The notes under the pieces are model-generated. The model made no database searches. It saw only the letters and a program-made list of their open reading frames with translations, and was not told the origin of the DNA. A stretch of DNA of 64,000 bases from Octopus vulgaris (Eukaryota): positions 13,144,001 through 13,208,000 of the forward strand of contig OX597838.1 of NCBI GenBank assembly GCA_951406725.2. The letters are read 5' to 3'. Shown one piece after another: positions 1-64,000 of this stretch. The first letter of the stretch is position 1. Every line of letters begins with the position of its first letter. The translations under genes and the position numbers were made by a program.

Positions 1-28
1 GTAACCAGAGTTGCTGGTGCACCACTTC
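1..28 (-). CDS. Partial coding exon of unidentified minus-strand gene (EVVHQQLWL..., runs off window)
   Basis: Minus-strand acceptor ctcctcttctgcctctgtAG with a strong pyrimidine tract; phase 0, matching the phase-0 donor of the 709-820 exon; open in that frame to the window edge. Confidence 0.6.
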
Positions 29-169
29 CTACAGAGGCAGAAGAGGAGGGTGCAGGTAGGGGGGATACACAGAAGGGAAGATAAAGATATACATGTGTGT
101 ACATGTGTATGTACACCTATATACATATGTGTGTGTAAGTATGTATGTATGTATGTATGTATGTATGTA

Positions 170-236
<67 letters not shown>

Positions 237-708
237 CTGGGAATGGAATGTAAGGTAAAAAGATTTAATATATCTAAATGAAATATTACACCAGGTATCT
301 TTTTTTTTGTCTTTCAACTTTTTTAAAAAGATTATGGCAATTATTTTAATTTTATTTTACATTCTTATCCAATCTTTTATATATATATATATATATATGG
401 AGAGAGAGCTGCTTAGACAAGTTCCTCTTCTCAAGGCTTCCCCCACCCAACATTTTTTTCAGGAAGGCCTACCTTGAACTACAAGTATTTTTATGCACAG
501 AAATAGGTGCACACGCACACACATTCATGCATGTACACTTACGCATACCTTTTTTTATAAGCACCAAGTATTATTATATGCACACAAACAAGCACCTCTA
601 CATATACATGTATACATATTTAAATTTATATATCCATGAGTGTCGCACAACCTGCAATTATGTCGACATGTGAGCTTTCTGTATCATTATCATCATCATC
701 AACATCAC

Positions 709-820
709 CTGAAATTCCATCTGAATATTCACCAGTTCTTCATAATCTTCATCATCATCATCATCGTTTACATCAGCAGCATGAAGTTCACACCTTGATG
801 TTGGTATGATGTTGAAGTAC
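709..820 (-). CDS. Internal coding exon of unidentified minus-strand gene (YFNIIPTSRCELHAADVNDDDDDEDYEELVNIQMEFQ)
   Basis: catgttgcAG|...CAG|GTgatg boundaries; 112 nt, phase 2 in and phase 0 out; joins in frame to the exons on both sides. Confidence 0.65.
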
Positions 821-1239
821 CTGCAACATGTGTGATACTAAATATGCATGTGTGTGTGTGTGTGTGTATGTGTGTGTGTGTGTGTGTGTGATAACACATA
901 CCTACAATATTGCTGCAGTATATTCCAATATACACATAACATAGACACAGGCATGTGTGTGTGTGTAATTATATATACATACAAGACCAAAAGAAAGATA
1001 AGATATACATGCATACTTCCTATCAAATACACATGCATTCACCTGCTTGCTCACATATACACACTTTTTTCCTTGCTTATACACAGATACACACACTCTT
1101 TGAGTATATGAAGGGCTTGAAAGTTCCTTTACATTCCATTCTGTTTTGATCAACGCAAGCCCTTAATTCAGAACCTCTCAGACATCAAGAGCATTTGTGC
1201 CACATATCTCAATGTGTGCGCACACTCTCCTGTACACAC

Positions 1240-1367
1240 TACCCTGATGTAATCTCCAGGGGTACAGGCATCCAGCAACAGGACCTCTGTAATGCTATGA
1301 TGGACTGTGAAGTCTGGCGTAGCATGGTAAATTCCATTGTCTCGACCATGGTCGAACAATGATGATG
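1240..1367 (+). mobile_element. 3' end of an RTE-like LINE (ORF C-terminus YPDVISRGTGIQQQDLCNAMMDCEVWRSMVNSIVSTMVEQ*, then TGA-repeat tail)
   Basis: Translation resembles RTE ORF C-termini (…M-D-R/C-E-x-W-R…); ends in TGATGATG; 5'-truncated. Confidence 0.6.
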
Positions 1368-1652
1368 TGTGTGTATGTACAGATACATACTTATATACAG
1401 ACACCCTTATACACAGGCACACACATACATGAACTGTGCTAGTTGTTGGTTGTTAACCCCAGGTCAACCTTGGTCAAGCAGGCCTTTAATCAAAGGCAAT
1501 CTACCCCTGACAGGCTGCATTTTTTTGTTGACAGAATGTATCTTAATACAACATCATCCAATGTGTTATTCATTTTTTTATTGTTAAAGATTAGTGATAG
1601 GGTGTAGTTTGAGGATGGTCTGGCTGCTGTTACTGGAAAATCATATGTCCAC

Positions 1653-1728
1653 CTATAGGCTCTGTCATTGGTGACTGAGGATATTTCATGTGTGTCATTT
1701 TCACCTGGATTGGTTTGGTAAATAAAAC
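1653..1728 (-). CDS. Internal coding exon of unidentified minus-strand gene (GFIYQTNPGENDTHEISSVTNDRAYR)
   Basis: gccctcttcAG|GT TTT...TAT AG|GTggac; 76 nt, phase 1 in and phase 2 out; AG+G gives Arg and joins in frame to 709-820 (…DRAYR/YFNII…). Confidence 0.6.
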
Positions 1729-1736
1729 CTGAAGAG

Positions 1737-1905
1737 GGCACAGGAGTGGCTGTGTGGTAAGTAGCTTGCTTACCAACCACATGGTTCCGGGTTCAGTCCC
1801 ACTGCGTGGCACCTTGGGCAAGTGTCTTCTACTATAGCCTCAGGCCAACCAAAACCTTGTGAGTGGATTTGGTAGACGGAAACTGAAAGAAGCCCGCTGT
1901 ATATA

Positions 1906-1960
<55 letters not shown>

Positions 1961-2169
1961 TGTGTGTCTGTGTTTGTCCCCCTAACATCGCTTGACAACC
2001 GATGCTAGTGTGTTTACGTCCCCGTCACTTAGTGGTTCGGCAAAAGAGACCGATAGAATAAGTACTGGGCTTACAAAGAATAAGTCCCGGGGTCGAGTTG
2101 CTCGATTAAAGGCGGTACTCCAGCATGGCCGCAGTCAAATGACTGTGAAACAAGTAAAAGAGTAAAAGA
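1737..2169 (+). mobile_element. tRNA-derived SINE, family A, near full length
   Basis: Pol III A/B box-like head (tggctgtgtggt…ggttcagtccc), internal (TA)n/(TG)n, 3' (AGTAAAAG)n tail; many copies in the window. Confidence 0.85.
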
Positions 2170-2202
2170 GGAATATTATACTGGAATAATATTGCATCTG
2201 GA

Positions 2203-2233
<31 letters not shown>

Positions 2234-3171
2234 GACTGTGTTGGAGTATTTATGAAATCTTTGCTTTTTGTTTTTATTTATTTTTGTTTGAGTAGCAGAA
2301 TTTTGTTACGTGTTTCGATTGTACATATACATAGATATATATGCGTGTGCATGCACACACACACACACACACATGTATATACACATGCATGCATACGTGT
2401 GTGTATGTGTGCTCATAGTTTCAGAGTAAGTTTTCAACTTTGGTGTTTAGTTGGGAAGAATAGTAGATGGCTGGCTGGCTGGCTGGTTAGTTGGCTGGTG
2501 AGAGAAATGGGGGGGTGAAATGGGGGTAGAGCAAACAGGTACATACAGGTACATACACATACAGATATACATATACAGTACATAGGTTGATGCAAAGAGA
2601 GATAGGTAGAGAGAGAGAGAGAGAGAGAAGACAAAGAGAGATAGCTCAGGTAGAAAGGATGATAGAGGGAGGGATGGAGGGAGAGAGGGAGTAAGACAGA
2701 GAGGGGGGAAATGATGGAGAGAGAGAGAGAGAGAGATAAAGAGACAGTGTGTAGGATGAGCAGGCTTGTGCACACACACACTAACACATAAACATACTAG
2801 CACTCACTCGCTCACTCACATATAGTCACTAGCTCTTGAGCACACACATAGACATATACATAAGCAATGAGAGAGAGAGAGAGAGAGAGAGAAGGATATC
2901 CAAAGAAAGAGAGGAAGAGTGAGAGAGGAGGGGGAGGATGCAGAGCAAGAACTGAGACGGGATAGAGGTAGATAGCATCAAAGAGAAGACAGTTGCGAGT
3001 GTGTGTGTGTGTGGTGGTAGGAAGAGGGTGGGGGAAATAAGAAGTGGAGAATTAGTGAGAGAGGGAGGGTGAGAGGAAGAAAATGAGAAGGTATGTCGTA
3101 GTGAGAGTGGTGGAGAGAGACAGACAGACAGAGAGAGAGAGTGAGAGGTGGAGGTGTGAGGATGTCTGTGA

Positions 3172-3325
3172 ATGGAATGTGCGAGATGTAACGAGGAGCA
3201 TCGGTGCCATTCTGCCAGTGCCATGAATCTAAGTGGTAGCTCCACTTTCCTGGGATTCTCTTTGGGAAATAATATGCAAGGTAGAAGCCACATGGACACC
3301 GAGGAAAAAATACAAAGATTTCTTG
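3172..3325 (+). CDS. Candidate first coding exon of the + strand (paxillin) gene: MECARCNEEH…MDTEEKIQRFL, phase-1 donor
   Basis: Island of unique sequence between microsatellites, open from ATG 3172 to TTG|GTCAGT at 3325/3326; ends L+G in phase 1, like vertebrate paxillin exon 1 (MDDL/D); no partner exon found. Confidence 0.3.
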
Positions 3326-3493
3326 GTCAGTGCTTTTGTCTTATACATGAATACACACACACACACACACACATATATATTTATATATACACATAACACA
3401 CACATGCTGCATATATACATGCTTGTGTGTGTTTGTATGTGTGTGTGTATATATATATATATTATAAATGCACACACACACACACATATATAT

Positions 3494-3538
<45 letters not shown>

Positions 3539-3638
3539 TATATTTATATATACACATAACACACACACACACATGCTGCATACATACATGCTTGTGTGTA
3601 TTTGTATGTGTGTGTGTATATATATATATATAAATGCA

Positions 3639-3740
3639 CACACATACACATAATATATACACATAAAAATCTATACACACCTATATGCACATGTGTATAG
3701 AAATATACACACACACATGCAAGGATATACATATATGTAT

Positions 3741-3772
<32 letters not shown>

Positions 3773-3900
3773 CTCACACACACACATAATACATGTATGT
3801 ATATCCTTGCATGTGTGTGTGTGTATATTTCTATACACAAGTGCATATAGGTGTGTGTGTGTATATAGATTTTTATGTGTATATATTATGTGTATGTGTG
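3639..3900. repeat. Imperfect inverted duplication, ~110-bp arms, within CA/TA-rich sequence
   Basis: cacataatatatacacataaaaatctata…gcaaggatataca at ~3640-3750 is the reverse complement of ~3780-3900. Confidence 0.75.
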
Positions 3901-4321
3901 TATTTCATATTTACATATTACATGTGTAAATCTATATCTGTGTATGTGTGTGCATTTATATTTAGGTATGTGTATATATAGATTTTTATGTGTATATATT
4001 ATGTGTATGTGTATGCATTTATATTTAGGTGTGTGTATATGTATAGATTTTTTATGTGTATATATTAGGTGTATGTGTATATTTCTATATTACATGTGTA
4101 AATTTATAGTTGTGTATGTACATTTATATTTGTGTATATTTTTATGTGTATGTATATTTATGTATGTTCCCATGTATATATATATATATATATGTGTGTG
4201 TGTATGTATTTCTATGTTGGTCATATTTATTTACAAATTATCTACATCTCTGCCTCTATCCCAAAAGCTATTAATAACTTCACTGAAAAGTCTCACTAAA
4301 GTCCCTCTCCTCTTCCCTTAG

Positions 4322-4355
<34 letters not shown>

Positions 4356-4431
4356 GTTGATTTAGATTAAAAAGGAATATACTTTACTCTCTCCTAAGGT
4401 AGCCCTCCACCTTCTCTATGTATCTGTATAG

Positions 4432-4483
<52 letters not shown>

Positions 4484-4616
4484 GTTACCAGTCTTTTTTT
4501 TTTTTTGTTTTGTTATATACACCCTTTCTTTAAAATTATATATATTTTCCCAAACTCTCTGCTGGATTTCTTTATCTCCCTTGTGTCCCCTTCCTTGTTG
4601 TAAACCTTATACTCCA

Positions 4617-4649
<33 letters not shown>

Positions 4650-5519
4650 CTGTATTTAAGTTTCCTAAGGGTTTTACCTTTGTTTTTCCCATTTCTACCT
4701 ATTCCACCCCTTACATTTGCAGTACAATTTCTTCTATTTCACGAGCACTTTTCCACATGCACACACTTCTCCCACCCAACCCCACCCCGTTCTCATTGCT
4801 ACTAATATTGAAGTCCCTTTTTTTTTTTTTTTTTTTTTTAACCCTACCTTAAGATTCTTTGGGTCCATAAAATGGCCAGAATTACCCCCAGTTAATTCTG
4901 AAACTTTTTTTTTTCTGTTTTCTCATTCTTCCTTTTATTTTTTGTTTTTGCAACATCTTAAATAAAAGGGTGAGAGAAAGAGAGAGACAGATAAAGAGAG
5001 ACAGACAGAGAGATAATGATAGAGAGAGAGAGAGAGAGAGAGTGAAATTGAGATAAGGAGACACAGAGAAAGGGAGAAAGATAAAAGAGTTTTTAATTAG
5101 CCGATTTCTTCATTTGACCTTGGTGTCAAGGTTTTTTTTTTTTTACTTATTTTATTCTCTTCAGTTTCCAGATTTTTCTTTTGCATCCATCATCTCTTCA
5201 CTTTTCCTTTCTTTTTCCCTTTTCCTACCTTCTTTCTTTCTTCCATTATTTTCTTTTCCACCACTCTTTAATCATCTTTTTCTTTTCTTTCTTTTCACCA
5301 AATTCTAACCATTTCTCCATGCCAACCTCATCTCCATGTACACCCTTCATCTTTTTCATAAACTTTTTCAATATTAAGTAAATATATTGCTACCCATCTT
5401 ATTCTTCATCTTTTCGCTAGAAAATCTTATTTCTTTTCAAATTTTTCTCTCCTAGATTCTTTCACTCTGCTAGCTTGCCATCTTATGATGCCCGAATATT
5501 AATGTCACTTAAGTGGAGA

Positions 5520-5716
5520 GAGAAGTGAGTCAGGAGTGTTTGAGGGGAAGAAGACTCGGCAGATCTGAGGAACAGAGGCCATTATAGCAGTGATAGGAAA
5601 CAGTGTACCTGTGGGCTTTGGTGACCTCAGTGTTGTTTAGAGTCAATCAATTGAGTACACCCCTGCCACTCTAGATGCAGTCCAGCATGTCTATGTGCAG
5701 AGGGGATGCATCATCC
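5520..5716 (-). mobile_element. Degraded non-LTR retrotransposon ORF2 C-terminal fragment
   Basis: Minus-strand translation gives DDASPLHIDMLDCI* and YHCYNGLCSSDLPSLLP, resembling the WDGA…LDRIQRRA and LFYRYYxGxCSxEL motifs of LINE ORF2 C-termini; stops and frameshifts present. Confidence 0.5.
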
Positions 5717-6023
5717 TTGATATTACCAGCCAATTATTTTTATCAAAGAGAATCTTCTTCCCTAAGTGATAATATAAACAACTTCTGTTGTGTATCTAGG
5801 ACATCTAGGACTACATTATCTTTTTTTTCTTCAGACAGTAAGCTGTGTGGTTTGAGAGAAATTTAGCTGCTATTTATAGCAGAGCAAGTAACTACATAAA
5901 GACTCACCCATTATACACAAGAACGATGTTTTTGCTGATTCATTGAGGAGCAGTATGATTCCTGTAACATTATATAGCATTGGCTGAATGCCAGGGCCTC
6001 ATTGGCCTATGGAGGCATCACAC

Positions 6024-6114
<91 letters not shown>

Positions 6115-6859
6115 ATGGATGAATGAATGAATGAATGGGACTTTGTTAATTTCAGTGATGAAGATACACTCGTTTGATATCATTTGAATTATCTGCTCCT
6201 GAATTAATGCATAGGTGGTCGAGCAGTTGGTGGTGGTGGTGGTGGACTCTCATCTGTCAAACCTCTATTGATCTAATGCTACAAGCCCTGTAGTTATCAA
6301 ATGCAGGATTTGTATGGAGTTACCTTCTGCTAGATAAGCAGTTAAAGACCCAAAAGGCCTCATCTGTCCTAGGTCCATTGGGGTGTCTGTGTATGATCTT
6401 CTCCCTGAGGCAATTCCATGACATGTTAATTAACCTACAGCTAGGTCTCTAACATGTTATACTACTCTGGGTCAGAGTAACCCTGGGAACAGCAGTGGCT
6501 ATGAGGTGGATTCATACTTGTCAAAACCCTAGAATTCTTGAACCAGGGTCCTGCAACTGGATGCAGCTTACAATCATACCCAGAACATTTAGGCACATGA
6601 ACCCTTAATGTAATTCTCAGTTAGAATCAGCATTACAGTATGGTGTGTGACAAAGACTGTACCTCTTGTACAATCTGGCCAAAGGGCTTCCTTACAGTTT
6701 CCATCCACCCAATTTCACTCACAAGGTATGGGTTGAAGCAAACTTCTTAACCATTTGGCCATATTGTGAATATATGAGAGGAATACAATACATGCATACC
6801 TACAGTCACAGCATATCTCAGAGGTCTCGGTCTTCGTCATTTCCTCTGTGAGGCCCTAC

Positions 6860-7191
6860 GTGCCACCGGCACGGGTATCACAACTACAATATCCATATGA
6901 TTTTTATTTTGATGTTGATGAACTTGACACAATAGGTCTCCTCAAGCACAGCAGGCCGTCCTGCAAGCCATGAACTCACTACATTTGTAGGGTCTTTGAA
7001 GTCACAGCATATCTCCAGAGGTCTTGGTCTTTCATCGTAGCCTCTTTGAGGCTCAACGTACGAAGGTCATACTTGACCACCTTGTCCCATGTCTTCCTGG
7101 GTCTACCTCTACCCCGGATTCCTTCAACAGTTTGGGAGTGGCACTTACATCTCTCCTCATCCATCTGTACTACATGACCATACCAACGCAC
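6860..7191 (-). mobile_element. RTE-clade LINE fragment (ORF C-terminus and start of 3' UTR)
   Basis: RWYGHVVQM…VEGIRGRGRPRKTWDKVVKYDL…DLWRYAV is the typical RTE/BovB-like C-terminus; it leads into the ccggtggcacgt motif shared with family C repeats. Confidence 0.85.
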
Positions 7192-7269
7192 CTATAAATA
7201 TGTAGTTTAAGTATATGGATCAAGTAGCATTTATCTTCGCTTCCCTGATGCCTTACATCTTTTATCATT

Positions 7270-7630
7270 TACCTTTTACATGTTTCAATCATTGGGTTGT
7301 GCCCATGCTGGAACATTGCCTTGAAGAGTTTAGTCAAACAAATTGAACCCAGCTGTTATTTTATCAGTTGCTTTAGCCACACTGCTAAGTTACAGAGATG
7401 CAAACAAACCAATATCAATTGTAAAGTGGTGATGGTTGTGGTGGTGGACAAACACACACACACATGACGGGATTCCTCGCAGTTTCTATTTACCAAATTC
7501 ATTCACATGCATTAGTTGGCCGACAGCTATAGAAGAAGATACTTGCCCAAGGTGATGCTCACTGAGGCTCAACCCAAAACTACGTGGTTGCAAAGCAGGC
7601 TTCTCAACAACACGGCTATGTCTGTGCCTG
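7270..7630 (-). mobile_element. Diverged family A SINE
   Basis: Reverse-complement similarity to 1737-2169 (ctatagaagaagatacttgcccaagg etc.). Confidence 0.65.
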
Positions 7631-8974
7631 TATGTGGAATTCAGTAGACGGAAACGTTGTAGAAGCTATCAGGGTTGACTAAAGGTGTGTAGTTACTTAG
7701 CAGAATTTTAAAAAAAGTAACAAAACTTGTTGAAAGTGGATGAGATCTTTGAGAGTCCAACAACCCCTATATCCTGAGGGGGTGATTGCTGTTGCCAAAA
7801 TTACCAAAACCCAACGAAATACTTGGATGGGCTGCTTACTGCTTCATACTCTTGCTTGATGGCACTGGGGTCATTCCAAGTTAGTGGTCCCCGAGGCGTC
7901 ATCACATGCAGAGTTGACCAGGTCCACCAGTGCTCTCCGTCACTGGCAGCCCTGTGCCAGCCCTTCTACATCCTCCAAGATGATGTCAAGACTTGGATGG
8001 GAGTTAGAACAATATTTAATTCCATACTGGAATGGTTGGAACTTGCCCTCACCTTAGACCAAGAGAGGTGGATATAATTAGTAAAAATATTCAGGTACTC
8101 CAATGACAAAAATTTGACTTGTATTCTCTTTCTTGTTCATTGACACCCTCTGACATCTCATCACCTCCATCTCACTTTTTCCATTTGGGGTAGCCATGTA
8201 TCTCCTCTACAGAAAAACACCTGTTCTTGTCCCTATGTCATACTTTTTAACCTCTCATCTAGGACCCTATGGAGGAGGTGGCTGGGGATTGTACCCCTCA
8301 TAATCTTCCCAGGAATAGTGAGTGGAGAAGATGGGTGATCAGAAAATCCACCACGACCTCCACCACCATCACATATGTATATCTTTTTTCTTGTTTACAT
8401 CAGAGAAAGATACAGACATCACGAAGAAAAACATTAAAATGCTGGTGCTTTTTGAATATAGTCCCTTGAGGTAGTTACTTTGCACCAAGTTACACAGACA
8501 CTCCTTTGTCAGGCTCAGCACTACAGAATGCAAACTAATGAGACTATGGTTGATTAATTACAATATAAAATATATATAAAATACATAACTGGTCATCTAT
8601 GTGTCATACTGAAAGTCATGATGCATTAGGTATGATATATAGATGGCTAATTTAATTCAACACTGCTTTGATTCTGTACACCCAGTTTTAGTTCAGCCTG
8701 ACATCTTATCATAGTATCTATAAATTTATTATTCACTCTTTCGTATATCAGAGGTGGGGAAAATGTCATCTAGGCACATGGCTGACTGTGAGTAAACATC
8801 ATTGATAAGGTGCAGCTAGGTTGAAATGCATCTGGTTTCCTCTCTGAGAGATGCTGAGATAATTTTTCATCTACTGCTGATTTGTATTGTGCTTTTGACT
8901 CAGCATGTCCAAATGAGATTTTTATCTCAGATAAAAGCCCAGCATCTTGCCTGTCAACAGTGTATAAACATTAA

Positions 8975-9146
8975 CCCTTTAGCATTTAAACTGGCCATTG
9001 TCCAACCAAAATATTTTACCTGTTTTGGCCTTAAACCAGCCAAATCCTGCCTCTCACAATTACCCTTTATTATCTTTCTAAAAGCAACCAACCATGTCTT
9101 TGGAATCTCAAAGCTGTGAGGTGATGCATGATTGATTCAAAACAAT
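8975..9146 (+). mobile_element. 5' part of a TTAA-flanked piggyBac-like MITE, interrupted by a SINE
   Basis: TTAA|CCCTTTAGCATTTAAA start, same as 21173; the sequence resumes at ~9556 after the SINE. Confidence 0.7.
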
Positions 9147-9554
9147 ACTCTTACTCTTTTACTCTCTTTTACTTGTTTCAGTCATTTGACTGTGGCCATG
9201 CTGGAGCACCACCTTTAGTCGAGTAAATCGACCCCAGGACTTATTATTTGTAAGCCTAGTACTTATTCTATCGGTCTCTTTTGCCGAACCGCTAAGTTAC
9301 AGGGACGTAAACACACCAGCATTGGTTGTCAAGCGATGTTGGGGGGGGGGGAGACAAACACAGACACACAAACACACATACAAATATATATATACAACGG
9401 GCTTCTTTCAGTATCCGTTTACTAAATCCACTCACAAGGCTTTGGTCGGCCCGAGGCTATAGTAGAAGACACTTGCCCAAAGCGCCACGCAGTGGGACTG
9501 AACCCGGAACCATGTGGTTGGTAAGCAAGCTACTTACCACACAGCCACTCCTGC
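9147..9554 (-). mobile_element. Family A SINE, near full length, nested in the MITE
   Basis: Reverse complement of 1737-2169; caat on both flanks. Confidence 0.85.
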
Positions 9555-9589
9555 AATGTGAATAAATCAGCACTACATTTGAGAGAGTG

Positions 9590-9910
9590 AAAGGCAAGTG
9601 GCTTAGTGGTTAGTTCATTTGGCTCAAAATTGTAAGGTCACGAGTTTGATTCCCATTTGCATGTTCACCTTGAGCAAGACACTTCATCTCACGTTGTTCC
9701 AGTCCATTCAGCTGGTAAAAATGAGTTATACCTGTAATTGACTGGACCAGCCCTGTCTCATTTGATATATCATTTTGGATCTCCCTGAGAACAATGTTAA
9801 AGATACATGTGTGTGGAATACTCGGCTACTTGCACTTTAATTTCATGAGCAAGCTGTTTGGTCAGTCTGATCGACTGGAACACTTGTCATTGTAACTGAC
9901 AGTGAGTGCC
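9590..9910 (+). mobile_element. Diverged tRNA-derived SINE
   Basis: gtggcttagtggttag (A box) … gagtttgattccc (B box) head followed by ccttgagcaagacactt core-like sequence. Confidence 0.6.
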
Positions 9911-10059
9911 AACCACATGAAATAAAGTGTCTTGCTCAAGGTCAACACGCAGCTGGGAGTCACTCATGACCTTACAATTGCCAGCCAAATGAACTAACCA
10001 CTAAGCCACTTACATGCCTTCACTCTCTCAAATGTAATGCTTATTTATTCACATTCATC

Positions 10060-10235
10060 ATTATCATCATTTAACGTCCGTTTTCCATGCTAGCATGGGT
10101 TGGACGGTTCAACTGGGGTCTGGGAAGCCAAAAGGCTGCGCCAGGCTCCAATCTGATCTGGCAGTGTTTCTACAGCTGGATGCCCTTCCTAACGCCAACC
10201 ACTCCGAGAGTGTAGTGGGTGCTTTTTACGTGCCA
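10060..10235 (-). mobile_element. Family C repeat (RTE-type 3' UTR with (GAT)n tail)
   Basis: catcatttaacgtccgttttccatgctagcatgggttggacgg…gtgggtgctttttacgtgcca, recurring many times in the window. Confidence 0.8.
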
Positions 10236-10449
10236 GTTTTGAATTAATCATGCAGCATCTCATAGCTTTGAGATTTCAATGGTTGTTTGTTTTTAGAATG
10301 CGAATGGGTTAAGTGTGATATACATAGATGCTTATTACGAGTTAATGTTACTTCCACAGTGTACCCTAGACACTCCGGTCGATAGAGTACCTTGGTCACT
10401 CCAGCGATAGAGTAGCCTGGATTCTCTGTTGATTTATAAATATGGTCAC

Positions 10450-10700
10450 CGTGCCAGTGGCACGTAAAATGCACCATCCGATCGTGGCTGTTTGCCAGCC
10501 TTATCTGGCACGTAAAAAGCACCCACTACATTCATGGAGTGGTTGGCGTTAGGAAGGGCATCTAGCTGTAGAAACATTGCCAGATCAGACTGGAGCCTGG
10601 TGCAGCCTTCTGGCTTCCCAGACCCCAGTTGAACCGTCCTACCCATGCTAGCATGGAAAGCAGATGCTAAACGATGATGATAATGATGATGATGATGATG
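10450..10700 (+). mobile_element. Family C repeat (RTE-type 3' UTR with (GAT)n tail)
   Basis: Same family, opposite orientation to 10060-10235; ends aaacgatgatgat…. Confidence 0.8.
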
Positions 10701-11967
10701 AGTCCTAGCATAAGTTTAAGGCTGCAAACTGTTTTGCAGGAAAGCAATGTAGGCATTATATAAATGTCTGTATTTGACTGCTACTTTTATTTTATCATCC
10801 AGGAAAGATAAACGGTTCAGACGACCTTGGTAGGGTTTGAACTCAGAATGTAAAGATGCAAAGCATTTTGTTAAATATTCTAACAATTCTGCCAGTGCTA
10901 TACCCTTGATTTTTAACATAGTCGCAAACCACAGATTTGGAGGTGTGTATGTGGGGGAGGGGAATAGACAATTAAATTGAATCCAGTACTTCATTGGTAC
11001 TCTATTTTATCAATCCCGGAAGTGTGTAAAGCAAAGTTGCCATTGAAGGGGCTTGAACTTGGAATATGAAGGACCCCAATTAAATAACTGTAGAGTATTT
11101 CATCCTCCTGCAATCATATCAGCATCTGCCATCTAACGAACTTCAAGTTAATTGCAATTACAACTAATTGAAATATCCTAACTTAATTAGCGGGTAGGAT
11201 AGGGGTGGGGTGTGTCTGGTTTGATTGTGGTGGTGGTGGTAATGGTGGCGGTGTTAATGAAATGATTGCAAAGTTCTACCTGTCTTCCCCCCCCCACACC
11301 TAAACACCACTGCAACACCACCACCATCTCCTCCACCACTGTCTGCACCTCACTACACCACACCGCATTTCATTACGTACACCAAACCACACGTTGGTTG
11401 CGGCAGCACCACACCTGACATTCATCCCCCATCCCCCCATGCCCCATCCCACCCGCACCCCCGCTCCACACACCCATCTCGGCTCATCTTACCCACCATT
11501 GCACTCCACCCACACCCCCACACCTTGATTTATTTTGAGGTAGTATTTCCACATTTCTGAACAGCTGAAGTCATTTGATGTGGTAATGGTGGTGGTGGTG
11601 GTAGTAGTGGTGGGGTGGGATGGGATAGAGTGGAGCAGTGGTGGTGGTGGAGCAGTGGTGGCGGTGGAGAATGGCAATGCTGTTTATATTTGCACCAAGC
11701 ACCCTTACTGCCACCCCACCATCGCAGTCACCATCATGAGTAACAACTAGTCCCCTTACATGGCCAACTGACCTGCTAAAAATAGCAGCCAAATCTCAAC
11801 CTATCATATATAGAGAAAAAAATGGAGAAAGACACATTAGATTAAATGATGATATAGTCCCAGACACAGTGTTCTGATGGAAAAAAAAAAAAATGAATAA
11901 GATGGGATGGTCATGGTTGGAATAACTTTGATCTTAGGTTTACTTGATGAATTTTGATCTATGAACA

Positions 11968-12680
11968 AGCATGGCTGTGTAGCTAAGTTACTCATTTTGT
12001 AACCATATGGTTTTAGGTTCAATCCCTCTGCAGGGCACTTTGGGCAAATGTTTTGTACTCTGACCCTGGGCTGATCAATGCCTTGTAGGTGAATTTAGTA
12101 GATGGGAACTCTGTGTGTGTGTGTGTGTGTCTGTTTGTCTGTCCTCTAACTGTTTTATAACTGGTGTTGGTTTGTTTACATTCAGTAACTTAGTTCGGTC
12201 TAAGAGTTCAATGGAATAAGTAACAGACTTTAAAAAATATAAATATTGGGGTTGGCTTGTTCAGCTAAACCCTTCAAGTTAGTGCCCCAGCATGGCCACA
12301 GTTCAATGACTAAAACAAAAGATAAAAAGAAACTACAACAATCTAGGGACAGGCATGGCTGTGTGGTAAGAAGCTTGCTTCCAAATCTCATGGTTCCAAG
12401 TTCAGTCTCACTGCATGGTACCTTTGGCAAGTGTCTTCTACTATAGCCCTGGGCTAACCAAGTCCTTGCAAGTGGATTTGGTTGATGGAAACTGAAAGAA
12501 GCCTGTTGTGTATGTTTGTCTGTCTGTCTGTGTTTGTACCCCACCAGTGCTTGACAACTGGTGTTGGTGAGTTTATGTCCCTTAACTCAGCAGTTTGGCA
12601 AAAGAGACAGAGAGAGAATATGCACCTGGGTTTATAAATAAATAATAAATCCTGGGGTCAATAAGTTCGACTAAACTTCT
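11968..12680 (+). mobile_element. Two diverged family A SINEs in tandem (~11968-12330 and ~12348-12680)
   Basis: gcatggctgtgt… heads, ttgggcaa(a/g)tgt core, ccccagcatggccacag…gactaaaacaa 3' part. Confidence 0.7.
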
Positions 12681-12892
12681 TCAAGATAAAAGTGTTATGG
12701 CTACAACCATCAACGCCATCACTACCACCAGCAATAACACCAACACCCCAATCCTCCATCTATTCACCCCTACCATCCCCGTTAATATAAACCTTCTCTA
12801 CCACCACCACCACCACCACTTTCCCCTGCCCCCATCCTCTGCTCTACTATCAAACCTGTCCTTTTACCTATATTTTCCACCTACACTATATG

Positions 12893-13032
<140 letters not shown>

Positions 13033-13429
13033 GCTTTCATCTCCTCTCACTCACTCACTATCTCTTACTCTCTCTCTTTCTTTCTTTCCTTATCCTGGAC
13101 CATAGTAGCTAGGCTGCTGAGACATCATACACACCAACATCAATCACCTCCATCACCACCATCATCATCACCACCACCACCACCACCACCACCATCATCC
13201 TCATCATCATCATCCACATCAACAGTGTTTCAAATGCTAAAGTTACTTAACTACTCACCAGGCTGTCTCCACCCAAATGTTGCTTCTCTTTCTCTCTCAC
13301 TCTCTCAATTTTTTCCTCTTCCCTTTCACCATCTCAATTTTGTTTTCCTGTCTCCCTTTTATCTTCATCTCTGTGTCTCTATCTCTCCTAATCATCCTCC
13401 CTTTCTACTATCCCACCATCTCTCTCTTT

Positions 13430-14050
13430 CTCTCTGTCTGTCTGTCTGTCCGTCCGTCCATCTATATATCTATCTATCTATCTATCTACCCATTCGTCCG
13501 TCCGTCCGTCCATCCATCCATCTATCTATCTATCTACCCGTCCCTCCGTCCGTCCCTCCGTCCGTCCATCCATCCGTCCCTCCGTCCGTCCCTCCGTCCA
13601 TCCATCCGTCCCTCCGTCCGTCCGTCCCTCCATCTGTCCGTCCCTCCGTCTGTCCGTCCCTCCGTCTGTCCGTCCCTCCGTCTGTCCGTCCCTCCGTCTG
13701 TCCGTCCCTCCGTCTGTCCGTCCGTCCGTCCCTCCGTCCGTCCATCCCTCCGTCTGTCCGTCCCTCCGTCCCTCCGTCTGTCCGTCCGTCCCTCCGTCCG
13801 TCCGTCCGTCCCTCCGTCCGTCCGTCCCTCCGTCCGTCCGTCCATCCATCCATCCATCTATCTACCCGTCCGTCCGTCCGTCCATCCATCCATCCATCCA
13901 TCTATCTATCTATCTATCTATCTATCTACCTGTCCATCCATCCATCCATCCATCTACCTACCTACCTACCTACCTGTCCATCCATCTACCTGTCCATCCA
14001 TCTATCTATCTATCTATCTACCTACCTACCTCTCCATCCATCCATTCATC
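13430..14050. repeat. Compound tetranucleotide microsatellite (CCGT/CCAT/CCCT/CTAT)n
   Basis: Seen directly; accounts for the 538-aa and 309-aa pseudo-ORFs. Confidence 0.95.
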
Positions 14051-14448
14051 TATCTGACATTCATCCCTTTTTCCACCACCCCCTCCTTTCCTCATTTTAT
14101 CATTCTTCTTCCTGTCTTCTTCATTCTCTCCATCTTTGTTTCTCTCGCCTCCCATTTCTTTTCTTTTTCCTGTTCCAAAATATTTCATTTCCTAGATTTT
14201 GTTTGATTTTTTTTTATTATAACAGTACTAGTAGGGATGGTGGTGGTGGTGGTGGTGGTGGTGGTGGTGACGGATGTTGTATTCCTGTAACCTGTGTTTA
14301 CATAACTGGCTAGTTTAGCTATCTTTAGGTAGGCAGGCAGGTAGGTAGGTAGATCCAAGGTGAGGGATGGGTAAAGTAGACAGCTAGAACTTATATGGTT
14401 TGTATGGGTAGCAATGTTGGGCAGTATAGGTAGGTAGAAAGTCTTTAA

Positions 14449-14670
14449 CCCTTTAGTGTTCAGATTATTCTATCAAACATAATAATGCCTATTGATTCCC
14501 ATTGATTTGAATTAATCATGCATTTTCTCATATCTTCAAGATCTTGATGGTGTAATTACTTAATGTAGAATAACATTGTAGGGTAGGTGTGAGGGCCTGA
14601 ATCTGGTCAGTTTGAACATAAAACAGATTAAGTATTTTGGCCGGATATGGCCGGTTTAAATACTAAAGGG
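14449..14670. mobile_element. piggyBac-like MITE (~222 bp) with TTAA target-site duplication
   Basis: TTAA|CCCTTTAGT … ACTAAAGGG|TTAA; same family as 20183-20398 and 21173-21393, in opposite orientation. Confidence 0.85.
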
Positions 14671-14779
14671 TTAAAGGTACCCAAATAGTAAGATACTTAG
14701 GTAGTGGAGAGACTCATGGATTCATAGAAAAACAGTTTAGTAGATAAATGCAGAGAAAGCCAGATTGCTTAGTAGAGAA

Positions 14780-15100
14780 ATAAGCAGAAACTCAAATAGC
14801 TTTTGGAGACAAATATACAGGTAGACAGATAGTTTGAGACAACTATATAGGTAGGTACGTAGTTAAGGAGACAGATATGCTGGTTGATAGTTTAAGAGAC
14901 AAATGCATAGATAGATAAATAGATGGTAAATATGTAGGTAAATAGAGGGTTTTAGTAAGACAAATATACAGGTAAACTGATAGTTCAGCAGACAGATATA
15001 CAGGTAGAGAATCTTGGGAAACAAGTATACAGGTAGACAGTTTTAGGAGATAAATATATGGCTAGACAATTTTGGGAGACAAATATACTGGTAGACAGTT
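14780..15100. repeat. Degenerate ~30-bp minisatellite (ttttggagacaaatatacaggtagacagatag-like)
   Basis: Recurring agacaaatatacaggtaga core. Confidence 0.7.
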
Positions 15101-15342
15101 TTTTTTTCCTGTTGGTGTCATATTATAAAGATTGTAAATGAGAGGTTTCAGGGTTGCTATAGTAATTATTTTTTAGATATTTTCTGCTTAAATATGAAGG
15201 TATTGCTAGTGAGAGGTTTTACATAATTCAGGTTACCTTAGATGGGTGGACAGATAGTTCAGACAGGCACCCACATGGATAGACAAAGATGTGGGTGGCT
15301 AGATAGATAGATAGATGACTTATGTATATATATATGTGTGTA

Positions 15343-15375
<33 letters not shown>

Positions 15376-15809
15376 GCATTCACATTCAGACAGACAGATG
15401 GATGAATAAATGGATGGATGTATAGGTTAAATACACAAGTTTGTAAATAGCAAGGAATGCTAAGAGATAAAGATCTTGTGATAAATAGGGAGGTATGTTT
15501 GTAGATCTAGAGATACAGCGATTACATATTTGTATCATAAATATCATAAATATCATTACGTCAAACATGCACCACGTGTGTTTGTGTGTGTATGGAGTCT
15601 GCTTGAATAAGCAAAGAATCCTTTGAGTTCACATGGGAGAGGAAAGGGTCAGGTGGGTGTGACATTCATGGGGTTTTTTTTCTCAAGGACGTCAAAAGTT
15701 AATGTCAGCCAATCTACTCCAGGTAGGAATTGAAACTGGGTTACAGAATTGGCAGCCTGCCTAGTTCATATCACATTACAGTGCACGTGTTACACACGTA
15801 CACATGTAT

Positions 15810-15851
<42 letters not shown>

Positions 15852-15954
15852 AAATTAGAAAATGGGGGAACATACTTAAATCAATCAAACATCAACCATC
15901 AGATAATACCCAATCAATACTTTATTACACCATTACATAACAGCATTATATATA

Positions 15955-16320
15955 CGAGCAAAACGTCCCCCGCCCCCGTCCGATGGACAGTGCTGAGTTG
16001 TCAAATATTTAAACCAAATTTTCTCAAAACAACTTGTCTGACCGTCCCATAAGGCCTCCCCTTTGAGAAACACTGATTTAACCTAAATTTGAGACACCAG
16101 CAAAAGACGGATTTTGACTGTACTTGCACGTACAAATGCATGTTCCCATGGCTTTATCAATCGCATTCTCACCTGGAATAGATTTTTTATGATTTTTTCA
16201 AGACTTATACACGCCCTGATACCATCGGTATCTACATTTCAAATTTGAGCACAATCGGATGGAGGATGCCCGAGATCCTAGAAGACACACACACAGACAG
16301 AACGGATTTTATATAATAGA
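15955..16320 (-). mobile_element. Putative non-autonomous Helitron-like element
   Basis: Minus strand begins A|TCTATTATATATAAAATCCGTTCTGTCTGTGTG…ATCCGATTGTGCTCAAATTTG (typical 5'-TC Helitron head) and ends in a GC-rich segment followed by CTCG|T. Confidence 0.5.
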
Positions 16321-16622
16321 TCATCATCATCATTTAACGTCTGTTTTCTATGCTAGCATGGGTTGGATGGTTCGACCGGGGTCCGGTTAGCCATGGAGGC
16401 TGCACAAGGCTCCAGTCTGATTTGGCAGTGTTTCTACAGATGGATGCCCTTCCTAACGCCAACCACTTCATGAGTGTAGTGAGTGTTTTTTATGTGCCAC
16501 CGGCACAGGAGCCAGTGCAGGCTGGCAAACGGCCACGATCGGTTGGTGCTTTTACGTGTCACCGACATGGACGCCAGTCAGGTGACGCTAGTAACTGCTA
16601 TGCTCGAACGGTGGTTTTACGT
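16321..16622 (-). mobile_element. Family C repeat
   Basis: Similar to 10060-10235, with a longer 5' extension. Confidence 0.8.
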
Positions 16623-16623
16623 G

Positions 16624-16673
<50 letters not shown>

Positions 16674-17892
16674 ATTCTCCCATCAAAGATGACATGTGAG
16701 TATTTGGCTCTTTTGCCAAATGACCTGCACAAATGATTGTTTATGGTGATGAAATATATGTGCTGCACATTAGTCCACTCCCTCCATCAAATTGATGTTA
16801 CCTGAACAGGTGCATGGTGTACCACGTGTCAGGTGTCAAAGTGATCACACAGCAAATGTGAGATGAAGTGTTTTGCCCATGAACACAAGGTATTACTCAG
16901 TCTAGGAATTGAAATCACAATCGCTTGATCAGGAGTTCAACATCCTAACCACTAGGCCATGTGCCTCCCACCTCACATATATATATAAAGTTGTAATAAT
17001 GAAGTTTTGAAATCCCACCATGACTTTATGGACACGGTGTGTGTGTGTGTGTGAGTGTGTGTGTGTTTGATATTTTAATAGAAGTTAATATTAGGAAAAG
17101 ACATAACTTTGTGTTTGTAAGCTCTTATCCAGAAGATCTCTGATCATAGATATTCCAGCTGTGAAGAATATTCCATCAGTTAGGAGGATGTTGTTTACTA
17201 ACCCATTATGTAATCTGTCCTCCAATTCTTATTTCTAAGAGAGTAGAATATAATTTGAGGGAGGTTTGGCTGTTGTTTATCTGGCTCGCTTCAATGATTT
17301 ATCTACAATCTGTCACTGGCTACTTCCAGGAATTTATGTTTTGGAAACGGGAAGGAAAGCAGAAGGAATGTTACCTCTTACCCTCTTTAATTCTCTCTCT
17401 CACTCTCTGTCTTTCTCTTTCTCTGTTTGCCTCACCTTTTCTCTCTTCCTTGTAATTCTGTCTACACCTAACTCTTTCTTTCTGAATCACCCCCTCACTC
17501 AGCCATTACCCTTTCTTCCTCCAATATGCCATTTCTCTTTTACACACACCCAGACACACTTTTCTGGGACCCTTGAGATCAAGTAAATGATTACTGGTAT
17601 ACTTTGCAAAAGAAAAAAAAACACAAAAAAAACAAACTCTAAAAATGCCTGTTTTAACCAATCATCTATCTACTCCACCCGGGGTAGAGCCTTCATGTAC
17701 CCCTCCTTAGGGTCCTATCAGAAGCAATCATCATTAGGCCTTCCATCTGGATTTCTATGTATAACCAACCTATAGTTTATGTTTTAAAGTTAAAAATTCA
17801 CCAAAAAATCAGTACAAAATCATTGCTTATTTCATTTCATTAGTCATAGTTGTGCTAAAACAAATTACGATACACTTTTTTAAAAGGTTCTT

Positions 17893-18230
17893 AAGGTGTG
17901 GTTGTATAGTTAAGAAGCTCGCTTTCTCACCACATGGTTTTGGGTTCAGTCCCACTGCACAGCACCTTGGATAAGTGTTTTCTACTAAACAGAAACTGAA
18001 AGAAGCTTGTGTGTGCATATTTATTGTCCCACCACCATCACCACCACATAATGACTGGTGTTGGTTTGTTTACGTCCTTGTAACTTAGTGGTTCATTAGG
18101 AAATAACGATACAGTATGTCACAGACTTCGATAAAAAAAGTAAGTACTGGAATTAATTTGTTCAACTAAAACCTTCAGTGCAGTGCCTCAGCATGGTCCC
18201 AATCCGATGACTGCAACAAGTAAAAGACAG
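17893..18230 (+). mobile_element. Diverged family A SINE
   Basis: ccacatggttttgggttcagtcccactgc head and cagcatggtc…acaagtaaaaga tail. Confidence 0.65.
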
Positions 18231-18986
18231 AAGATATTAGTTTGACTTTTCTAAAGCCTTAAATAATTCTTTTTATAAAAACTTTATAAAAATACACCAG
18301 CAGTTACAGTATCTCTGTTCCAACCACCCTATCTCTCTGATTTGATCTATCAGCCTCTTTGTTTGTGTCTCTCTGTGCATCTCTATTTGTCCGATCTGTT
18401 ATGTCCTCTGTCTGTTTGTTTCTTTCCGTTTTCTTCTGTCCCCTTGTCTGTGTGTCCCTATTTGTCTGTCTGTGTGTTTCTGTATGATATATTCTGTTCT
18501 GTTTGTTTGTCTCTGTTTAATCTAGTCTGTCTTCCGTCAGGGTCAGGCCATGTGTGTCCCCTGTCTGTCTGATTCGTCCAGTCTTGTTGATGGTGTCCCT
18601 TATAGTCCTGTCTGTCTCTCTCTGTCGCGTTACCCCACCACCACCATAAGCCACCTTACCATCCCCCTTAATATAAACCGATTTCTCCTCCCCCAACCCA
18701 TCGCAATACAATTATATTTATAAACGATTAGCCATGTCCCCTTTTCTTCCCCCTTTACACAGACCTTGACCAACCCGTCCATCCCCAATATTTTACTTTC
18801 CATTGTTTATGAATTTGTCTTAAATCTTACTGTTTCTTGTATTGTTTTGTGTTGTTTTACATTGTTGTTGTATATCACTGAGTTGAGTTCAAGTCCTTGG
18901 CCATCGACAGCCTGGATACTTATCTACACAATCGCACACTCCCTCTTGTACACACACACACATAAACACATCGTTTATACACTCTT

Positions 18987-19120
18987 TCTTATTTCTTTAT
19001 TGCCCACAAGGGGCTAAACATAGAGGGGACATACAAGGACAGACAAAGGGGTTAAGTCGATTACATCGACCCCAGTGTGTAACTGGTACTTAATTTATCG
19101 ACCCCGAAGGGATGAAAGGC
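18987..19120 (-). mobile_element. Family B SINE, 5'-truncated
   Basis: Reverse complement of the 3' half of 19245-19476. Confidence 0.8.
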
Positions 19121-19244
19121 ATATGGACATACATTCTTGCAATCATATGTAAAAAAATTATGTGCACTCACTTGCATGTAAATGCAGGCTGGCAGGTAAG
19201 TGCATAAAACCGGTATAGAGATGCACACATATACTAGAGATACA

Positions 19245-19476
19245 AAGGTGGCAAGCTGGCAGAAGCGTTAGCGTGCCGGGCGAAATGCTTAGCGGTATTT
19301 CGTCTGTCGCTACGTTCTGAGTTCAAATTCCGCCGAGGTTGACTTTGCCTTTCATCCTTTCGGTGTCGATAAATAAAGTACCAGTTTCGCACTGGGCTCG
19401 ATGTAATCGACTTAATCCATTTGTCTGTCCTTGTTTGTCCCCTCTGTGTTTAGCCCCTTGTGGGTAATAAAGAAAT
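19245..19476 (+). mobile_element. Family B tRNA-derived SINE monomer with 16-bp TSD
   Basis: TSD atatactagagataca at 19229-19244 and 19477-19492; head agctggcagaa…gagttcaaattcc. Confidence 0.9.
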
Positions 19477-20182
19477 ATATACTAGAGATACACAAGATAT
19501 ACACACACCCATGTAGGCATACATATACATTTGTGAATATATTTGTACATTCATATGTAAAGGCATGTGGCATAGTGGTTAGGAGTGTTGCATTCACATT
19601 TGTAAGGTGAGGGTTTCAATTCCCAGACTGGATGGTACATTATGTTCTTAAGTAAAGCACTTCATTTTCTGTAGCTCCAGTTTATCCATACATCCGTCTT
19701 CTTCATCCATTGTTCCAGGATGGGTTGTTAGACTAGAGTGCTCAGCTATCTCATCCATGGGCCCCTATTAGAGATCTCTGTCACTTATACACCTTGGAAA
19801 CCAGTTTGAACTCTGGCCTTATGAATCCAAGGGCTCATGACAGACTTTAAAGTAAGTAAGCCTATGTGTAAAAATTTCCATGTACACACATGCACAATGC
19901 ATGTATATAACCATGTGCACATACATTTACACATGCACATATTTTTACATGCATATGTGACATGTAGAGATGTACGCACACAGATTCGCATATGTATTTA
20001 GATGTAAGTACCACAGTCCGCATTCAGTGAACCACACACACACACACACACACTAGTTATGAGAAGACTTCTATATCTTCTGTGGTCATTTAATTTGCTA
20101 AGTGTAGCAGCTAAACTTCCTTCTATCAACTCTGCCTTACTTATATATCTATAGTGCCACATGTTTTGGTCTACACATTTAA

Positions 20183-20398
20183 CTCTTTGGCATTTAAACT
20201 GATCATATCTAGCCAAAATATTCTGCCTGTTTTGTTTTTAAACTAACCAGATCTGGCCTCTTACTCGTACTCCACAATGCCATTCTAGAAATAAACACAT
20301 CATCAAAATCTTGAAACTACAACATAATGTATGATAAATCCAAAACAATGTGAATAAATAAGCATTACATTTGACAGAGTAGTCTGGATGCTAAGGGG
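20183..20398. mobile_element. piggyBac-like TTAA MITE (diverged)
   Basis: TTAA|CTCTTTGGCATTTAAA … CTAAGGGG|TTAA. Confidence 0.75.
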
Positions 20399-20409
20399 TT
20401 AAACATATG

Positions 20410-21050
20410 ATTAGGATCACATTTTGGGTCCATTTGTGTGTCAGGCCAACACATGTGCAACAAATAGGATCACATGTTTGATTACATCATTATTGATAAA
20501 TGATAGTTCCATGTTTTTAGACACATGTATATCAGAACAGATAATAACGAAGAGCACAAAATCAATACAGGGCTGAGACCACATGTCTTAATATATAAAT
20601 GGGACCATGTTTTAGGATGTAAATAGGGCCACATGTTTAGTACATAAATGAAATTACATGTATGAGACCACGTTTTAAATATAAAGATGGAACTCTGTAT
20701 TTTACTATTAATGTAAGGTCTCATGTTTTAATATGAATAATACCTGTTTTAATATGTAAATACAGCCACATGTTTGCTACGTAAAGAGATGACATGTTTA
20801 CATATAAATAGGACTATATGCTTTAAATATATAAATAGAACTACATAATTTAGTACATAAACAGAGCCACATGTTTTAATTTGAATAAAACCACATTTTA
20901 ATATGTTAATAGAACAACATGTTAAATACATGAATGGGATCACATGTTTGCATATATAAATGGGACCTCATGTTTTACATGTATAATGGGAACCATGTTT
21001 TATTATGCAAATGAAACAATATGCATTAAGTATTTGAATGTGGCACATAT
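20410..21050. repeat. Degenerate ~26-28-bp minisatellite (aaataggatcacatgtttt-like)
   Basis: Recurring (c)acatgtttt core at roughly regular spacing. Confidence 0.7.
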
Positions 21051-21172
21051 ATATTTAAGTACCTTTGTGCAGGACAATTCCCCACACAATGAAGAAAACA
21101 CATATAAGCTTAGATTTACTAAAAAAGAAAAGACAAGAATAGACAGGACGGTTATAGCTGGAATGCCCTTAA

Positions 21173-21393
21173 CCCTTTAGCATTTAAACCGGCCATATCC
21201 GGTCAAAAGTATTCTGCCTGTTTTATGTTCAAACTGGCCAGATCTGGACTCTCACACCAACCCTACAATATCATTCTAGAAATTAACAGCTACCTCATTA
21301 AAATCTCATACATACAAGAAAATGCCTGATTAGTTCAAAACAATGTGGATAAAAAAGCATTAATTTTGGCAGAATAATGCGAACACTAAAGGG
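21173..21393. mobile_element. piggyBac-like TTAA MITE
   Basis: TTAA|CCCTTTAG … CTAAAGGG|TTAA, 221 bp. Confidence 0.85.
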
Positions 21394-21965
21394 TTAATCA
21401 TGAGACCACTCTATCAGGGTTGACCTGGTGTTAAATAACAACAACAACAACTACGGTTTTCCAGTGGCTGAATCTATCTTTGCCTACATCTCCATCACCA
21501 CCAACAAACAGTCCAGATATTTTTCATATTTCTGTAGATGTTTATGGTGTGGTACGAAGGAGAATCAATGATTTTTATGTCTGGGCATTTAATAATTGGT
21601 TCTGTTAGTTCTGTGCCAAACCATTTTTCGCCCCAGCCCCCAATCAATCTGAGAAAGACATTCTGAACATTCTGGATGGTTAAGAATTTTAAATTCGCTC
21701 TTCAACACTTGATTCGCTATTTTCTGTGCCAAGCAGAATTGGCCGGTCAGAAGCTATTAAACGGAGTTGGAATGGCCACAACTAAATTGCTGGACACATA
21801 GTTACATATGTGGGTGTGTCTCCTCATCTTAGCAGCAGGAATTTTAGTTTAACATCTAAGCAATGAATTGGCCATTTCTATGTCAAAGATTTGCTCTGGC
21901 AAAATTGATCTGGGGTACGTCTTATTTTAATTATTATTTTTTTTTTTTTGATGTTAGGTGGAGAT

Positions 21966-22001
<36 letters not shown>

Positions 22002-22665
22002 GTATAGACAGGACTGTTAATGAATACACATATATGCACATACTTTATACATTGATCCTTCAATTAATATTCAAAGGTGGGTGTATAATTGTGTAGATAA
22101 GATACCAGTGTGTTGTGGTCTACAGTTTTTGTTTGTCAACATGTATATATATCTGTGTATATGTATGTATGAATGTAATTTATGTATATGTAAATATACA
22201 CCTACACACTTCACGTACATGTGTAAATTAAAAGTAATCCTGTTTATATTTTTCTGTTAAGAAAAGGTATTTTTGTTTGCAAATATTGACAGTAAATGCA
22301 ATGAGTGACCTTCGTCTTAAACCAGCATTTTTCTACCAAAGTAAAACATAATTGTTAAGACCATCATCATCATCATCATCATTATCATTTTCATTGTTGT
22401 CGTCATCATCATCATTGTATCTATTATCATTACTATTATTTCCCTTGTCATCGTCTAATTCTATAATCACAATTATGTTCAGCTCTGTCATCATCTCCTC
22501 AATTGTTCTAATGGCTCTCCACCCTCCATTTTTGCTGAAAAAACTGGATGTTAAAATGTTGGCATCTAATGGCAAAGAGGTTATTTGTGGTGATGACAAT
22601 GTGCGTCAGTAATGAATGACAGGGAATGCCATGTCATATCCAGCATCACTATTATCGTCATCATC

Positions 22666-23070
22666 GAGCTGGCAGAATCGTTAGCACGCCGGGCGAAATG
22701 CGTAGCCGTATTTCGTCTGCCGTTACGTTCTGAGTTCAAATTCCGCCGAGGCCGACTTTGCCTTTCATCCTTTCGGGGTCGATAAATTAAGTACCAGTTA
22801 CACACTGGGGTCGATGTAATCGACTTAATCCGTTTGTCTGTTCCTTGTTTGTCCTCTCTGTGTTTAGCCCCTTGTGGGTAGTAAAGAAATAGGTATTTCG
22901 TCTGTCTTTACGTTCTAAGTTCAAATTCCGCCGAGGTCGACTTTGCCTTTCATCCTTTTGGGGTCGATAAATTAAGTACCAGTTACGCACTGGGGTCGAT
23001 GTAATCGACTTAATCCGTTTGTCTGTCCTTGTTTGTTCCCTCTGTGTTTAGCCCCTTGTGGGTAATAAAG
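22666..23070 (+). mobile_element. Family B SINE head-to-tail dimer (second unit lacks the first ~50 nt)
   Basis: Junction aagaaata|ggtatttcg at 22891/22892; period ~185 bp. Confidence 0.85.
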
Positions 23071-23846
23071 TAACATATCATCATCATCACCATCACCCTC
23101 AACATCATCATCATCATTACCATCATCACAATCATCATCTAATACCATAATCACAATTATCTTCATCACTGTCATCGTATGCATAATCATCATCATCAAC
23201 ATCATTACCATGATCGTCATCACCACCACCACTATCATCATCATCATCATCATCACAGATAACCTATTCATCATTAGATACCAACATCTTCGCATCCAGT
23301 TTTCCATTCTGGCTAAAGTGGGAAGGTAATGCAGGCCCATTAAATACCACAAACAAAATTTCACCATAAATCTCTTACAGTACTTTGGCCAATTAGATAG
23401 AGCAGCAGTCTACTTGCTCGTAAATCACAAGTTCAAATCTGGTACCAGGATCTAGGGTTTCTTTGTATACTCAAACATACATAGACATTCCACATGCTTC
23501 ACTTCAAGCTGGTGGGATTATTAATTAATTAGAAAGATAATCTGGGAATGTTATCAGTAATAAGACTGCTGTACTAATCTAGGAAGTAGAGACAAGTTGG
23601 CTGAGTTGATATGGTATTGGACTGCCAGGTCATAGTTCACAGGTTCAAATTTCATATAGAAGTTTCGTTGTTGCTATTTTTGTTTTTCTTTTTTCTTCTT
23701 GCTTTGAGTTTTCTTTTGTCTCTTATGAATTATAGGTTTTTCTTTCCTTCCAAGTTTTTGTTATATATATATATATTTATTTAATTTCTTATATACATTA
23801 CAACTCACCATGTGGGGATAATTGAAATTCCTCTTTTCTGTTCTGT

Positions 23847-23882
<36 letters not shown>

Positions 23883-23887
23883 TTATT

Positions 23888-24022
23888 ATAGAGATGTACT
23901 TGCATAGCAAATGACCTGATCTGAGATCGTGTGCTGAAACAAAAACAATTGCAACATGGAAGGTGTTTATAAGCCATTTAAAAAACACACAAAACCATTA
24001 GATTCACTTCAACATGTAAATT
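23888..24022. mobile_element. Partial, non-palindromic copy of the element at 50748-51099
   Basis: gagatgtacttgcatagc…gatctgagatcgtgtgctgaaac…ggaaggtgtttataagccattta…gattcacttcaacat is the reverse complement of ~50965-51096; flanked by (TA)n. Confidence 0.75.
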
Positions 24023-24026
24023 ATAC

Positions 24027-24066
<40 letters not shown>

Positions 24067-25140
24067 AGTATTGACTGCCAGAAGAAAGAATATTCAATAC
24101 TATAGTAGAAATTAATATTATTATTTTGACCAACTCAGTCCCTTGCTACTCTGAGTTTCACCTGTGAGTCCACAGTGTCTTCAGGCAAGCTACAACTTGT
24201 AACTAGCCTAAGACTTTGTCCACCCACAGGTGAAACTAAGTTTAATGAGAGACTGACTCCACACACACACACACACATTGTCCATAAATTATCTTTACAA
24301 TTTGAAAAAAAAAAAAATTGGAACCAGTTTAGTTGAGTAGAATTTATTGGAAAACAAATCAAGTTTTATCAGAAATATCCGAGCACTTCCACACGGGCTC
24401 CATTAGTTGCACGCAACACATTGACACAATAATTTGTGGACATAGTAAAGATAATTTATGAACACCCTTTCAATGTTCCTTTTTTCCACGCTGACATGGG
24501 TTGATCAGTTCAATATGAACAGACTTGCCTGAGGGCAAGCTCCGATGTCTGCTTTGGCATGGTTTCTACAGCTAGATACCCTTCCTAGCATCAACTACTT
24601 CATAATGTATGGGTTGGGGTTATTATTGATATCAAGATCTGACAGTTTACTCATTGCTTCACCCATGGCTGTTCAAGACAACTGTGAACAGCCAAGGGCA
24701 AAACTCAAGAATAGATTCTGTCATATCTTGATATAATAATCATGTCTATCCACTCTAGCCAATATACTGAGTTCTATATCAGATAATATTTACACTTTGT
24801 AATGTGTGTGTGTGTGCCAAAGATACACACACATATGTATATATTTATACTTATATGTATGTGTATATATATATATATATATACGCATACACACAAACAT
24901 CCATATACTCACACATGTGCATGTATTTATACACCTACGCATGTATGTGTAAAGATGTACGTGTATATATAAGTGTATGTTTGTATATTGCTCCAAAAGA
25001 ATTTCTGGTTATATTTCTGGCAAAATTCCAAGAAAACATTATTTATCCCCACACTGGTTGGTTAGTTGGTATTCCACTCTTGGAATTTCATAAGTGTTCT
25101 AAGATGTGCAACTGATAAAGTGAGACGTTTATTATGATAA

Positions 25141-25181
<41 letters not shown>

Positions 25182-25450
25182 GAGAGAGAGAGAAAGTCAG
25201 TGTGGGATGTGCTTAGAAAGTAGTATGTGCTTTGTGTGAGAAAGGTGTACAAATGTGTGTGTGTGTATTTATATACTTTTAATTATGTTTAATATATATA
25301 TATATATGTATTTATGTGGGATAGTGTGTGCGTGTAATTAAGTATTTGGTTATCTTTATACATGTATACACACTCATGCATACTTATGTGTGTGTACATG
25401 CAAATGTACTAAATGTTTGTACACATGCACGCATGTATGTGTGTGTGTAT

Positions 25451-25643
25451 CATCATCATCATCATTTAGCGTCCGCTTTCCATGCTAGCATGGGTAGGAC
25501 GGTTCAACTGGGGTCTGTGAAGCTGGAAGGCTTCATCAGGCCCAGTCAGATCTGGCAGTGTTTCTACGGCTGGATGCCCTTCCTAACGCCAACCACTCCG
25601 TGAGTGTAGTGGGTGCTTTTTACGTGCCACCCGCACAGGTGCC
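25451..25643 (-). mobile_element. Family C repeat
   Basis: Similarity to other family C copies. Confidence 0.8.
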
Positions 25644-27235
25644 ATATATATATATATATATATTATATTTTGTGAAATTTGATTTAGTGTTTCTAAATTG
25701 AATTTTTCCCTGTAAGTTAGGAATAATATTCCCTCAAATATATATATATATGCATACATACACACACTATTTCATGAGTGTATCCCTGTATATACAGATT
25801 TCTATGTATATTTCTGCACTTGGCTTTGTGTGTATATATATATAGATATATATATGCAGATGTTTGCATATATGTATGTTTACAACTGTATGTGTATAAT
25901 TATAGGTTGAGATAATTGTGTATGTGATTACTTAATTGCACCATGTGGGTTTATGTTATATTACATCATGGTATACAATTGCTCGTGTAAGCGTGTACAT
26001 ACCTGTACATGTGTGTGTATTTAATTACACACACATGTATGTATATAATTTGTGTATATTGTACATGTACAAGTTTGTGTGTGTGTATATATATATATAG
26101 TTTAATCCCCTTTTTTTCATTATATATATATATATATATATGGTTCAAATGTACTGAAAACAAGAGACAGAGGCTTGTGAGGGAATAACAAGCAGGTGTA
26201 TTAGTTTGACATGCAAGGAATTGGGCAAGCCTTTGACATTTCGAGCCTATACTATACCCTATGTGTGTGCGTATTTATATGGAATCTTGGTTTATAAATT
26301 TAATTCATTCTTGAAAGGGTGTTCATTACCCGAAATGTTTGTAAATCAAAACTATTTTTCTCATAGGAAATTCTAGGTGTGGTTAATTCAAGCTGGGATG
26401 TGAAAGTTAGATAGCAACTGACACTTTCCTGTTGGTTCTCCCAGCTTGTCACTGACTATAGTTATCAGTTTGTGTGTTTGTTTGTTACTCGGCACATTGT
26501 TTGTCACCCGAGATGATTTTTGCTTGAAACTGATTTGTCTGTAATGAGAGGCATTTATAAACTAAGCTTCCAATGACAAAGGAACCGTGGTCCCAAACAG
26601 GAGTTTCAATGCATTCGTTCAATCTGCTAGAAATGGCAGCCAAATTTCACTTATAACCCACTTGTCTTTAAAAAATGGAAGGACCCATTGGATAATGTAG
26701 TCACAGACACACTATGTAGCAGGGTAAATTAAAAACAAAACAGGATGGTCATTAATGGTACAGCTTTAATCAAAGAATTCTTGACTGGAATTGACCTGTG
26801 ATGCATTAAAATCGTGTCTGAATAGATACTGAAATTCTACCAAAATATTGTTGTTAATCTTCAAGACTCTCTATCCTCCACCATCACCATTCCTTGCAGC
26901 TGCAGACTGCCACTTATTTTACCTAATTTCTGTGGCACTGAGGTCATTTGTTTCTTGGTGGTGATGGTAATGGATCTGAGCCCCCACCTCCACCAATATC
27001 AGTGTGTTATTAATTAAAACATGACAGCCTCATCCTGAAGCATTTTCTTTGGCAGACATCCATCATGTCTTCAGTACACACGTCCTGCCTATCCTGTAAT
27101 CCCACAGAAATCTATTGCTATAATAGTGAAACAAAGTGTATATGTGTATTCACACACACACACACACACATTTGAAGATTATATATACATGTTTACAGTG
27201 TATTATAAAAGATTATATATATATATACACACATA

Positions 27236-27660
27236 CAGGGTGTGATGGGTAAATTGTCACCATTTTATACTTCTTATTTTGCGCGTGCTCTTTGTTTGTT
27301 TTTGATGTTGTCAACTACACAGTATAGTAGGGTTAGTTGGGCACCAGCTGTGAGGAAAAACAGCACCATGACGCAATTCACTCTGCCAGAAATTTGGAAA
27401 CAACATGCCGTACTGTTTGGCATTCATGCTGGAAGCTCCAATGCAAACATTTCAGAGTGTTTGGGTGTCAATCTGAGGACAGTGCAATCTGAAGATACGT
27501 ACCGAGAGTGATGAAAAACTCAAACATCCAGTCAACATCATGGTGTTTGGAGTGATCCCTAGTGATGGTGATGTTATGCCTCCATTTTCCCACTCAATAC
27601 GGAGGCCTACATCAAGTGTCTGGAAGCGGTAGTGCTGCCCTGGGTCAAAAGGGTGGTTGC
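27236..27660 (+). mobile_element. Internally deleted Tc1/mariner-superfamily transposon with transposase remnants
   Basis: TA|CAGGGTG start; HTH-like ISECLGVNLRTVQ; catalytic-domain-like KHPVNIMVFGVIPSDGDVMPPF and NTEAYIKCLEAVVLPWVKRV in shifted frames. Confidence 0.8.
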
Positions 27661-28290
27661 TATTTCTTTTAGCTTTTTTCTATTTTGTGTTCGACCTTTA
27701 AAAACAAATTATTTCACTTTCTCTCAAAGTTTCTAAATTCTTGTGGAAGTAAATAATTCATATTATATATATATACGTAATAATTTAATATTCTGGTAGA
27801 CATCTTGTAGTAATGCCATTGAAAGCCTGTTCACAGCATTTGGCTACTTGATGGAAGTATATTCAATGAATTTACTTCAGGAATTCCTTTGTGTCTGTAG
27901 AATTAGGGAAAGAAAATGGAATTCATGAGATTCTTTTATTATTCGTTAGAATAATTTTGACCCATCATGCACTAGTTTAGCATCTCATCAACAAAGCACC
28001 GGTGCACAGTGGGTCAAAACAATTGTAGTGAATAATAAAACATCTCAGGGATTCCATTTTCTTTCTCTTATATATATTTGATTCCACTTAATTTTACATT
28101 TCTTTGTTCAGAGTTTGGTAATTCGAAATAACCAAATGGAACAGTCAACCCAAAAAAAAAGAGAAAAAAAAAATGGGAAAAGGAAAAAATATTTTTTCTT
28201 TCTTTTCCCCAAATTAAGAATTGTTTGTCAGTCATTGAAATCTTTGCGATGCTCTTTATTCATTCAAAGAATTTTCTTGTTTCCATCCAG

Positions 28291-28443
28291 CTCTTCTAAG
28301 ACATCATGTCATCGCCCATCTCCACTGTTACCACACTCCCCCATTGTGTCAGATGGAGCTCCGCATCCTCCTCTCGGCCCAGAGGAGGTTGTGCCACTGA
28401 GTTCTCGAACTATTGACACATATGCAGCGGCCATGTTCCAGAG
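28291..28443 (+). CDS. PXN: Probable paxillin-gene internal exon (SSKTSCHRPSPLLPHSPIVSDGAPHPPLGPEEVVPLSSRTIDTYAAAMFQR)
   Basis: ttttcttgtttccatccAG| … CAG AG|GTcaga; 153 nt, phase 2-2; Pro/Ser-rich; phase-compatible with the downstream exons leading to LD4. Confidence 0.6.
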
Positions 28444-29053
28444 GTCAGACATCTTAAATAAATTATATTGCATGATGGGTATTGTACTGGTCCTACTGTC
28501 AATTATTTCTATATTTATTTTATTCGTTTAGTTTCAGTAAATTTTTTATTATTTTGCTTGATAAATGTCATGAGGGTTTTGTTGCATATCATTGGCTGTT
28601 GTCACTTCCTGTTGTCACTCGCTGTTGTCACTTCTCATTTTCTGTTGTGAAATTCTTACATTTCTCTAGCTTTTACTTTCCTTTTGTTTCTGGTTTTCTT
28701 TTCCTCTTCAGTGCTTATGCGTTTAGTAATGTGTCAGTAACGTATTTAGATTACAAATAGGAAAACATACATTTCACATGTAGCTGATAATTTAACTGCT
28801 GCTCAACAGCTGTTTCAACAACAGCAGATATCATTATATAGTTACATAGTTATTCTATTTAAAATGAAGTTTACTGCATTATAGCAATGTATGGGAGTTT
28901 AACATGCTGAGCTCTTAATTTCCCCAGATATTCTTCAATTCTTTATATTTAGATTAATGTATCGATAATGTGACTGATTCATATGTGTCTGTTTGTCTGT
29001 CTGTCTGAGTATCTATTTATCTATCTATCTATATATCTATATATATATATCTA

Positions 29054-29106
<53 letters not shown>

Positions 29107-29291
29107 TATATAGGAAAAATTAGATAGATAGATAGATAGATTTTATATATATAGATAGACAGACAAACAGTTAGGAGATCCAGCCGTAGAAACACTATTT
29201 GACTGGGCACTGTGAAGCCTTGGCTTTAGATCCGTCCAACCCATGCTAGCATGGAAAACGGACGTAAACGATGATGATGATGATGATAATT

Positions 29292-29332
<41 letters not shown>

Positions 29333-30621
29333 TAGTAATGTATGTATCTATGTGATGTATATGTGTTCATATACTTTTTAAAGCTGGCAATGGGCTGGAA
29401 AATACTTGTGGCAGTATTCCATGACCAAATGCTCTTCCTGTTGCAAACCATTACTTGTTTTCAAATAAACCACTGTATATCACTGGTCTTTCCATGTTGA
29501 ACTGCTGAACAAATTCTTCATGCTGCACATAAACAAATGGCTGCACGTATGTATATATCATCAACAGCATTTAATGTCCATATTTAATGCTGGCATGGGT
29601 AAGATAGTTTAAGGGACTCTAAGCCAGAGGACTGCATCGTGCTCCAATATCTGCTTTGGCATGGTTTTCTACAGCTGGATGCCCTTCCTTACACCTACCA
29701 CTTCGCAGCCTCTACTGGGTGCTTTTTTTTCTCAGCACCAGCATTAGTGAGGTTACCGTGCATCTTTCAAATCTACGATCCCTTTCAACTAAGTTGGGCT
29801 ACCACCACAGGGTCAGGGGCCATCTTTATGCTAGATGTGAGATTAAAATATGACAGAAGAGGCCAGGCATGCATATTTTATCTGAATGTTTATTTCCATA
29901 ATAATAATAATAATAATAATAATAAAATTATAAGCGGCAGTTTGCACAGAAATCTTCTCTTTCTCAGCACTTTCCTTTTTCATTTCACTGTCTTGAGATT
30001 GGTAGTCGGTAGAGGTGAGGAAGGCATTTGATCTTTTTAAAATTTGATTTACTTTTTGACAATTTCAGATTTTTATGTTGTGGAGTTTCTTCATTTCTTG
30101 ACTCTCGTCCGTCTTTTCCCAAACAGTAGTGATTACTGTTATCGTCATTGACATCATCTTGAGCTACATCACTGTCATCATCATAATCATTAACATGAGT
30201 ATCATATCATCATTATCATCATGACCATGAACATCATCATCACTTCATTAAGTCATCATTTCATTAAGTCATCATTTCATCATCATCATTAACATGAGTA
30301 TCATATCATATTGTTATCATCATCATCGTCCTCAATATTATCATCACTACCATGTCCATGAGCATCATCATCATCATCATCATCATCCTTGATGTTCTTC
30401 AACATCATCTGAAATTTGACTTATTATTAAGCAAGAGAAATATCCAAGAGAATTACTTACTAAGTATACTTTGCAGGAAGGTAATTAAGTTTGGGTTCAA
30501 ATCCTTAGTTTCATCGCTCCACCCTAACAACAACTACAATCAGTCAGAAAAATAAAATAAGCTACCAGGGTACACTGAGGCCGATTTTTTTTTTTTTTTT
30601 TTTTCAACTATACATATCCTG

Positions 30622-30805
30622 TGTCGGTGGCACGTAAAAAGCACCCACTACACTCATGGAGTGGTTGGCGTTAGGAAGGGCATCCAGCCGTAGAAACATT
30701 GCCAGATCAGACTGGGCCTGGTGCAGCCTTCTGACTTCCCAGACCCCAGTTGAACTGTCCAACCCATGCTAGCATGGAAAGCGGATGCTAAACGATGATG
30801 ATGAT
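30622..30805 (+). mobile_element. Family C repeat
   Basis: gtcggtggcacgtaaaaagcacccactacac…aaacgatgatgatg. Confidence 0.8.
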
Positions 30806-31721
30806 ATCACTCCCCTTATCAGCTTGTATTTGGGTGTAGATGTTAAAAATGGATTGGTTAGTGTATGGGGGCTTGTAGATGTCAATGTCCGTAGAGTACC
30901 ATACAGCACAAAATACCTTGTGGTGTTTCATTGGGTGATTCACTTTCATAGTTCTATGCCCCACCTTTTCTTCAGTTTGTTGCTCTGCACTGACATTAGA
31001 AATAGCAGTCGTGTACATTCCTTTAGCTTCTGAGTTTGAAATCCAGCCAGGTAGTGTGTGGGTCGGGGAAGATCATCTTCTGGCAAAAACCTTCCAAGCA
31101 TGGGTCAATATAAGCACTTGTCCAAATACTGGGTACGGGTTTAATTAACTACACCCTTCTACTAAAACTTGTGACTAGCATCCACCACTTCCACAACCAC
31201 CAGTACCATCTTCATCATCATCATCATTAGTAAGAGCACACATCTTTTTTTTTTCATGCCACACCAAATCATCATCATCATCGTTTAACGTCTGCTTTCC
31301 ATGCTAGCATGGGTTGGACTAAATCATTGTCATAGCAGAATGTATTAATTAGACACCATACCATAATTAGGACAGATAGTATCAACTTTCTATGGTTATG
31401 ACAGACAATATTTTGTAGGGGATACACCACACTTTGGTTAGAACTGACAGTATTTTCTAGGGAACACGCCATACTTTGGTTAAGGACACAATGGTCACAA
31501 AATGCATTTTCTGTCATCCTGTGGACAAAAATATTTAAAAACTCACTCAAGTTTTTAAAAATATGGTATTGTTTTATTTATTTGTTCAGTTTTTTTTTGT
31601 TGGTATCTATGTGTGTATATGTGTGTGTGTGTGTGTGTAGATGTTTAGTGCTGGTGTAGGCTGTGTGTGTTTGTCAGTATAACTCATGATTATACTGTTT
31701 GCATATGTTGTGGCTTAGGTT

Positions 31722-31800
<79 letters not shown>

Positions 31801-32221
31801 GTGTGTGTTTAGTTATGTGTGTGTTCGTATAATGCCCAAATAAGTGTGTACATATCAGTTCACATATGTGTATTCAGAATTTATACATGTTAATGTATGG
31901 TTTGTTTGTTTGTGTGTGTGTATGTATGTATGTATGTATGTGTGTGTGTGTGTGTGTGAGTCTATGTATACACACATTCACACACATGAGTGTATGTGTG
32001 TTTATTTGTAAAACTTGTGCACTTTTGTGCGTGTATGCACATATGTAATGTCATTGTTTTTGTTTGTGCATATATATCAGTTTTTATAAATACTCCAACT
32101 CTCTATTTTGTATATGTGTGTGTATGTGTATGTGATAGGCATAAAAGATGTATATTTTGACAAAAAAAAAAGTTCCAATATCTTTTGACTGTTTTTTTTT
32201 TGTTTTTCTTTATATTATCAG

Positions 32222-32234
32222 AATTGATGGGGAG
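32222..32234 (+). CDS. PXN: Predicted 13-nt microexon (R-I-D-G-E), phase 2 in and phase 0 out; an alternative donor at 32269 would give a 48-nt phase 2-2 exon
   Basis: Long U-rich tract gtttttttttgtttttctttatattatcAG, then GAG|GTAACA; exactly bridges the phase-2 donor at 28443 to the phase-0 acceptors at 32423 and 47744. Confidence 0.45.
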
Positions 32235-32422
32235 GTAACAACGGTGACCTCTGACCTTATCCGCCTGAGGTTGTTTGACCCAAACTGCGACTGGTCTTAT
32301 AACAGTTTCATCTACGTCCCCCAAAAAAACACCAAAACAAAAAGCAAAACTAAACAAAAAAAATCCCTCCCTGTCATCTAAAATTCTTCTTTGCACCAAA
32401 TTCTTCTATTTTGTTGGTTTAG

Positions 32423-35400
32423 CCAGCGGTCATGTATTCTATGTCGCAAACCACTTTAGCCGAGCGAGAGGGCCGAGAGAATCAAACACACAGCCGCAAT
32501 AGCTCGGCGCCGTTTGTTCGGACACATACATTGACCTCTGGCAGGATGGCCAGTTTCTCAGAAAATGGAAAGTTTTCGCATTTAGAGCACCGGTTGAATA
32601 ACACTTCACAGACCTCAACCGGGGTCGAGAATGATCAGAGTTGCTGCACTGACAGAAAGAGGGGGACTAAGACAACTGTGAGACATTCCAATTTCCAGTC
32701 TGAACTGGATTCTGTACTTAAAGCTAGATCAACTCCGATCAAGAAAGCACCACAAATTCCGGCCCTTAGAGGTAACCCTAACAATCCGAACTCTTCTTCC
32801 ACTTTTGAAACCATTCCTAACTCATCTGCAGGTAGCATTAGTAGTGTAAATAGGAAACAGTCACCAGCCCATAGCCTTTCAGATCAACCCGTATCATTTA
32901 GAGTAGCAGCCGCACCTGTACAAACGCATGCTCCTCCTTCACCCCTACCTCCTCCGCTTGACCTTCCCCCACCGCCGAATCTCCCCCGCCTCTCAGGGCC
33001 CCACCCACCAACTCGTAGTGCTTCATTGAATGTCAAAACAGGTCAAATGTCAAATAATTTGAACAGCTCCCCATTTCGGCAGTCTGGCCGTGCGAGGTCT
33101 TCAACGAAAGGGAGCCACACGAGTAGCATCTTGAGGTCTGGCTTTTTGGATACGTCAGATCTGGAAGACTGTCGGACACCCGAGATCAGTGAACTGAATT
33201 TCTCTATAGGACACGGTACACCCGTTGCATCAGAAAGCGGATCAAGAAGCATCCAACAGCCTGCCCCCTCAGTGGATTCAAGCAGGTTTGCCTTGACTTC
33301 AAAACCAACAAGCAAAATCGATGAGCCCATCCCAGTGTATCTGAAATGCCAGACTTGGTGCAACAAAATACCTGATGCTGGAGGCAAAAAGGCACCCGTC
33401 CCTCAACCAAAAATGAGTGAAGAATTGCGAAACATTGAATCATTTGAGTCAGCAATGTTGGACTGGTTTCAGACTATTACACAGGCAAATGACACAGATG
33501 ACTTAAGATCAGAAACGTCAGTGAGTTCTGTTGGTTCGCGCAAGTCCGAATGTCGGCTCCGGTCAATCATATCCAACCGTTTCCAAACATCAGACCAAAT
33601 TGAGAATGTTCTCACTGATTTACTGGCTGTCTCTGATCAATATGCACAGCTGACTGATTCAGAGTCTATAGGCCCAGCAGCTTTGGATCCTCTGGAATCA
33701 AGATATCGAACTTTTGGTCGCAAGCCTGGTTCAGCTCCCCGGTCCCGAATGTTCCGAAGAACTTCTGGATATCGAAGCGGGGATATGTCTGAAACAGAGT
33801 CCGATTCGGAGAGACCTGCACATCCAAGTAGTTACAAGACCGTCTTATCCGAACTTCAGGCAGTTTTGAGGAAAAGAAAAGTCACACCGAAAACGCCGTC
33901 TGTGGAATCTGGTTTGGGTTCCTCTGAAAATTCTATGAAAGCTACCTCTGAGACCATGTCACCACCTATTTCCAGGCAGAGCAAAGCTTCAACCCCTCCT
34001 GCTCCACCTCCTAAACCTCAGATGGCAAAGGTACATGAAGCTAACCCAGATTCAGTCCAAACAGCCAGTAAAACCCAACGACGGCCATTAGTGAATCCAG
34101 GTGATTTTCAAGTTCTGCTGGGTGAATTAAGCACAGCATGGTCTAAGCGTCTCAGAAGAATACGGAAAGCTCAGGTAGTCTCACAGAGAGGAGGGGAAAG
34201 TTCACTGTATGCCAACTTCCAAGGGTTCCGTGTCCCTGAAACTCTGGCCAGCGATTCATCATCAAAATATAAGAACTTTGAAGGTGTTCGGACTCCAGCT
34301 GAATCAATAGCTGAAGAAGATGCTGAAGATCTAAAAAATTATGAGAGTTTCGAAGCAAGAAAATCTAAATTTATGGCTAACAGCTCATCACGTCAATACG
34401 AAAGTGATCAAGAATATACAAGACCTTCGTTTGGCAGAATTCGGGGTCCTGGCATGAATAATGACATGGTGCGGCCCTCGAGGGTGTCTGTCAGAAAGCA
34501 AGCATTCCAGTCTCCAAATGAAAACCAGTCAAGGAGGAAACCTGATCTGGAGACGTGTTCACTCCAATCTTTTAGTGTCCGGCCTATTTCCAAAATGCAG
34601 AACAATTTTGGAAGTGCTGTTGTCAGTGATAATGAATTTGATGATCGAAATGAGGGTTTTCGGAGGCATCGGTCACGGCATAACCCTGAACAACGTCGTA
34701 TATGGCAAAACATTGAGTATATTCAGGTTAATTCACGACAGACTCCTTCAAGACATGGTTCTGAGCAAAGTCTTCCACAGCTAATGGCAGAATCACAGGG
34801 TCGGCCACGACGGCGTGAACGTACTCCCCAAATTGTTGAAAACCAGTCTTCCCAGCAGCCTCTTCAACATTCTCAGTCAAGAGATGATGTCAGTTGCTCT
34901 TCCCTTCACCTTTCTAGGGATGTTTCATCCAAACCAAAAGTGGATGAACAGATCCCCTCTCCAGAAGATAGCAAGGAACAACCAAAGCATGAATCTTCTA
35001 CAGTATTAACATTGTCCAATAGCAACCAAGGTCCAAAAGTGAAAGCAGTCAGTCAAAAGACAGACACTAAATCTGAATTTCATAAAAGAATTGAGCAAAT
35101 TTCAGCTGATGATTCCAATAGATCTGCTGACCCAGAAGCAAGGAAATTCTTGGTAGCTGGTATAACAGATGTATCAAAGCAGCTACAGTCTGCAATTTCT
35201 GAAGCAACAGAGAAACCAGCACCATTAAGTATGAAGTTATCTTCACCAGTTAATCAGAACATTGGACCTACCAAGGCACCAAACACTGATCATATGAATG
35301 TTGGGGAGGAAAAGGAGATTATTTTAGAAAGGCTACAGAAAATTGGAGATGCTAAATTTGTCAGCAAAGAAGAACTCCCAGATTTGCCAATGGATATTGT

Positions 35401-38400
35401 TAAAGCCAGTGCTATGATAGTAAAACCGTTAGTTACATCCAATCTGAAAAAATTAATTGGTGGTGGAAAGGAAGAAGAGAAACCAAAAAGCTTGGGAAAG
35501 TCTGAAGTAGTTCTTAATTTCTCTGAGACAGCTGTGCAAGAGCAGACAGTTCTGTCAGAATACGAAGACAATGTCATTTTGGGTGGCATTGAAGACAAAT
35601 TGGTTCCAGAAAAGAAACCAGATACTTCTGATGGATTTGATATGGATAACAGCAGAATCTTGTCTGAAATGAATGTTGACCAAAAGTTATCCCTGGAAGA
35701 ACCTAGTGAAAACGAGTCTGTTATCAGTAAGGCCAAAGTTGAAATTACATCTACAAAAACTACAGCCGTCACGGTGCTTCAGAGTTCAGTCTCTGAAGAA
35801 ACCAAAGCAAGTGATACTGTATTAAAGAGTGAAGGTATTACTGAAGATCAACAAGCAACAGATGGTTTGGTGGAAGATGCTGAAGATCAAGTGACTTCAT
35901 CAAATATCTCCATCAGTTTAGACCATCCTGTCATAGGAATGGAAAATGTTGAAGAAAGTGACCAAGAAACAAAACACAAATCTGAGACCGTTCTCTTCCT
36001 TCCTTATACAAAAGAACCACAACAGAACGAAGTCAGTGAACCTCAACCTGTCACTGTAGACAGTTTGAAGTCATCAACTGTTGTCTTGTCTTCAATAAAC
36101 ACAGAACATTCCTTACCTTCTGAAAATCTCCTCATTGATTCCTTAACATACGAGAACAGTAAAGAACAAACTGAGAACTTAGAGGTAACACCTGAAGAAG
36201 CGAGTAGTATAGAAGTTGTACCAATGTCACAAGACCTGCCAGTGTTACAAGATGTGCCAGTGATACAAGATGCCAAGGTTTCTTCAGCACAAATTGAATT
36301 AGGCCAATCAGAAGAAAACATTGAAGAAATAACTAATGTGTCTGTGACATTATCTCTGGGTGAAAATTCTGATTTAAAGAAGCCAGAAGAGTCAGTGCTT
36401 AAACCAGAAGAATCACTGGTTATACCAGAAGAATCACTGGTTAAACCAGAAGAATTACTGGTTAAACCAGAAGAATCACTGGTTAAGCCAGAAGAATCAC
36501 TGGTTAAACCAGAAGAGTCACTGACTAAGCCGGAAGAGTCACTGGTTAAACCAGAAGAATTACTGGTTAAACCAGAAGAATCACTGGTTATACCTGAAGA
36601 ATCACTGGTTAAACCAGAAGAGTCACTGACTAAGCCGGAAGAATCACTAGTTATACCAGAAGAGTCACTGACTAAGCCTGAAGAGTCACTGGTTAAACCA
36701 TATGAAAAAGATGAAGAAAAGGAATCTTTGGATGTGGAACAAATTTCTTGTGAGCAAGAAGACCATCAGATTGAACATGACCAACTTGTTGAAGAGAAGG
36801 GTTTGAAGAAGAGTGAGGCAGAAGGAAGCAAACAAGAAACATCTGATATCTCTGAGATAATGGATACGTTTGATGACTTGCAGAAGGAATTGAGATTAAT
36901 GGAATCTTCTTTGGAAGAAAACTCTGCAAAAGGTCCAACGATAGAGAGTATGCTTCAGGAGGCATTGGTAAAGACGTATTCAATTGATGTTCTGTCACAG
37001 TTGAATCAATCTGATGAGGATAGCTTTGAACCAGGGATAATCTGTGGTCAGTGGATTAAGAAGGGGACAACAGTTAGATCTGAAAGTTCAGTGGTGAAAG
37101 AGGAATTCAAGCATGAAACTCAAGTCATAGATTTTGGGGAAGAATTGGTAAATGCTGGAGACCTGGCAGATTCTGTTTCAGAGCAATTAGACAGTGGTGA
37201 AGGTGAGTTGAAAACTGAAAATCTTGGTTTTGTAGAGCACGAGGAATTTGATTATGTTCAGAAGATCCCTAGTGATTTCATAGAAGATGAAATCTATGAC
37301 AATGTTCCAAGTGTAACAGAGGGTTCCATCCCATTTGTATCTGCTGAATCAAAATCACCTGATGCATTGCTAATGAAGGAGGAAGAAGAACATACAGAAA
37401 AACTGACAGAAAAAATGATTCCCAGTAACATAATGTCTATGGAGACAGTAACATCTTCGAGAACATCATTTGTCTTGGAGGAAACATCTGTTCCAGCTGT
37501 ATTAGAGTTTGAGGCATCCATTTCAGGGCCAACCAATTTGGAAACCTCCGCTCAGGCAACAGCAGGACTTGAACCAACGTATACCTTGACACCATTAGAG
37601 CAAGACAGTTGTATTGTGGAACCAGCTCCAATGGTAACTCATAGAGGGATGGAGCCACCTACAGAGGTGTCAACAAGGCTGGAGTCATACATAGAGTCAT
37701 CAGCAGACCTGGAGTCGCATATACAAACATCAATAGACCTGGAGTCATGTACAGAAACATCAGTAGAATTTGATTCACCTTCAGTAGAATTACCAGAAAA
37801 ACAGCAAGCACCCATCGATGCATCTGCAGAGCTGGAGAGGCTTAGAATGGCACTGGCACAGATGGAGCCATCAAGTGTGATACCTCCACAGATGGAGCCA
37901 TCGTCTGAGGCACAATCACAACTGGAGGCTCTTAGAATGGCACTGGCACAAATGGAACCATCAAGCGCCACACCTCCACAACTGGAGTCCCCAAGCGCAA
38001 TGCCTCCACAACTGGAGCCGTCGTCTGAGGCACAATCACAACTGGAGGCTCTAAGAATGGCACTGGCACAAATGGAGCCAGTAAATGCAACGCCTCAGCA
38101 ACCAGAGCCATCAAACGTCACGCTTCCACAGTTGGTGCCATCAGCCACGGCACAGTCACAACTGGAGAAACTTAGTATGGCACTGTCACAAATGGAATCA
38201 TCACCTGCAGCTCTCCCACGGCTGGAGCCATCGGCTGTGGCACAGTCACAGTTGGATAAACTTAGTTTGGCACTGTCACAAATGGGGTCATCATCAGTGG
38301 CGTCTTCACAGCTGGAGCCAAGAACAGTGGCATTATCTGAATTGGAATCGTCCATTGAGGCTGTACCAACGGAGTTGCAGCTGTGTACCATGCAGGTAAC

Positions 38401-41400
38401 AGAGGTGGAGTCGTCTACCACAGGAACAGTGGGCGTGTTCACTTTAAAAGAGCAACAGGAGATTCCTGAAATGGAAAAATCTCTTCCATTAACGGATGAG
38501 GTTGTTACTGAAGCTGCACTTTTGGTTGATGCCTCAAACAGTGAACCGCTTGAGATTCCTGTTGAAATCCATGCTGAGGTGTCTGTTGCTGATGAGCAGT
38601 TAGTACCAGATTTGGAACTGACCGAGACACAACCCGTCTCAGCAACTCCCCTTCATAAACTGCCCCAGGAATCCACTGACAATGATCCCTTGTGCAGCTC
38701 TGAAGTAACAGTAACAAATCAAGCTGTTCTGGATGAACGTCTGACCCCTTGTTATCCTGAAACACGTGATGTGCAGAATGTTGCAGAACAGTTGGTGCCA
38801 GAAGTGGCAACGCATCAGGCAGAGAAGTTTCCATTGTTTACAATAGAAACTGCACAGCCATCATATGAACCCGCAGACTTTGTGGCACCCTCTGAAATAT
38901 TAATAGGTGAAGCCGAGTCTGAGACACAGGAAGTGTCAAAGGCACTTGAGGAGCCTGAAATATCTAACTTGGCAGCAAATGCACAGGAAGGGGTTGCAAA
39001 TGATTTTAGCTTTGAGACTAAACATGTAACAGATGAAAGTAATTATTTAGAAAGAATTGATATAATCAGTCGAGATCTTCACAATTTAATGCCAGTTACC
39101 AAAGTTGACATTGCTGAAGAATTAACTGGCAATCTCTCTGATAGTTCTGATGAGATATTTCAAGACACACTTTGCGACAATTCTCCTATGTTTCGCCGAA
39201 AATACACGGAAATTGTTCGTGCAGAAATTGGAACCAGAATGGAAACACTTCACACTTATCAGAGAGACTTATTGTTGGAAATTGAGGAAGATGATGATGA
39301 TGAAGAATTCGTTGAAGCTGAAGGAGAGGCTATGTGCTGGGAGTCTCTGAAAGAGTCTTGGAATATCCAGGGAACTTTGGAAACTCAAACAACTGTAGAG
39401 AAGTGTGATGATGATGATGATCGATCTCTTCCGACCATTTATGAAGCAACTGAAGACCGAACGGAAGCTGTTGTTAGCAAGACTGTTGATGTCTTTGAGG
39501 GATTGGAATCAGCTGCTAATCAGTGTGTTGAGAACCTTGAGAAAACCTCCAAAGAATTGGCTCTGGCAGAAGCTGATGAAATATCCATCTATTATGGGGC
39601 TGAAGTGACCGATTCTGCTGAGTGTAAGGAAGAACACGATGTCCTTGACAATGCTGTCATGGTAGACGATGATAAAGAACTTGTTGAAGCACTTCCTAGT
39701 TGTGAAGAACACGATGTCCTTGACAATGCTGTCGTGGTAGAAGATGATAAAGAACTTGTTGAAGCACTTCCTAGCTGTGAAGAACACGATGTCCTTGACA
39801 ATGCTGTCGTGGTAGAAGATGATAAAGAACTTGTTGAAGCACTTCCTAGCTGTGAAGAAATAGAAGATGAATCAAAGACGGTTCAGCTAAATGAAATGAA
39901 ACGATCTGAAGCAATTACTGACTTTGGTAAAATATCTGAGAAAGAAACAGTCACAGTGAAAGAGTTTGAAGAATTTTCTGGTGAGCTATCATCTGAAACT
40001 CCTCTCATGAAATCTGATGAGAGTTTTGGAAATCTAGTGCAATACTTGGAGTCAGATAGCATCAATGATCTTGAGGAATTTGAGCGTATTGAATTGGCAT
40101 GTGAGGAACTTTCTAAGAACAAGCTTGTAGATCTCCAAGACATGTCAAACAAAGATGAATGTGTTGAGAAGACTGAAAAGCCTCACAAAGCTAATGGTTT
40201 AGAGGAATCTTCAGACTCAGACATTATGAAGAGCCAGCAGATAATTTTAACCAAGGAATTAGAAGTAGATGAGGGTGATGAATCTGCTGATTTAATGGTT
40301 GATGCCAGTGATGCAATTAACAGAGTGAAGACCAAAGTCAGTGAACAAAGATCTGTGTCTCTTCTCCAGAATAGCGAGGAAGTTGAAGTGGAAGATCAGA
40401 TTGATTATTATGAGTATATGAGATTAAGGAGCTGTGAAGAAGAACAAGTTCATGCTGCTCTCCACAGTGAGGGTGGATTATCTGAAAATGGTGAGATTAA
40501 TAACAAGGATGGAAAGGTGGAACATGGAAGAAAAGTTGCTCAGAAAATATCTGTTGTTACTTCTGATCAACATGTAGAAATAGCTGCATCTACTGTAGCG
40601 GGTGATGCATCGTTTGCAGATTATTGCAGTGAAGATGTCTCTGAGAATATTACCAGAAGTGTTTGTGTTGACAATGTTGATGTGGTGAAGGACGTCACAA
40701 TGGAGTCTTATTCCAAAGATAGTGAAAATGGTGAGGTACTGAAAATCGATGCCTTGAACTCCACCAATCTTTCTATTAATGCTAATGAGATATCTATCAC
40801 TACAACTACAGAAGCAAATTCTATTGAAGAATCCATCAGAGCAGAAAATGGCTTGTCTGAAAAGACAGGTTTTGTTACATCAGAAGAAAATTCCACAGAG
40901 ATGGAACTGCTGGAAATCTCTGCCAAACAAGAAACATCTTTGTTGGATGACAGCAGCAATTTAAGTGGTGAAACTGTGAAAGATAACCAATGTGATATGG
41001 TGGTTGACATCAGTGTCATTAACAGTGAAGTTAAAGAAGAACAGAAGGTCCCATGTCCAGTTGATTTGTCTGGTGTTGAAACACAAACCCTGGTGATCAA
41101 TGAAAATATGGTTTTGGAATTGCCAGAAATTGATGCTGACTTGAATGTCAGTTCTGAACAGTCTTCACCAGAAAGCAGTTCTTCCGTTTCAATTTCCCAA
41201 ACTGCTGACAAAGAATTCCAACAAGACCAGCTTGAAGATTTGAAAGACAACACTTCAGAATTGTCTCAAATCCAAGAGAATAGTGAGACAACAGCCGTTG
41301 CCACCACAAAGAAGAAAAGGAGGAGGAAGGCGAAGAAAAACAAAAACAACAAAGATAAACCTGAAACTCTTCTCATGGAAGACCAGGAAGTTTTGGAAAA

Positions 41401-44293
41401 TGGTGATGCCATAGAGCAGGATGAAATGACTGAGGAATATTCTGGAGAGTGTCTCTTGATTGAGGACTCTGTTGAAGAGTTGTCTGTACAGAAGGTTTGT
41501 TATTCCCAGTCTAGTACAGAAGTTCATTCCACAGTTGCTACAGCTGGGGCTGAATTTACTGAATCATTGACTTTAGAAAGTGATGAGTCAGTGGAGCATT
41601 CTAGACATTCACCAGTTGAGGTCTCTGCAACTTTTTCACTGTCTGATATTGTGAAAGACATTTCAAAGAATGAAGAGGAAATAACAGAAGAAAATACTTC
41701 AAGAGAACAACATCAAGCGAATCAGGATAAGGTAACTGAAACAACTTTAGAACAAATAGCCAATCAGAATGATACAGAAAATCATGAACAAACGGTAGAA
41801 ACAATTTCACAGCAGCAAACTCAAATTACCAGTCATGATACGATAACAGAAGTAACTCTACTGCAACAATCCGGTCAGGATGAGACATCACAACAGCTAA
41901 CCATTCAGGATGAAACATCACAACAGCTAACCATTCAAGATGAGACATCACAACAGCTAACCATTCAGGATGGGACATCACAACAGCTAACCATTCAGGA
42001 TGAAACATCACAACAGCTAACCATTCAGGATGAGACATCACAACAGCTAACCATTCAGGATGAGACATCACAACAGCTAACCATTCAGGATGGGACATCA
42101 CAACAGCTAACCATTCAGGATGGGACATCACAACAGCTAACCATTCAGGATGAAACATCACAACAGCTAACCATTCAGGATGAAACATCACAACAGCTAA
42201 CCATTCAGGATGAAACATCACAACAGCTAACCATTCAGGATGAAGCATCACAACAGCTAACCATTCAGGATGAAACATCACAACAGCTAACCATTCAGGA
42301 TGAAACATCACAACAGCTAACCATTCAGGATGAAGCATCACAACAGCTAACCAATCAGGATGAGGTAACAGAAATGGTTACACAAAAACTAGTCAGTCAC
42401 ACAGTAACAGAAACAATTTCACAAGAACTGACCAATCATGAGTTAACAATCTCAGAGCAATTAGCCAGCCATAATGAAGTGACAGAAACCGATTCACAAC
42501 AATTACGGCAGCTAACGAATCATGATGAAACAATGCAAACAGTTTCCTTAGACTCTACGGCTGTTTCAAGAGATGAAGGCATTTCTCAGACAGAGTCATC
42601 TAGTTCTGTCGTTGAAGGGAAGAAGCAGAAAACTGTGACTTTTGGTACAACTGAAACTGTTCAAAACATTGATAATCGTTCTCTTCATAAAGGCTATGAA
42701 GAAGCAACAGAGTATGATTCAAATTCCTTGCTAGATACATCCCACTGTTTCACAATATATTTCCGTGAAAATTCTGGAGATATACCAAAGTCAAAACTTC
42801 CTTCATTGTCTGCAAGTCGAGGACAAAACTCTTTGCAACCACTTGCAGAAGAATCATCTAAACAAATTCAAAACAGAATTGACATTAATAACAAATTAAA
42901 TTCACGTTTTCCTTCCAAGATTCCTCGTCCTTTCAGTAAAACCAATACTTCTTTGACACAGTCATCATCTTCCAGCTTTTCTGATTCTTACATGAAAAAA
43001 TCAAATTTCCTCTCTGATTTACCAGATTCTTCAATTGATGATTATTTCCCTCGTAGAGAGGAATCCAAAGTGAACAGTACTGATGTAATTAAACCAGAAA
43101 TGCCACCACCATCATCACATTTTACCATTTCAAATCAAATGGAATCCAGTGAGGGCCCTCCACCTGTTCCACTACCTTTTAGGATGCTTTATGATGAGAG
43201 TGAGCCACCACCGATACCATCGAGGGAACTCAGAAGTTTGGAAACTGAACCGGAAAATCTTCCAACCAATTCTATTGACACCACAGTGCCACCTGGTGGC
43301 CAAGATGGTGTCACTTTGGTCAGAGAGGAACAGCAGCAAGATAACACTGCCAACAATTCTGGTAACTCAGACAACGGTGTTCAGTCTTCAAATAAATCTG
43401 CAATCTACCAGCAGAAACGGTTTAGGGACTTAAAGCATTTCTCAAGGATCAGTAATTTGACCTACAATGAAGTCTTAGAACTCGAAGAGCATGAGAAAGT
43501 AGAATATCTGAAAGATTCTAGCACTGAGCAGCGCATGCAGGATTTACGGGATTTCAGCCAATTGTGTTCAACAGAATCTGTTTTCTCCCGAAAATCTGGC
43601 AGTTCTGATTCAGGAATTCAGACCAATTTACGAGAGTCCAAGCATTCCAGCTCCTCATTATCACTCCAGACTTCGAGGACGTCAGGTTCAGGTTATCGTA
43701 AAACCAAAAGGCTCTCAGACTCTGCTGTCTGTGTTGATGGAACTGAAGAATTTGATCAGTCAATGTCCACATCCATCCGTCAAACTAACGGAGAGACTGA
43801 AAGGTCCAACACATTGCAGTCTGTGGGCAGACAAAGTCGAGAACCTATTGTTTACGGAAGGATCAACAAATCTAGAGAAATGGCCCGTAGCTGTTACAGC
43901 CTTGATTACCAATTCAGATATGGTTCAAAAGGATCTTCAGATTTGGCCACCACTGCAGACAGGTCTTCTTATCATGGAAGCAGCCGAAATGATTCTGAAA
44001 CTAACTTAACAGTTCAAAGGTTACAGGATGCTGGCATGTGCACGTCAAATTTTACACCCGTCAAAAAGAACTTTGACGACAGTCAGTCATTTATGTCCAC
44101 GGTGTCATTCCTTAAGTCTAACGAAGACTCAAATCTATCAGTAAATGATACTGAGACCGAATCTATTTATGAGGACGTTTCTCTCTACTCAAGTTCAGAA
44201 TGTGACACGGCGTCAATAAAACGCGAGAAAAAATCCAAAAAGTTGAGTTCAAGGTTAAAGAAATTTGGTAGCAAATTGAAGTTTTGGAAATAA
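32423..44293 (+). CDS. Giant uninterrupted coding exon (3953 aa from Met 32432): acidic, largely low-complexity, repeat-rich protein; giant alternative terminal exon of the paxillin locus or nested intronless gene
   Basis: 11.9 kb stop-free and free of the microsatellites and SINEs that saturate the flanks; tandem repeats all have periods divisible by 3; acceptor ttcttctattttgttggttTAG at 32422 (that TAG is also the in-frame upstream stop); TAA at 44291-44293. Confidence 0.9.
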   Translation, partial: PAVMYSMSQTTLAEREGRENQTHSRNSSAPFVRTHTLTSGRMASFSENGKFSHLEHRLNNTSQTSTGVENDQSCCTDRKRGTKTTVRHSNFQSELDSVLKARSTPIKKAPQIPALRGNPNNPNSSSTFETIPNSSAGSISSVNRKQSPAHSLSDQPVSFRVAAAPVQTHAPPSPLPPPLDLPPPPNLPRLSGPHPPTRSASLNVKTGQMSNNLNSSPFRQSGRARSSTKGSHTSSILRSGFLDTSDLEDCRTPEISELNFSIGHGTPVASESGSRSIQQPAPSVDSSRFALTSKPTSKIDEPIPVYLKCQTWCNKIPDAGGKKAPVPQPKMSEELRNIESFESAMLDWFQTITQANDTDDLRSETSVSSVGSRKSECRLRSIISNRFQTSDQIENVLTDLLAVSDQYAQLTDSESIGPAALDPLESRYRTFGRKPGSAPRSRMFRRTSGYRSGDMSETESDSERPAHPSSYKTVLSELQAVLRKRKVTPKTPSVESGLGSSENSMKATSETMSPPISRQSKASTPPAPPPKPQMAKVHEANPDSVQTASKTQRRPLVNPGDFQVLLGELSTAWSKRLRRIRKAQVVSQRGGESSLYANFQGFRVPETLASDSSSKYKNFEGVRTPAESIAEEDAEDLKNYESFEARKSKFMANSSSRQYESDQEYTRPSFGRIRGPGMNNDMVRPSRVSVRKQAFQSPNENQSRRKPDLETCSLQSFSVRPISKMQNNFGSAVVSDNEFDDRNEGFRRHRSRHNPEQRRIWQNIEYIQVNSRQTPSRHGSEQSLPQLMAESQGRPRRRERTPQIVENQSSQQPLQHSQSRDDVSCSSLHLSRDVSSKPKVDEQIPSPEDSKEQPKHESSTVLTLSNSNQGPKVKAVSQKTDTKSEFHKRIEQISADDSNRSADPEARKFLVAGITDVSKQLQSAISEATEKPAPLSMKLSSPVNQNIGPTKAPNTDHMNVGEEKEIILERLQKIGDAKFVSKEELPDLPMDIVKASAMIVKPLVTSNLKKLIGGGKEEEKPKSLGKSEVVLNFSETAVQEQTVLSEYEDNVILGGIEDKLVPEKKPDTSDGFDMDNSRILSEMNVDQKLSLEEPSENESVISKAKVEITSTKTTAVTVLQSSVSEETKASDTVLKSEGITEDQQATDGLVEDAEDQVTSSNISISLDHPVIGMENVEESDQETKHKSETVLFLPYTKEPQQNEVSEPQPVTVDSLKSSTVVLSSINTEHSLPSENLLIDSLTYENSKEQTENLEVTPEEASSIEVVPMSQDLPVLQDVPVIQDAKVSSAQIELGQSEENIEEITNVSVTLSLGENSDLKKPEESVLKPEESLVIPEESLVKPEELLVKPEESLVKPEESLVKPEESLTKPEESLVKPEELLVKPEESLVIPEESLVKPEESLTKPEESLVIPEESLTKPEESLVKPYEKDEEKESLDVEQISCEQEDHQIEHDQLVEEKGLKKSEAEGSKQETSDISEIMDTFDDLQKELRLMESSLEENSAKGPTIESMLQEALVKTYSIDVLSQLNQSDEDSFEPGIICGQWIKKGTTVRSESSVVKEEFKHETQVIDFGEELVNAGDLADSVSEQLDSGEGELKTENLGFVEHEEFDYVQKIPSDFIEDEIYDNVPSVTEGSIPFVSAESKSPDALLMKEEEEHTEKLTEKMIPSNIMSMETVTSSRTSFVLEETSVPAVLEFEASISGPTNLETSAQATAGLEPTYTLTPLEQDSCIVEPAPMVTHRGMEPPTEVSTRLESYIESSADLESHIQTSIDLESCTETSVEFDSPSVELPEKQQAPIDASAELERLRMALAQMEPSSVIPPQMEPSSEAQSQLEALRMALAQMEPSSATPPQLESPSAMPPQLEPSSEAQSQLEALRMALAQMEPVNATPQQPEPSNVTLPQLVPSATAQSQLEKLSMALSQMESSPAALPRLEPSAVAQSQLDKLSLALSQMGSSSVASSQLEPRTVALSELESSIEAVPTELQLCTMQVTEVESSTTGTVGVFTLKEQQEIPEMEKSLPLTDEVVTEAALLVDASNSEPLEIPVEIHAEVSVADEQLVPDLELTETQPVSATPLHKLPQESTDNDPLCSSEVTVTNQAVLDERLTPCYPETRDVQNVAEQLVPEVATHQAEKFPLFTIETAQPSYEPADFVAPSEILIGEAESETQEVSKALEEPEISNLAANAQEGVANDFSFETKHVTDESNYLERIDIISRDLHNLMPVTKVDIAEELTGNLSDSSDEIFQDTLCDNSPMFRRKYTEIVRAEIGTRMETLHTYQRDLLLEIEEDDDDEEFVEAEGEAMCWESLKESWNIQGTLETQTTVEKCDDDDDRSLPTIYEATEDRTEAVVSKTVDVFEGLESAANQCVENLEKTSKELALAEADEISIYYGAEVTDSAECKEEHDVLDNAVMVDDDKELVEALPSCEEHDVLDNAVVVEDDKELVEALPSCEEHDVLDNAVVVEDDKELVEALPSCEEIEDESKTVQLNEMKRSEAITDFGKISEKETVTVKEFEEFSGELSSETPLMKSDESFGNLVQYLESDSINDLEEFERIELACEELSKNKLVDLQDMSNKDECVEKTEKPHKANGLEESSDSDIMKSQQIILTKELEVDEGDESADLMVDASDAINRVKTKVSEQRSVSLLQNSEEVEVEDQIDYYEYMRLRSCEEEQVHAALHSEGGLSENGEINNKDGKVEHGRKVAQKISVVTSDQHVEIAASTVAGDASFADYCSEDVSENITRSVCVDNVDVVKDVTMESYSKDSENGEVLKIDALNSTNLSINANEISITTTTEANSIEESIRAENGLSEKTGFVTSEENSTEMELLEISAKQETSLLDDSSNLSGETVKDNQCDMVVDISVINSEVKEEQKVPCPVDLSGVETQTLVINENMVLELPEIDADLNVSSEQSSPESSSSVSISQTADKEFQQDQLEDLKDNTSELSQIQENSETTAVATTKKKRRRKAKKNKNNKDKPETLLMEDQEVLENGDAIEQDEMTEEYSGECLLIEDSVEELSVQKVCYSQSSTEVHSTVATAGAEFTESLTLESDESVEHSRHSPVEVSATFSLSDIVKDISKNEEEITEENTSREQHQANQDKVTETTLEQIANQNDTENHEQTVETISQQQTQITSHDTITEVTLLQQSGQDETSQQLTIQDETSQQLTIQDETSQQLTIQDGTSQQLTIQDETSQQLTIQDETSQQLTIQDETSQQLTIQDGTSQQLTIQDGTSQQLTIQDETSQQLTIQDETSQQLTIQDETSQQLTIQDEASQQLTIQDETSQQLTIQDETSQQLTIQDEASQQLTNQDEVTEMVTQKLVSHTVTETISQELTNHELTISEQLASHNEVTETDSQQLRQLTNHDETMQTVSLDSTAVSRDEGISQTESSSSVVEGKKQKTVTFGTTETVQNIDNRSLHKGYEEATEYDSNSLLDTSHCFTIYFRENSGDIPKSKLPSLSASRGQNSLQPLAEESSKQIQNRIDINNKLNSRFPSKIPRPFSKTNTSLTQSSSSSFSDSYMKKSNFLSDLPDSSIDDYFPRREESKVNSTDVIKPEMPPPSSHFTISNQMESSEGPPPVPLPFRMLYDESEPPPIPSRELRSLETEPENLPTNSIDTTVPPGGQDGVTLVREEQQQDNTANNSGNSDNGVQSSNKSAIYQQKRFRDLKHFSRISNLTYNEVLELEEHEKVEYLKDSSTEQRMQDLRDFSQLCSTESVFSRKSGSSDSGIQTNLRESKHSSSSLSLQTSRTSGSGYRKTKRLSDSAVCVDGTEEFDQSMSTSIRQTNGETERSNTLQSVGRQSREPIVYGRINKSREMARSCYSLDYQFRYGSKGSSDLATTADRSSYHGSSRNDSETNLTVQRLQDAGMCTSNFTPVKKNFDDSQSFMSTVSFLKSNEDSNLSVNDTETESIYEDVSLYSSSECDTASIKREKKSKKLSSRLKKFGSKLKFWK
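36383..36700 (+). repeat. Coding tandem repeat, 21-bp / 7-aa unit PEESL(V/T)(K/I), ~15 copies
   Basis: ccagaagaatcactggttaaa repeated. Confidence 0.95.
37823..38350 (+). repeat. Coding repeat built from 30-bp subunits, with five (S)QLE(A/K/R)L(R/S)MAL(A/S)QME-type helices at ~90/120/120/90-bp spacing
   Basis: Seen in DNA (cacaatcacaactggaggctcttagaatggcactggcacaaatggag) and in translation. Confidence 0.9.
39627..39858 (+). repeat. Coding tandem repeat, 75-bp / 25-aa unit CEEHDVLDNAVVVEDDKELVEALPS, 3 copies
   Basis: Near-identical copies. Confidence 0.95.
41876..42365 (+). repeat. Coding tandem repeat, 30-bp / 10-aa unit QD(E/G)(T/A)SQQLTI, ~16 copies
   Basis: caggatgaaacatcacaacagctaaccatt repeated almost perfectly. 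Confidence 0.95.
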
Positions 44294-44837
44294 TTGATGA
44301 AGCAGGACGAAGAAACATAAATCTGAAGAAGGAAAGCACAAAACAAAGAAAAAACAAAACAAAACAAACAAACAAAGAAAATATTGTACAAAATTATAAT
44401 ATAAAAATGATAATTCTTTTAATGAATTAAAAACACTGGTTTACCATGGAGCTGAGTTCTAAACCGATAAGGAAAAGAAATTGGGGTGAAAAAAGAAAAA
44501 TTCTTGATTCATTGTAGCTTTTACATATACTTACCATTTTTTAACATGAATCATATGTGAAGGTTTCTTTTTTGGGGTTTTTTGATGAAAATGTTGCTTC
44601 TGTGGCAGAAAATATTTGGGCAATCTTCATAGTTGATTTTTGATATAGATAATGTTTAATTTTAAAATTCACCATTTCCAACTCCTGTTTAAAAGCAACA
44701 ACAACAACAACAGCAACTGCAACAAGTAACTGCTACATTTGTTTGTATATTGAGCTTCTGAAGTTGTCATTAAAACTCCATCAATGGAAAAAATATTTTT
44801 TAAAAAAATACACAAAAAAAAAAACATGATGCAATGA

Positions 44838-45202
44838 AATAAACAGAAAGAAATGAGGCTTACATAAACTGTTTGATTAACTCTTGCACACTTGTCATCC
44901 CTTCCCCCCCCCCACACACACACACGCACACCCTACAGCCATCCATCCAAACTTTTTTTTCCCCCCATACCTCTATCTACCAACTTTATATGCTATGACA
45001 CACCCTTGTATAGGCCTGTTGTGCTGTGAATTTATTCCAAGTATTTCGGTTTAAAGCTAAATAAAGGGGCTGTTTGAATTGAAGCATGTGTAAATTTAAT
45101 CTTTACACACACACACACACACCACACGTGAAAACGAAAAAAAAAAAAGGAAACTACCTTGGCACCTTTGATATGAAATATACATACATGAATACATGTG
45201 TA

Positions 45203-45244
<42 letters not shown>

Positions 45245-45280
45245 CATACATACACGTGTGTGTGTATTTGTGTCAATAAA
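44838..45280 (+). terminator. Candidate polyadenylation signals downstream of the giant ORF
   Basis: AATAAA at 44838-44843, 45060-45065 and 45275-45280; AT-rich context makes these weak evidence. Confidence 0.3.
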
Positions 45281-45517
45281 TATCTGTAGAATCAAGTCTG
45301 TTGGAAGGAAAAGATAAGAGGGATGATGACTGAGTTATCCCTTCACTGATGAACAGTTACCGCATGTATGGGTTGGGTAGATTGCTAGCTGTCTTCCTGT
45401 GTGGGGTGGATGGGTGATTGTATAAAGATGAATTACTGTTTTGCATGTGTACGTGTATATGCTGGCTGTCTTGAGTAAATTCCTTCTTACTTAGTTGACA
45501 GGCCCTAAAAATTACAG

Positions 45518-45550
<33 letters not shown>

Positions 45551-45810
45551 GTAATAATAATAATAAACCAGTTTGTGTTCAGGAAATTGTTGGCTGAAAA
45601 GAAAACCCATATCTGAATTGGGATCAATAATAACAATGGTAAAAGAAAAAGTATATGAAATAAAAAGATTTAAGCCCAAAAGAAATTAAACCCCTCCCTC
45701 TCTAGGATATCAACCAGCTATGCTACAAGATTTCTGGCTTGGCTTTTAGATCAGTTATAAACTGTAGGTATCTTCCTTTTACACCCCTGTCTTAGCCTCA
45801 GGTCATACTA

Positions 45811-45870
<60 letters not shown>

Positions 45871-46135
45871 ACTTACTCTCTCTCTCTCTTTATCTATCTA
45901 TCTCTCTAGCTAGCTATCTATCTATATCTTGATTGATCGATCTTATCTCTCTATCTTTCTGTCTGTTTACGTTTGTTAACTGTAATGAAAGGGGGGAAAA
46001 AAAAAGAACTCAATACTGGATATTGAGGATAGATAATTTAATTCAGTCAACTGGGAACTAAGACTGGCTGAAACTCTTGAGTATCGTCAAATGTTGGCAT
46101 GTTTGAACCATATTTGAACCACAGGTCGACCAGAA

Positions 46136-46325
46136 TGGTCAGCTAGTTCGTTATGGCATGGTTGAGTCAGTTAGTCTGCTAAATGTTATGGCGAGGTCAC
46201 CCAGTTAACTGGACATTATGTTGTGTCTGGCTAGTTCGAGGCGGTCACCTAGTTGACTGAACATTATAGAGAGGTCACCTAGTTCACTGAACATTATTGA
46301 GAGGTCAGCTAGTTCACTAAACATC
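46136..46325 (+). repeat. Degenerate 30-bp minisatellite whose unit contains AGGTCA-nnn-AGTTCA (DR3)
   Basis: gaggtcacctagttcactgaacattattga; perfect DR3 at 46272-46286 and 46302-46316, degenerate copies at ~46136, 46194 and 46242. Confidence 0.75.
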
Positions 46326-46839
46326 TTAGTTTAGCTGGCTGTTCATTACTGAATATTACAATATGTCTGGCTGATTTGCAAGAATGTTTGGTCTGGTCAA
46401 CCAGTTCCCTGAACTCACTGGGCAATGTTGTATAGCCAGTGGCTTCATTGAACACCTTAACAATGTCCATATATATATATGCTGAACCCTGTACAGCTAT
46501 TTTGAGACTTATCCTGAGTACTCTTGTGATGTGTCCACTGGATCTTGTGAGACGGGTTGTACAGCACTGCTCAACATTATGTTCTGTCCAGCATGTTCAC
46601 CAGATTTTGTGGGCCATTCAGTGGTGTTCACCATAAGAACAGAAGGAGAAGGACACACAGACACAACACCAATGAATATTAGAGAAGCAAGCCTTTACTG
46701 CATGATCTTATCTTTTATATATAATATATCTTATTTTAAAGTTATGTCCTAGGTAGAAGAGGGGGTTCAATAGGAAGGTTTGCCCATAACAGTAATATTA
46801 TTAGCAGTAGTAGCAGCAGCAGCAGTAGTAGTTGTTGTT

Positions 46840-46875
<36 letters not shown>

Positions 46876-47570
46876 AAATACAATTTAAATAAAAACAAAC
46901 GTAAAATTTTAGAAATGGTTAATCTTTATTATTCTCATCATCATCATCATCGTCGTCATCATCATTGTCATCATTGTCCACTGATTCACCACCACTGCCG
47001 CTATCATATCCCTCGCTCATACTGACAAACAACTTGCTGCATATTTCTGCTGCAGTCTTTATCTACCTTCCTTGATTCTGGGGGGTTTTTTGGGGTTTTT
47101 TTTTAAACCCCAATTTATTAGTGGGATGGAGTTGTGAGATAGAAAGAGAGCAAAGGAAAAGAAAGAAAGAAAGAAAGAAAGGAAGGAAGGAAGGAAGGAA
47201 AGAAAGAAAGAGGGGGTAATGGAGGATACTACTTTCTCTCCTTACTTTAATTGAATCTATTTTAGATTTTAGTAACGGAACAGTGAGTGGGGGGGGGAGA
47301 GTGCGCAAGGAGCTCAGAGGATTTAGGATCTGATCTGGAACCTCTCCCCCACATTGAAGGGGGCTTACTCTTGTAAAGCAGGGCACCCTATAGAATTCTT
47401 ATTCTGCTGTGTGTGTGCAAGGGGGTGGGGGGGGGGGCAGCGGAGAAGAGTGTGGGGTGGGGGTTAGATTGTTGTGCCTGAATTGGTCCTAAGATGTTAG
47501 AAGTTGTTGTCGGTTTCTATTTATACACCATACGTCTATGGAAACGGTTATTAGATAGGGTGGCAGGAAT

Positions 47571-47604
<34 letters not shown>

Positions 47605-47743
47605 AAAGAAAGTAAAAAAAGGAAAACAAGAACAGATTTAAAACCAAAAAATACAAAATTACAAGTGGAATAAAATAAAGCGAAACAGGGAAAATCAAAA
47701 ACACCACCCGACTGCGATATTTCTTTTCTTTGCCAACCCTCAG

Positions 47744-47811
47744 AACAACAGCAGCAGTCTTGAGTGTGATGATGGTGGTGGCGGCGGTGGTGGTGGTGGT
47801 GGAGACTTGGG
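47744..47811 (+). CDS. PXN: Probable paxillin-gene exon ([23 protein letters not shown]), phase 0 in and phase 2 out
   Basis: atttcttttctttgccaaccctcAG| … TGGG|GTAAGC, strong sites at both ends; 68 nt; 13 + 68 = 81 nt restores frame between 28443 and 57387. Confidence 0.55.
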
Positions 47812-47903
47812 GTAAGCAAAAGAGGCGGGGCAGCGCTGAAAAATCGCATCCATTTATTTATCATTTCAACAATCATAATTTCATGTTTTGCAAACAGTGT
47901 GTG

Positions 47904-47947
<44 letters not shown>

Positions 47948-47979
47948 TGTATGTGTATATATATATATATACATAAATA

Positions 47980-48011
<32 letters not shown>

Positions 48012-48299
48012 CATAAATATATATGTGTATATATATATATATATATACACATAAATATATATGTATGTGTATATATATATATATATATATATGTGTGTAA
48101 TATGAAAGTATAACACAAGCATTGTGCTGAAGAGTATGCAATATATTTTTATATAATCTTGCGGTGATATCATCATCATCATCATTGTCGTCATCATCAA
48201 AATTGGATCAAGTCTTATTTACTTATTTACTTTAAACTGGTATGAAGAACAGTGGTAGGTTTAGTAGCTTGCTAGGCCAGTCTGCAAGTCTGCAACTAT

Positions 48300-48374
<75 letters not shown>

Positions 48375-49836
48375 TGATGTGTATCATGGTTTTTTAGTGA
48401 AGTACAGGGTATTTTGTTAAGTTCAAATTATGTAGTTCATGGTGTGTATGTGTATAAGCTTACATACATGCATATATATACATATATACACCTGTAATTA
48501 TAACAATACCCAGATGGAGGTTGTTTTTCACATAACTTTGTTTAGCCAGAAAATAACTGTAGAAATAGAGAAAGCCTCTCTCTCCAAAAATGTCTTTTTA
48601 GCTAACCAACTTTCAGAGCCATGGCACCAAGCCTAAACATATGTCTGTGCGTGTATGTGTGTGTACCTGTATACTCGTGTTGGTGTGCAGGTATTAAATT
48701 TATAAACAAAAAAAAGGCAAAATATAAATACAAATTCTGGTCTGAAACAGTTCTCTGTAAGTAGTTACCAAGTTGGTTCCAGAATAGTTTAAGGAATGAG
48801 GTGAAAGCCAACGAATCATAAAATATTGGAAGCACCTGACAGAACGTTTGAACATTTGCTGGATCCTGGCACAAGAATTCCACTATTTTATTGTTGGAAA
48901 TCATGCAAACTCCAAGAAAGCTTAAGAATTTCTTGAAATCTTAGAAGAGAAAAAGAGGTTTATTAGAAGGGAAATGGAAATTTTAAAAAAGTAAAGAGAG
49001 AAACCTAAGATTTAATGAACTTTATCTGATATATATATATATATACATACATGTGTATATACACAGTATTATTTAGCACTGAAAATGTTAAATTTCACAC
49101 CTTGCCATTTTCTTACTTCTGTAAACTTGATGTTTCTCTTCTGTGAAAAACAAGATCTAAAAATTGCATCACTAATTGTGTGTTTGTGTCAGAGTTTCAG
49201 TGGTTTAACAATGTTATTACACTTAGTCTAGATTCAAACATTGCAAGTTTGAATCCAGCTCAACGAGGTGTATTCATCTCATGCACTGAACATTAAAACT
49301 TCAGTCAGAAATCAAAACAATTGAAATAATTCCTTTAAAATTATAATCTTCGTAACTACAGCTCATCTCAGATATTTTTCATATCTAATAATAACCATGT
49401 TATAATAATAATAATTATTATTATTCGAAGTAGTATTAGTATTATTATTATAATGATGTTTTCCTTAAATTTTAGCATTTCTTTCATAAGTTATTAAAAA
49501 GATTGTACGGGATTTGTTACTCTAAGCATGAAAGAAGGTATCATTGCTTCAAGACAGCCGTTGGTGGCCCAATAATTTGAGGTTTTGTTCAACTGTTCTC
49601 TCAGTGGGTCTGGGATTTCTAGAAGAGAAAAAAAAGAAGCAAAAAAAGCGAAGCTTGATAACAAAATAAACATCTTATTTGTTTTTATCTTTTGATTTCG
49701 GTTTCTTTTCCAAAATGGGATTTGATTTGAAAATTTCCAAATGTAACCATTTAAAGATAAAGTAGCGATAGAACACAAGCGGTGCTTTCTTGTAAAACCT
49801 TGATTTACTTTAGCATGTGCATTTATATATATGTGT

Positions 49837-49879
<43 letters not shown>

Positions 49880-49969
49880 GTCTTGTCTCATCTTGGTTTC
49901 CCCGGGTATGCCTTTGTGTAACAACAATGAAGGTGAGATTATGAAATGTATGGCTCTGATTTAACTGAG

Positions 49970-50011
<42 letters not shown>

Positions 50012-50747
50012 GAACAGAAATAATGATAAGCTTAATAAAGAAAAAAATCTTAGGGGGAAAAGTCCTAAAGATATATGAACCAACAACACAACAACAAATC
50101 TGGCTAAATGAAACATCTAAGAGAATGGTAGACATGAAAACCCGAAAACCAGAGAAATCAATGGACTAATCTCACAGCTGTCTTCATCCTTCTTCAACCG
50201 TTGCACTCACAAATCATTAACCGATATTGATACTTTGTGAGGTTGTTTTCTGGCCAACTCTCTCTCTTAATCCCTCTCGCAGTTTATTCGGCTTCTCTTT
50301 TTCAAGACAATAAACTTAATAAGAAAAAGAAAAAAAGAAGAAGAAAAAAGGGTGCAAAAATGGTGCTTTTTTTTTTTTCAATGTATTTGAAACCAATTTA
50401 TTCTTCAATGTCATCTCAAACTTGCCCAGGAACTTGGAAGAAAACAAAACTAACAAACAAAAAAGACAAAATTCTTAAAGACAAATTCAAAATGGCTAAC
50501 AACGTCTGCTGAAGTTTCTGGAAAGGTTAGAAAGAAACTCTATGAACTGCATGATTCTTTGATGTGAATTTGGCATCTTTTATTTCAGTTTTCTGTTTGT
50601 CTTCATCTTCTTCTATTTAAAGTCTCCCTACTTAACCATTAATCGTTATGTGTGCATGCATGTGCATGCATATGTATAGTATGAATATATATGCATATAC
50701 TTATATTATGTAATACAAATATATGTTATATATATATATATATATAT

Positions 50748-51097
50748 ACAATTGCAGCGTGGAAGGTGTTTATAAGCCATTTAAGAAACACACAAAAGCC
50801 GTTCGATTCACTTCAACATTTAAGTTTAATTTAGTCAAAATATTTTCGTCGCTAAAATCCGCGACCTGTTCACTGACAAAGTCCGTGCTGCATCTCAAAC
50901 AGCAAGGACTTTGTCAGTGAACAGGTCGCGGATTTTAGCGACGAAAATATTTTGACTAAATTAAACTTAAATGTTGAAGTGAATCGAACGCTTTTGTGTG
51001 TTTCTTAAATGGCTTATAAACACCTTCCACGCTGCAATTGTTTTCGTTTCAGCACACGATCTCAGATCAAATTACTTGCTATGCGAGTACATCTCCG

Positions 51098-51099
<2 letters not shown>
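50748..51099. mobile_element. Foldback element in (TA)n: ~137-bp near-perfect inverted arms (50748-50884 / 50906-51041) plus a unique tail
   Basis: Arms match except for one 1-nt indel; related single-arm copy at 23888-24022. Confidence 0.85.
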
Positions 51100-51136
<37 letters not shown>

Positions 51137-51141
51137 AATAT

Positions 51142-51445
51142 GGAGGCGCAATGGCCCAGTGGTTAGGGTAGTGGATTCGTGGTTGTAGGATCACGGTTTC
51201 GATTCCCAGACCGGGCGTTGTGTGAGTGTTTATTGAGCGAAAACACCTAAAGCTCCACAAGGCTCCGGCAGGGGGTGGTGGCGATCCCTGCTGTACTCTT
51301 TCGACACAACTTTCTCTCACTCTTTCCTCTGTTGGCCTGCTCGCTTAGCCAGTGGGGTGGCGTCATTTGAAGGCTAAAACAATGTGAAGCGCATTGTGAC
51401 CAGCGATGTGTAGCAACATCTGATAGCCTGGTCGGTCACGGTGAT
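51142..51445 (+). mobile_element. tRNA-derived SINE, family D
   Basis: ggcgcaatggcccagtggttag (A box) … ggtttcgattccc (B box); tgtaatat on both flanks. Confidence 0.75.
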
Positions 51446-51668
51446 ATTATGTAATATGTGTATATGTATGTAAATATGCATTATATTTTATACCATATAT
51501 ATATATATATATGGTATAAAATATCATACATATAGTATGTAATATATCATATGCGCACACACCTTCATGTGAACAGGATTAACATGCAAGTCTATTAGAG
51601 TCTTGAATAAATGCTTGGCAGAGTGGAGGAAATGTACAGTATATATATATATATATATATACATATAT

Positions 51669-51900
51669 ATCATCATCATCATCGTTTAGCGTCCGCTTTC
51701 CATGCTAGCATGGGTTGGGCGGTTCAACTGGGATCTGGGAAGCCAGAAGGCTGCACCGGGCTCCAGTCTGATCTGGCAATGTTTCTACGGCTGGATGCCC
51801 TTCCTAACGCCAACCACTCCGTGAGTGTAGTGGGTGCTTTTACGTGCCACACGAGGCTGGCAAACGGCTATGATCAGATGGTGCTTTTTACGTGCCAGCA
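51669..51900 (-). mobile_element. Family C repeat
   Basis: Similarity to other family C copies. Confidence 0.8.
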
Positions 51901-53448
51901 GCACATATGTGTGTGTGTGTGTGCGTGTTTAGATAACTGCCCACTCTGTTATATTCGGACAATATGAAAGAGGAGAGTGAAGGGTCTTCGCCTCATTCCT
52001 GTCTTCTCCAATGATTTACAGTCAGAAATTTGGATGTGATGTTTGTGTGAAGCCTTGATATATGAGCTTTAATAATCTAGTTATTTGGACAAATAGAAAT
52101 ACATACATGCATAAGAAGAGAGTGACACACTGAGAAACTGATCATAATTCGTCTACACATATATCATTGTATTTGTGTGTATATGTGTGTATATAATATA
52201 CACACACATGCACACATGTCATCAATATTAATGTCCATTTTCCATGTTGGCCTGGGTTGACTGTTTGACGGGCTGGTAAGCCGTCCTCATCATCATCATC
52301 AAACATGCAATCTCTATGTTCACATGGGTTAAATATATATGTGTGTGTGTATATGAAAGAGAGAGAGTGTATATGTATGTTCTCAGGCGTATACATGCTC
52401 ATGGACGAATGATAGCTGTGTGTCAGTGTGTGTGTGTATATGAAAGAGAGAGAGAGTGTATATGTATGTATGTTCACAGGCGTATACATGCTCATGGATG
52501 AATGATAGCTATGTGTCAGTGTGTGTGTATATGTATGAAAGCAAATGTATTCGTGCTAAAATGCTGTTAACTTTGTTTTGTTGTATTTGGCTGTATATGT
52601 AACACATAAAGCAATAACAATATTAATAACAATAATAACAACAATACTAATAATGATAATATTGATGAACATTAGAAATAATACCTTGATGCTTCTGTTA
52701 AATGTTGCCGTACTGGTTGTTTTGAGTAGTGCATGTCCTAATAGAAAGTGAAAGTTGATTTTTTATTTGTGGGAGGTGGGGCAGGGAGGGCAGTGATGGT
52801 GGGGAGGTCTATAAAAAATATCAATTTTTTTTTCCTTTCTTTTTTTGAATTTATTTTTTTTGTATTTTATTTGCAAACTACATTGTACACATTTATTTGT
52901 ACTGTACATGTGTATATTATTCACTTCCCTCTCTCTTTGTCTTTCTCTGTCTTTCTGTCTCTATCTTTCTCTCTCTCTCTCTCTCATTGTCCTTCTCTCT
53001 TTATCTCTTTCTCACAAACACAAAAACATACATTTGTTCTTTTATTTGGTTCATTTAATGTTCATTTCTTTTCATGGTAGCATGGATTAGAAAGGGACTT
53101 ATTTCAAACAGGATTTTACAATCAGATGTTCTTCCCCTTGATAATCCCTTACTTCTCTCCTCAAGTAAGGGATTTTGTTTTTATTTCAGAGGTCTTAAAA
53201 AGATTCAGCACAGTCAATAGTCAACATCATTGCCATTTCACTGAAGCAGTGACAAGCATAGAATATCAACAATTGTGCACATACACAGACAAGCACAGGA
53301 CCCCGAGGGTCCTATTTTGAAGAAGATTTTTTCTCACGTTTTATTGATGCCGTGTCACATTCTGAACTTGAGTAGAGAAAAATGTCCTCATAAATAGATT
53401 CAGCTTCAGTATCATATTAATTATATTTCACCCTATATCTGTAATATA

Positions 53449-53577
53449 CAGGGTGTCCCAAAAAAATGTATACACACCTTAAATAATTGTAAATTTGTTA
53501 TTCTTTGTAAGCCTAGTACTTATTCTATCGTTCTCTTTTGCCGAACCACTATGTGTATACATTTTTTTGGGACACCC

Positions 53578-53579
<2 letters not shown>
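53449..53579. mobile_element. 131-bp Tc1/mariner-type MITE with 28-bp perfect TIRs, carrying a family A SINE fragment
   Basis: TA|CAGGGTGTCCCAAAAAAATGTATACACA … TGTGTATACATTTTTTTGGGACACCCTG; internal 53498-53550 matches the family A SINE 3' part. Confidence 0.85.
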
Positions 53580-53637
<58 letters not shown>

Positions 53638-54344
53638 TATTCAAAACGTTTGTGTGGTGTGTATATCTGAGTGTAATGTATATTTTGTGTGTGATCAAGG
53701 TATTTCAGCTGTTATAGTATATCAAGGACTACACAATCCAATGTGATGTCTTTTTTGTTAAGGTAAGAAAGCTGGGACTTGGGGTGGATTTGGTATCTGT
53801 AGCTGGTGTAGCAACAGTAAAGACTCCTTCATTTGTTTGATGCAAGTAGTAGAAAACAGTTAATGTAAGCAAAGGAAAGAAGAGACTCAGAAATATAAAT
53901 AGTACAAGGAGTAGCTGTTTGGACGACTGACTGGTAAAGAAAATTACGCCTGTCAGACCACACAGCATCGCTCTGAATTTTTTAATGCTTACTAGAGTTA
54001 TCTCCCCTACAACAACTAGTTCTACGTCCTCATAAACTAAGGAAAAAGTGTTGTGTGAATATATCCATATAAGCACACACATATATGTTCACGCATTTGC
54101 GTGTATATGTGGGTGTATATGTAAAATAGGTATAACTGCACGTAATTTCTTATATATACACGTGTGTGTGTATATACATTTACTTGTATGTGTGTGTAAA
54201 TACACACACGCAAACAAACCAAATTTGGTTGTGAACATCCAACATTGGCAACAGCAATAATTAAAATTGTCAAATTATCCATTCCTATATGTATCATTGA
54301 TTGGCAAACACTTAACGAATGCGGCAAGATGGTATATGTCGGAG

Positions 54345-54927
54345 AAGGCGGCAAGCTGGCAGAAACGTTAACGCCCCGGGCGAAATGGTCAGCGGTGTTT
54401 CGTCTGTCGCTGCGTTCTGAGTTCAAATTCCGCCGAGGTCGACTTTGCCTTTCGTCCTTTCGGGGTCGATTAAATAAGTACCAGTTACGCACTGGGGTCG
54501 ATATAATTGACTTAATTCGTTTGTTTGTCCTCTTTGTGTTTAGCCCCTTGTGGGTAGTAAAGAAATAGGTATTTCGTCTTTCTTTTCGTTCTGAGTTCAA
54601 ATTCTGCTGAGGTCGACTTTGCCTTTCATCCTTTCGGGGTCGATTAAATAAGTACCTGTTACCCACTGGGGTCGATGTAATTGACTTAATCCCTATGTCT
54701 GTCCTTGCTTGTCCCCTCTGTGTTTATCCCCTTGTGGGTAGTAAAGAAATAGGTATTTCGTCTGCCGCTGCGTTCTGAGTTCAAATTCCACCGAGGTCGA
54801 CTTTGCCTTTCGTCCTCGATTAAATAAGTACCTGTTACGCACTGGGGTCGATGTAATCGACTTAATCCGTTTGTCTGTCCTTGTTTGTCCCCTCTGTGTT
54901 TAGCCCCTTGTGGGTAGTAAAGAAATA
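54345..54927 (+). mobile_element. Family B SINE head-to-tail trimer within a single 14-bp TSD
   Basis: Junctions aagaaata|ggtatttcg at 54567/54568 and 54751/54752; TSD ggtatatgt(c/t)ggag at 54331-54344 and 54928-54941. Confidence 0.9.
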
Positions 54928-55133
54928 GGTATATGTTGGAGGGTTCATATTTGAGGGTGACAAATATTTAATATTTCCGTTCTGTAAACATTTTGGTTGA
55001 AGTGACTCCTCATTTTTCTTTTCAGTAATTAATCTTTCTTGTTTAATTATTCTAACATTAAGTATGTTATCTATATATTTATTTATAAGCGTGTTTGTGT
55101 TACCAATTGATTCATTGCTTGTTTTATTATTTA

Positions 55134-55164
<31 letters not shown>

Positions 55165-55480
55165 ATAATAATAATAATAAATAATTATTCCATATTTTTA
55201 TTGTTATTATATTTGGTATTATTGCTGTTTCATTATTATTATTATTATTATTATTGTTGTTGTTGCGGATTTGTAGAGTTGTGAAAGCATTGCAAAATTG
55301 CTTTGCTGTATTTATTCCAGTTTCAGTTCTTTACATCCTGGGTTCAAATTCCACCAAGATTGATTTTTACCTTTCATCTGTTCAGGGTCAATATAATGTG
55401 TACCAATTTAGCACTGGTGACAACATAATGAACTTACCCCTCCTTTCAAAATTGTTGGCCCTGTGCCAAAATTAGAAAGA

Positions 55481-55524
<44 letters not shown>

Positions 55525-55634
55525 TACTACTACTATTATTATCATTATTACTATTATTATTATTATTATTATTACTACTACTATTATTATCATTATTATT
55601 ATTATTATCATTATTACTATTATTACTATTATTA

Positions 55635-55668
<34 letters not shown>

Positions 55669-55853
55669 CATTATTATTATTATTATTATTACTACTACTA
55701 CTATTATTATTATTATTACTACTACTACTATTATTATCATTATTACTATTATTATTATCATTATTACTATAATTATTATTATTATCATTATTACTACTAT
55801 TATTATTATCATTATTATTATTATTATTATCATTATTACTATTATTATTATTA

Positions 55854-55882
<29 letters not shown>
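55481..55882. repeat. Long (ATT/ACT/ATC)n trinucleotide microsatellite
   Basis: Seen directly; source of the poly-I and poly-N pseudo-ORFs. Confidence 0.95.
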
Positions 55883-55884
<2 letters not shown>

Positions 55885-57263
55885 GATGAATCATTCAGAC
55901 ATCAAACAAAATCCCTTACCTATTTGTTCCAGCTGTTTTTCTTCTGAGTTCGAGCCTTTGCCTTTCATCCCTCCAGGGTCAGCAAAATTAAACACTAATC
56001 AGAAAATAGGGTCCATGTAATTGACTAATCTCCTTGCTCCTGCCAAAAATTTTTTTTAGTTACTTGTGCCAAAGTTAGAAAGGATTATCTTTAAGATGGT
56101 GATCTAGCAGAATTCTTAACAGCATTTCATCCATCTTTACATTCTGAGCTCAAATTCCTCTGAGGTCAACTTTGCCTTTCATTATTTTCGGGTTGATGAA
56201 ATAAGTACCAGTCATGTACTTGGGTTGATGTAATTGACTAGCCCCCCACTTCCCCAATATTTCAGGCCTTGTGCCTATACTTGAAAGGACTATTATTATT
56301 TGACACGGTTCATTTTCAGTCTTACTCCTTGTAGAATTTATGTGGGTGGCAGGTCACTACATATACCCTTAGATCTCCACACAGTTTCACTAAATGCTCA
56401 AAACCCTTCTGAAGATCTTTCCTATTCCTAAGAGGCAAACTTTCCATAGAAGTTCTCTAGGATATTCCATTTCAGTCTACTTTGTCCATTTGTCTCAGGC
56501 TCCCATGGCTTTTATGGGTTTTTCCACGAGTAACCTTTCGAAGCGCCTCCCCCTATTAAGGGAGTTTTAATTGTTACTTATATTTCATTGTTATCCAGCT
56601 TTTGTACACGGACTTTTTTCAAACGGACAAAACCCTTTGTAACTTTCATCCTGTGTTTTGTCCCTTTATGTTTTAATTGATTTTTGTTAGCCCTTGTGGC
56701 CAATAAACGAATTAATTATTATTATTATTATTATTATTATTGAGCTGCAGAATTTTTGGTATGTCAGAGAAAATGCTTCATGGTATTTCTTCAGAAATAG
56801 TTGGAAGAAATACCACTAGGCATTTTGTTTGATTCACTAAAAATTGTGCAGCTCATTGCTTTAATACTAAAGTTGTGAGTTTAAATTTCACCAAGGTTAA
56901 CTTTGCCTTTCACCTCTTTGAGGGTCAATAAAACAAGTACCAGTCAAATTACATAATCAAGTTGCCCCTCCCCACAAATTTGCCAGGCCTTGTGCCTACA
57001 ATAGAAGTAGTTATAATTTTCAAGTTATTTGGCAACATTTCCTCTGGTTCTGGGTTCAAATTCCTCCAAGATCAGCTTTGCCTTTCAACTTTTCAGGGTT
57101 GATAAAATAAGTACCAGTTGTACACTGGGGTCGATCTTATCAACCAATCCCACTCCACCAAACTTTCAGGCTTTATGCCTAGAATAGAAAGTATTATTAT
57201 TATTATTTTCATCCTTATCATTTGCATTATTTTTATTTGCCTTATTTGCATTATCTTTATTTC

Positions 57264-57302
<39 letters not shown>

Positions 57303-57386
57303 TATTATTATTATTATTTGCCTTTTAAATTTATTTTCCTTTTAATTTAATCCATTTTCCTTTGTTGACCTTCCTTTTTTTGTCAG

Positions 57387-58313
57387 GCCTCCTCCACCAC
57401 TACCACCATCTTCACTTCCTCTTTCTCAACCTTTCCCCGGGTTTCCCCACATGGAATCTGCAGTGACGAAGCAAAGCATGCAGTCCTCCACTTCGGACGG
57501 CAACTACAGTAGTTTCCAGTCATCGGAGACGGTCAAATCATCTTCGGTGTCAACCCATAGCACATCAGCAGATGACGCTTGCAGTACGACTGCATTCACG
57601 GGCGGCCTCGTTGACGTCCCATCTGCCTTTGTGCCTGTCCATCCTCTCGGACCAGCTCCAGTGATTTCCGAGCAAATGGAATCAAAGAGTTCCCAGAGTT
57701 ATTCGAAGCTGGAGAGCACCGACTCGAAATCTGAAGTGATGCAGAAGAGTGAACAGTCGACGATGGAGCGGTCAGAGAAATATGCCATGTCTTCATCGAC
57801 ATTGCAACAACAACAACAACACCAACTGCCGCAGCTTCAACAGCCCCCCTTGATGATGATGATGATGAGTAACAAAATGCAGAGTGAGGGTCAGGGCCAG
57901 GGCCAGGGCCACGGCCTGCCTGTTGCGGACATGAGCGCTCCGCCGTTCCCTGTCCAGCAGAGCTACGAGACAAAGTCCGAGCAGAGTCACATCTACAAGA
58001 AGATTGAGCACAGTGACGTGTCCCAGGGTTTTCCCTGCCCACCGCCACCGCCCCTAGCTCCTTCAGCGCAGCCGATCCCGCTGCAGATCGGCACTGGTCA
58101 AGCGGACAGTTATTATCAGCAGCAGCAGTATCAGCAGCAGCAGCAGGACTCCAGCCCTGGTTACCAGGTGTTGTCTCCTTTCCAGAGCTCGCAACACTAC
58201 GAGTCTAGTGTCTCCGAACAACAACAACAACACCAACAGCAGCAACAACAAGAGGTTGTCACCTCTTCCATGCAGCAACACTCCTCTACATCTGCTTCGG
58301 ACAATTTCCAGAG
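57387..58313 (+). CDS. PXN: Large paxillin-gene internal exon (309 codons; Pro/Ser/Gln-rich, PPPPLPPSS…SDNFQR)
   Basis: ccttcctttttttgtcAG| … CAG AG|GTTAGA; 927 nt, phase 2-2; GC-richer than flanks; splices in frame to the LD4 exon. Confidence 0.75.
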
Positions 58314-58455
58314 GTTAGATTCCATCCCAGTGCATGACTGAGTGAAGTGCCTTAATCTGAAACTGCATTCTTAACAAATCAACATGTATATACATATATA
58401 TATATATATATACATATATATATACATGTATATATATATATACATATATATATAC

Positions 58456-58515
<60 letters not shown>

Positions 58516-58535
58516 ATACATATATATATATATAC

Positions 58536-58572
<37 letters not shown>

Positions 58573-58634
58573 AATAATATATTATACAGTATATGTATAA
58601 AATATATAGGTATATATATATATATGATATATAG

Positions 58635-58677
<43 letters not shown>

Positions 58678-59977
58678 ATATTATACAGTATATGTATAAA
58701 ATATATATGTATATATATATGATATATAGGTACATACCTATAAAATATATATATCGCTAGTATATATATGTAGAATATGTGTGTATATGTGTATATCCAC
58801 ATATATACACACACATGTATACACAAACGTATGTACACAGTATGTCCCATATTTAAGGCAGCATTTAACATGAATTTCAGCTCTTAATTGTTGCCTTTCT
58901 TATGGGACACCTGGTGCCCAGCCATAGTTTGTTTCTTTCCTCCCGCTCCCACTTAACCCTCACCACCTCCTCCTCCTTTTGGTTTTGTTTTTTAACATTT
59001 ATTTTTTTTGTTTTGTTTTGAATTTTTTTTTTTGTAATATTTAGTTGCTTTGGTTGCTTTTTTTGTTGTTGTAATTATTAGATATTTTTTGGTTTTTTTT
59101 TGCTGTTGTTGAATTATTTATTTATGAAACCTAACTCATTTCTGTTGGTATGTGCATGTATGCGTGTGTGTACTTTTCTCTGTGTGTGTGTGTGTGTGTG
59201 TGTATTCATACTCACACACATTCACACTTACGTTTTCTTATATATTTTCCATTTGACACAAACATGAAGGTATTTTTGATATTTTGTTGTTTGTGTTTAT
59301 TTGCTCTTTCCTCTGTTCTTGGTTTGTTTTTTTTCATAAATTTTGTTGCTTTGAGGTTTCATACTTGCTGCTCCTCTTGCAAGCAGTGCGGGGAAAGCAC
59401 TGGGCTTGGGGTTTCTTTTTGGTATTTAGTTACATCCCTTAGTTCCAAACTTCCACAAAGTTTATTTGCAACATGTACACACACACACACACACACACGT
59501 ATCCCTTCCAGCATGCTGAAGTTTCTACACTTGTGTATATATACACACATCCCTTTCAGCCAGCTGAATAAAAAAAATTGATAAAATATTGATAAAAAAA
59601 AAAAAAAGGAAATACCAGTTAAATATTGGGGGTATTGATTAAATCTACAAAATGCCCTTTCTGGGAAAGAAAATCGTTGTGGTTCTACACCAGTGTTGTT
59701 GATGTTTGCGATTATTATTATTATTATTATTATATATTTTCTATTTATTTATTCAATTTTTTGCTGCTGTTGTTTTCCTAACATGTTTTTTAGTTTGGAC
59801 ATTTCTCTAACGCTCTAAGCTGCATGGAGTCTGGTGGTCTTGACACAGACAAACACTCTGCTGTTGAGACATATATTACAAGTTTATATATAAATATATG
59901 TATATCTATATCTATCTACAAACATGCACACACACACATATATACATATAGATATATTTATATCTTTATCTCTCTCT

Positions 59978-60016
<39 letters not shown>

Positions 60017-60017
<1 letters not shown>

Positions 60018-60283
60018 GATATAGGATAAAAAATTTTTCGGGTAAAAAATGTTATCAATGGCCAGCGTATCAAAAAATGCCTTTAAAGGTAAAATTTATA
60101 CATAATTTACAAGATAAGGGCAGAAGAAAAATTCTAATGCCAGATACGCCGAAACAAAAAAAATTGTCGATAACCATTAAATTTTCGAGACGCATAAATT
60201 TAATGGTTATCGACAATTTTTTTTGTTTCGGCGTATCTGGCATTAGAATTTTTCTTCTGCCCTTATCTTGTAAATTATGTATA
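60017..60283. mobile_element. Foldback element in (TA)n with perfect 88-bp inverted arms (60097-60184 / 60196-60283) and an 11-nt spacer
   Basis: Arms are exact reverse complements; a unique segment precedes the left arm. Confidence 0.85.
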
Positions 60284-60533
60284 TATATATATATATATAC
60301 ACATGCTCAAACATTAGTAATAGATTAGAGATGAACACTGAATTAGGGTAGATGAATCCATTCCTTGAACAATAGGTTCTCTCATCAAGCAAGATGGTTT
60401 AGTTGCCTCTATCATTCATACTATTAAATAATTGCAAATATATTCCCATTGAACCTGTGGTATTGCATTAACAGCTCTCTACTGTTAAAAGAATAAATAC
60501 ATTCACATATTTGAGTATGTGCTTGTGTGTGTG

Positions 60534-60565
<32 letters not shown>

Positions 60566-60600
60566 TAAGTTCAAATGTATGTGCAATATATATGTGAATG

Positions 60601-60644
<44 letters not shown>

Positions 60645-60646
<2 letters not shown>

Positions 60647-61041
60647 GGGCGGAGGAACTCTTGAGAGTCAACGGCCATCCAATAAATGTCTTAAGGCTGT
60701 ATCATGCGCGGAGACATGGAAATAATCGGACCGAATACCCGATCGCACGGTTAAACCATTGGGAGTGAAGGACTCCTAGCCTTTGTTAGGGCATCCTTCT
60801 AGGAGAAGGTAACTCAGGTAACTGGGATAACTCCGACATAAAACCTGCGGCTCAGTGGTTACCGATGATAATGACTTGTTCTTCTTTTCGGATTATGGCT
60901 GCTGTTGCTTAGTGAGTGGGATTGACTCAGTGCACAGCCTTTCCTCACTTTAACAAAAAATCTTCTTGCACAGGCATTGCACGATAACAACATTGATTAA
61001 GCTTCGTGCAATGGCCATACTCAATAACAAGGGGGCAGCCA

Positions 61042-61043
<2 letters not shown>
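60645..61043. mobile_element. GC-richer ~400-bp insert between (TA)n tracts, probably a retroelement 5' region
   Basis: Composition differs from the flanks; ctaggagaaggtaactc resembles RTE 5' leader motifs; not confirmed. Confidence 0.35.
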
Positions 61044-61086
<43 letters not shown>

Positions 61087-61792
61087 TACATATATGTTTC
61101 TGAGTATATTTCTTTTTTAAAGCCAAAACAGTGTAATAAAAATAATACATGTCAATAGTTTTGTCTTGAATTCCAATGTTTCATGGTTAGGAACTCAGGA
61201 GTAAAGTCATTATTTGTTGACTTCTCTGACTTTCATATTCACACTACAGGACAGAGAAGTCAGCAAATAACTTGTCTCCAAAGATTTCTTGAAGAGGCTT
61301 TAATCCTGAGATATTGAAACACCAGCTAATAGTATCAACTTGTATTATTTTTAAAACTTGCATCCTTTTGGCTTAAAAATATGCGACAATGTTTCATGAA
61401 AACTATACTACTCTTATATATAAAAATGGATAGAGGAGCCCAATTAGCTAGGTTCCTGTAATGAGCTTACAAATCTTTATGTTGCAAGGGGCCAACACAA
61501 ACTGTTTAAAAAAATAACACATACACACACACACACATACATACATACATACATGTATTGTGGTAAGGCTTCACAAGCTGAGTAGCACTCGATCAGCTAA
61601 AGAGAGTTATGGTCATTTTGTAACATCACACACACACACACAGAATGATAGATATAGATATATATTCAGCATGGTGGCTGAATATTCCATAGTGGTTTTC
61701 AAGGTGACCCATAAATGGTTGCACTTGAGACGACGCATATTGTTATTTTCATTGCATAGTATCCTCATTTCTTGGTCTCTTCTCTCCTACAG

Positions 61793-61988
61793 CCGACAGA
61801 TGGCAGGGGTCAACTCAGCCGCTACAACTGTGGGTCAGCACGCACAGATCGGGGGCCAGGTCTATGGCCAAAATGCCACGTATATACAGCAGCCTCTCTA
61901 CCAGGAAACACCAATGATGTCCCCGCAAACAGCTTCTACCGCCACTCGAGAGCTGGATGAGTTAATGGCTTCACTCTCAGAGTTTAGG
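61793..61988 (+). CDS. PXN: Paxillin exon containing the LD4 motif (RQMAGVNS…TASTATRELDELMASLSEFR)
   Basis: tctcttctctcctacAG| … AGG|GTAAGT; phase 2 in and phase 0 out; ATRELDELMASLSEF is nearly identical to vertebrate paxillin LD4 (SATRELDELMASLSDFK); the exon ends at the position where vertebrate beta/gamma inserts begin. Confidence 0.9.
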
Positions 61989-62687
61989 GTAAGTCTATAG
62001 AGTTTAATGTTCTTATATTATAAATTATATTGATGATGGGTGGAATTGAAAAAAACAGTTACATGCATGTGCGTACACACACACAAATGCACTCACAGAC
62101 ATGCTCACTAACTCACAAATGCACACATACACTCATGCATGCACTCAGTGATTTTGTCGTGTGCACATGTGCGCACACACACACACGACTCTTTTTTGTT
62201 AATCACTCATTCTCATTTAATTGTATATATTTTAATTGTTTGTTTATTCATACGTTTCGTCTCATTCGATACCCTGACCCCCAACGTTTGTTTTGTCTGT
62301 CCCCCCCGTATTGTCCCCTCTTTTTCTCAACCTTATGGTAAATAAAGAAATACTCTCTCTCTCTCTTTTGCATATAGACACTTTCATTATAGACACATTT
62401 TCCCAATTTAAAAATATGAGATAATCATCATATTTTGTGTTTATCAAAGATTGTAAAATATTTATTTCTTGATCTCAACATTGTGTGTGTGTATGTGTGA
62501 CCTCTCCCCATCCTTGTTCTCCCTTGATAGTTTCACATGTGTTCCATAATTAAAACCATTTGTCCCGGAACCCATAAGCAAATGATCAAATAGGCTGTAG
62601 TGGAGGATTTGGTTTGAAGTCAAGCATATGGAATGGAGCAAACCTCTTGTAGTCATTAGCTGCTCCAAATTAATTATATAATAAAAT

Positions 62688-63090
62688 ATGTGGTAAGTAG
62701 CTTGCTAACCAATCACATGGTTCCGGGTTCAGTCCCACTGCGTGGCATCTTGGGCAAGTGTCTTCTGCTATAGCCCCGGGCCGACCAATGCCTTGTGAAT
62801 GGATTTGGAGACTGAAACTGAAAGAAGCCTGTCGTATATATGTGTGTGTGTGTGTATATATATATATACGTATGTGTTTGTATGTGTTTGTGTGTCTGTG
62901 TTTGTCCCCCTAGCATTGCTTGACAACCGATGCTGGTGTGTTTATGTCCCCGTCACTTAGCAGTTTGGCAAAAGAGACCGATAGAATAAGTACTGGGCTT
63001 ACAAAAGAATAGGTCGCGGGGTCGATTTGCTCGACTAAAGGTGGTGCTCCAGCATGGCCGCAGTCAAATGACTGAAACAAGTAAAAGAGT
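62688..63090 (+). mobile_element. Family A SINE
   Basis: High similarity to 1737-2169. Confidence 0.85.
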
Positions 63091-63404
63091 ATATATTTCG
63101 CTTTCGGATTTGGTTTGCAAGATTCTTTATGTGAGTTTGTGCAACAGTCATCAAATGCAAAAGCCGAAGAACTGTTTATTGCTTAAATATCATTTGCAAT
63201 ATTCACTTTGGAGATAAAACAGTGTTCAGTCTGACGGATAGGTGTCAAAATGAGGTATGTACTATGGAAGAGCACATTGTGCTTATCCTAATGTGAAAGT
63301 GTTTGAGTGCCAACAGTTTAAGGTTAATTATGATGTCTGATTCCACTGGGAGTTGCATATATTGTGGGCTGAACAGCTTTCCTTCATTTCATTGGCCTTT
63401 CTCT

Positions 63405-63790
63405 TTCTCTTTTTACTTGTTTCAGTCATTTTGACTGTGGCCATGCTGTGGCAACTAGACCCCGGGACTTATTCTTTGTAAGCCCAGTACTTATTCTATC
63501 GGTCTCTTTTGCCAAACCGCTAAGTGAGGCTGATGTAAACACACCAGCATCAGTTGTCAAGCAATGCTAGGGAGACAAACACAGACACAAACACATACAC
63601 ACACATACATATATATATACATATATACGATGGGCTTCTTTCAGTTTTCGTCTACCAAATCCACTCACAAGGCTTTGGTCGGCCCGAGGCTATAGTAGAA
63701 GACACTTGCCCAAGGTGCCACGCAGTGGGACTGAACCCGGAACCATGTGGTTGGTAAACAAGCTACTTACCACACACCCACTCCTGCGCC
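63405..63790 (-). mobile_element. Family A SINE
   Basis: Reverse complement of the family consensus; head ends ctcctgcgcc. Confidence 0.85.
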
Positions 63791-63890
63791 TTATGACAAT
63801 TTTGAAAAGGTTTACTGTGTTTTAAGATTCACTATCAATCAGTTTTCCTTATTTAGAAGAAACAGTGAACAGTTTTAACGTCTCAAGAAT

Positions 63891-64000
63891 GTTTCAGTCA
63901 TTCTGACTGCGGCCATGCTGGAGCACCGCCTTTAATCGAGCAACTCGACCCCGGGACTTATTCTTTGTAAGCCCAGTACTTATTCTATCGGTCTCTTTTG
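63891..64000 (-). mobile_element. Family A SINE, partial (runs off window)
   Basis: tgtttcagtcattctgactgcggccatgctggagcaccgcc…. Confidence 0.8.

Follow-up and report, generated by a model that had tools for sequence, protein, structure and literature searches.

A candidate 13-nt adaptor exon may lead octopus paxillin into a giant terminal reading frame

In vertebrate ankyrin-B/G, the giant exons are internal, keep the reading frame and leave the C-terminal domains in place; neural microexons are mostly multiples of 3 in length, and a 2019 eMIC study reportedly includes octopus. For paxillin itself, a mammalian extended form (ePxn) has been described in passages of PMC11216089, in which a large predicted disordered region is added by alternative splicing; ePxn runs to about 116 kDa, its insert is internal and comprises four exons, the splicing is driven by Rbfox1, and the protein is still found in focal adhesions. 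For neural microexons of the SRRM3/4 or eMIC type, excerpts of PMC12626424 give a length class of 3-27 nt, and passages of PMC8797185 describe eMIC exons as marked by UGC close to the 3' site, a long stretch free of AG, UCUC-rich tracts and CUAAY. Here, we describe a locus of Octopus vulgaris that resembles each of these systems in part and lies in a window of 64,000 nt (the whole stretch analysed; contig OX597838.1, positions 13,144,001 to 13,208,000), with all features given below on its + strand. As parts of the literature outline for ankyrin-B/G, a single very long exon would make an adaptor protein giant and largely disordered, and unlike the ankyrin exons the octopus exon would be terminal. 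The octopus form would also, like ePxn as presented in those passages (PMC11216089), enlarge paxillin by a large disordered region; unlike in ePxn, the frame is of ~3,956 codons, carries a terminal stop, requires a phase shift and would leave the protein without LD4, LD5 or any LIM domain, and no homology is claimed. The literature searched, with subscription papers mostly outside its scope, has yielded no description of this locus and nothing on a paxillin with a giant exon, and the passages of a study on O. bimaculoides exons (bioRxiv 10.64898/2026.09.05.749416) that were available make no mention of paxillin.

The window covers the linker between LD3 and LD4 of Octopus paxillin, a gene that starts 45.7 kb or more ahead of the window and reaches 26 kb beyond it. 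This anatomy has been taken from six public octopus paxillin models, all of them automatic predictions rather than measured junctions, three from O. sinensis (X2, X4, X6; X1, X3 and X5 are absent) and three from O. bimaculoides; four of the six were mapped on 264 kb of the gene's own genome, and two (P0009 and P0010) on the window only. Model P0012, whose exons map across the window and beyond, matches PF03535 (N-terminal LD motifs, Pfam) above cut-off, and its four C-terminal LIM stretches are encoded 18-26 kb past the window end. The LD3-LD4 linker is made up of four cassette exons, all of phase 2/2, of which two precede the window; the others are exon C (28291..28443), present in four of the six models (P0010-P0013), and the 927-nt exon D (57387..58313), present in all three O. 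bimaculoides models and in none of the three from O. sinensis. LD4 follows in an exon at 61793..61988 that all six models contain. Exon C ends in phase 2, the phase of all four upstream linker donors. The last 8 bases before GT are identical in exons C and D and their donors, GTCAGA and GTTAGA, are nearly so (28434-28449; 58304-58319), and the two exons are possibly related by duplication. Read beyond its donor, exon D meets a stop 9 codons on (57387-58341), and the LD4 acceptor has a second AG at +7 (61800), directly before an ATG.

Inside a paxillin intron, and on the same strand, lies a giant S/E-rich open reading frame of 3,956 codons (32423..44293, stop at 44291-44293), which is single copy, begins right after the TAG of its acceptor and has Met at codons 4, 7, 42 and 209. 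The frame has been found open in three octopus genomes (incl. O. sinensis and O. bimaculoides), its protein is 98.3% identical to that of O. sinensis (3,780/3,847 aligned residues) and 90.6% to that of O. bimaculoides (3,210/3,543), and the periods of all 11 tandem-repeat rows inside it are divisible by 3; judged on these grounds, it is a real coding frame. In-frame arrays at 36383-36700, 39629-39859 and 41875-42363 (21, 75 and 30 nt) vary in copy number between species. When the first 700 aa have been compared with 1.84 billion representatives, two matches were returned, one being the O. bimaculoides protein and the other P0014, an unnamed ENA protein and distant homologue that is 50% identical over 212 columns and shares a conserved block at residues of about 400-608 (33620..34246). 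The odd tail of P0014 corresponds to this conserved stretch read in a shifted frame, with 19 of 22 positions compatible, against a mean of 4.1 and a maximum of 11 at 3,915 other positions.

The giant frame matches no Pfam family above cut-off and no LIM domain; a mobile-element origin is rejected, given the missing family match and the single copy. In the conserved block, WH2 or a related Pfam family has not been found, with nothing above E 0.18 across seven pieces; the best E of a PDB sequence search is 6.6 and the ESM Atlas matches are all under 0.9. For the giant protein, the Pfam, PDB and ESM Atlas comparisons yield leads only and assign it to no family. The conserved N-terminal part (32690-34180) carries several short helices that are amphipathic and trailed by basic residues, one of them LD-like at residue 393; we take these helices to resemble actin-binding helices of the VASP/WH2 type, a likeness for which Pfam gives no confirmation. 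The C-terminal tail (44222-44293) is strongly basic and nearly identical in both other octopuses, and could bind membranes. Use of the frame as an internal cassette has been rejected, as the three consensus-like donors that a tight pattern finds inside it are all of phase 1, not 2. An AATAAA cluster in AT-rich DNA (44838..45664, at 44838, 45060, 45275, 45562 and 45659) is a putative 3' end after the giant frame.

Paxillin and this frame do not fit together directly: the linker donors are of phase 2, the giant acceptor is of phase 0, and a splice from 28443 to 32423 would reach a stop 12 codons later. The initial annotation had pointed to a 13-nt segment (32222..32234) between a U-rich acceptor ending in TCAG and a GAG/GTAACA donor as a converter of phase 2 to 0, and its coordinates and phases all hold; this candidate exon encodes IDGE, and the giant frame is open through it. 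The further forms proposed are likewise present as patterns, namely a 48-nt form of phase 2/2 (32222..32269) that would use a second donor at 32269, and a combination of the 13 nt with a 68-nt segment (47744..47811) into 27 open codons that return to phase 2 and read into 57387. What is confirmed here is a DNA pattern, not splicing; that 32222, 32423 and 47744 are spliced is what we infer. The U-rich 3' splice region (32172..32221) is AG-free for 49 nt and holds no TGC, and retention of the candidate 188-nt intron (32235..32422) would stop the phase-2 frame at 32379-32381. The 13-nt peptide is absent from all 14 proteins compared, incl. the six paxillin models, and two metagenome scans for the corresponding DNA of relatives have confirmed 0/258 and 0/260 pattern matches. 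Three other readings of the region have been discarded. A recursive-splice point at 32222 would need a GT after the acceptor, which is absent; an assembly slip in one continuous frame from 32222 into the giant one is ruled out by an in-frame TAG, which is the giant acceptor itself, and by the phase-2 stop at 32379; and for direct phase-2 entry, none of the 19 phase-2 YAG sites in the first 1.5 kb of the giant frame is a good acceptor, since only 4-12 of 17 positions are pyrimidines where true acceptors have a median of 14.

The strength of the 32222 site has been assessed with a splice model trained on this gene's own 13 acceptors and 13 donors, a small model, against a background of 119,780 intronic bases with 6,162 AGs, 7,866 GTs and 10,363 AG..GT pairs of 3-27 nt. 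Acceptor 32222 has scored 11.7, compared with -0.7 to 11.0 for the true sites (leave-one-out), and stands at the top of the 6,162 intronic AGs; the 13-nt pair ranks 1 of 10,363 under this gene-trained model and is weaker under other models. The donor is ordinary (score 2.5, reached by 281 of the 7,866 GTs). Over 15 simple scores, the rank of 32222 among 3,057 YAG sites extends from 1 to 435, with 1-61 for the nine scores with windows of -25 to -40 and 23-435 for the six with shorter windows. Across the minus strand of these 264 kb, five window lengths have given 15, 7, 1, 0 and 1 equal-or-better sites, which scales to at most ~0.2 sites per 3.8-kb intron, or 0.07 with the right phase, for a site that was picked after the fact; the rough chance of such a frame-converting site per 3.8-kb intron, by arithmetic on this background, is about 0.005-0.07. 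The fit of the frame alone is cheap, because the same intron contains 33 loosely defined phase 2-to-0 segments. The giant acceptor at 32423 is moderate, with 196 of 6,162 AGs scoring as well, and has a 78-nt AG-free zone. Taken together, the splice-site scores and the chance estimates make it likely that a real exon at 32222 is spliced to 32423, its upstream partner being either one of the paxillin exons or a first exon without coding sequence. A second AG follows the giant acceptor at +4 (32427), out of frame, and a 21-nt microexon-like pair at 28712-28732, 270 nt after exon C in the same intron, ranks third.

The reading that we prefer, at a probability of roughly 45%, is that the giant frame serves as an alternative last exon of paxillin and is entered through the 13-nt adaptor exon. 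The splice would join acceptor 32222 to one of the phase-2 linker donors, either 28443 or any of the three that lie farther upstream; the 188-nt intron would be removed, and the transcript would end after 44293. The predicted product of about 4,416-4,449 aa (455 or 488 paxillin residues + 5 + 3,956) would contain LD1-LD3 and neither LD4, LD5 nor LIM1-4. The real choice would thus be made between acceptor 32222, for the giant form, and acceptors 57387/61793, for the LIM-containing forms; the 68-nt segment would not be required. For this reading speaks the position of the 13-mer, 188 nt upstream of the giant acceptor and top-ranked as a pair; against it count the average donor, the model-dependent rank of the acceptor, and the two Mets within the first seven codons of the giant frame, which fit a start of its own.

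Control of the 13-mer by the neural SRRM/eMIC machinery, which had been suggested, is unsupported because no UGC precedes the exon (no TGC in the 150 nt upstream of 32222), and the adaptor reading does not indicate it. As in the neural microexons of passages in PMC8797185 and PMC12626424, the length falls within the 3-27 nt class, and a long AG exclusion zone (49 nt) and a long pyrimidine tract (22 T in -30..-4) are present. Unlike the eMIC exons outlined in PMC8797185, however, the octopus 13-mer has, besides no UGC near its 3' splice site, no UCUC-rich tract upstream, where one TCTC occurs at -122, and no CUAAY branch point nearby, where TTGAC is found at -65 and -37. Since two tested marks fail, we do not class the 13-mer as an eMIC microexon; at 13 nt it would also shift the frame, unlike most neural microexons. 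The Rbfox motif GCAUG shows no clear enrichment beside it, being absent from the 188-nt intron and occurring 8 times in the 3,778 nt upstream, where a rate of 1.19 per kb would predict about 4.5.

The main rival, tentative as well and somewhat less probable than the adaptor reading, holds that the giant frame is a distinct gene that lies within paxillin on the same strand, is driven by a promoter of its own and is translated from the Met at codon 4 or codon 7. On this view the 13-mer would either be an exon of the 5' UTR or have arisen by chance, and its frame would fit by a 1-in-3 coincidence. In the RefSeq annotation of O. sinensis, the frame indeed forms a locus of its own (LOC115224205, isoforms X1-X7), apart from the isoform series listed for paxillin, and all six sequences seen of it begin at the codon-4 Met; the initial annotation had named a giant frame with its own start as a refutation of its proposal. 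The isoforms of O. sinensis differ only by gaps in tandem repeats, confined to the 21-nt and 30-nt arrays and probably alignment artefacts, and because of this the RefSeq models say little on the 5' end; 13-nt exons, moreover, are often missed by short-read gene models. The O. bimaculoides counterpart, XP_014777632.1, called 'titin-like', starts at Met209. It and LOC115224205 represent the same frame as the one described here, but they are annotated as stand-alone uncharacterised proteins, not as paxillin. The O. bimaculoides model lacks the first 208 codons (32423-33046), which may reflect a frameshift, a gap or a real break; a real break would count against fusion.

Protein searches are in line with a nested gene insofar as no paxillin-giant fusion is found among the proteins searched: none among proteins of 2,175-6,923 aa (2 matches in 1,892 candidates scored), none with exon C among proteins of 91-2,000 aa (2 matches in 8 candidates), and none with exon D (1 match in 7,953 candidates). 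A CpG observed/expected ratio of 0.70 at 32000-32499, compared with 0.07-0.46 in the ten preceding 500-nt bins, would suit a promoter, but paxillin exons share this range (0.2-0.89), and CpG cannot separate a promoter from an exon. The 13-mer itself carries an ATG that is out of frame, and the frame opened by it overlaps the codon-4 ATG of the giant frame, which is awkward for a 5' UTR.

Beyond adaptor entry into the giant frame, the initial annotation had proposed a regulated two-way switch, in which the 13-nt donor chooses either 32423, for the giant form, or 47744, for a 68-nt exon that returns to phase 2 and yields the LIM form. The first half is plausible given the strong and well-placed acceptor at 32222. 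The claim of a switch between giant and canonical isoforms is not supported, as all six public models skip the whole 13-nt/68-nt region in frame. Exon C is joined to the LD4 exon by an in-frame splice from 28443 to 61793 in three of them (O. sinensis X2, X4, X6) and to exon D in one (O. bimaculoides), and C is skipped and D used in two; the splice from 28443 to 57387, which had been overlooked, is directly in frame. Canonical paxillin therefore does not need the 13-nt plus 68-nt path, which would at most give an extra minor isoform, and the two-way switch as a whole appears unlikely. In its favour stand the 27 open codons and the fact that 47744-47811 is the sole phase 0-to-2 open segment among 26 intronic G/GTAAG donors, eight of which have a fair acceptor upstream. 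The 68-nt candidate, a Gly-repeat segment of phase 0 to 2, makes a weak case: it is of low complexity with GGT/GAT microsatellite content, ranks 73 of 255 exon-like pairs, and its peptide occurs in 0/6 paxillin models. A CpG ratio of 0.80 at 47500-47999 and the purine-rich upstream DNA would also agree with an internal first exon that ends here, and the segment may be such an end. Equally doubtful is the farthest-reaching version, in which a frame-shifting 13-nt microexon would be the obligatory gate to a cephalopod-type paxillin of 4,400 aa with a giant disordered tail in place of LD4, LD5 and all LIM domains, while its single donor could instead be spliced to the 68-nt exon, a second phase-0 acceptor at a distance of 15.5 kb, and so regain the LIM frame; the present annotation as two genes would then be wrong. 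Without the 68-nt arm, the gate is about as probable as the preferred reading.

Least probable of all is that acceptor 32222 is real but serves another exon, either the 48-nt phase 2/2 cassette or a short last exon running over 52 codons to the 32379 stop: the acceptor is strong, the remaining linker exons are all of phase 2/2 and the 52-codon frame is open, yet donor 32269 is the weakest by consensus (3 of 7 positions match, where the 13 true donors reach 4-6; its score of 0.39 compares with a range of -0.1 to 5.5), and the peptide of 52 codons is missing from every model and has no Pfam match. If the 188-nt intron were retained, the 32222 exon translated in phase 2 (32223-32381) would give such a short, LIM-less end.

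Should the adaptor splice be false, the locus would contain a conserved single-exon gene of 12 kb nested on the same strand in paxillin. LIM domains target paxillin to adhesions, and if the adaptor splice is true, the giant form would keep three LD motifs, lose the LIM domains and go far beyond the 116-kDa mammalian ePxn. The octopus gene now listed as 'uncharacterised' or 'titin-like' would then be the tail of a paxillin of roughly 4,400 aa, and the 13-mer would offer a clear case of a non-triplet microexon that acts as a frame gate and has been missed by gene annotation.

Follow-up and report, generated by a model that had tools for sequence, protein, structure and literature searches.

Very large exons that encode an extended, disordered, repeat-containing region are known from the giant ankyrins (gAnkB/gAnkG and Drosophila Ank2), in which the exon is spliced in frame to the domains of the host protein; in Drosophila these exons are 3'-terminal, according to the accessible text of the source (PMC7401806). 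Exon 15e of Drosophila Zasp52 belongs to a LIM-domain adaptor locus and is an internal in-frame cassette of 4,429 nt that encodes 1,475 disordered residues, as given in the available part of that report (PMC13521563). Nested genes, units that lie inside an intron of a host gene, offer a different comparison: 71.5% of same-strand nested genes in Drosophila are intronless (PMC5174743), and CPNE1/RBM12-type pairs likewise have a coding unit within an intron of a host gene that is read in the same direction (PMC2568002). Paxillin, the host in the present case, is recognised by LD motifs of the form LDXLLXXL (excerpted text of PMC3135480).

Here we analysed a stretch of 64,000 nt from Octopus vulgaris (assembly GCA_951406725.2, contig OX597838.1, positions 13,144,001 to 13,208,000 of the forward strand), referred to below as the window, in which a giant open reading frame (ORF) lies within the paxillin gene (Table 1). 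The ORF shares with the giant ankyrins a very large exon and an extended disordered, repeat-containing product, but the octopus RNA has a stop before the ORF, and no sequence similarity to the giant ankyrin exons was found. Zasp52 exon 15e is about a third of the size of the octopus ORF, and its closer parallel is with the octopus paxillin cassettes A, B and C rather than with the giant ORF, which is no cassette of this type. Assignment to the ankyrin/Zasp52 type of giant-exon isoform was therefore rejected, since the multi-kb disordered exon is present but the in-frame join to host domains is absent. The resemblance to the same-strand nested genes (PMC5174743) lies in a unit with one coding exon inside a host intron, although the octopus gene is far larger. 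Our preferred reading, which we consider likely, is that the giant ORF is a separate gene, nested on the same strand in a paxillin cassette intron, with its own 5' exon and one coding exon.

Table 1. Features of the giant ORF and of the host paxillin locus (positions relative to the window)
Feature	Position	Strand	Basis or remark
Paxillin first coding exon	about -230 kb		mapping of paxillin proteins
Paxillin LD1 exon	-45.7 kb		mapping of paxillin proteins
Paxillin LD2 exon	-44.5 kb		mapping of paxillin proteins
Paxillin LD3 exon, 196 nt	-42672 to -42477		mapping of paxillin proteins
Paxillin cassette exon B, phase 2-2	28291..28443	+	mapping of paxillin proteins
5' part of exon before ATG, 210 nt	32222..32431	+	contigs and frame reading
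52-codon open frame, phase 2 (as in the paxillin cassette donors)	32223..32381	+	ends 50 nt before giant ATG
Latent 188-nt mini-intron, GAG|GT ... TTTAG|C	32235..32422	+	sequence reading
Single-exon CDS	32432..44293	+	3,953 aa; computed 438 kDa and overall pI 4.5; orthologues known
Most deeply conserved head block, aa 397-583	33620..34180	+	53% identity to P0015; predicted amphipathic helices, low confidence
7-aa coding repeat x15, KPEESLV type	36383..36700	+	TRF and translation
Coding repeats of 20-40 aa	37863..38346	+	TRF
25-aa coding repeat x3	39629..39859	+	TRF
10-aa coding repeat x16, QDETSQQLTI type	41875..42363	+	missing or far shorter in O. bimaculoides
Two SxIP-type motifs: SKLP aa 3454, SKIP aa 3495	42791..42925	+	basic Ser-rich context
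81-aa block identical in O. bimaculoides	43406..43648	+	overlaps predicted three-helix module
Polybasic predicted C-terminal helix	44210..44290	+	sequence and structure prediction
3' UTR, at least this long	44294..47800	+	contig cover to end of aligned stretch
Paxillin cassette exon C, phase 2-2	57387..58313	+	mapping of paxillin proteins
Paxillin LD4 exon, phase-2 acceptor	61793..61988	+	mapping of paxillin proteins
Paxillin LD5 and LIM exons	82-90 kb (LIM exons 83.8-90.2 kb)		beyond window

The giant ORF is real, expressed, under selection and an orphan, and it had been predicted automatically before in two species. The frame is free of stops from 32423 to 44293 on the forward strand (3,956 codons from stop to stop), whereas the remaining five frames across the same interval hold 118-435 stops each, and the probability of so long a stop-free run arising by chance is about 1e-145. 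A stop-free ORF of 3953 aa had been claimed from the letters alone, and that length is indeed obtained from the ATG at 32432. The same reading had described the ORF as free of the repeats that fill the introns, which also holds: only 11 of the 138 tandem-repeat (TRF) rows in the window fall inside it, the period of every one of them is divisible by three, and no microsatellite is among them.

Conservation of the ORF is clear within Octopus. The O. sinensis orthologue LOC115224205 (XP_036369070-76) is 94% identical over 100% of the query, with 94-100% identity per 250 aa, and the O. bimaculoides protein (XP_014777632, 'titin-like'; A0A0L8GVT1) is 84% identical over 77% in the best local alignment, with 86-95% per 250 aa; its model begins 205 aa further into the protein, perhaps as an effect of annotation. 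The automatic name of the latter was not followed, as no Ig/Fn3 Pfam match places the giant protein in the titin family. Disruption of the frame in close relatives together with lack of expression had been named in advance as what would speak against function; instead no break in the frame was seen in any of three Octopus species, these two included, and contigs taken to be RNA cover the start and the tail of the ORF. Selection is also visible in the variants listed within the ORF, of which 20 of 34 are synonymous against 22-28% expected (p < 2e-4; 40 of 209 rows seen); seven lie in tandem repeats and are perhaps misplaced copies, and without them the count is 17 synonymous to 10 not. Among the listed variants of the rod, 10 of 20 are non-synonymous. 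Listed indels are in frame in three of three cases inside the ORF versus one of nine outside (12 of 28 rows seen). When aa 1-900 were compared with 1.84 billion representatives, two matches were returned: the protein of O. bimaculoides and a 198-aa record without a name (P0015; E 3.5e-37 to aa 397-583), the end of which, in our own reading of its sequence, resembles this gene in a shifted frame. Genome searches for paralogues of the head, of the tail module and of the UTR found none, so that the gene is single-copy in these searches, and metagenome scans gave no related locus.

The seven O. sinensis models X1-X7 (six distinct sequences) all begin at the same ATG, in a gene of their own in RefSeq. 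They differ only by whole repeat units in the arrays of 7 and 10 aa, a pattern that points to artefacts of alignment and not to real splicing.

Octopus paxillin proteins, mapped onto 264 kb of the locus, show the host to be a paxillin with five LD motifs and four LIM domains. Cassettes A1, A2 (also mapped), B and C are alternative paxillin exons. The giant CDS lies wholly within one host intron, between B (ending at 28443) and C (beginning at 57387) and on the same strand, in agreement with the position among paxillin exons that the sequence-only reading had assigned to it. All five donors of the LD3 exon and of A1, A2, B and C are of phase 2, as is the LD4 acceptor. Giant exon sequence was found in none of the 13 paxillin-type proteins examined, and all 12 named paxillin proteins have an identical N-terminus.

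Several features of the host locus are worth recording in their own right. The first coding exon of paxillin (G000:C25:12913873-12913905) precedes exon 2 by about 184 kb, and with the four phase-2 cassettes, spread between -30 kb and 58 kb, the octopus paxillins range in length from 664 to more than 1,000 aa; several of them are auto-named 'Zasp' or 'TGFB1I1'. Read through its donor, cassette B (28291-28531, forward strand) encodes a hydrophobic run of 20 residues before a stop at about 28531, and could from its sequence be a candidate tail-anchored, LIM-less paxillin terminus; this end is used by none of the database isoforms examined and has no Pfam match. Cassette C is likewise open beyond its donor to a nearby stop (57387-58341, forward strand), and the same eight bases immediately precede the donor in B and C. 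In two paxillin models (P0017 and P0018) an unrelated downstream ORF replaces the last LIM exon (about 93.1-93.6 kb), probably a mobile-element or annotation join.

Evidence on the transcript comes from public sequencing runs. The stretch was present in 20 of the 24 runs listed, from nine studies and none annotated as RNA, and the other four contain next to none of its sequence words, which says nothing about tissue. Contigs from four runs (X3, X5, X12 and X20) were aligned to 27900-47800, an interval that ends before exons C and LD4; assembled contigs drop rare variants, and the comparison took in 15 of the 21 joints and 24 of the 519 loose ends. In X3, X5 and X12, which come from three studies, a single contig extends from 32221 to about 36150-36460, is continuous across 32235-32427, and has an unaligned upstream overhang at 32221 of 158, 196 and 144 letters, respectively. 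Since the contigs leave the genome at this point, and since CAG|32222 is preceded by a pyrimidine tract, we take 32222 to be a used splice acceptor. The splice-like overhang is also the main reason, together with small assembly sizes, for which we infer that these runs are RNA. The exon had been thought to begin at a used acceptor at 32423, but the contigs of three of the four runs cross that position and exit at CAG|32222; they also pass the acceptor-like TAG|32423 (phase 0) and CAG|32427 (phase 1) unbroken, and the longest listed 5' piece of X20, which starts at 32381, crosses 32423 without interruption.

The position of this acceptor decides how the ORF is read. The part of the exon before the ATG contains a 3-codon uORF at 32227 and an in-frame TAG at 32420-32422, and no donor phase joined to 32222 reaches the giant frame, the three phases meeting stops after 1, 4 and 52 codons. 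With the used acceptor upstream of an in-frame stop, the giant ORF must start at its own ATG; a start codon of its own, preceded in the transcript by a stop in the same frame, is expected of a nested gene and is observed here. Nor do the downstream sites suit the phase of the cassettes: a phase-2 donor joined to 32423 or 32427 runs into a stop after 11 or 24 codons, and in-frame joins are possible on paper only from exon 2 (phase 0) or exons 1/3 (phase 1). The latent mini-intron, the removal of which would make one continuous frame of the phase-2 frame and the giant ORF, is retained in the contigs seen.

The overhangs bear on what lies upstream. Contig building breaks where sequences branch, and the contigs studied here break even at single variants (X12 at 36147/36149, X5 at 40515/40517). 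An overhang of 144-196 letters without such a break, in three runs, suggests that the upstream exon is not common to other abundant transcripts. Its reach grows with depth, from 144 letters at 22x through 158 at 26x to 196 at 91x, as would be expected at the 5' end of a transcript, if three runs are any guide. Neither the shape of the donors nor repeat masking nor CpG content allowed the upstream exon to be placed, and none of 60 candidate donors could be assigned to it. The first contig of X5 has one inserted letter within 32221-36432 that does not appear in the listed rows and would be a frameshift if inside the ORF; it probably lies in the A-tracts before the ATG.

At the 3' end, cover of the tail reaches 44223 in X3 and 44227 in X20, about 70 nt short of the stop, while X5 and X12 have no cover at 42508-44499 and no joint across that gap among the joints listed, where filtering can drop records. 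Contig cover up to 47800 indicates a 3' UTR longer than 3.5 kb, and AATAAA candidates occur at 44838, 45060, 45275 and on to 50309. Two loose ends, at 41336 and 47661, fall in A-rich low-complexity sites and have no match in the 264 kb of the locus; they were taken as chance. Rfam gave no match in 27900-51000.

From these data we can propose how the nested gene would be expressed. One or more dedicated 5' exons of at least 197 nt, located outside 27900-47800 and presumably served by a promoter of their own, would be spliced to 32222; the ribosome would pass the short uORF and the in-frame stop and initiate at the ATG at 32432; and the one 11.9-kb exon would encode the entire protein and continue into the long 3' UTR, with no coding sequence in common with paxillin. 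RefSeq also models the giant ORF and paxillin as separate genes.

The sequence-only reading had favoured a giant paxillin isoform that bears LD motifs and lacks LIM domains, and had offered an uncharacterised, nested intronless gene as the alternative. The former is not supported, given the acceptor upstream of the in-frame stop, the mismatched phases and the absence of any fused paxillin-giant protein among 6,893 candidates of 2,175-6,923 aa; of the latter, nesting is the best reading and stands, but the gene has a 5' intron and is not intronless. A minor or tissue-specific fused form, which we regard as very unlikely, could arise by three routes: LD1-LD3 plus four residues through the mini-intron (about 4,240 aa), exon 2 joined to 32423, or exon 1/3 joined to 32427. 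Such joins are in frame on paper, the pyrimidine tract at 32423 is good, rare variants would be lost from contigs, and giant disordered exons are known in ankyrins and Zasp52, by the accessible text of both sources (PMC7401806, PMC13521563); however, all four runs cross 32423/32427 unbroken in the pieces listed, and neither the joints seen nor the protein candidates include such a fusion. A different link to paxillin is suggested by the 52-codon frame that opens behind 32222 and stops at 32379-32381. Openness of this length is found at 7% of 5,404 non-coding starts and in 5% of shuffles. The end of the LD3 exon is the only one of the eight known paxillin donors that predicts a contig start at 32221, and the length of that exon compares with 197 upstream letters in X5. 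The open phase-2 frame and this sole fit together leave a modest chance that a paxillin transcript is bicistronic or that a fused form occurs at low level: with LD3 spliced to 32222, one mRNA would carry a short LIM-less paxillin and the 438-kDa protein, and removal of the mini-intron would fuse both. Taken as a strictly bicistronic transcript, this is somewhat less probable and in our view unlikely. The first product would be LD1-LD3 with a 52-aa tail (about 336 aa), and the giant ORF would be translated by re-initiation or leaky scanning 50 nt downstream, but this would require contigs from three studies to pass unbroken through the branch point where LD3 ends, though X3 has cover near cassette B, and would leave them no reason to end at three different points in or just before the LD3 exon. 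The separate RefSeq genes also count against it, as does, as weak evidence, the absence of the 52-aa tail among 11 candidate proteins of 92-2,000 aa. The 52-aa peptide has no homologue among proteins of that size range and no Atlas or Pfam match, and both the peptide and the exact giant ORF (four start variants) are absent from a collection of 15 billion sequences.

RBM12 has a single coding exon. The octopus ORF resembles it in lying on the same strand as a host gene and inside one of its introns, as far as the accessible text of PMC2568002 goes, and a CPNE1/RBM12-type pair might be imagined in which a non-coding 5' exon or an internal promoter of the paxillin locus feeds either product. We give this little credence: the first coding exon of paxillin predicts a contig start at 32220 rather than 32221, a common exon should break the contigs, and the named paxillin proteins have but one N-terminus. 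Scarcely credible, finally, is the view that the ORF is transcribed yet without function or in decay, or that it is an artefact of repeats. The low complexity, the lack of a known domain, the even split of the rod variants and the unplaced insertion in X5 could be read in that way, but they stand against a frame kept intact in three species, a synonymous excess, a distant relative with 53% identity and a single copy. We thus return to the nested gene as the reading that best accommodates the data.

The architecture of the product agrees with the basic head, acidic rod and Ser-rich tail read from the translation, with a pI of 9.6 for aa 1-850, 4.1 for aa 851-3450 and 6.7 for aa 3451-3953. Structure prediction of pieces of the head and tail (270 and 302 of 3,953 aa) gave mean pLDDT values of 41 and 46. 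The head model shows scattered single helices, and the tail model a module of three helices and a further helix at its end; in the tail, pLDDT is 56-84 across the first 60 residues of the model; the chain is thus predicted to be mostly disordered. Pfam gave nothing above cut-off on the giant protein, sub-threshold matches falling on repeats, a PDB sequence search with the head gave no match, and a fold search with the tail model found generic helices only (best Z 5.1, rmsd 4.9, 60 aligned; no Foldseek E <= 0.001). Membership of the paxillin family was rejected: no LIM or Paxillin Pfam domain was found, no in-frame paxillin splice was observed, and in an LD profile the best window of the ORF scored 13.8, versus self scores of 25.8-33.4 for the five host LDs and a median shuffle maximum of 14.6. 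The most conserved helix of the head looks WH2-like or LD-like by eye. For WH2 there was no PF02205 match, the ORF was absent among 10 genome matches, and an HMM built from four octopus WH2s placed no window of the ORF above shuffles; Atlas gave 0.79 to Cobl-like clusters, which serves as a lead only.

The tail contains two SxIP-type motifs where 0.065 would be expected (p 0.0025, post hoc). O. bimaculoides retains both, and the net charge nearby is +2 and +5. Motifs of this kind bind EB proteins, and in SLAIN2-type +TIPs SxIP-like motifs lie in basic, serine-rich disordered sequence (accessible text of PMC3115796); judged from its sequence, the octopus tail would match these proteins in the motif only and not by homology. 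An RVxF motif was at chance level (p 0.82) and two acidic tyrosine motifs were borderline (p 0.06), and neither was retained. We tentatively suggest, with somewhat less than even confidence, that the product is an extended cytoskeletal tether or spacer. The basic head might bind cortex or actin-adhesion partners via its conserved amphipathic helices, the acidic, repeat-expanded rod would set distance, the tail could reach microtubule plus ends through the two SxIP motifs, and the basic end helix may bind membrane or the microtubule lattice.

We found no description of this locus, and none of paxillin together with a giant exon and an isoform, in a literature search the scope of which ended short of most subscription journals and all supplements; octopus proteome or transcriptome tables in the latter could list the gene. 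Five orthologue accessions were mentioned nowhere that we found, and their names are only automatic. A separate gene is thus already predicted in the orthologue records, whereas its 5' exon, its nesting and its motifs are undescribed in the searchable literature. As a nested gene it would belong to known classes but be an unusually large single-exon member of them, and it is an orphan without a family, known so far only from Octopus and one unnamed distant record. Its position among paxillin cassettes on the same strand may put it in competition with paxillin splicing and termination, and a 438-kDa disordered tether could bear on the muscle or nerve architecture of cephalopods. Should the LD3 exon prove to be the upstream exon, the locus would be a rare bicistronic or switchable adaptor gene.

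Other elements were noted in passing. A near-perfect hairpin element of 294 bp at 50748-51041, with arms of about 143 bp, a 9-nt loop and flanking TA runs, is MITE-like, and copies of a tandem SINE-like unit of 175-185 bp occur at 22708-23070 and 54394-54932. Decayed sequence at 27340-27650 may, judging by its motif, be a remnant of a Tc1/mariner transposase. Elsewhere in the genome, a tandem cluster of more than 10 divergent actin-like genes, some with stops, lies at about 12.58-12.88 Mb of G000:C27, and an intronless divergent actin gene is present on C8 (L026).
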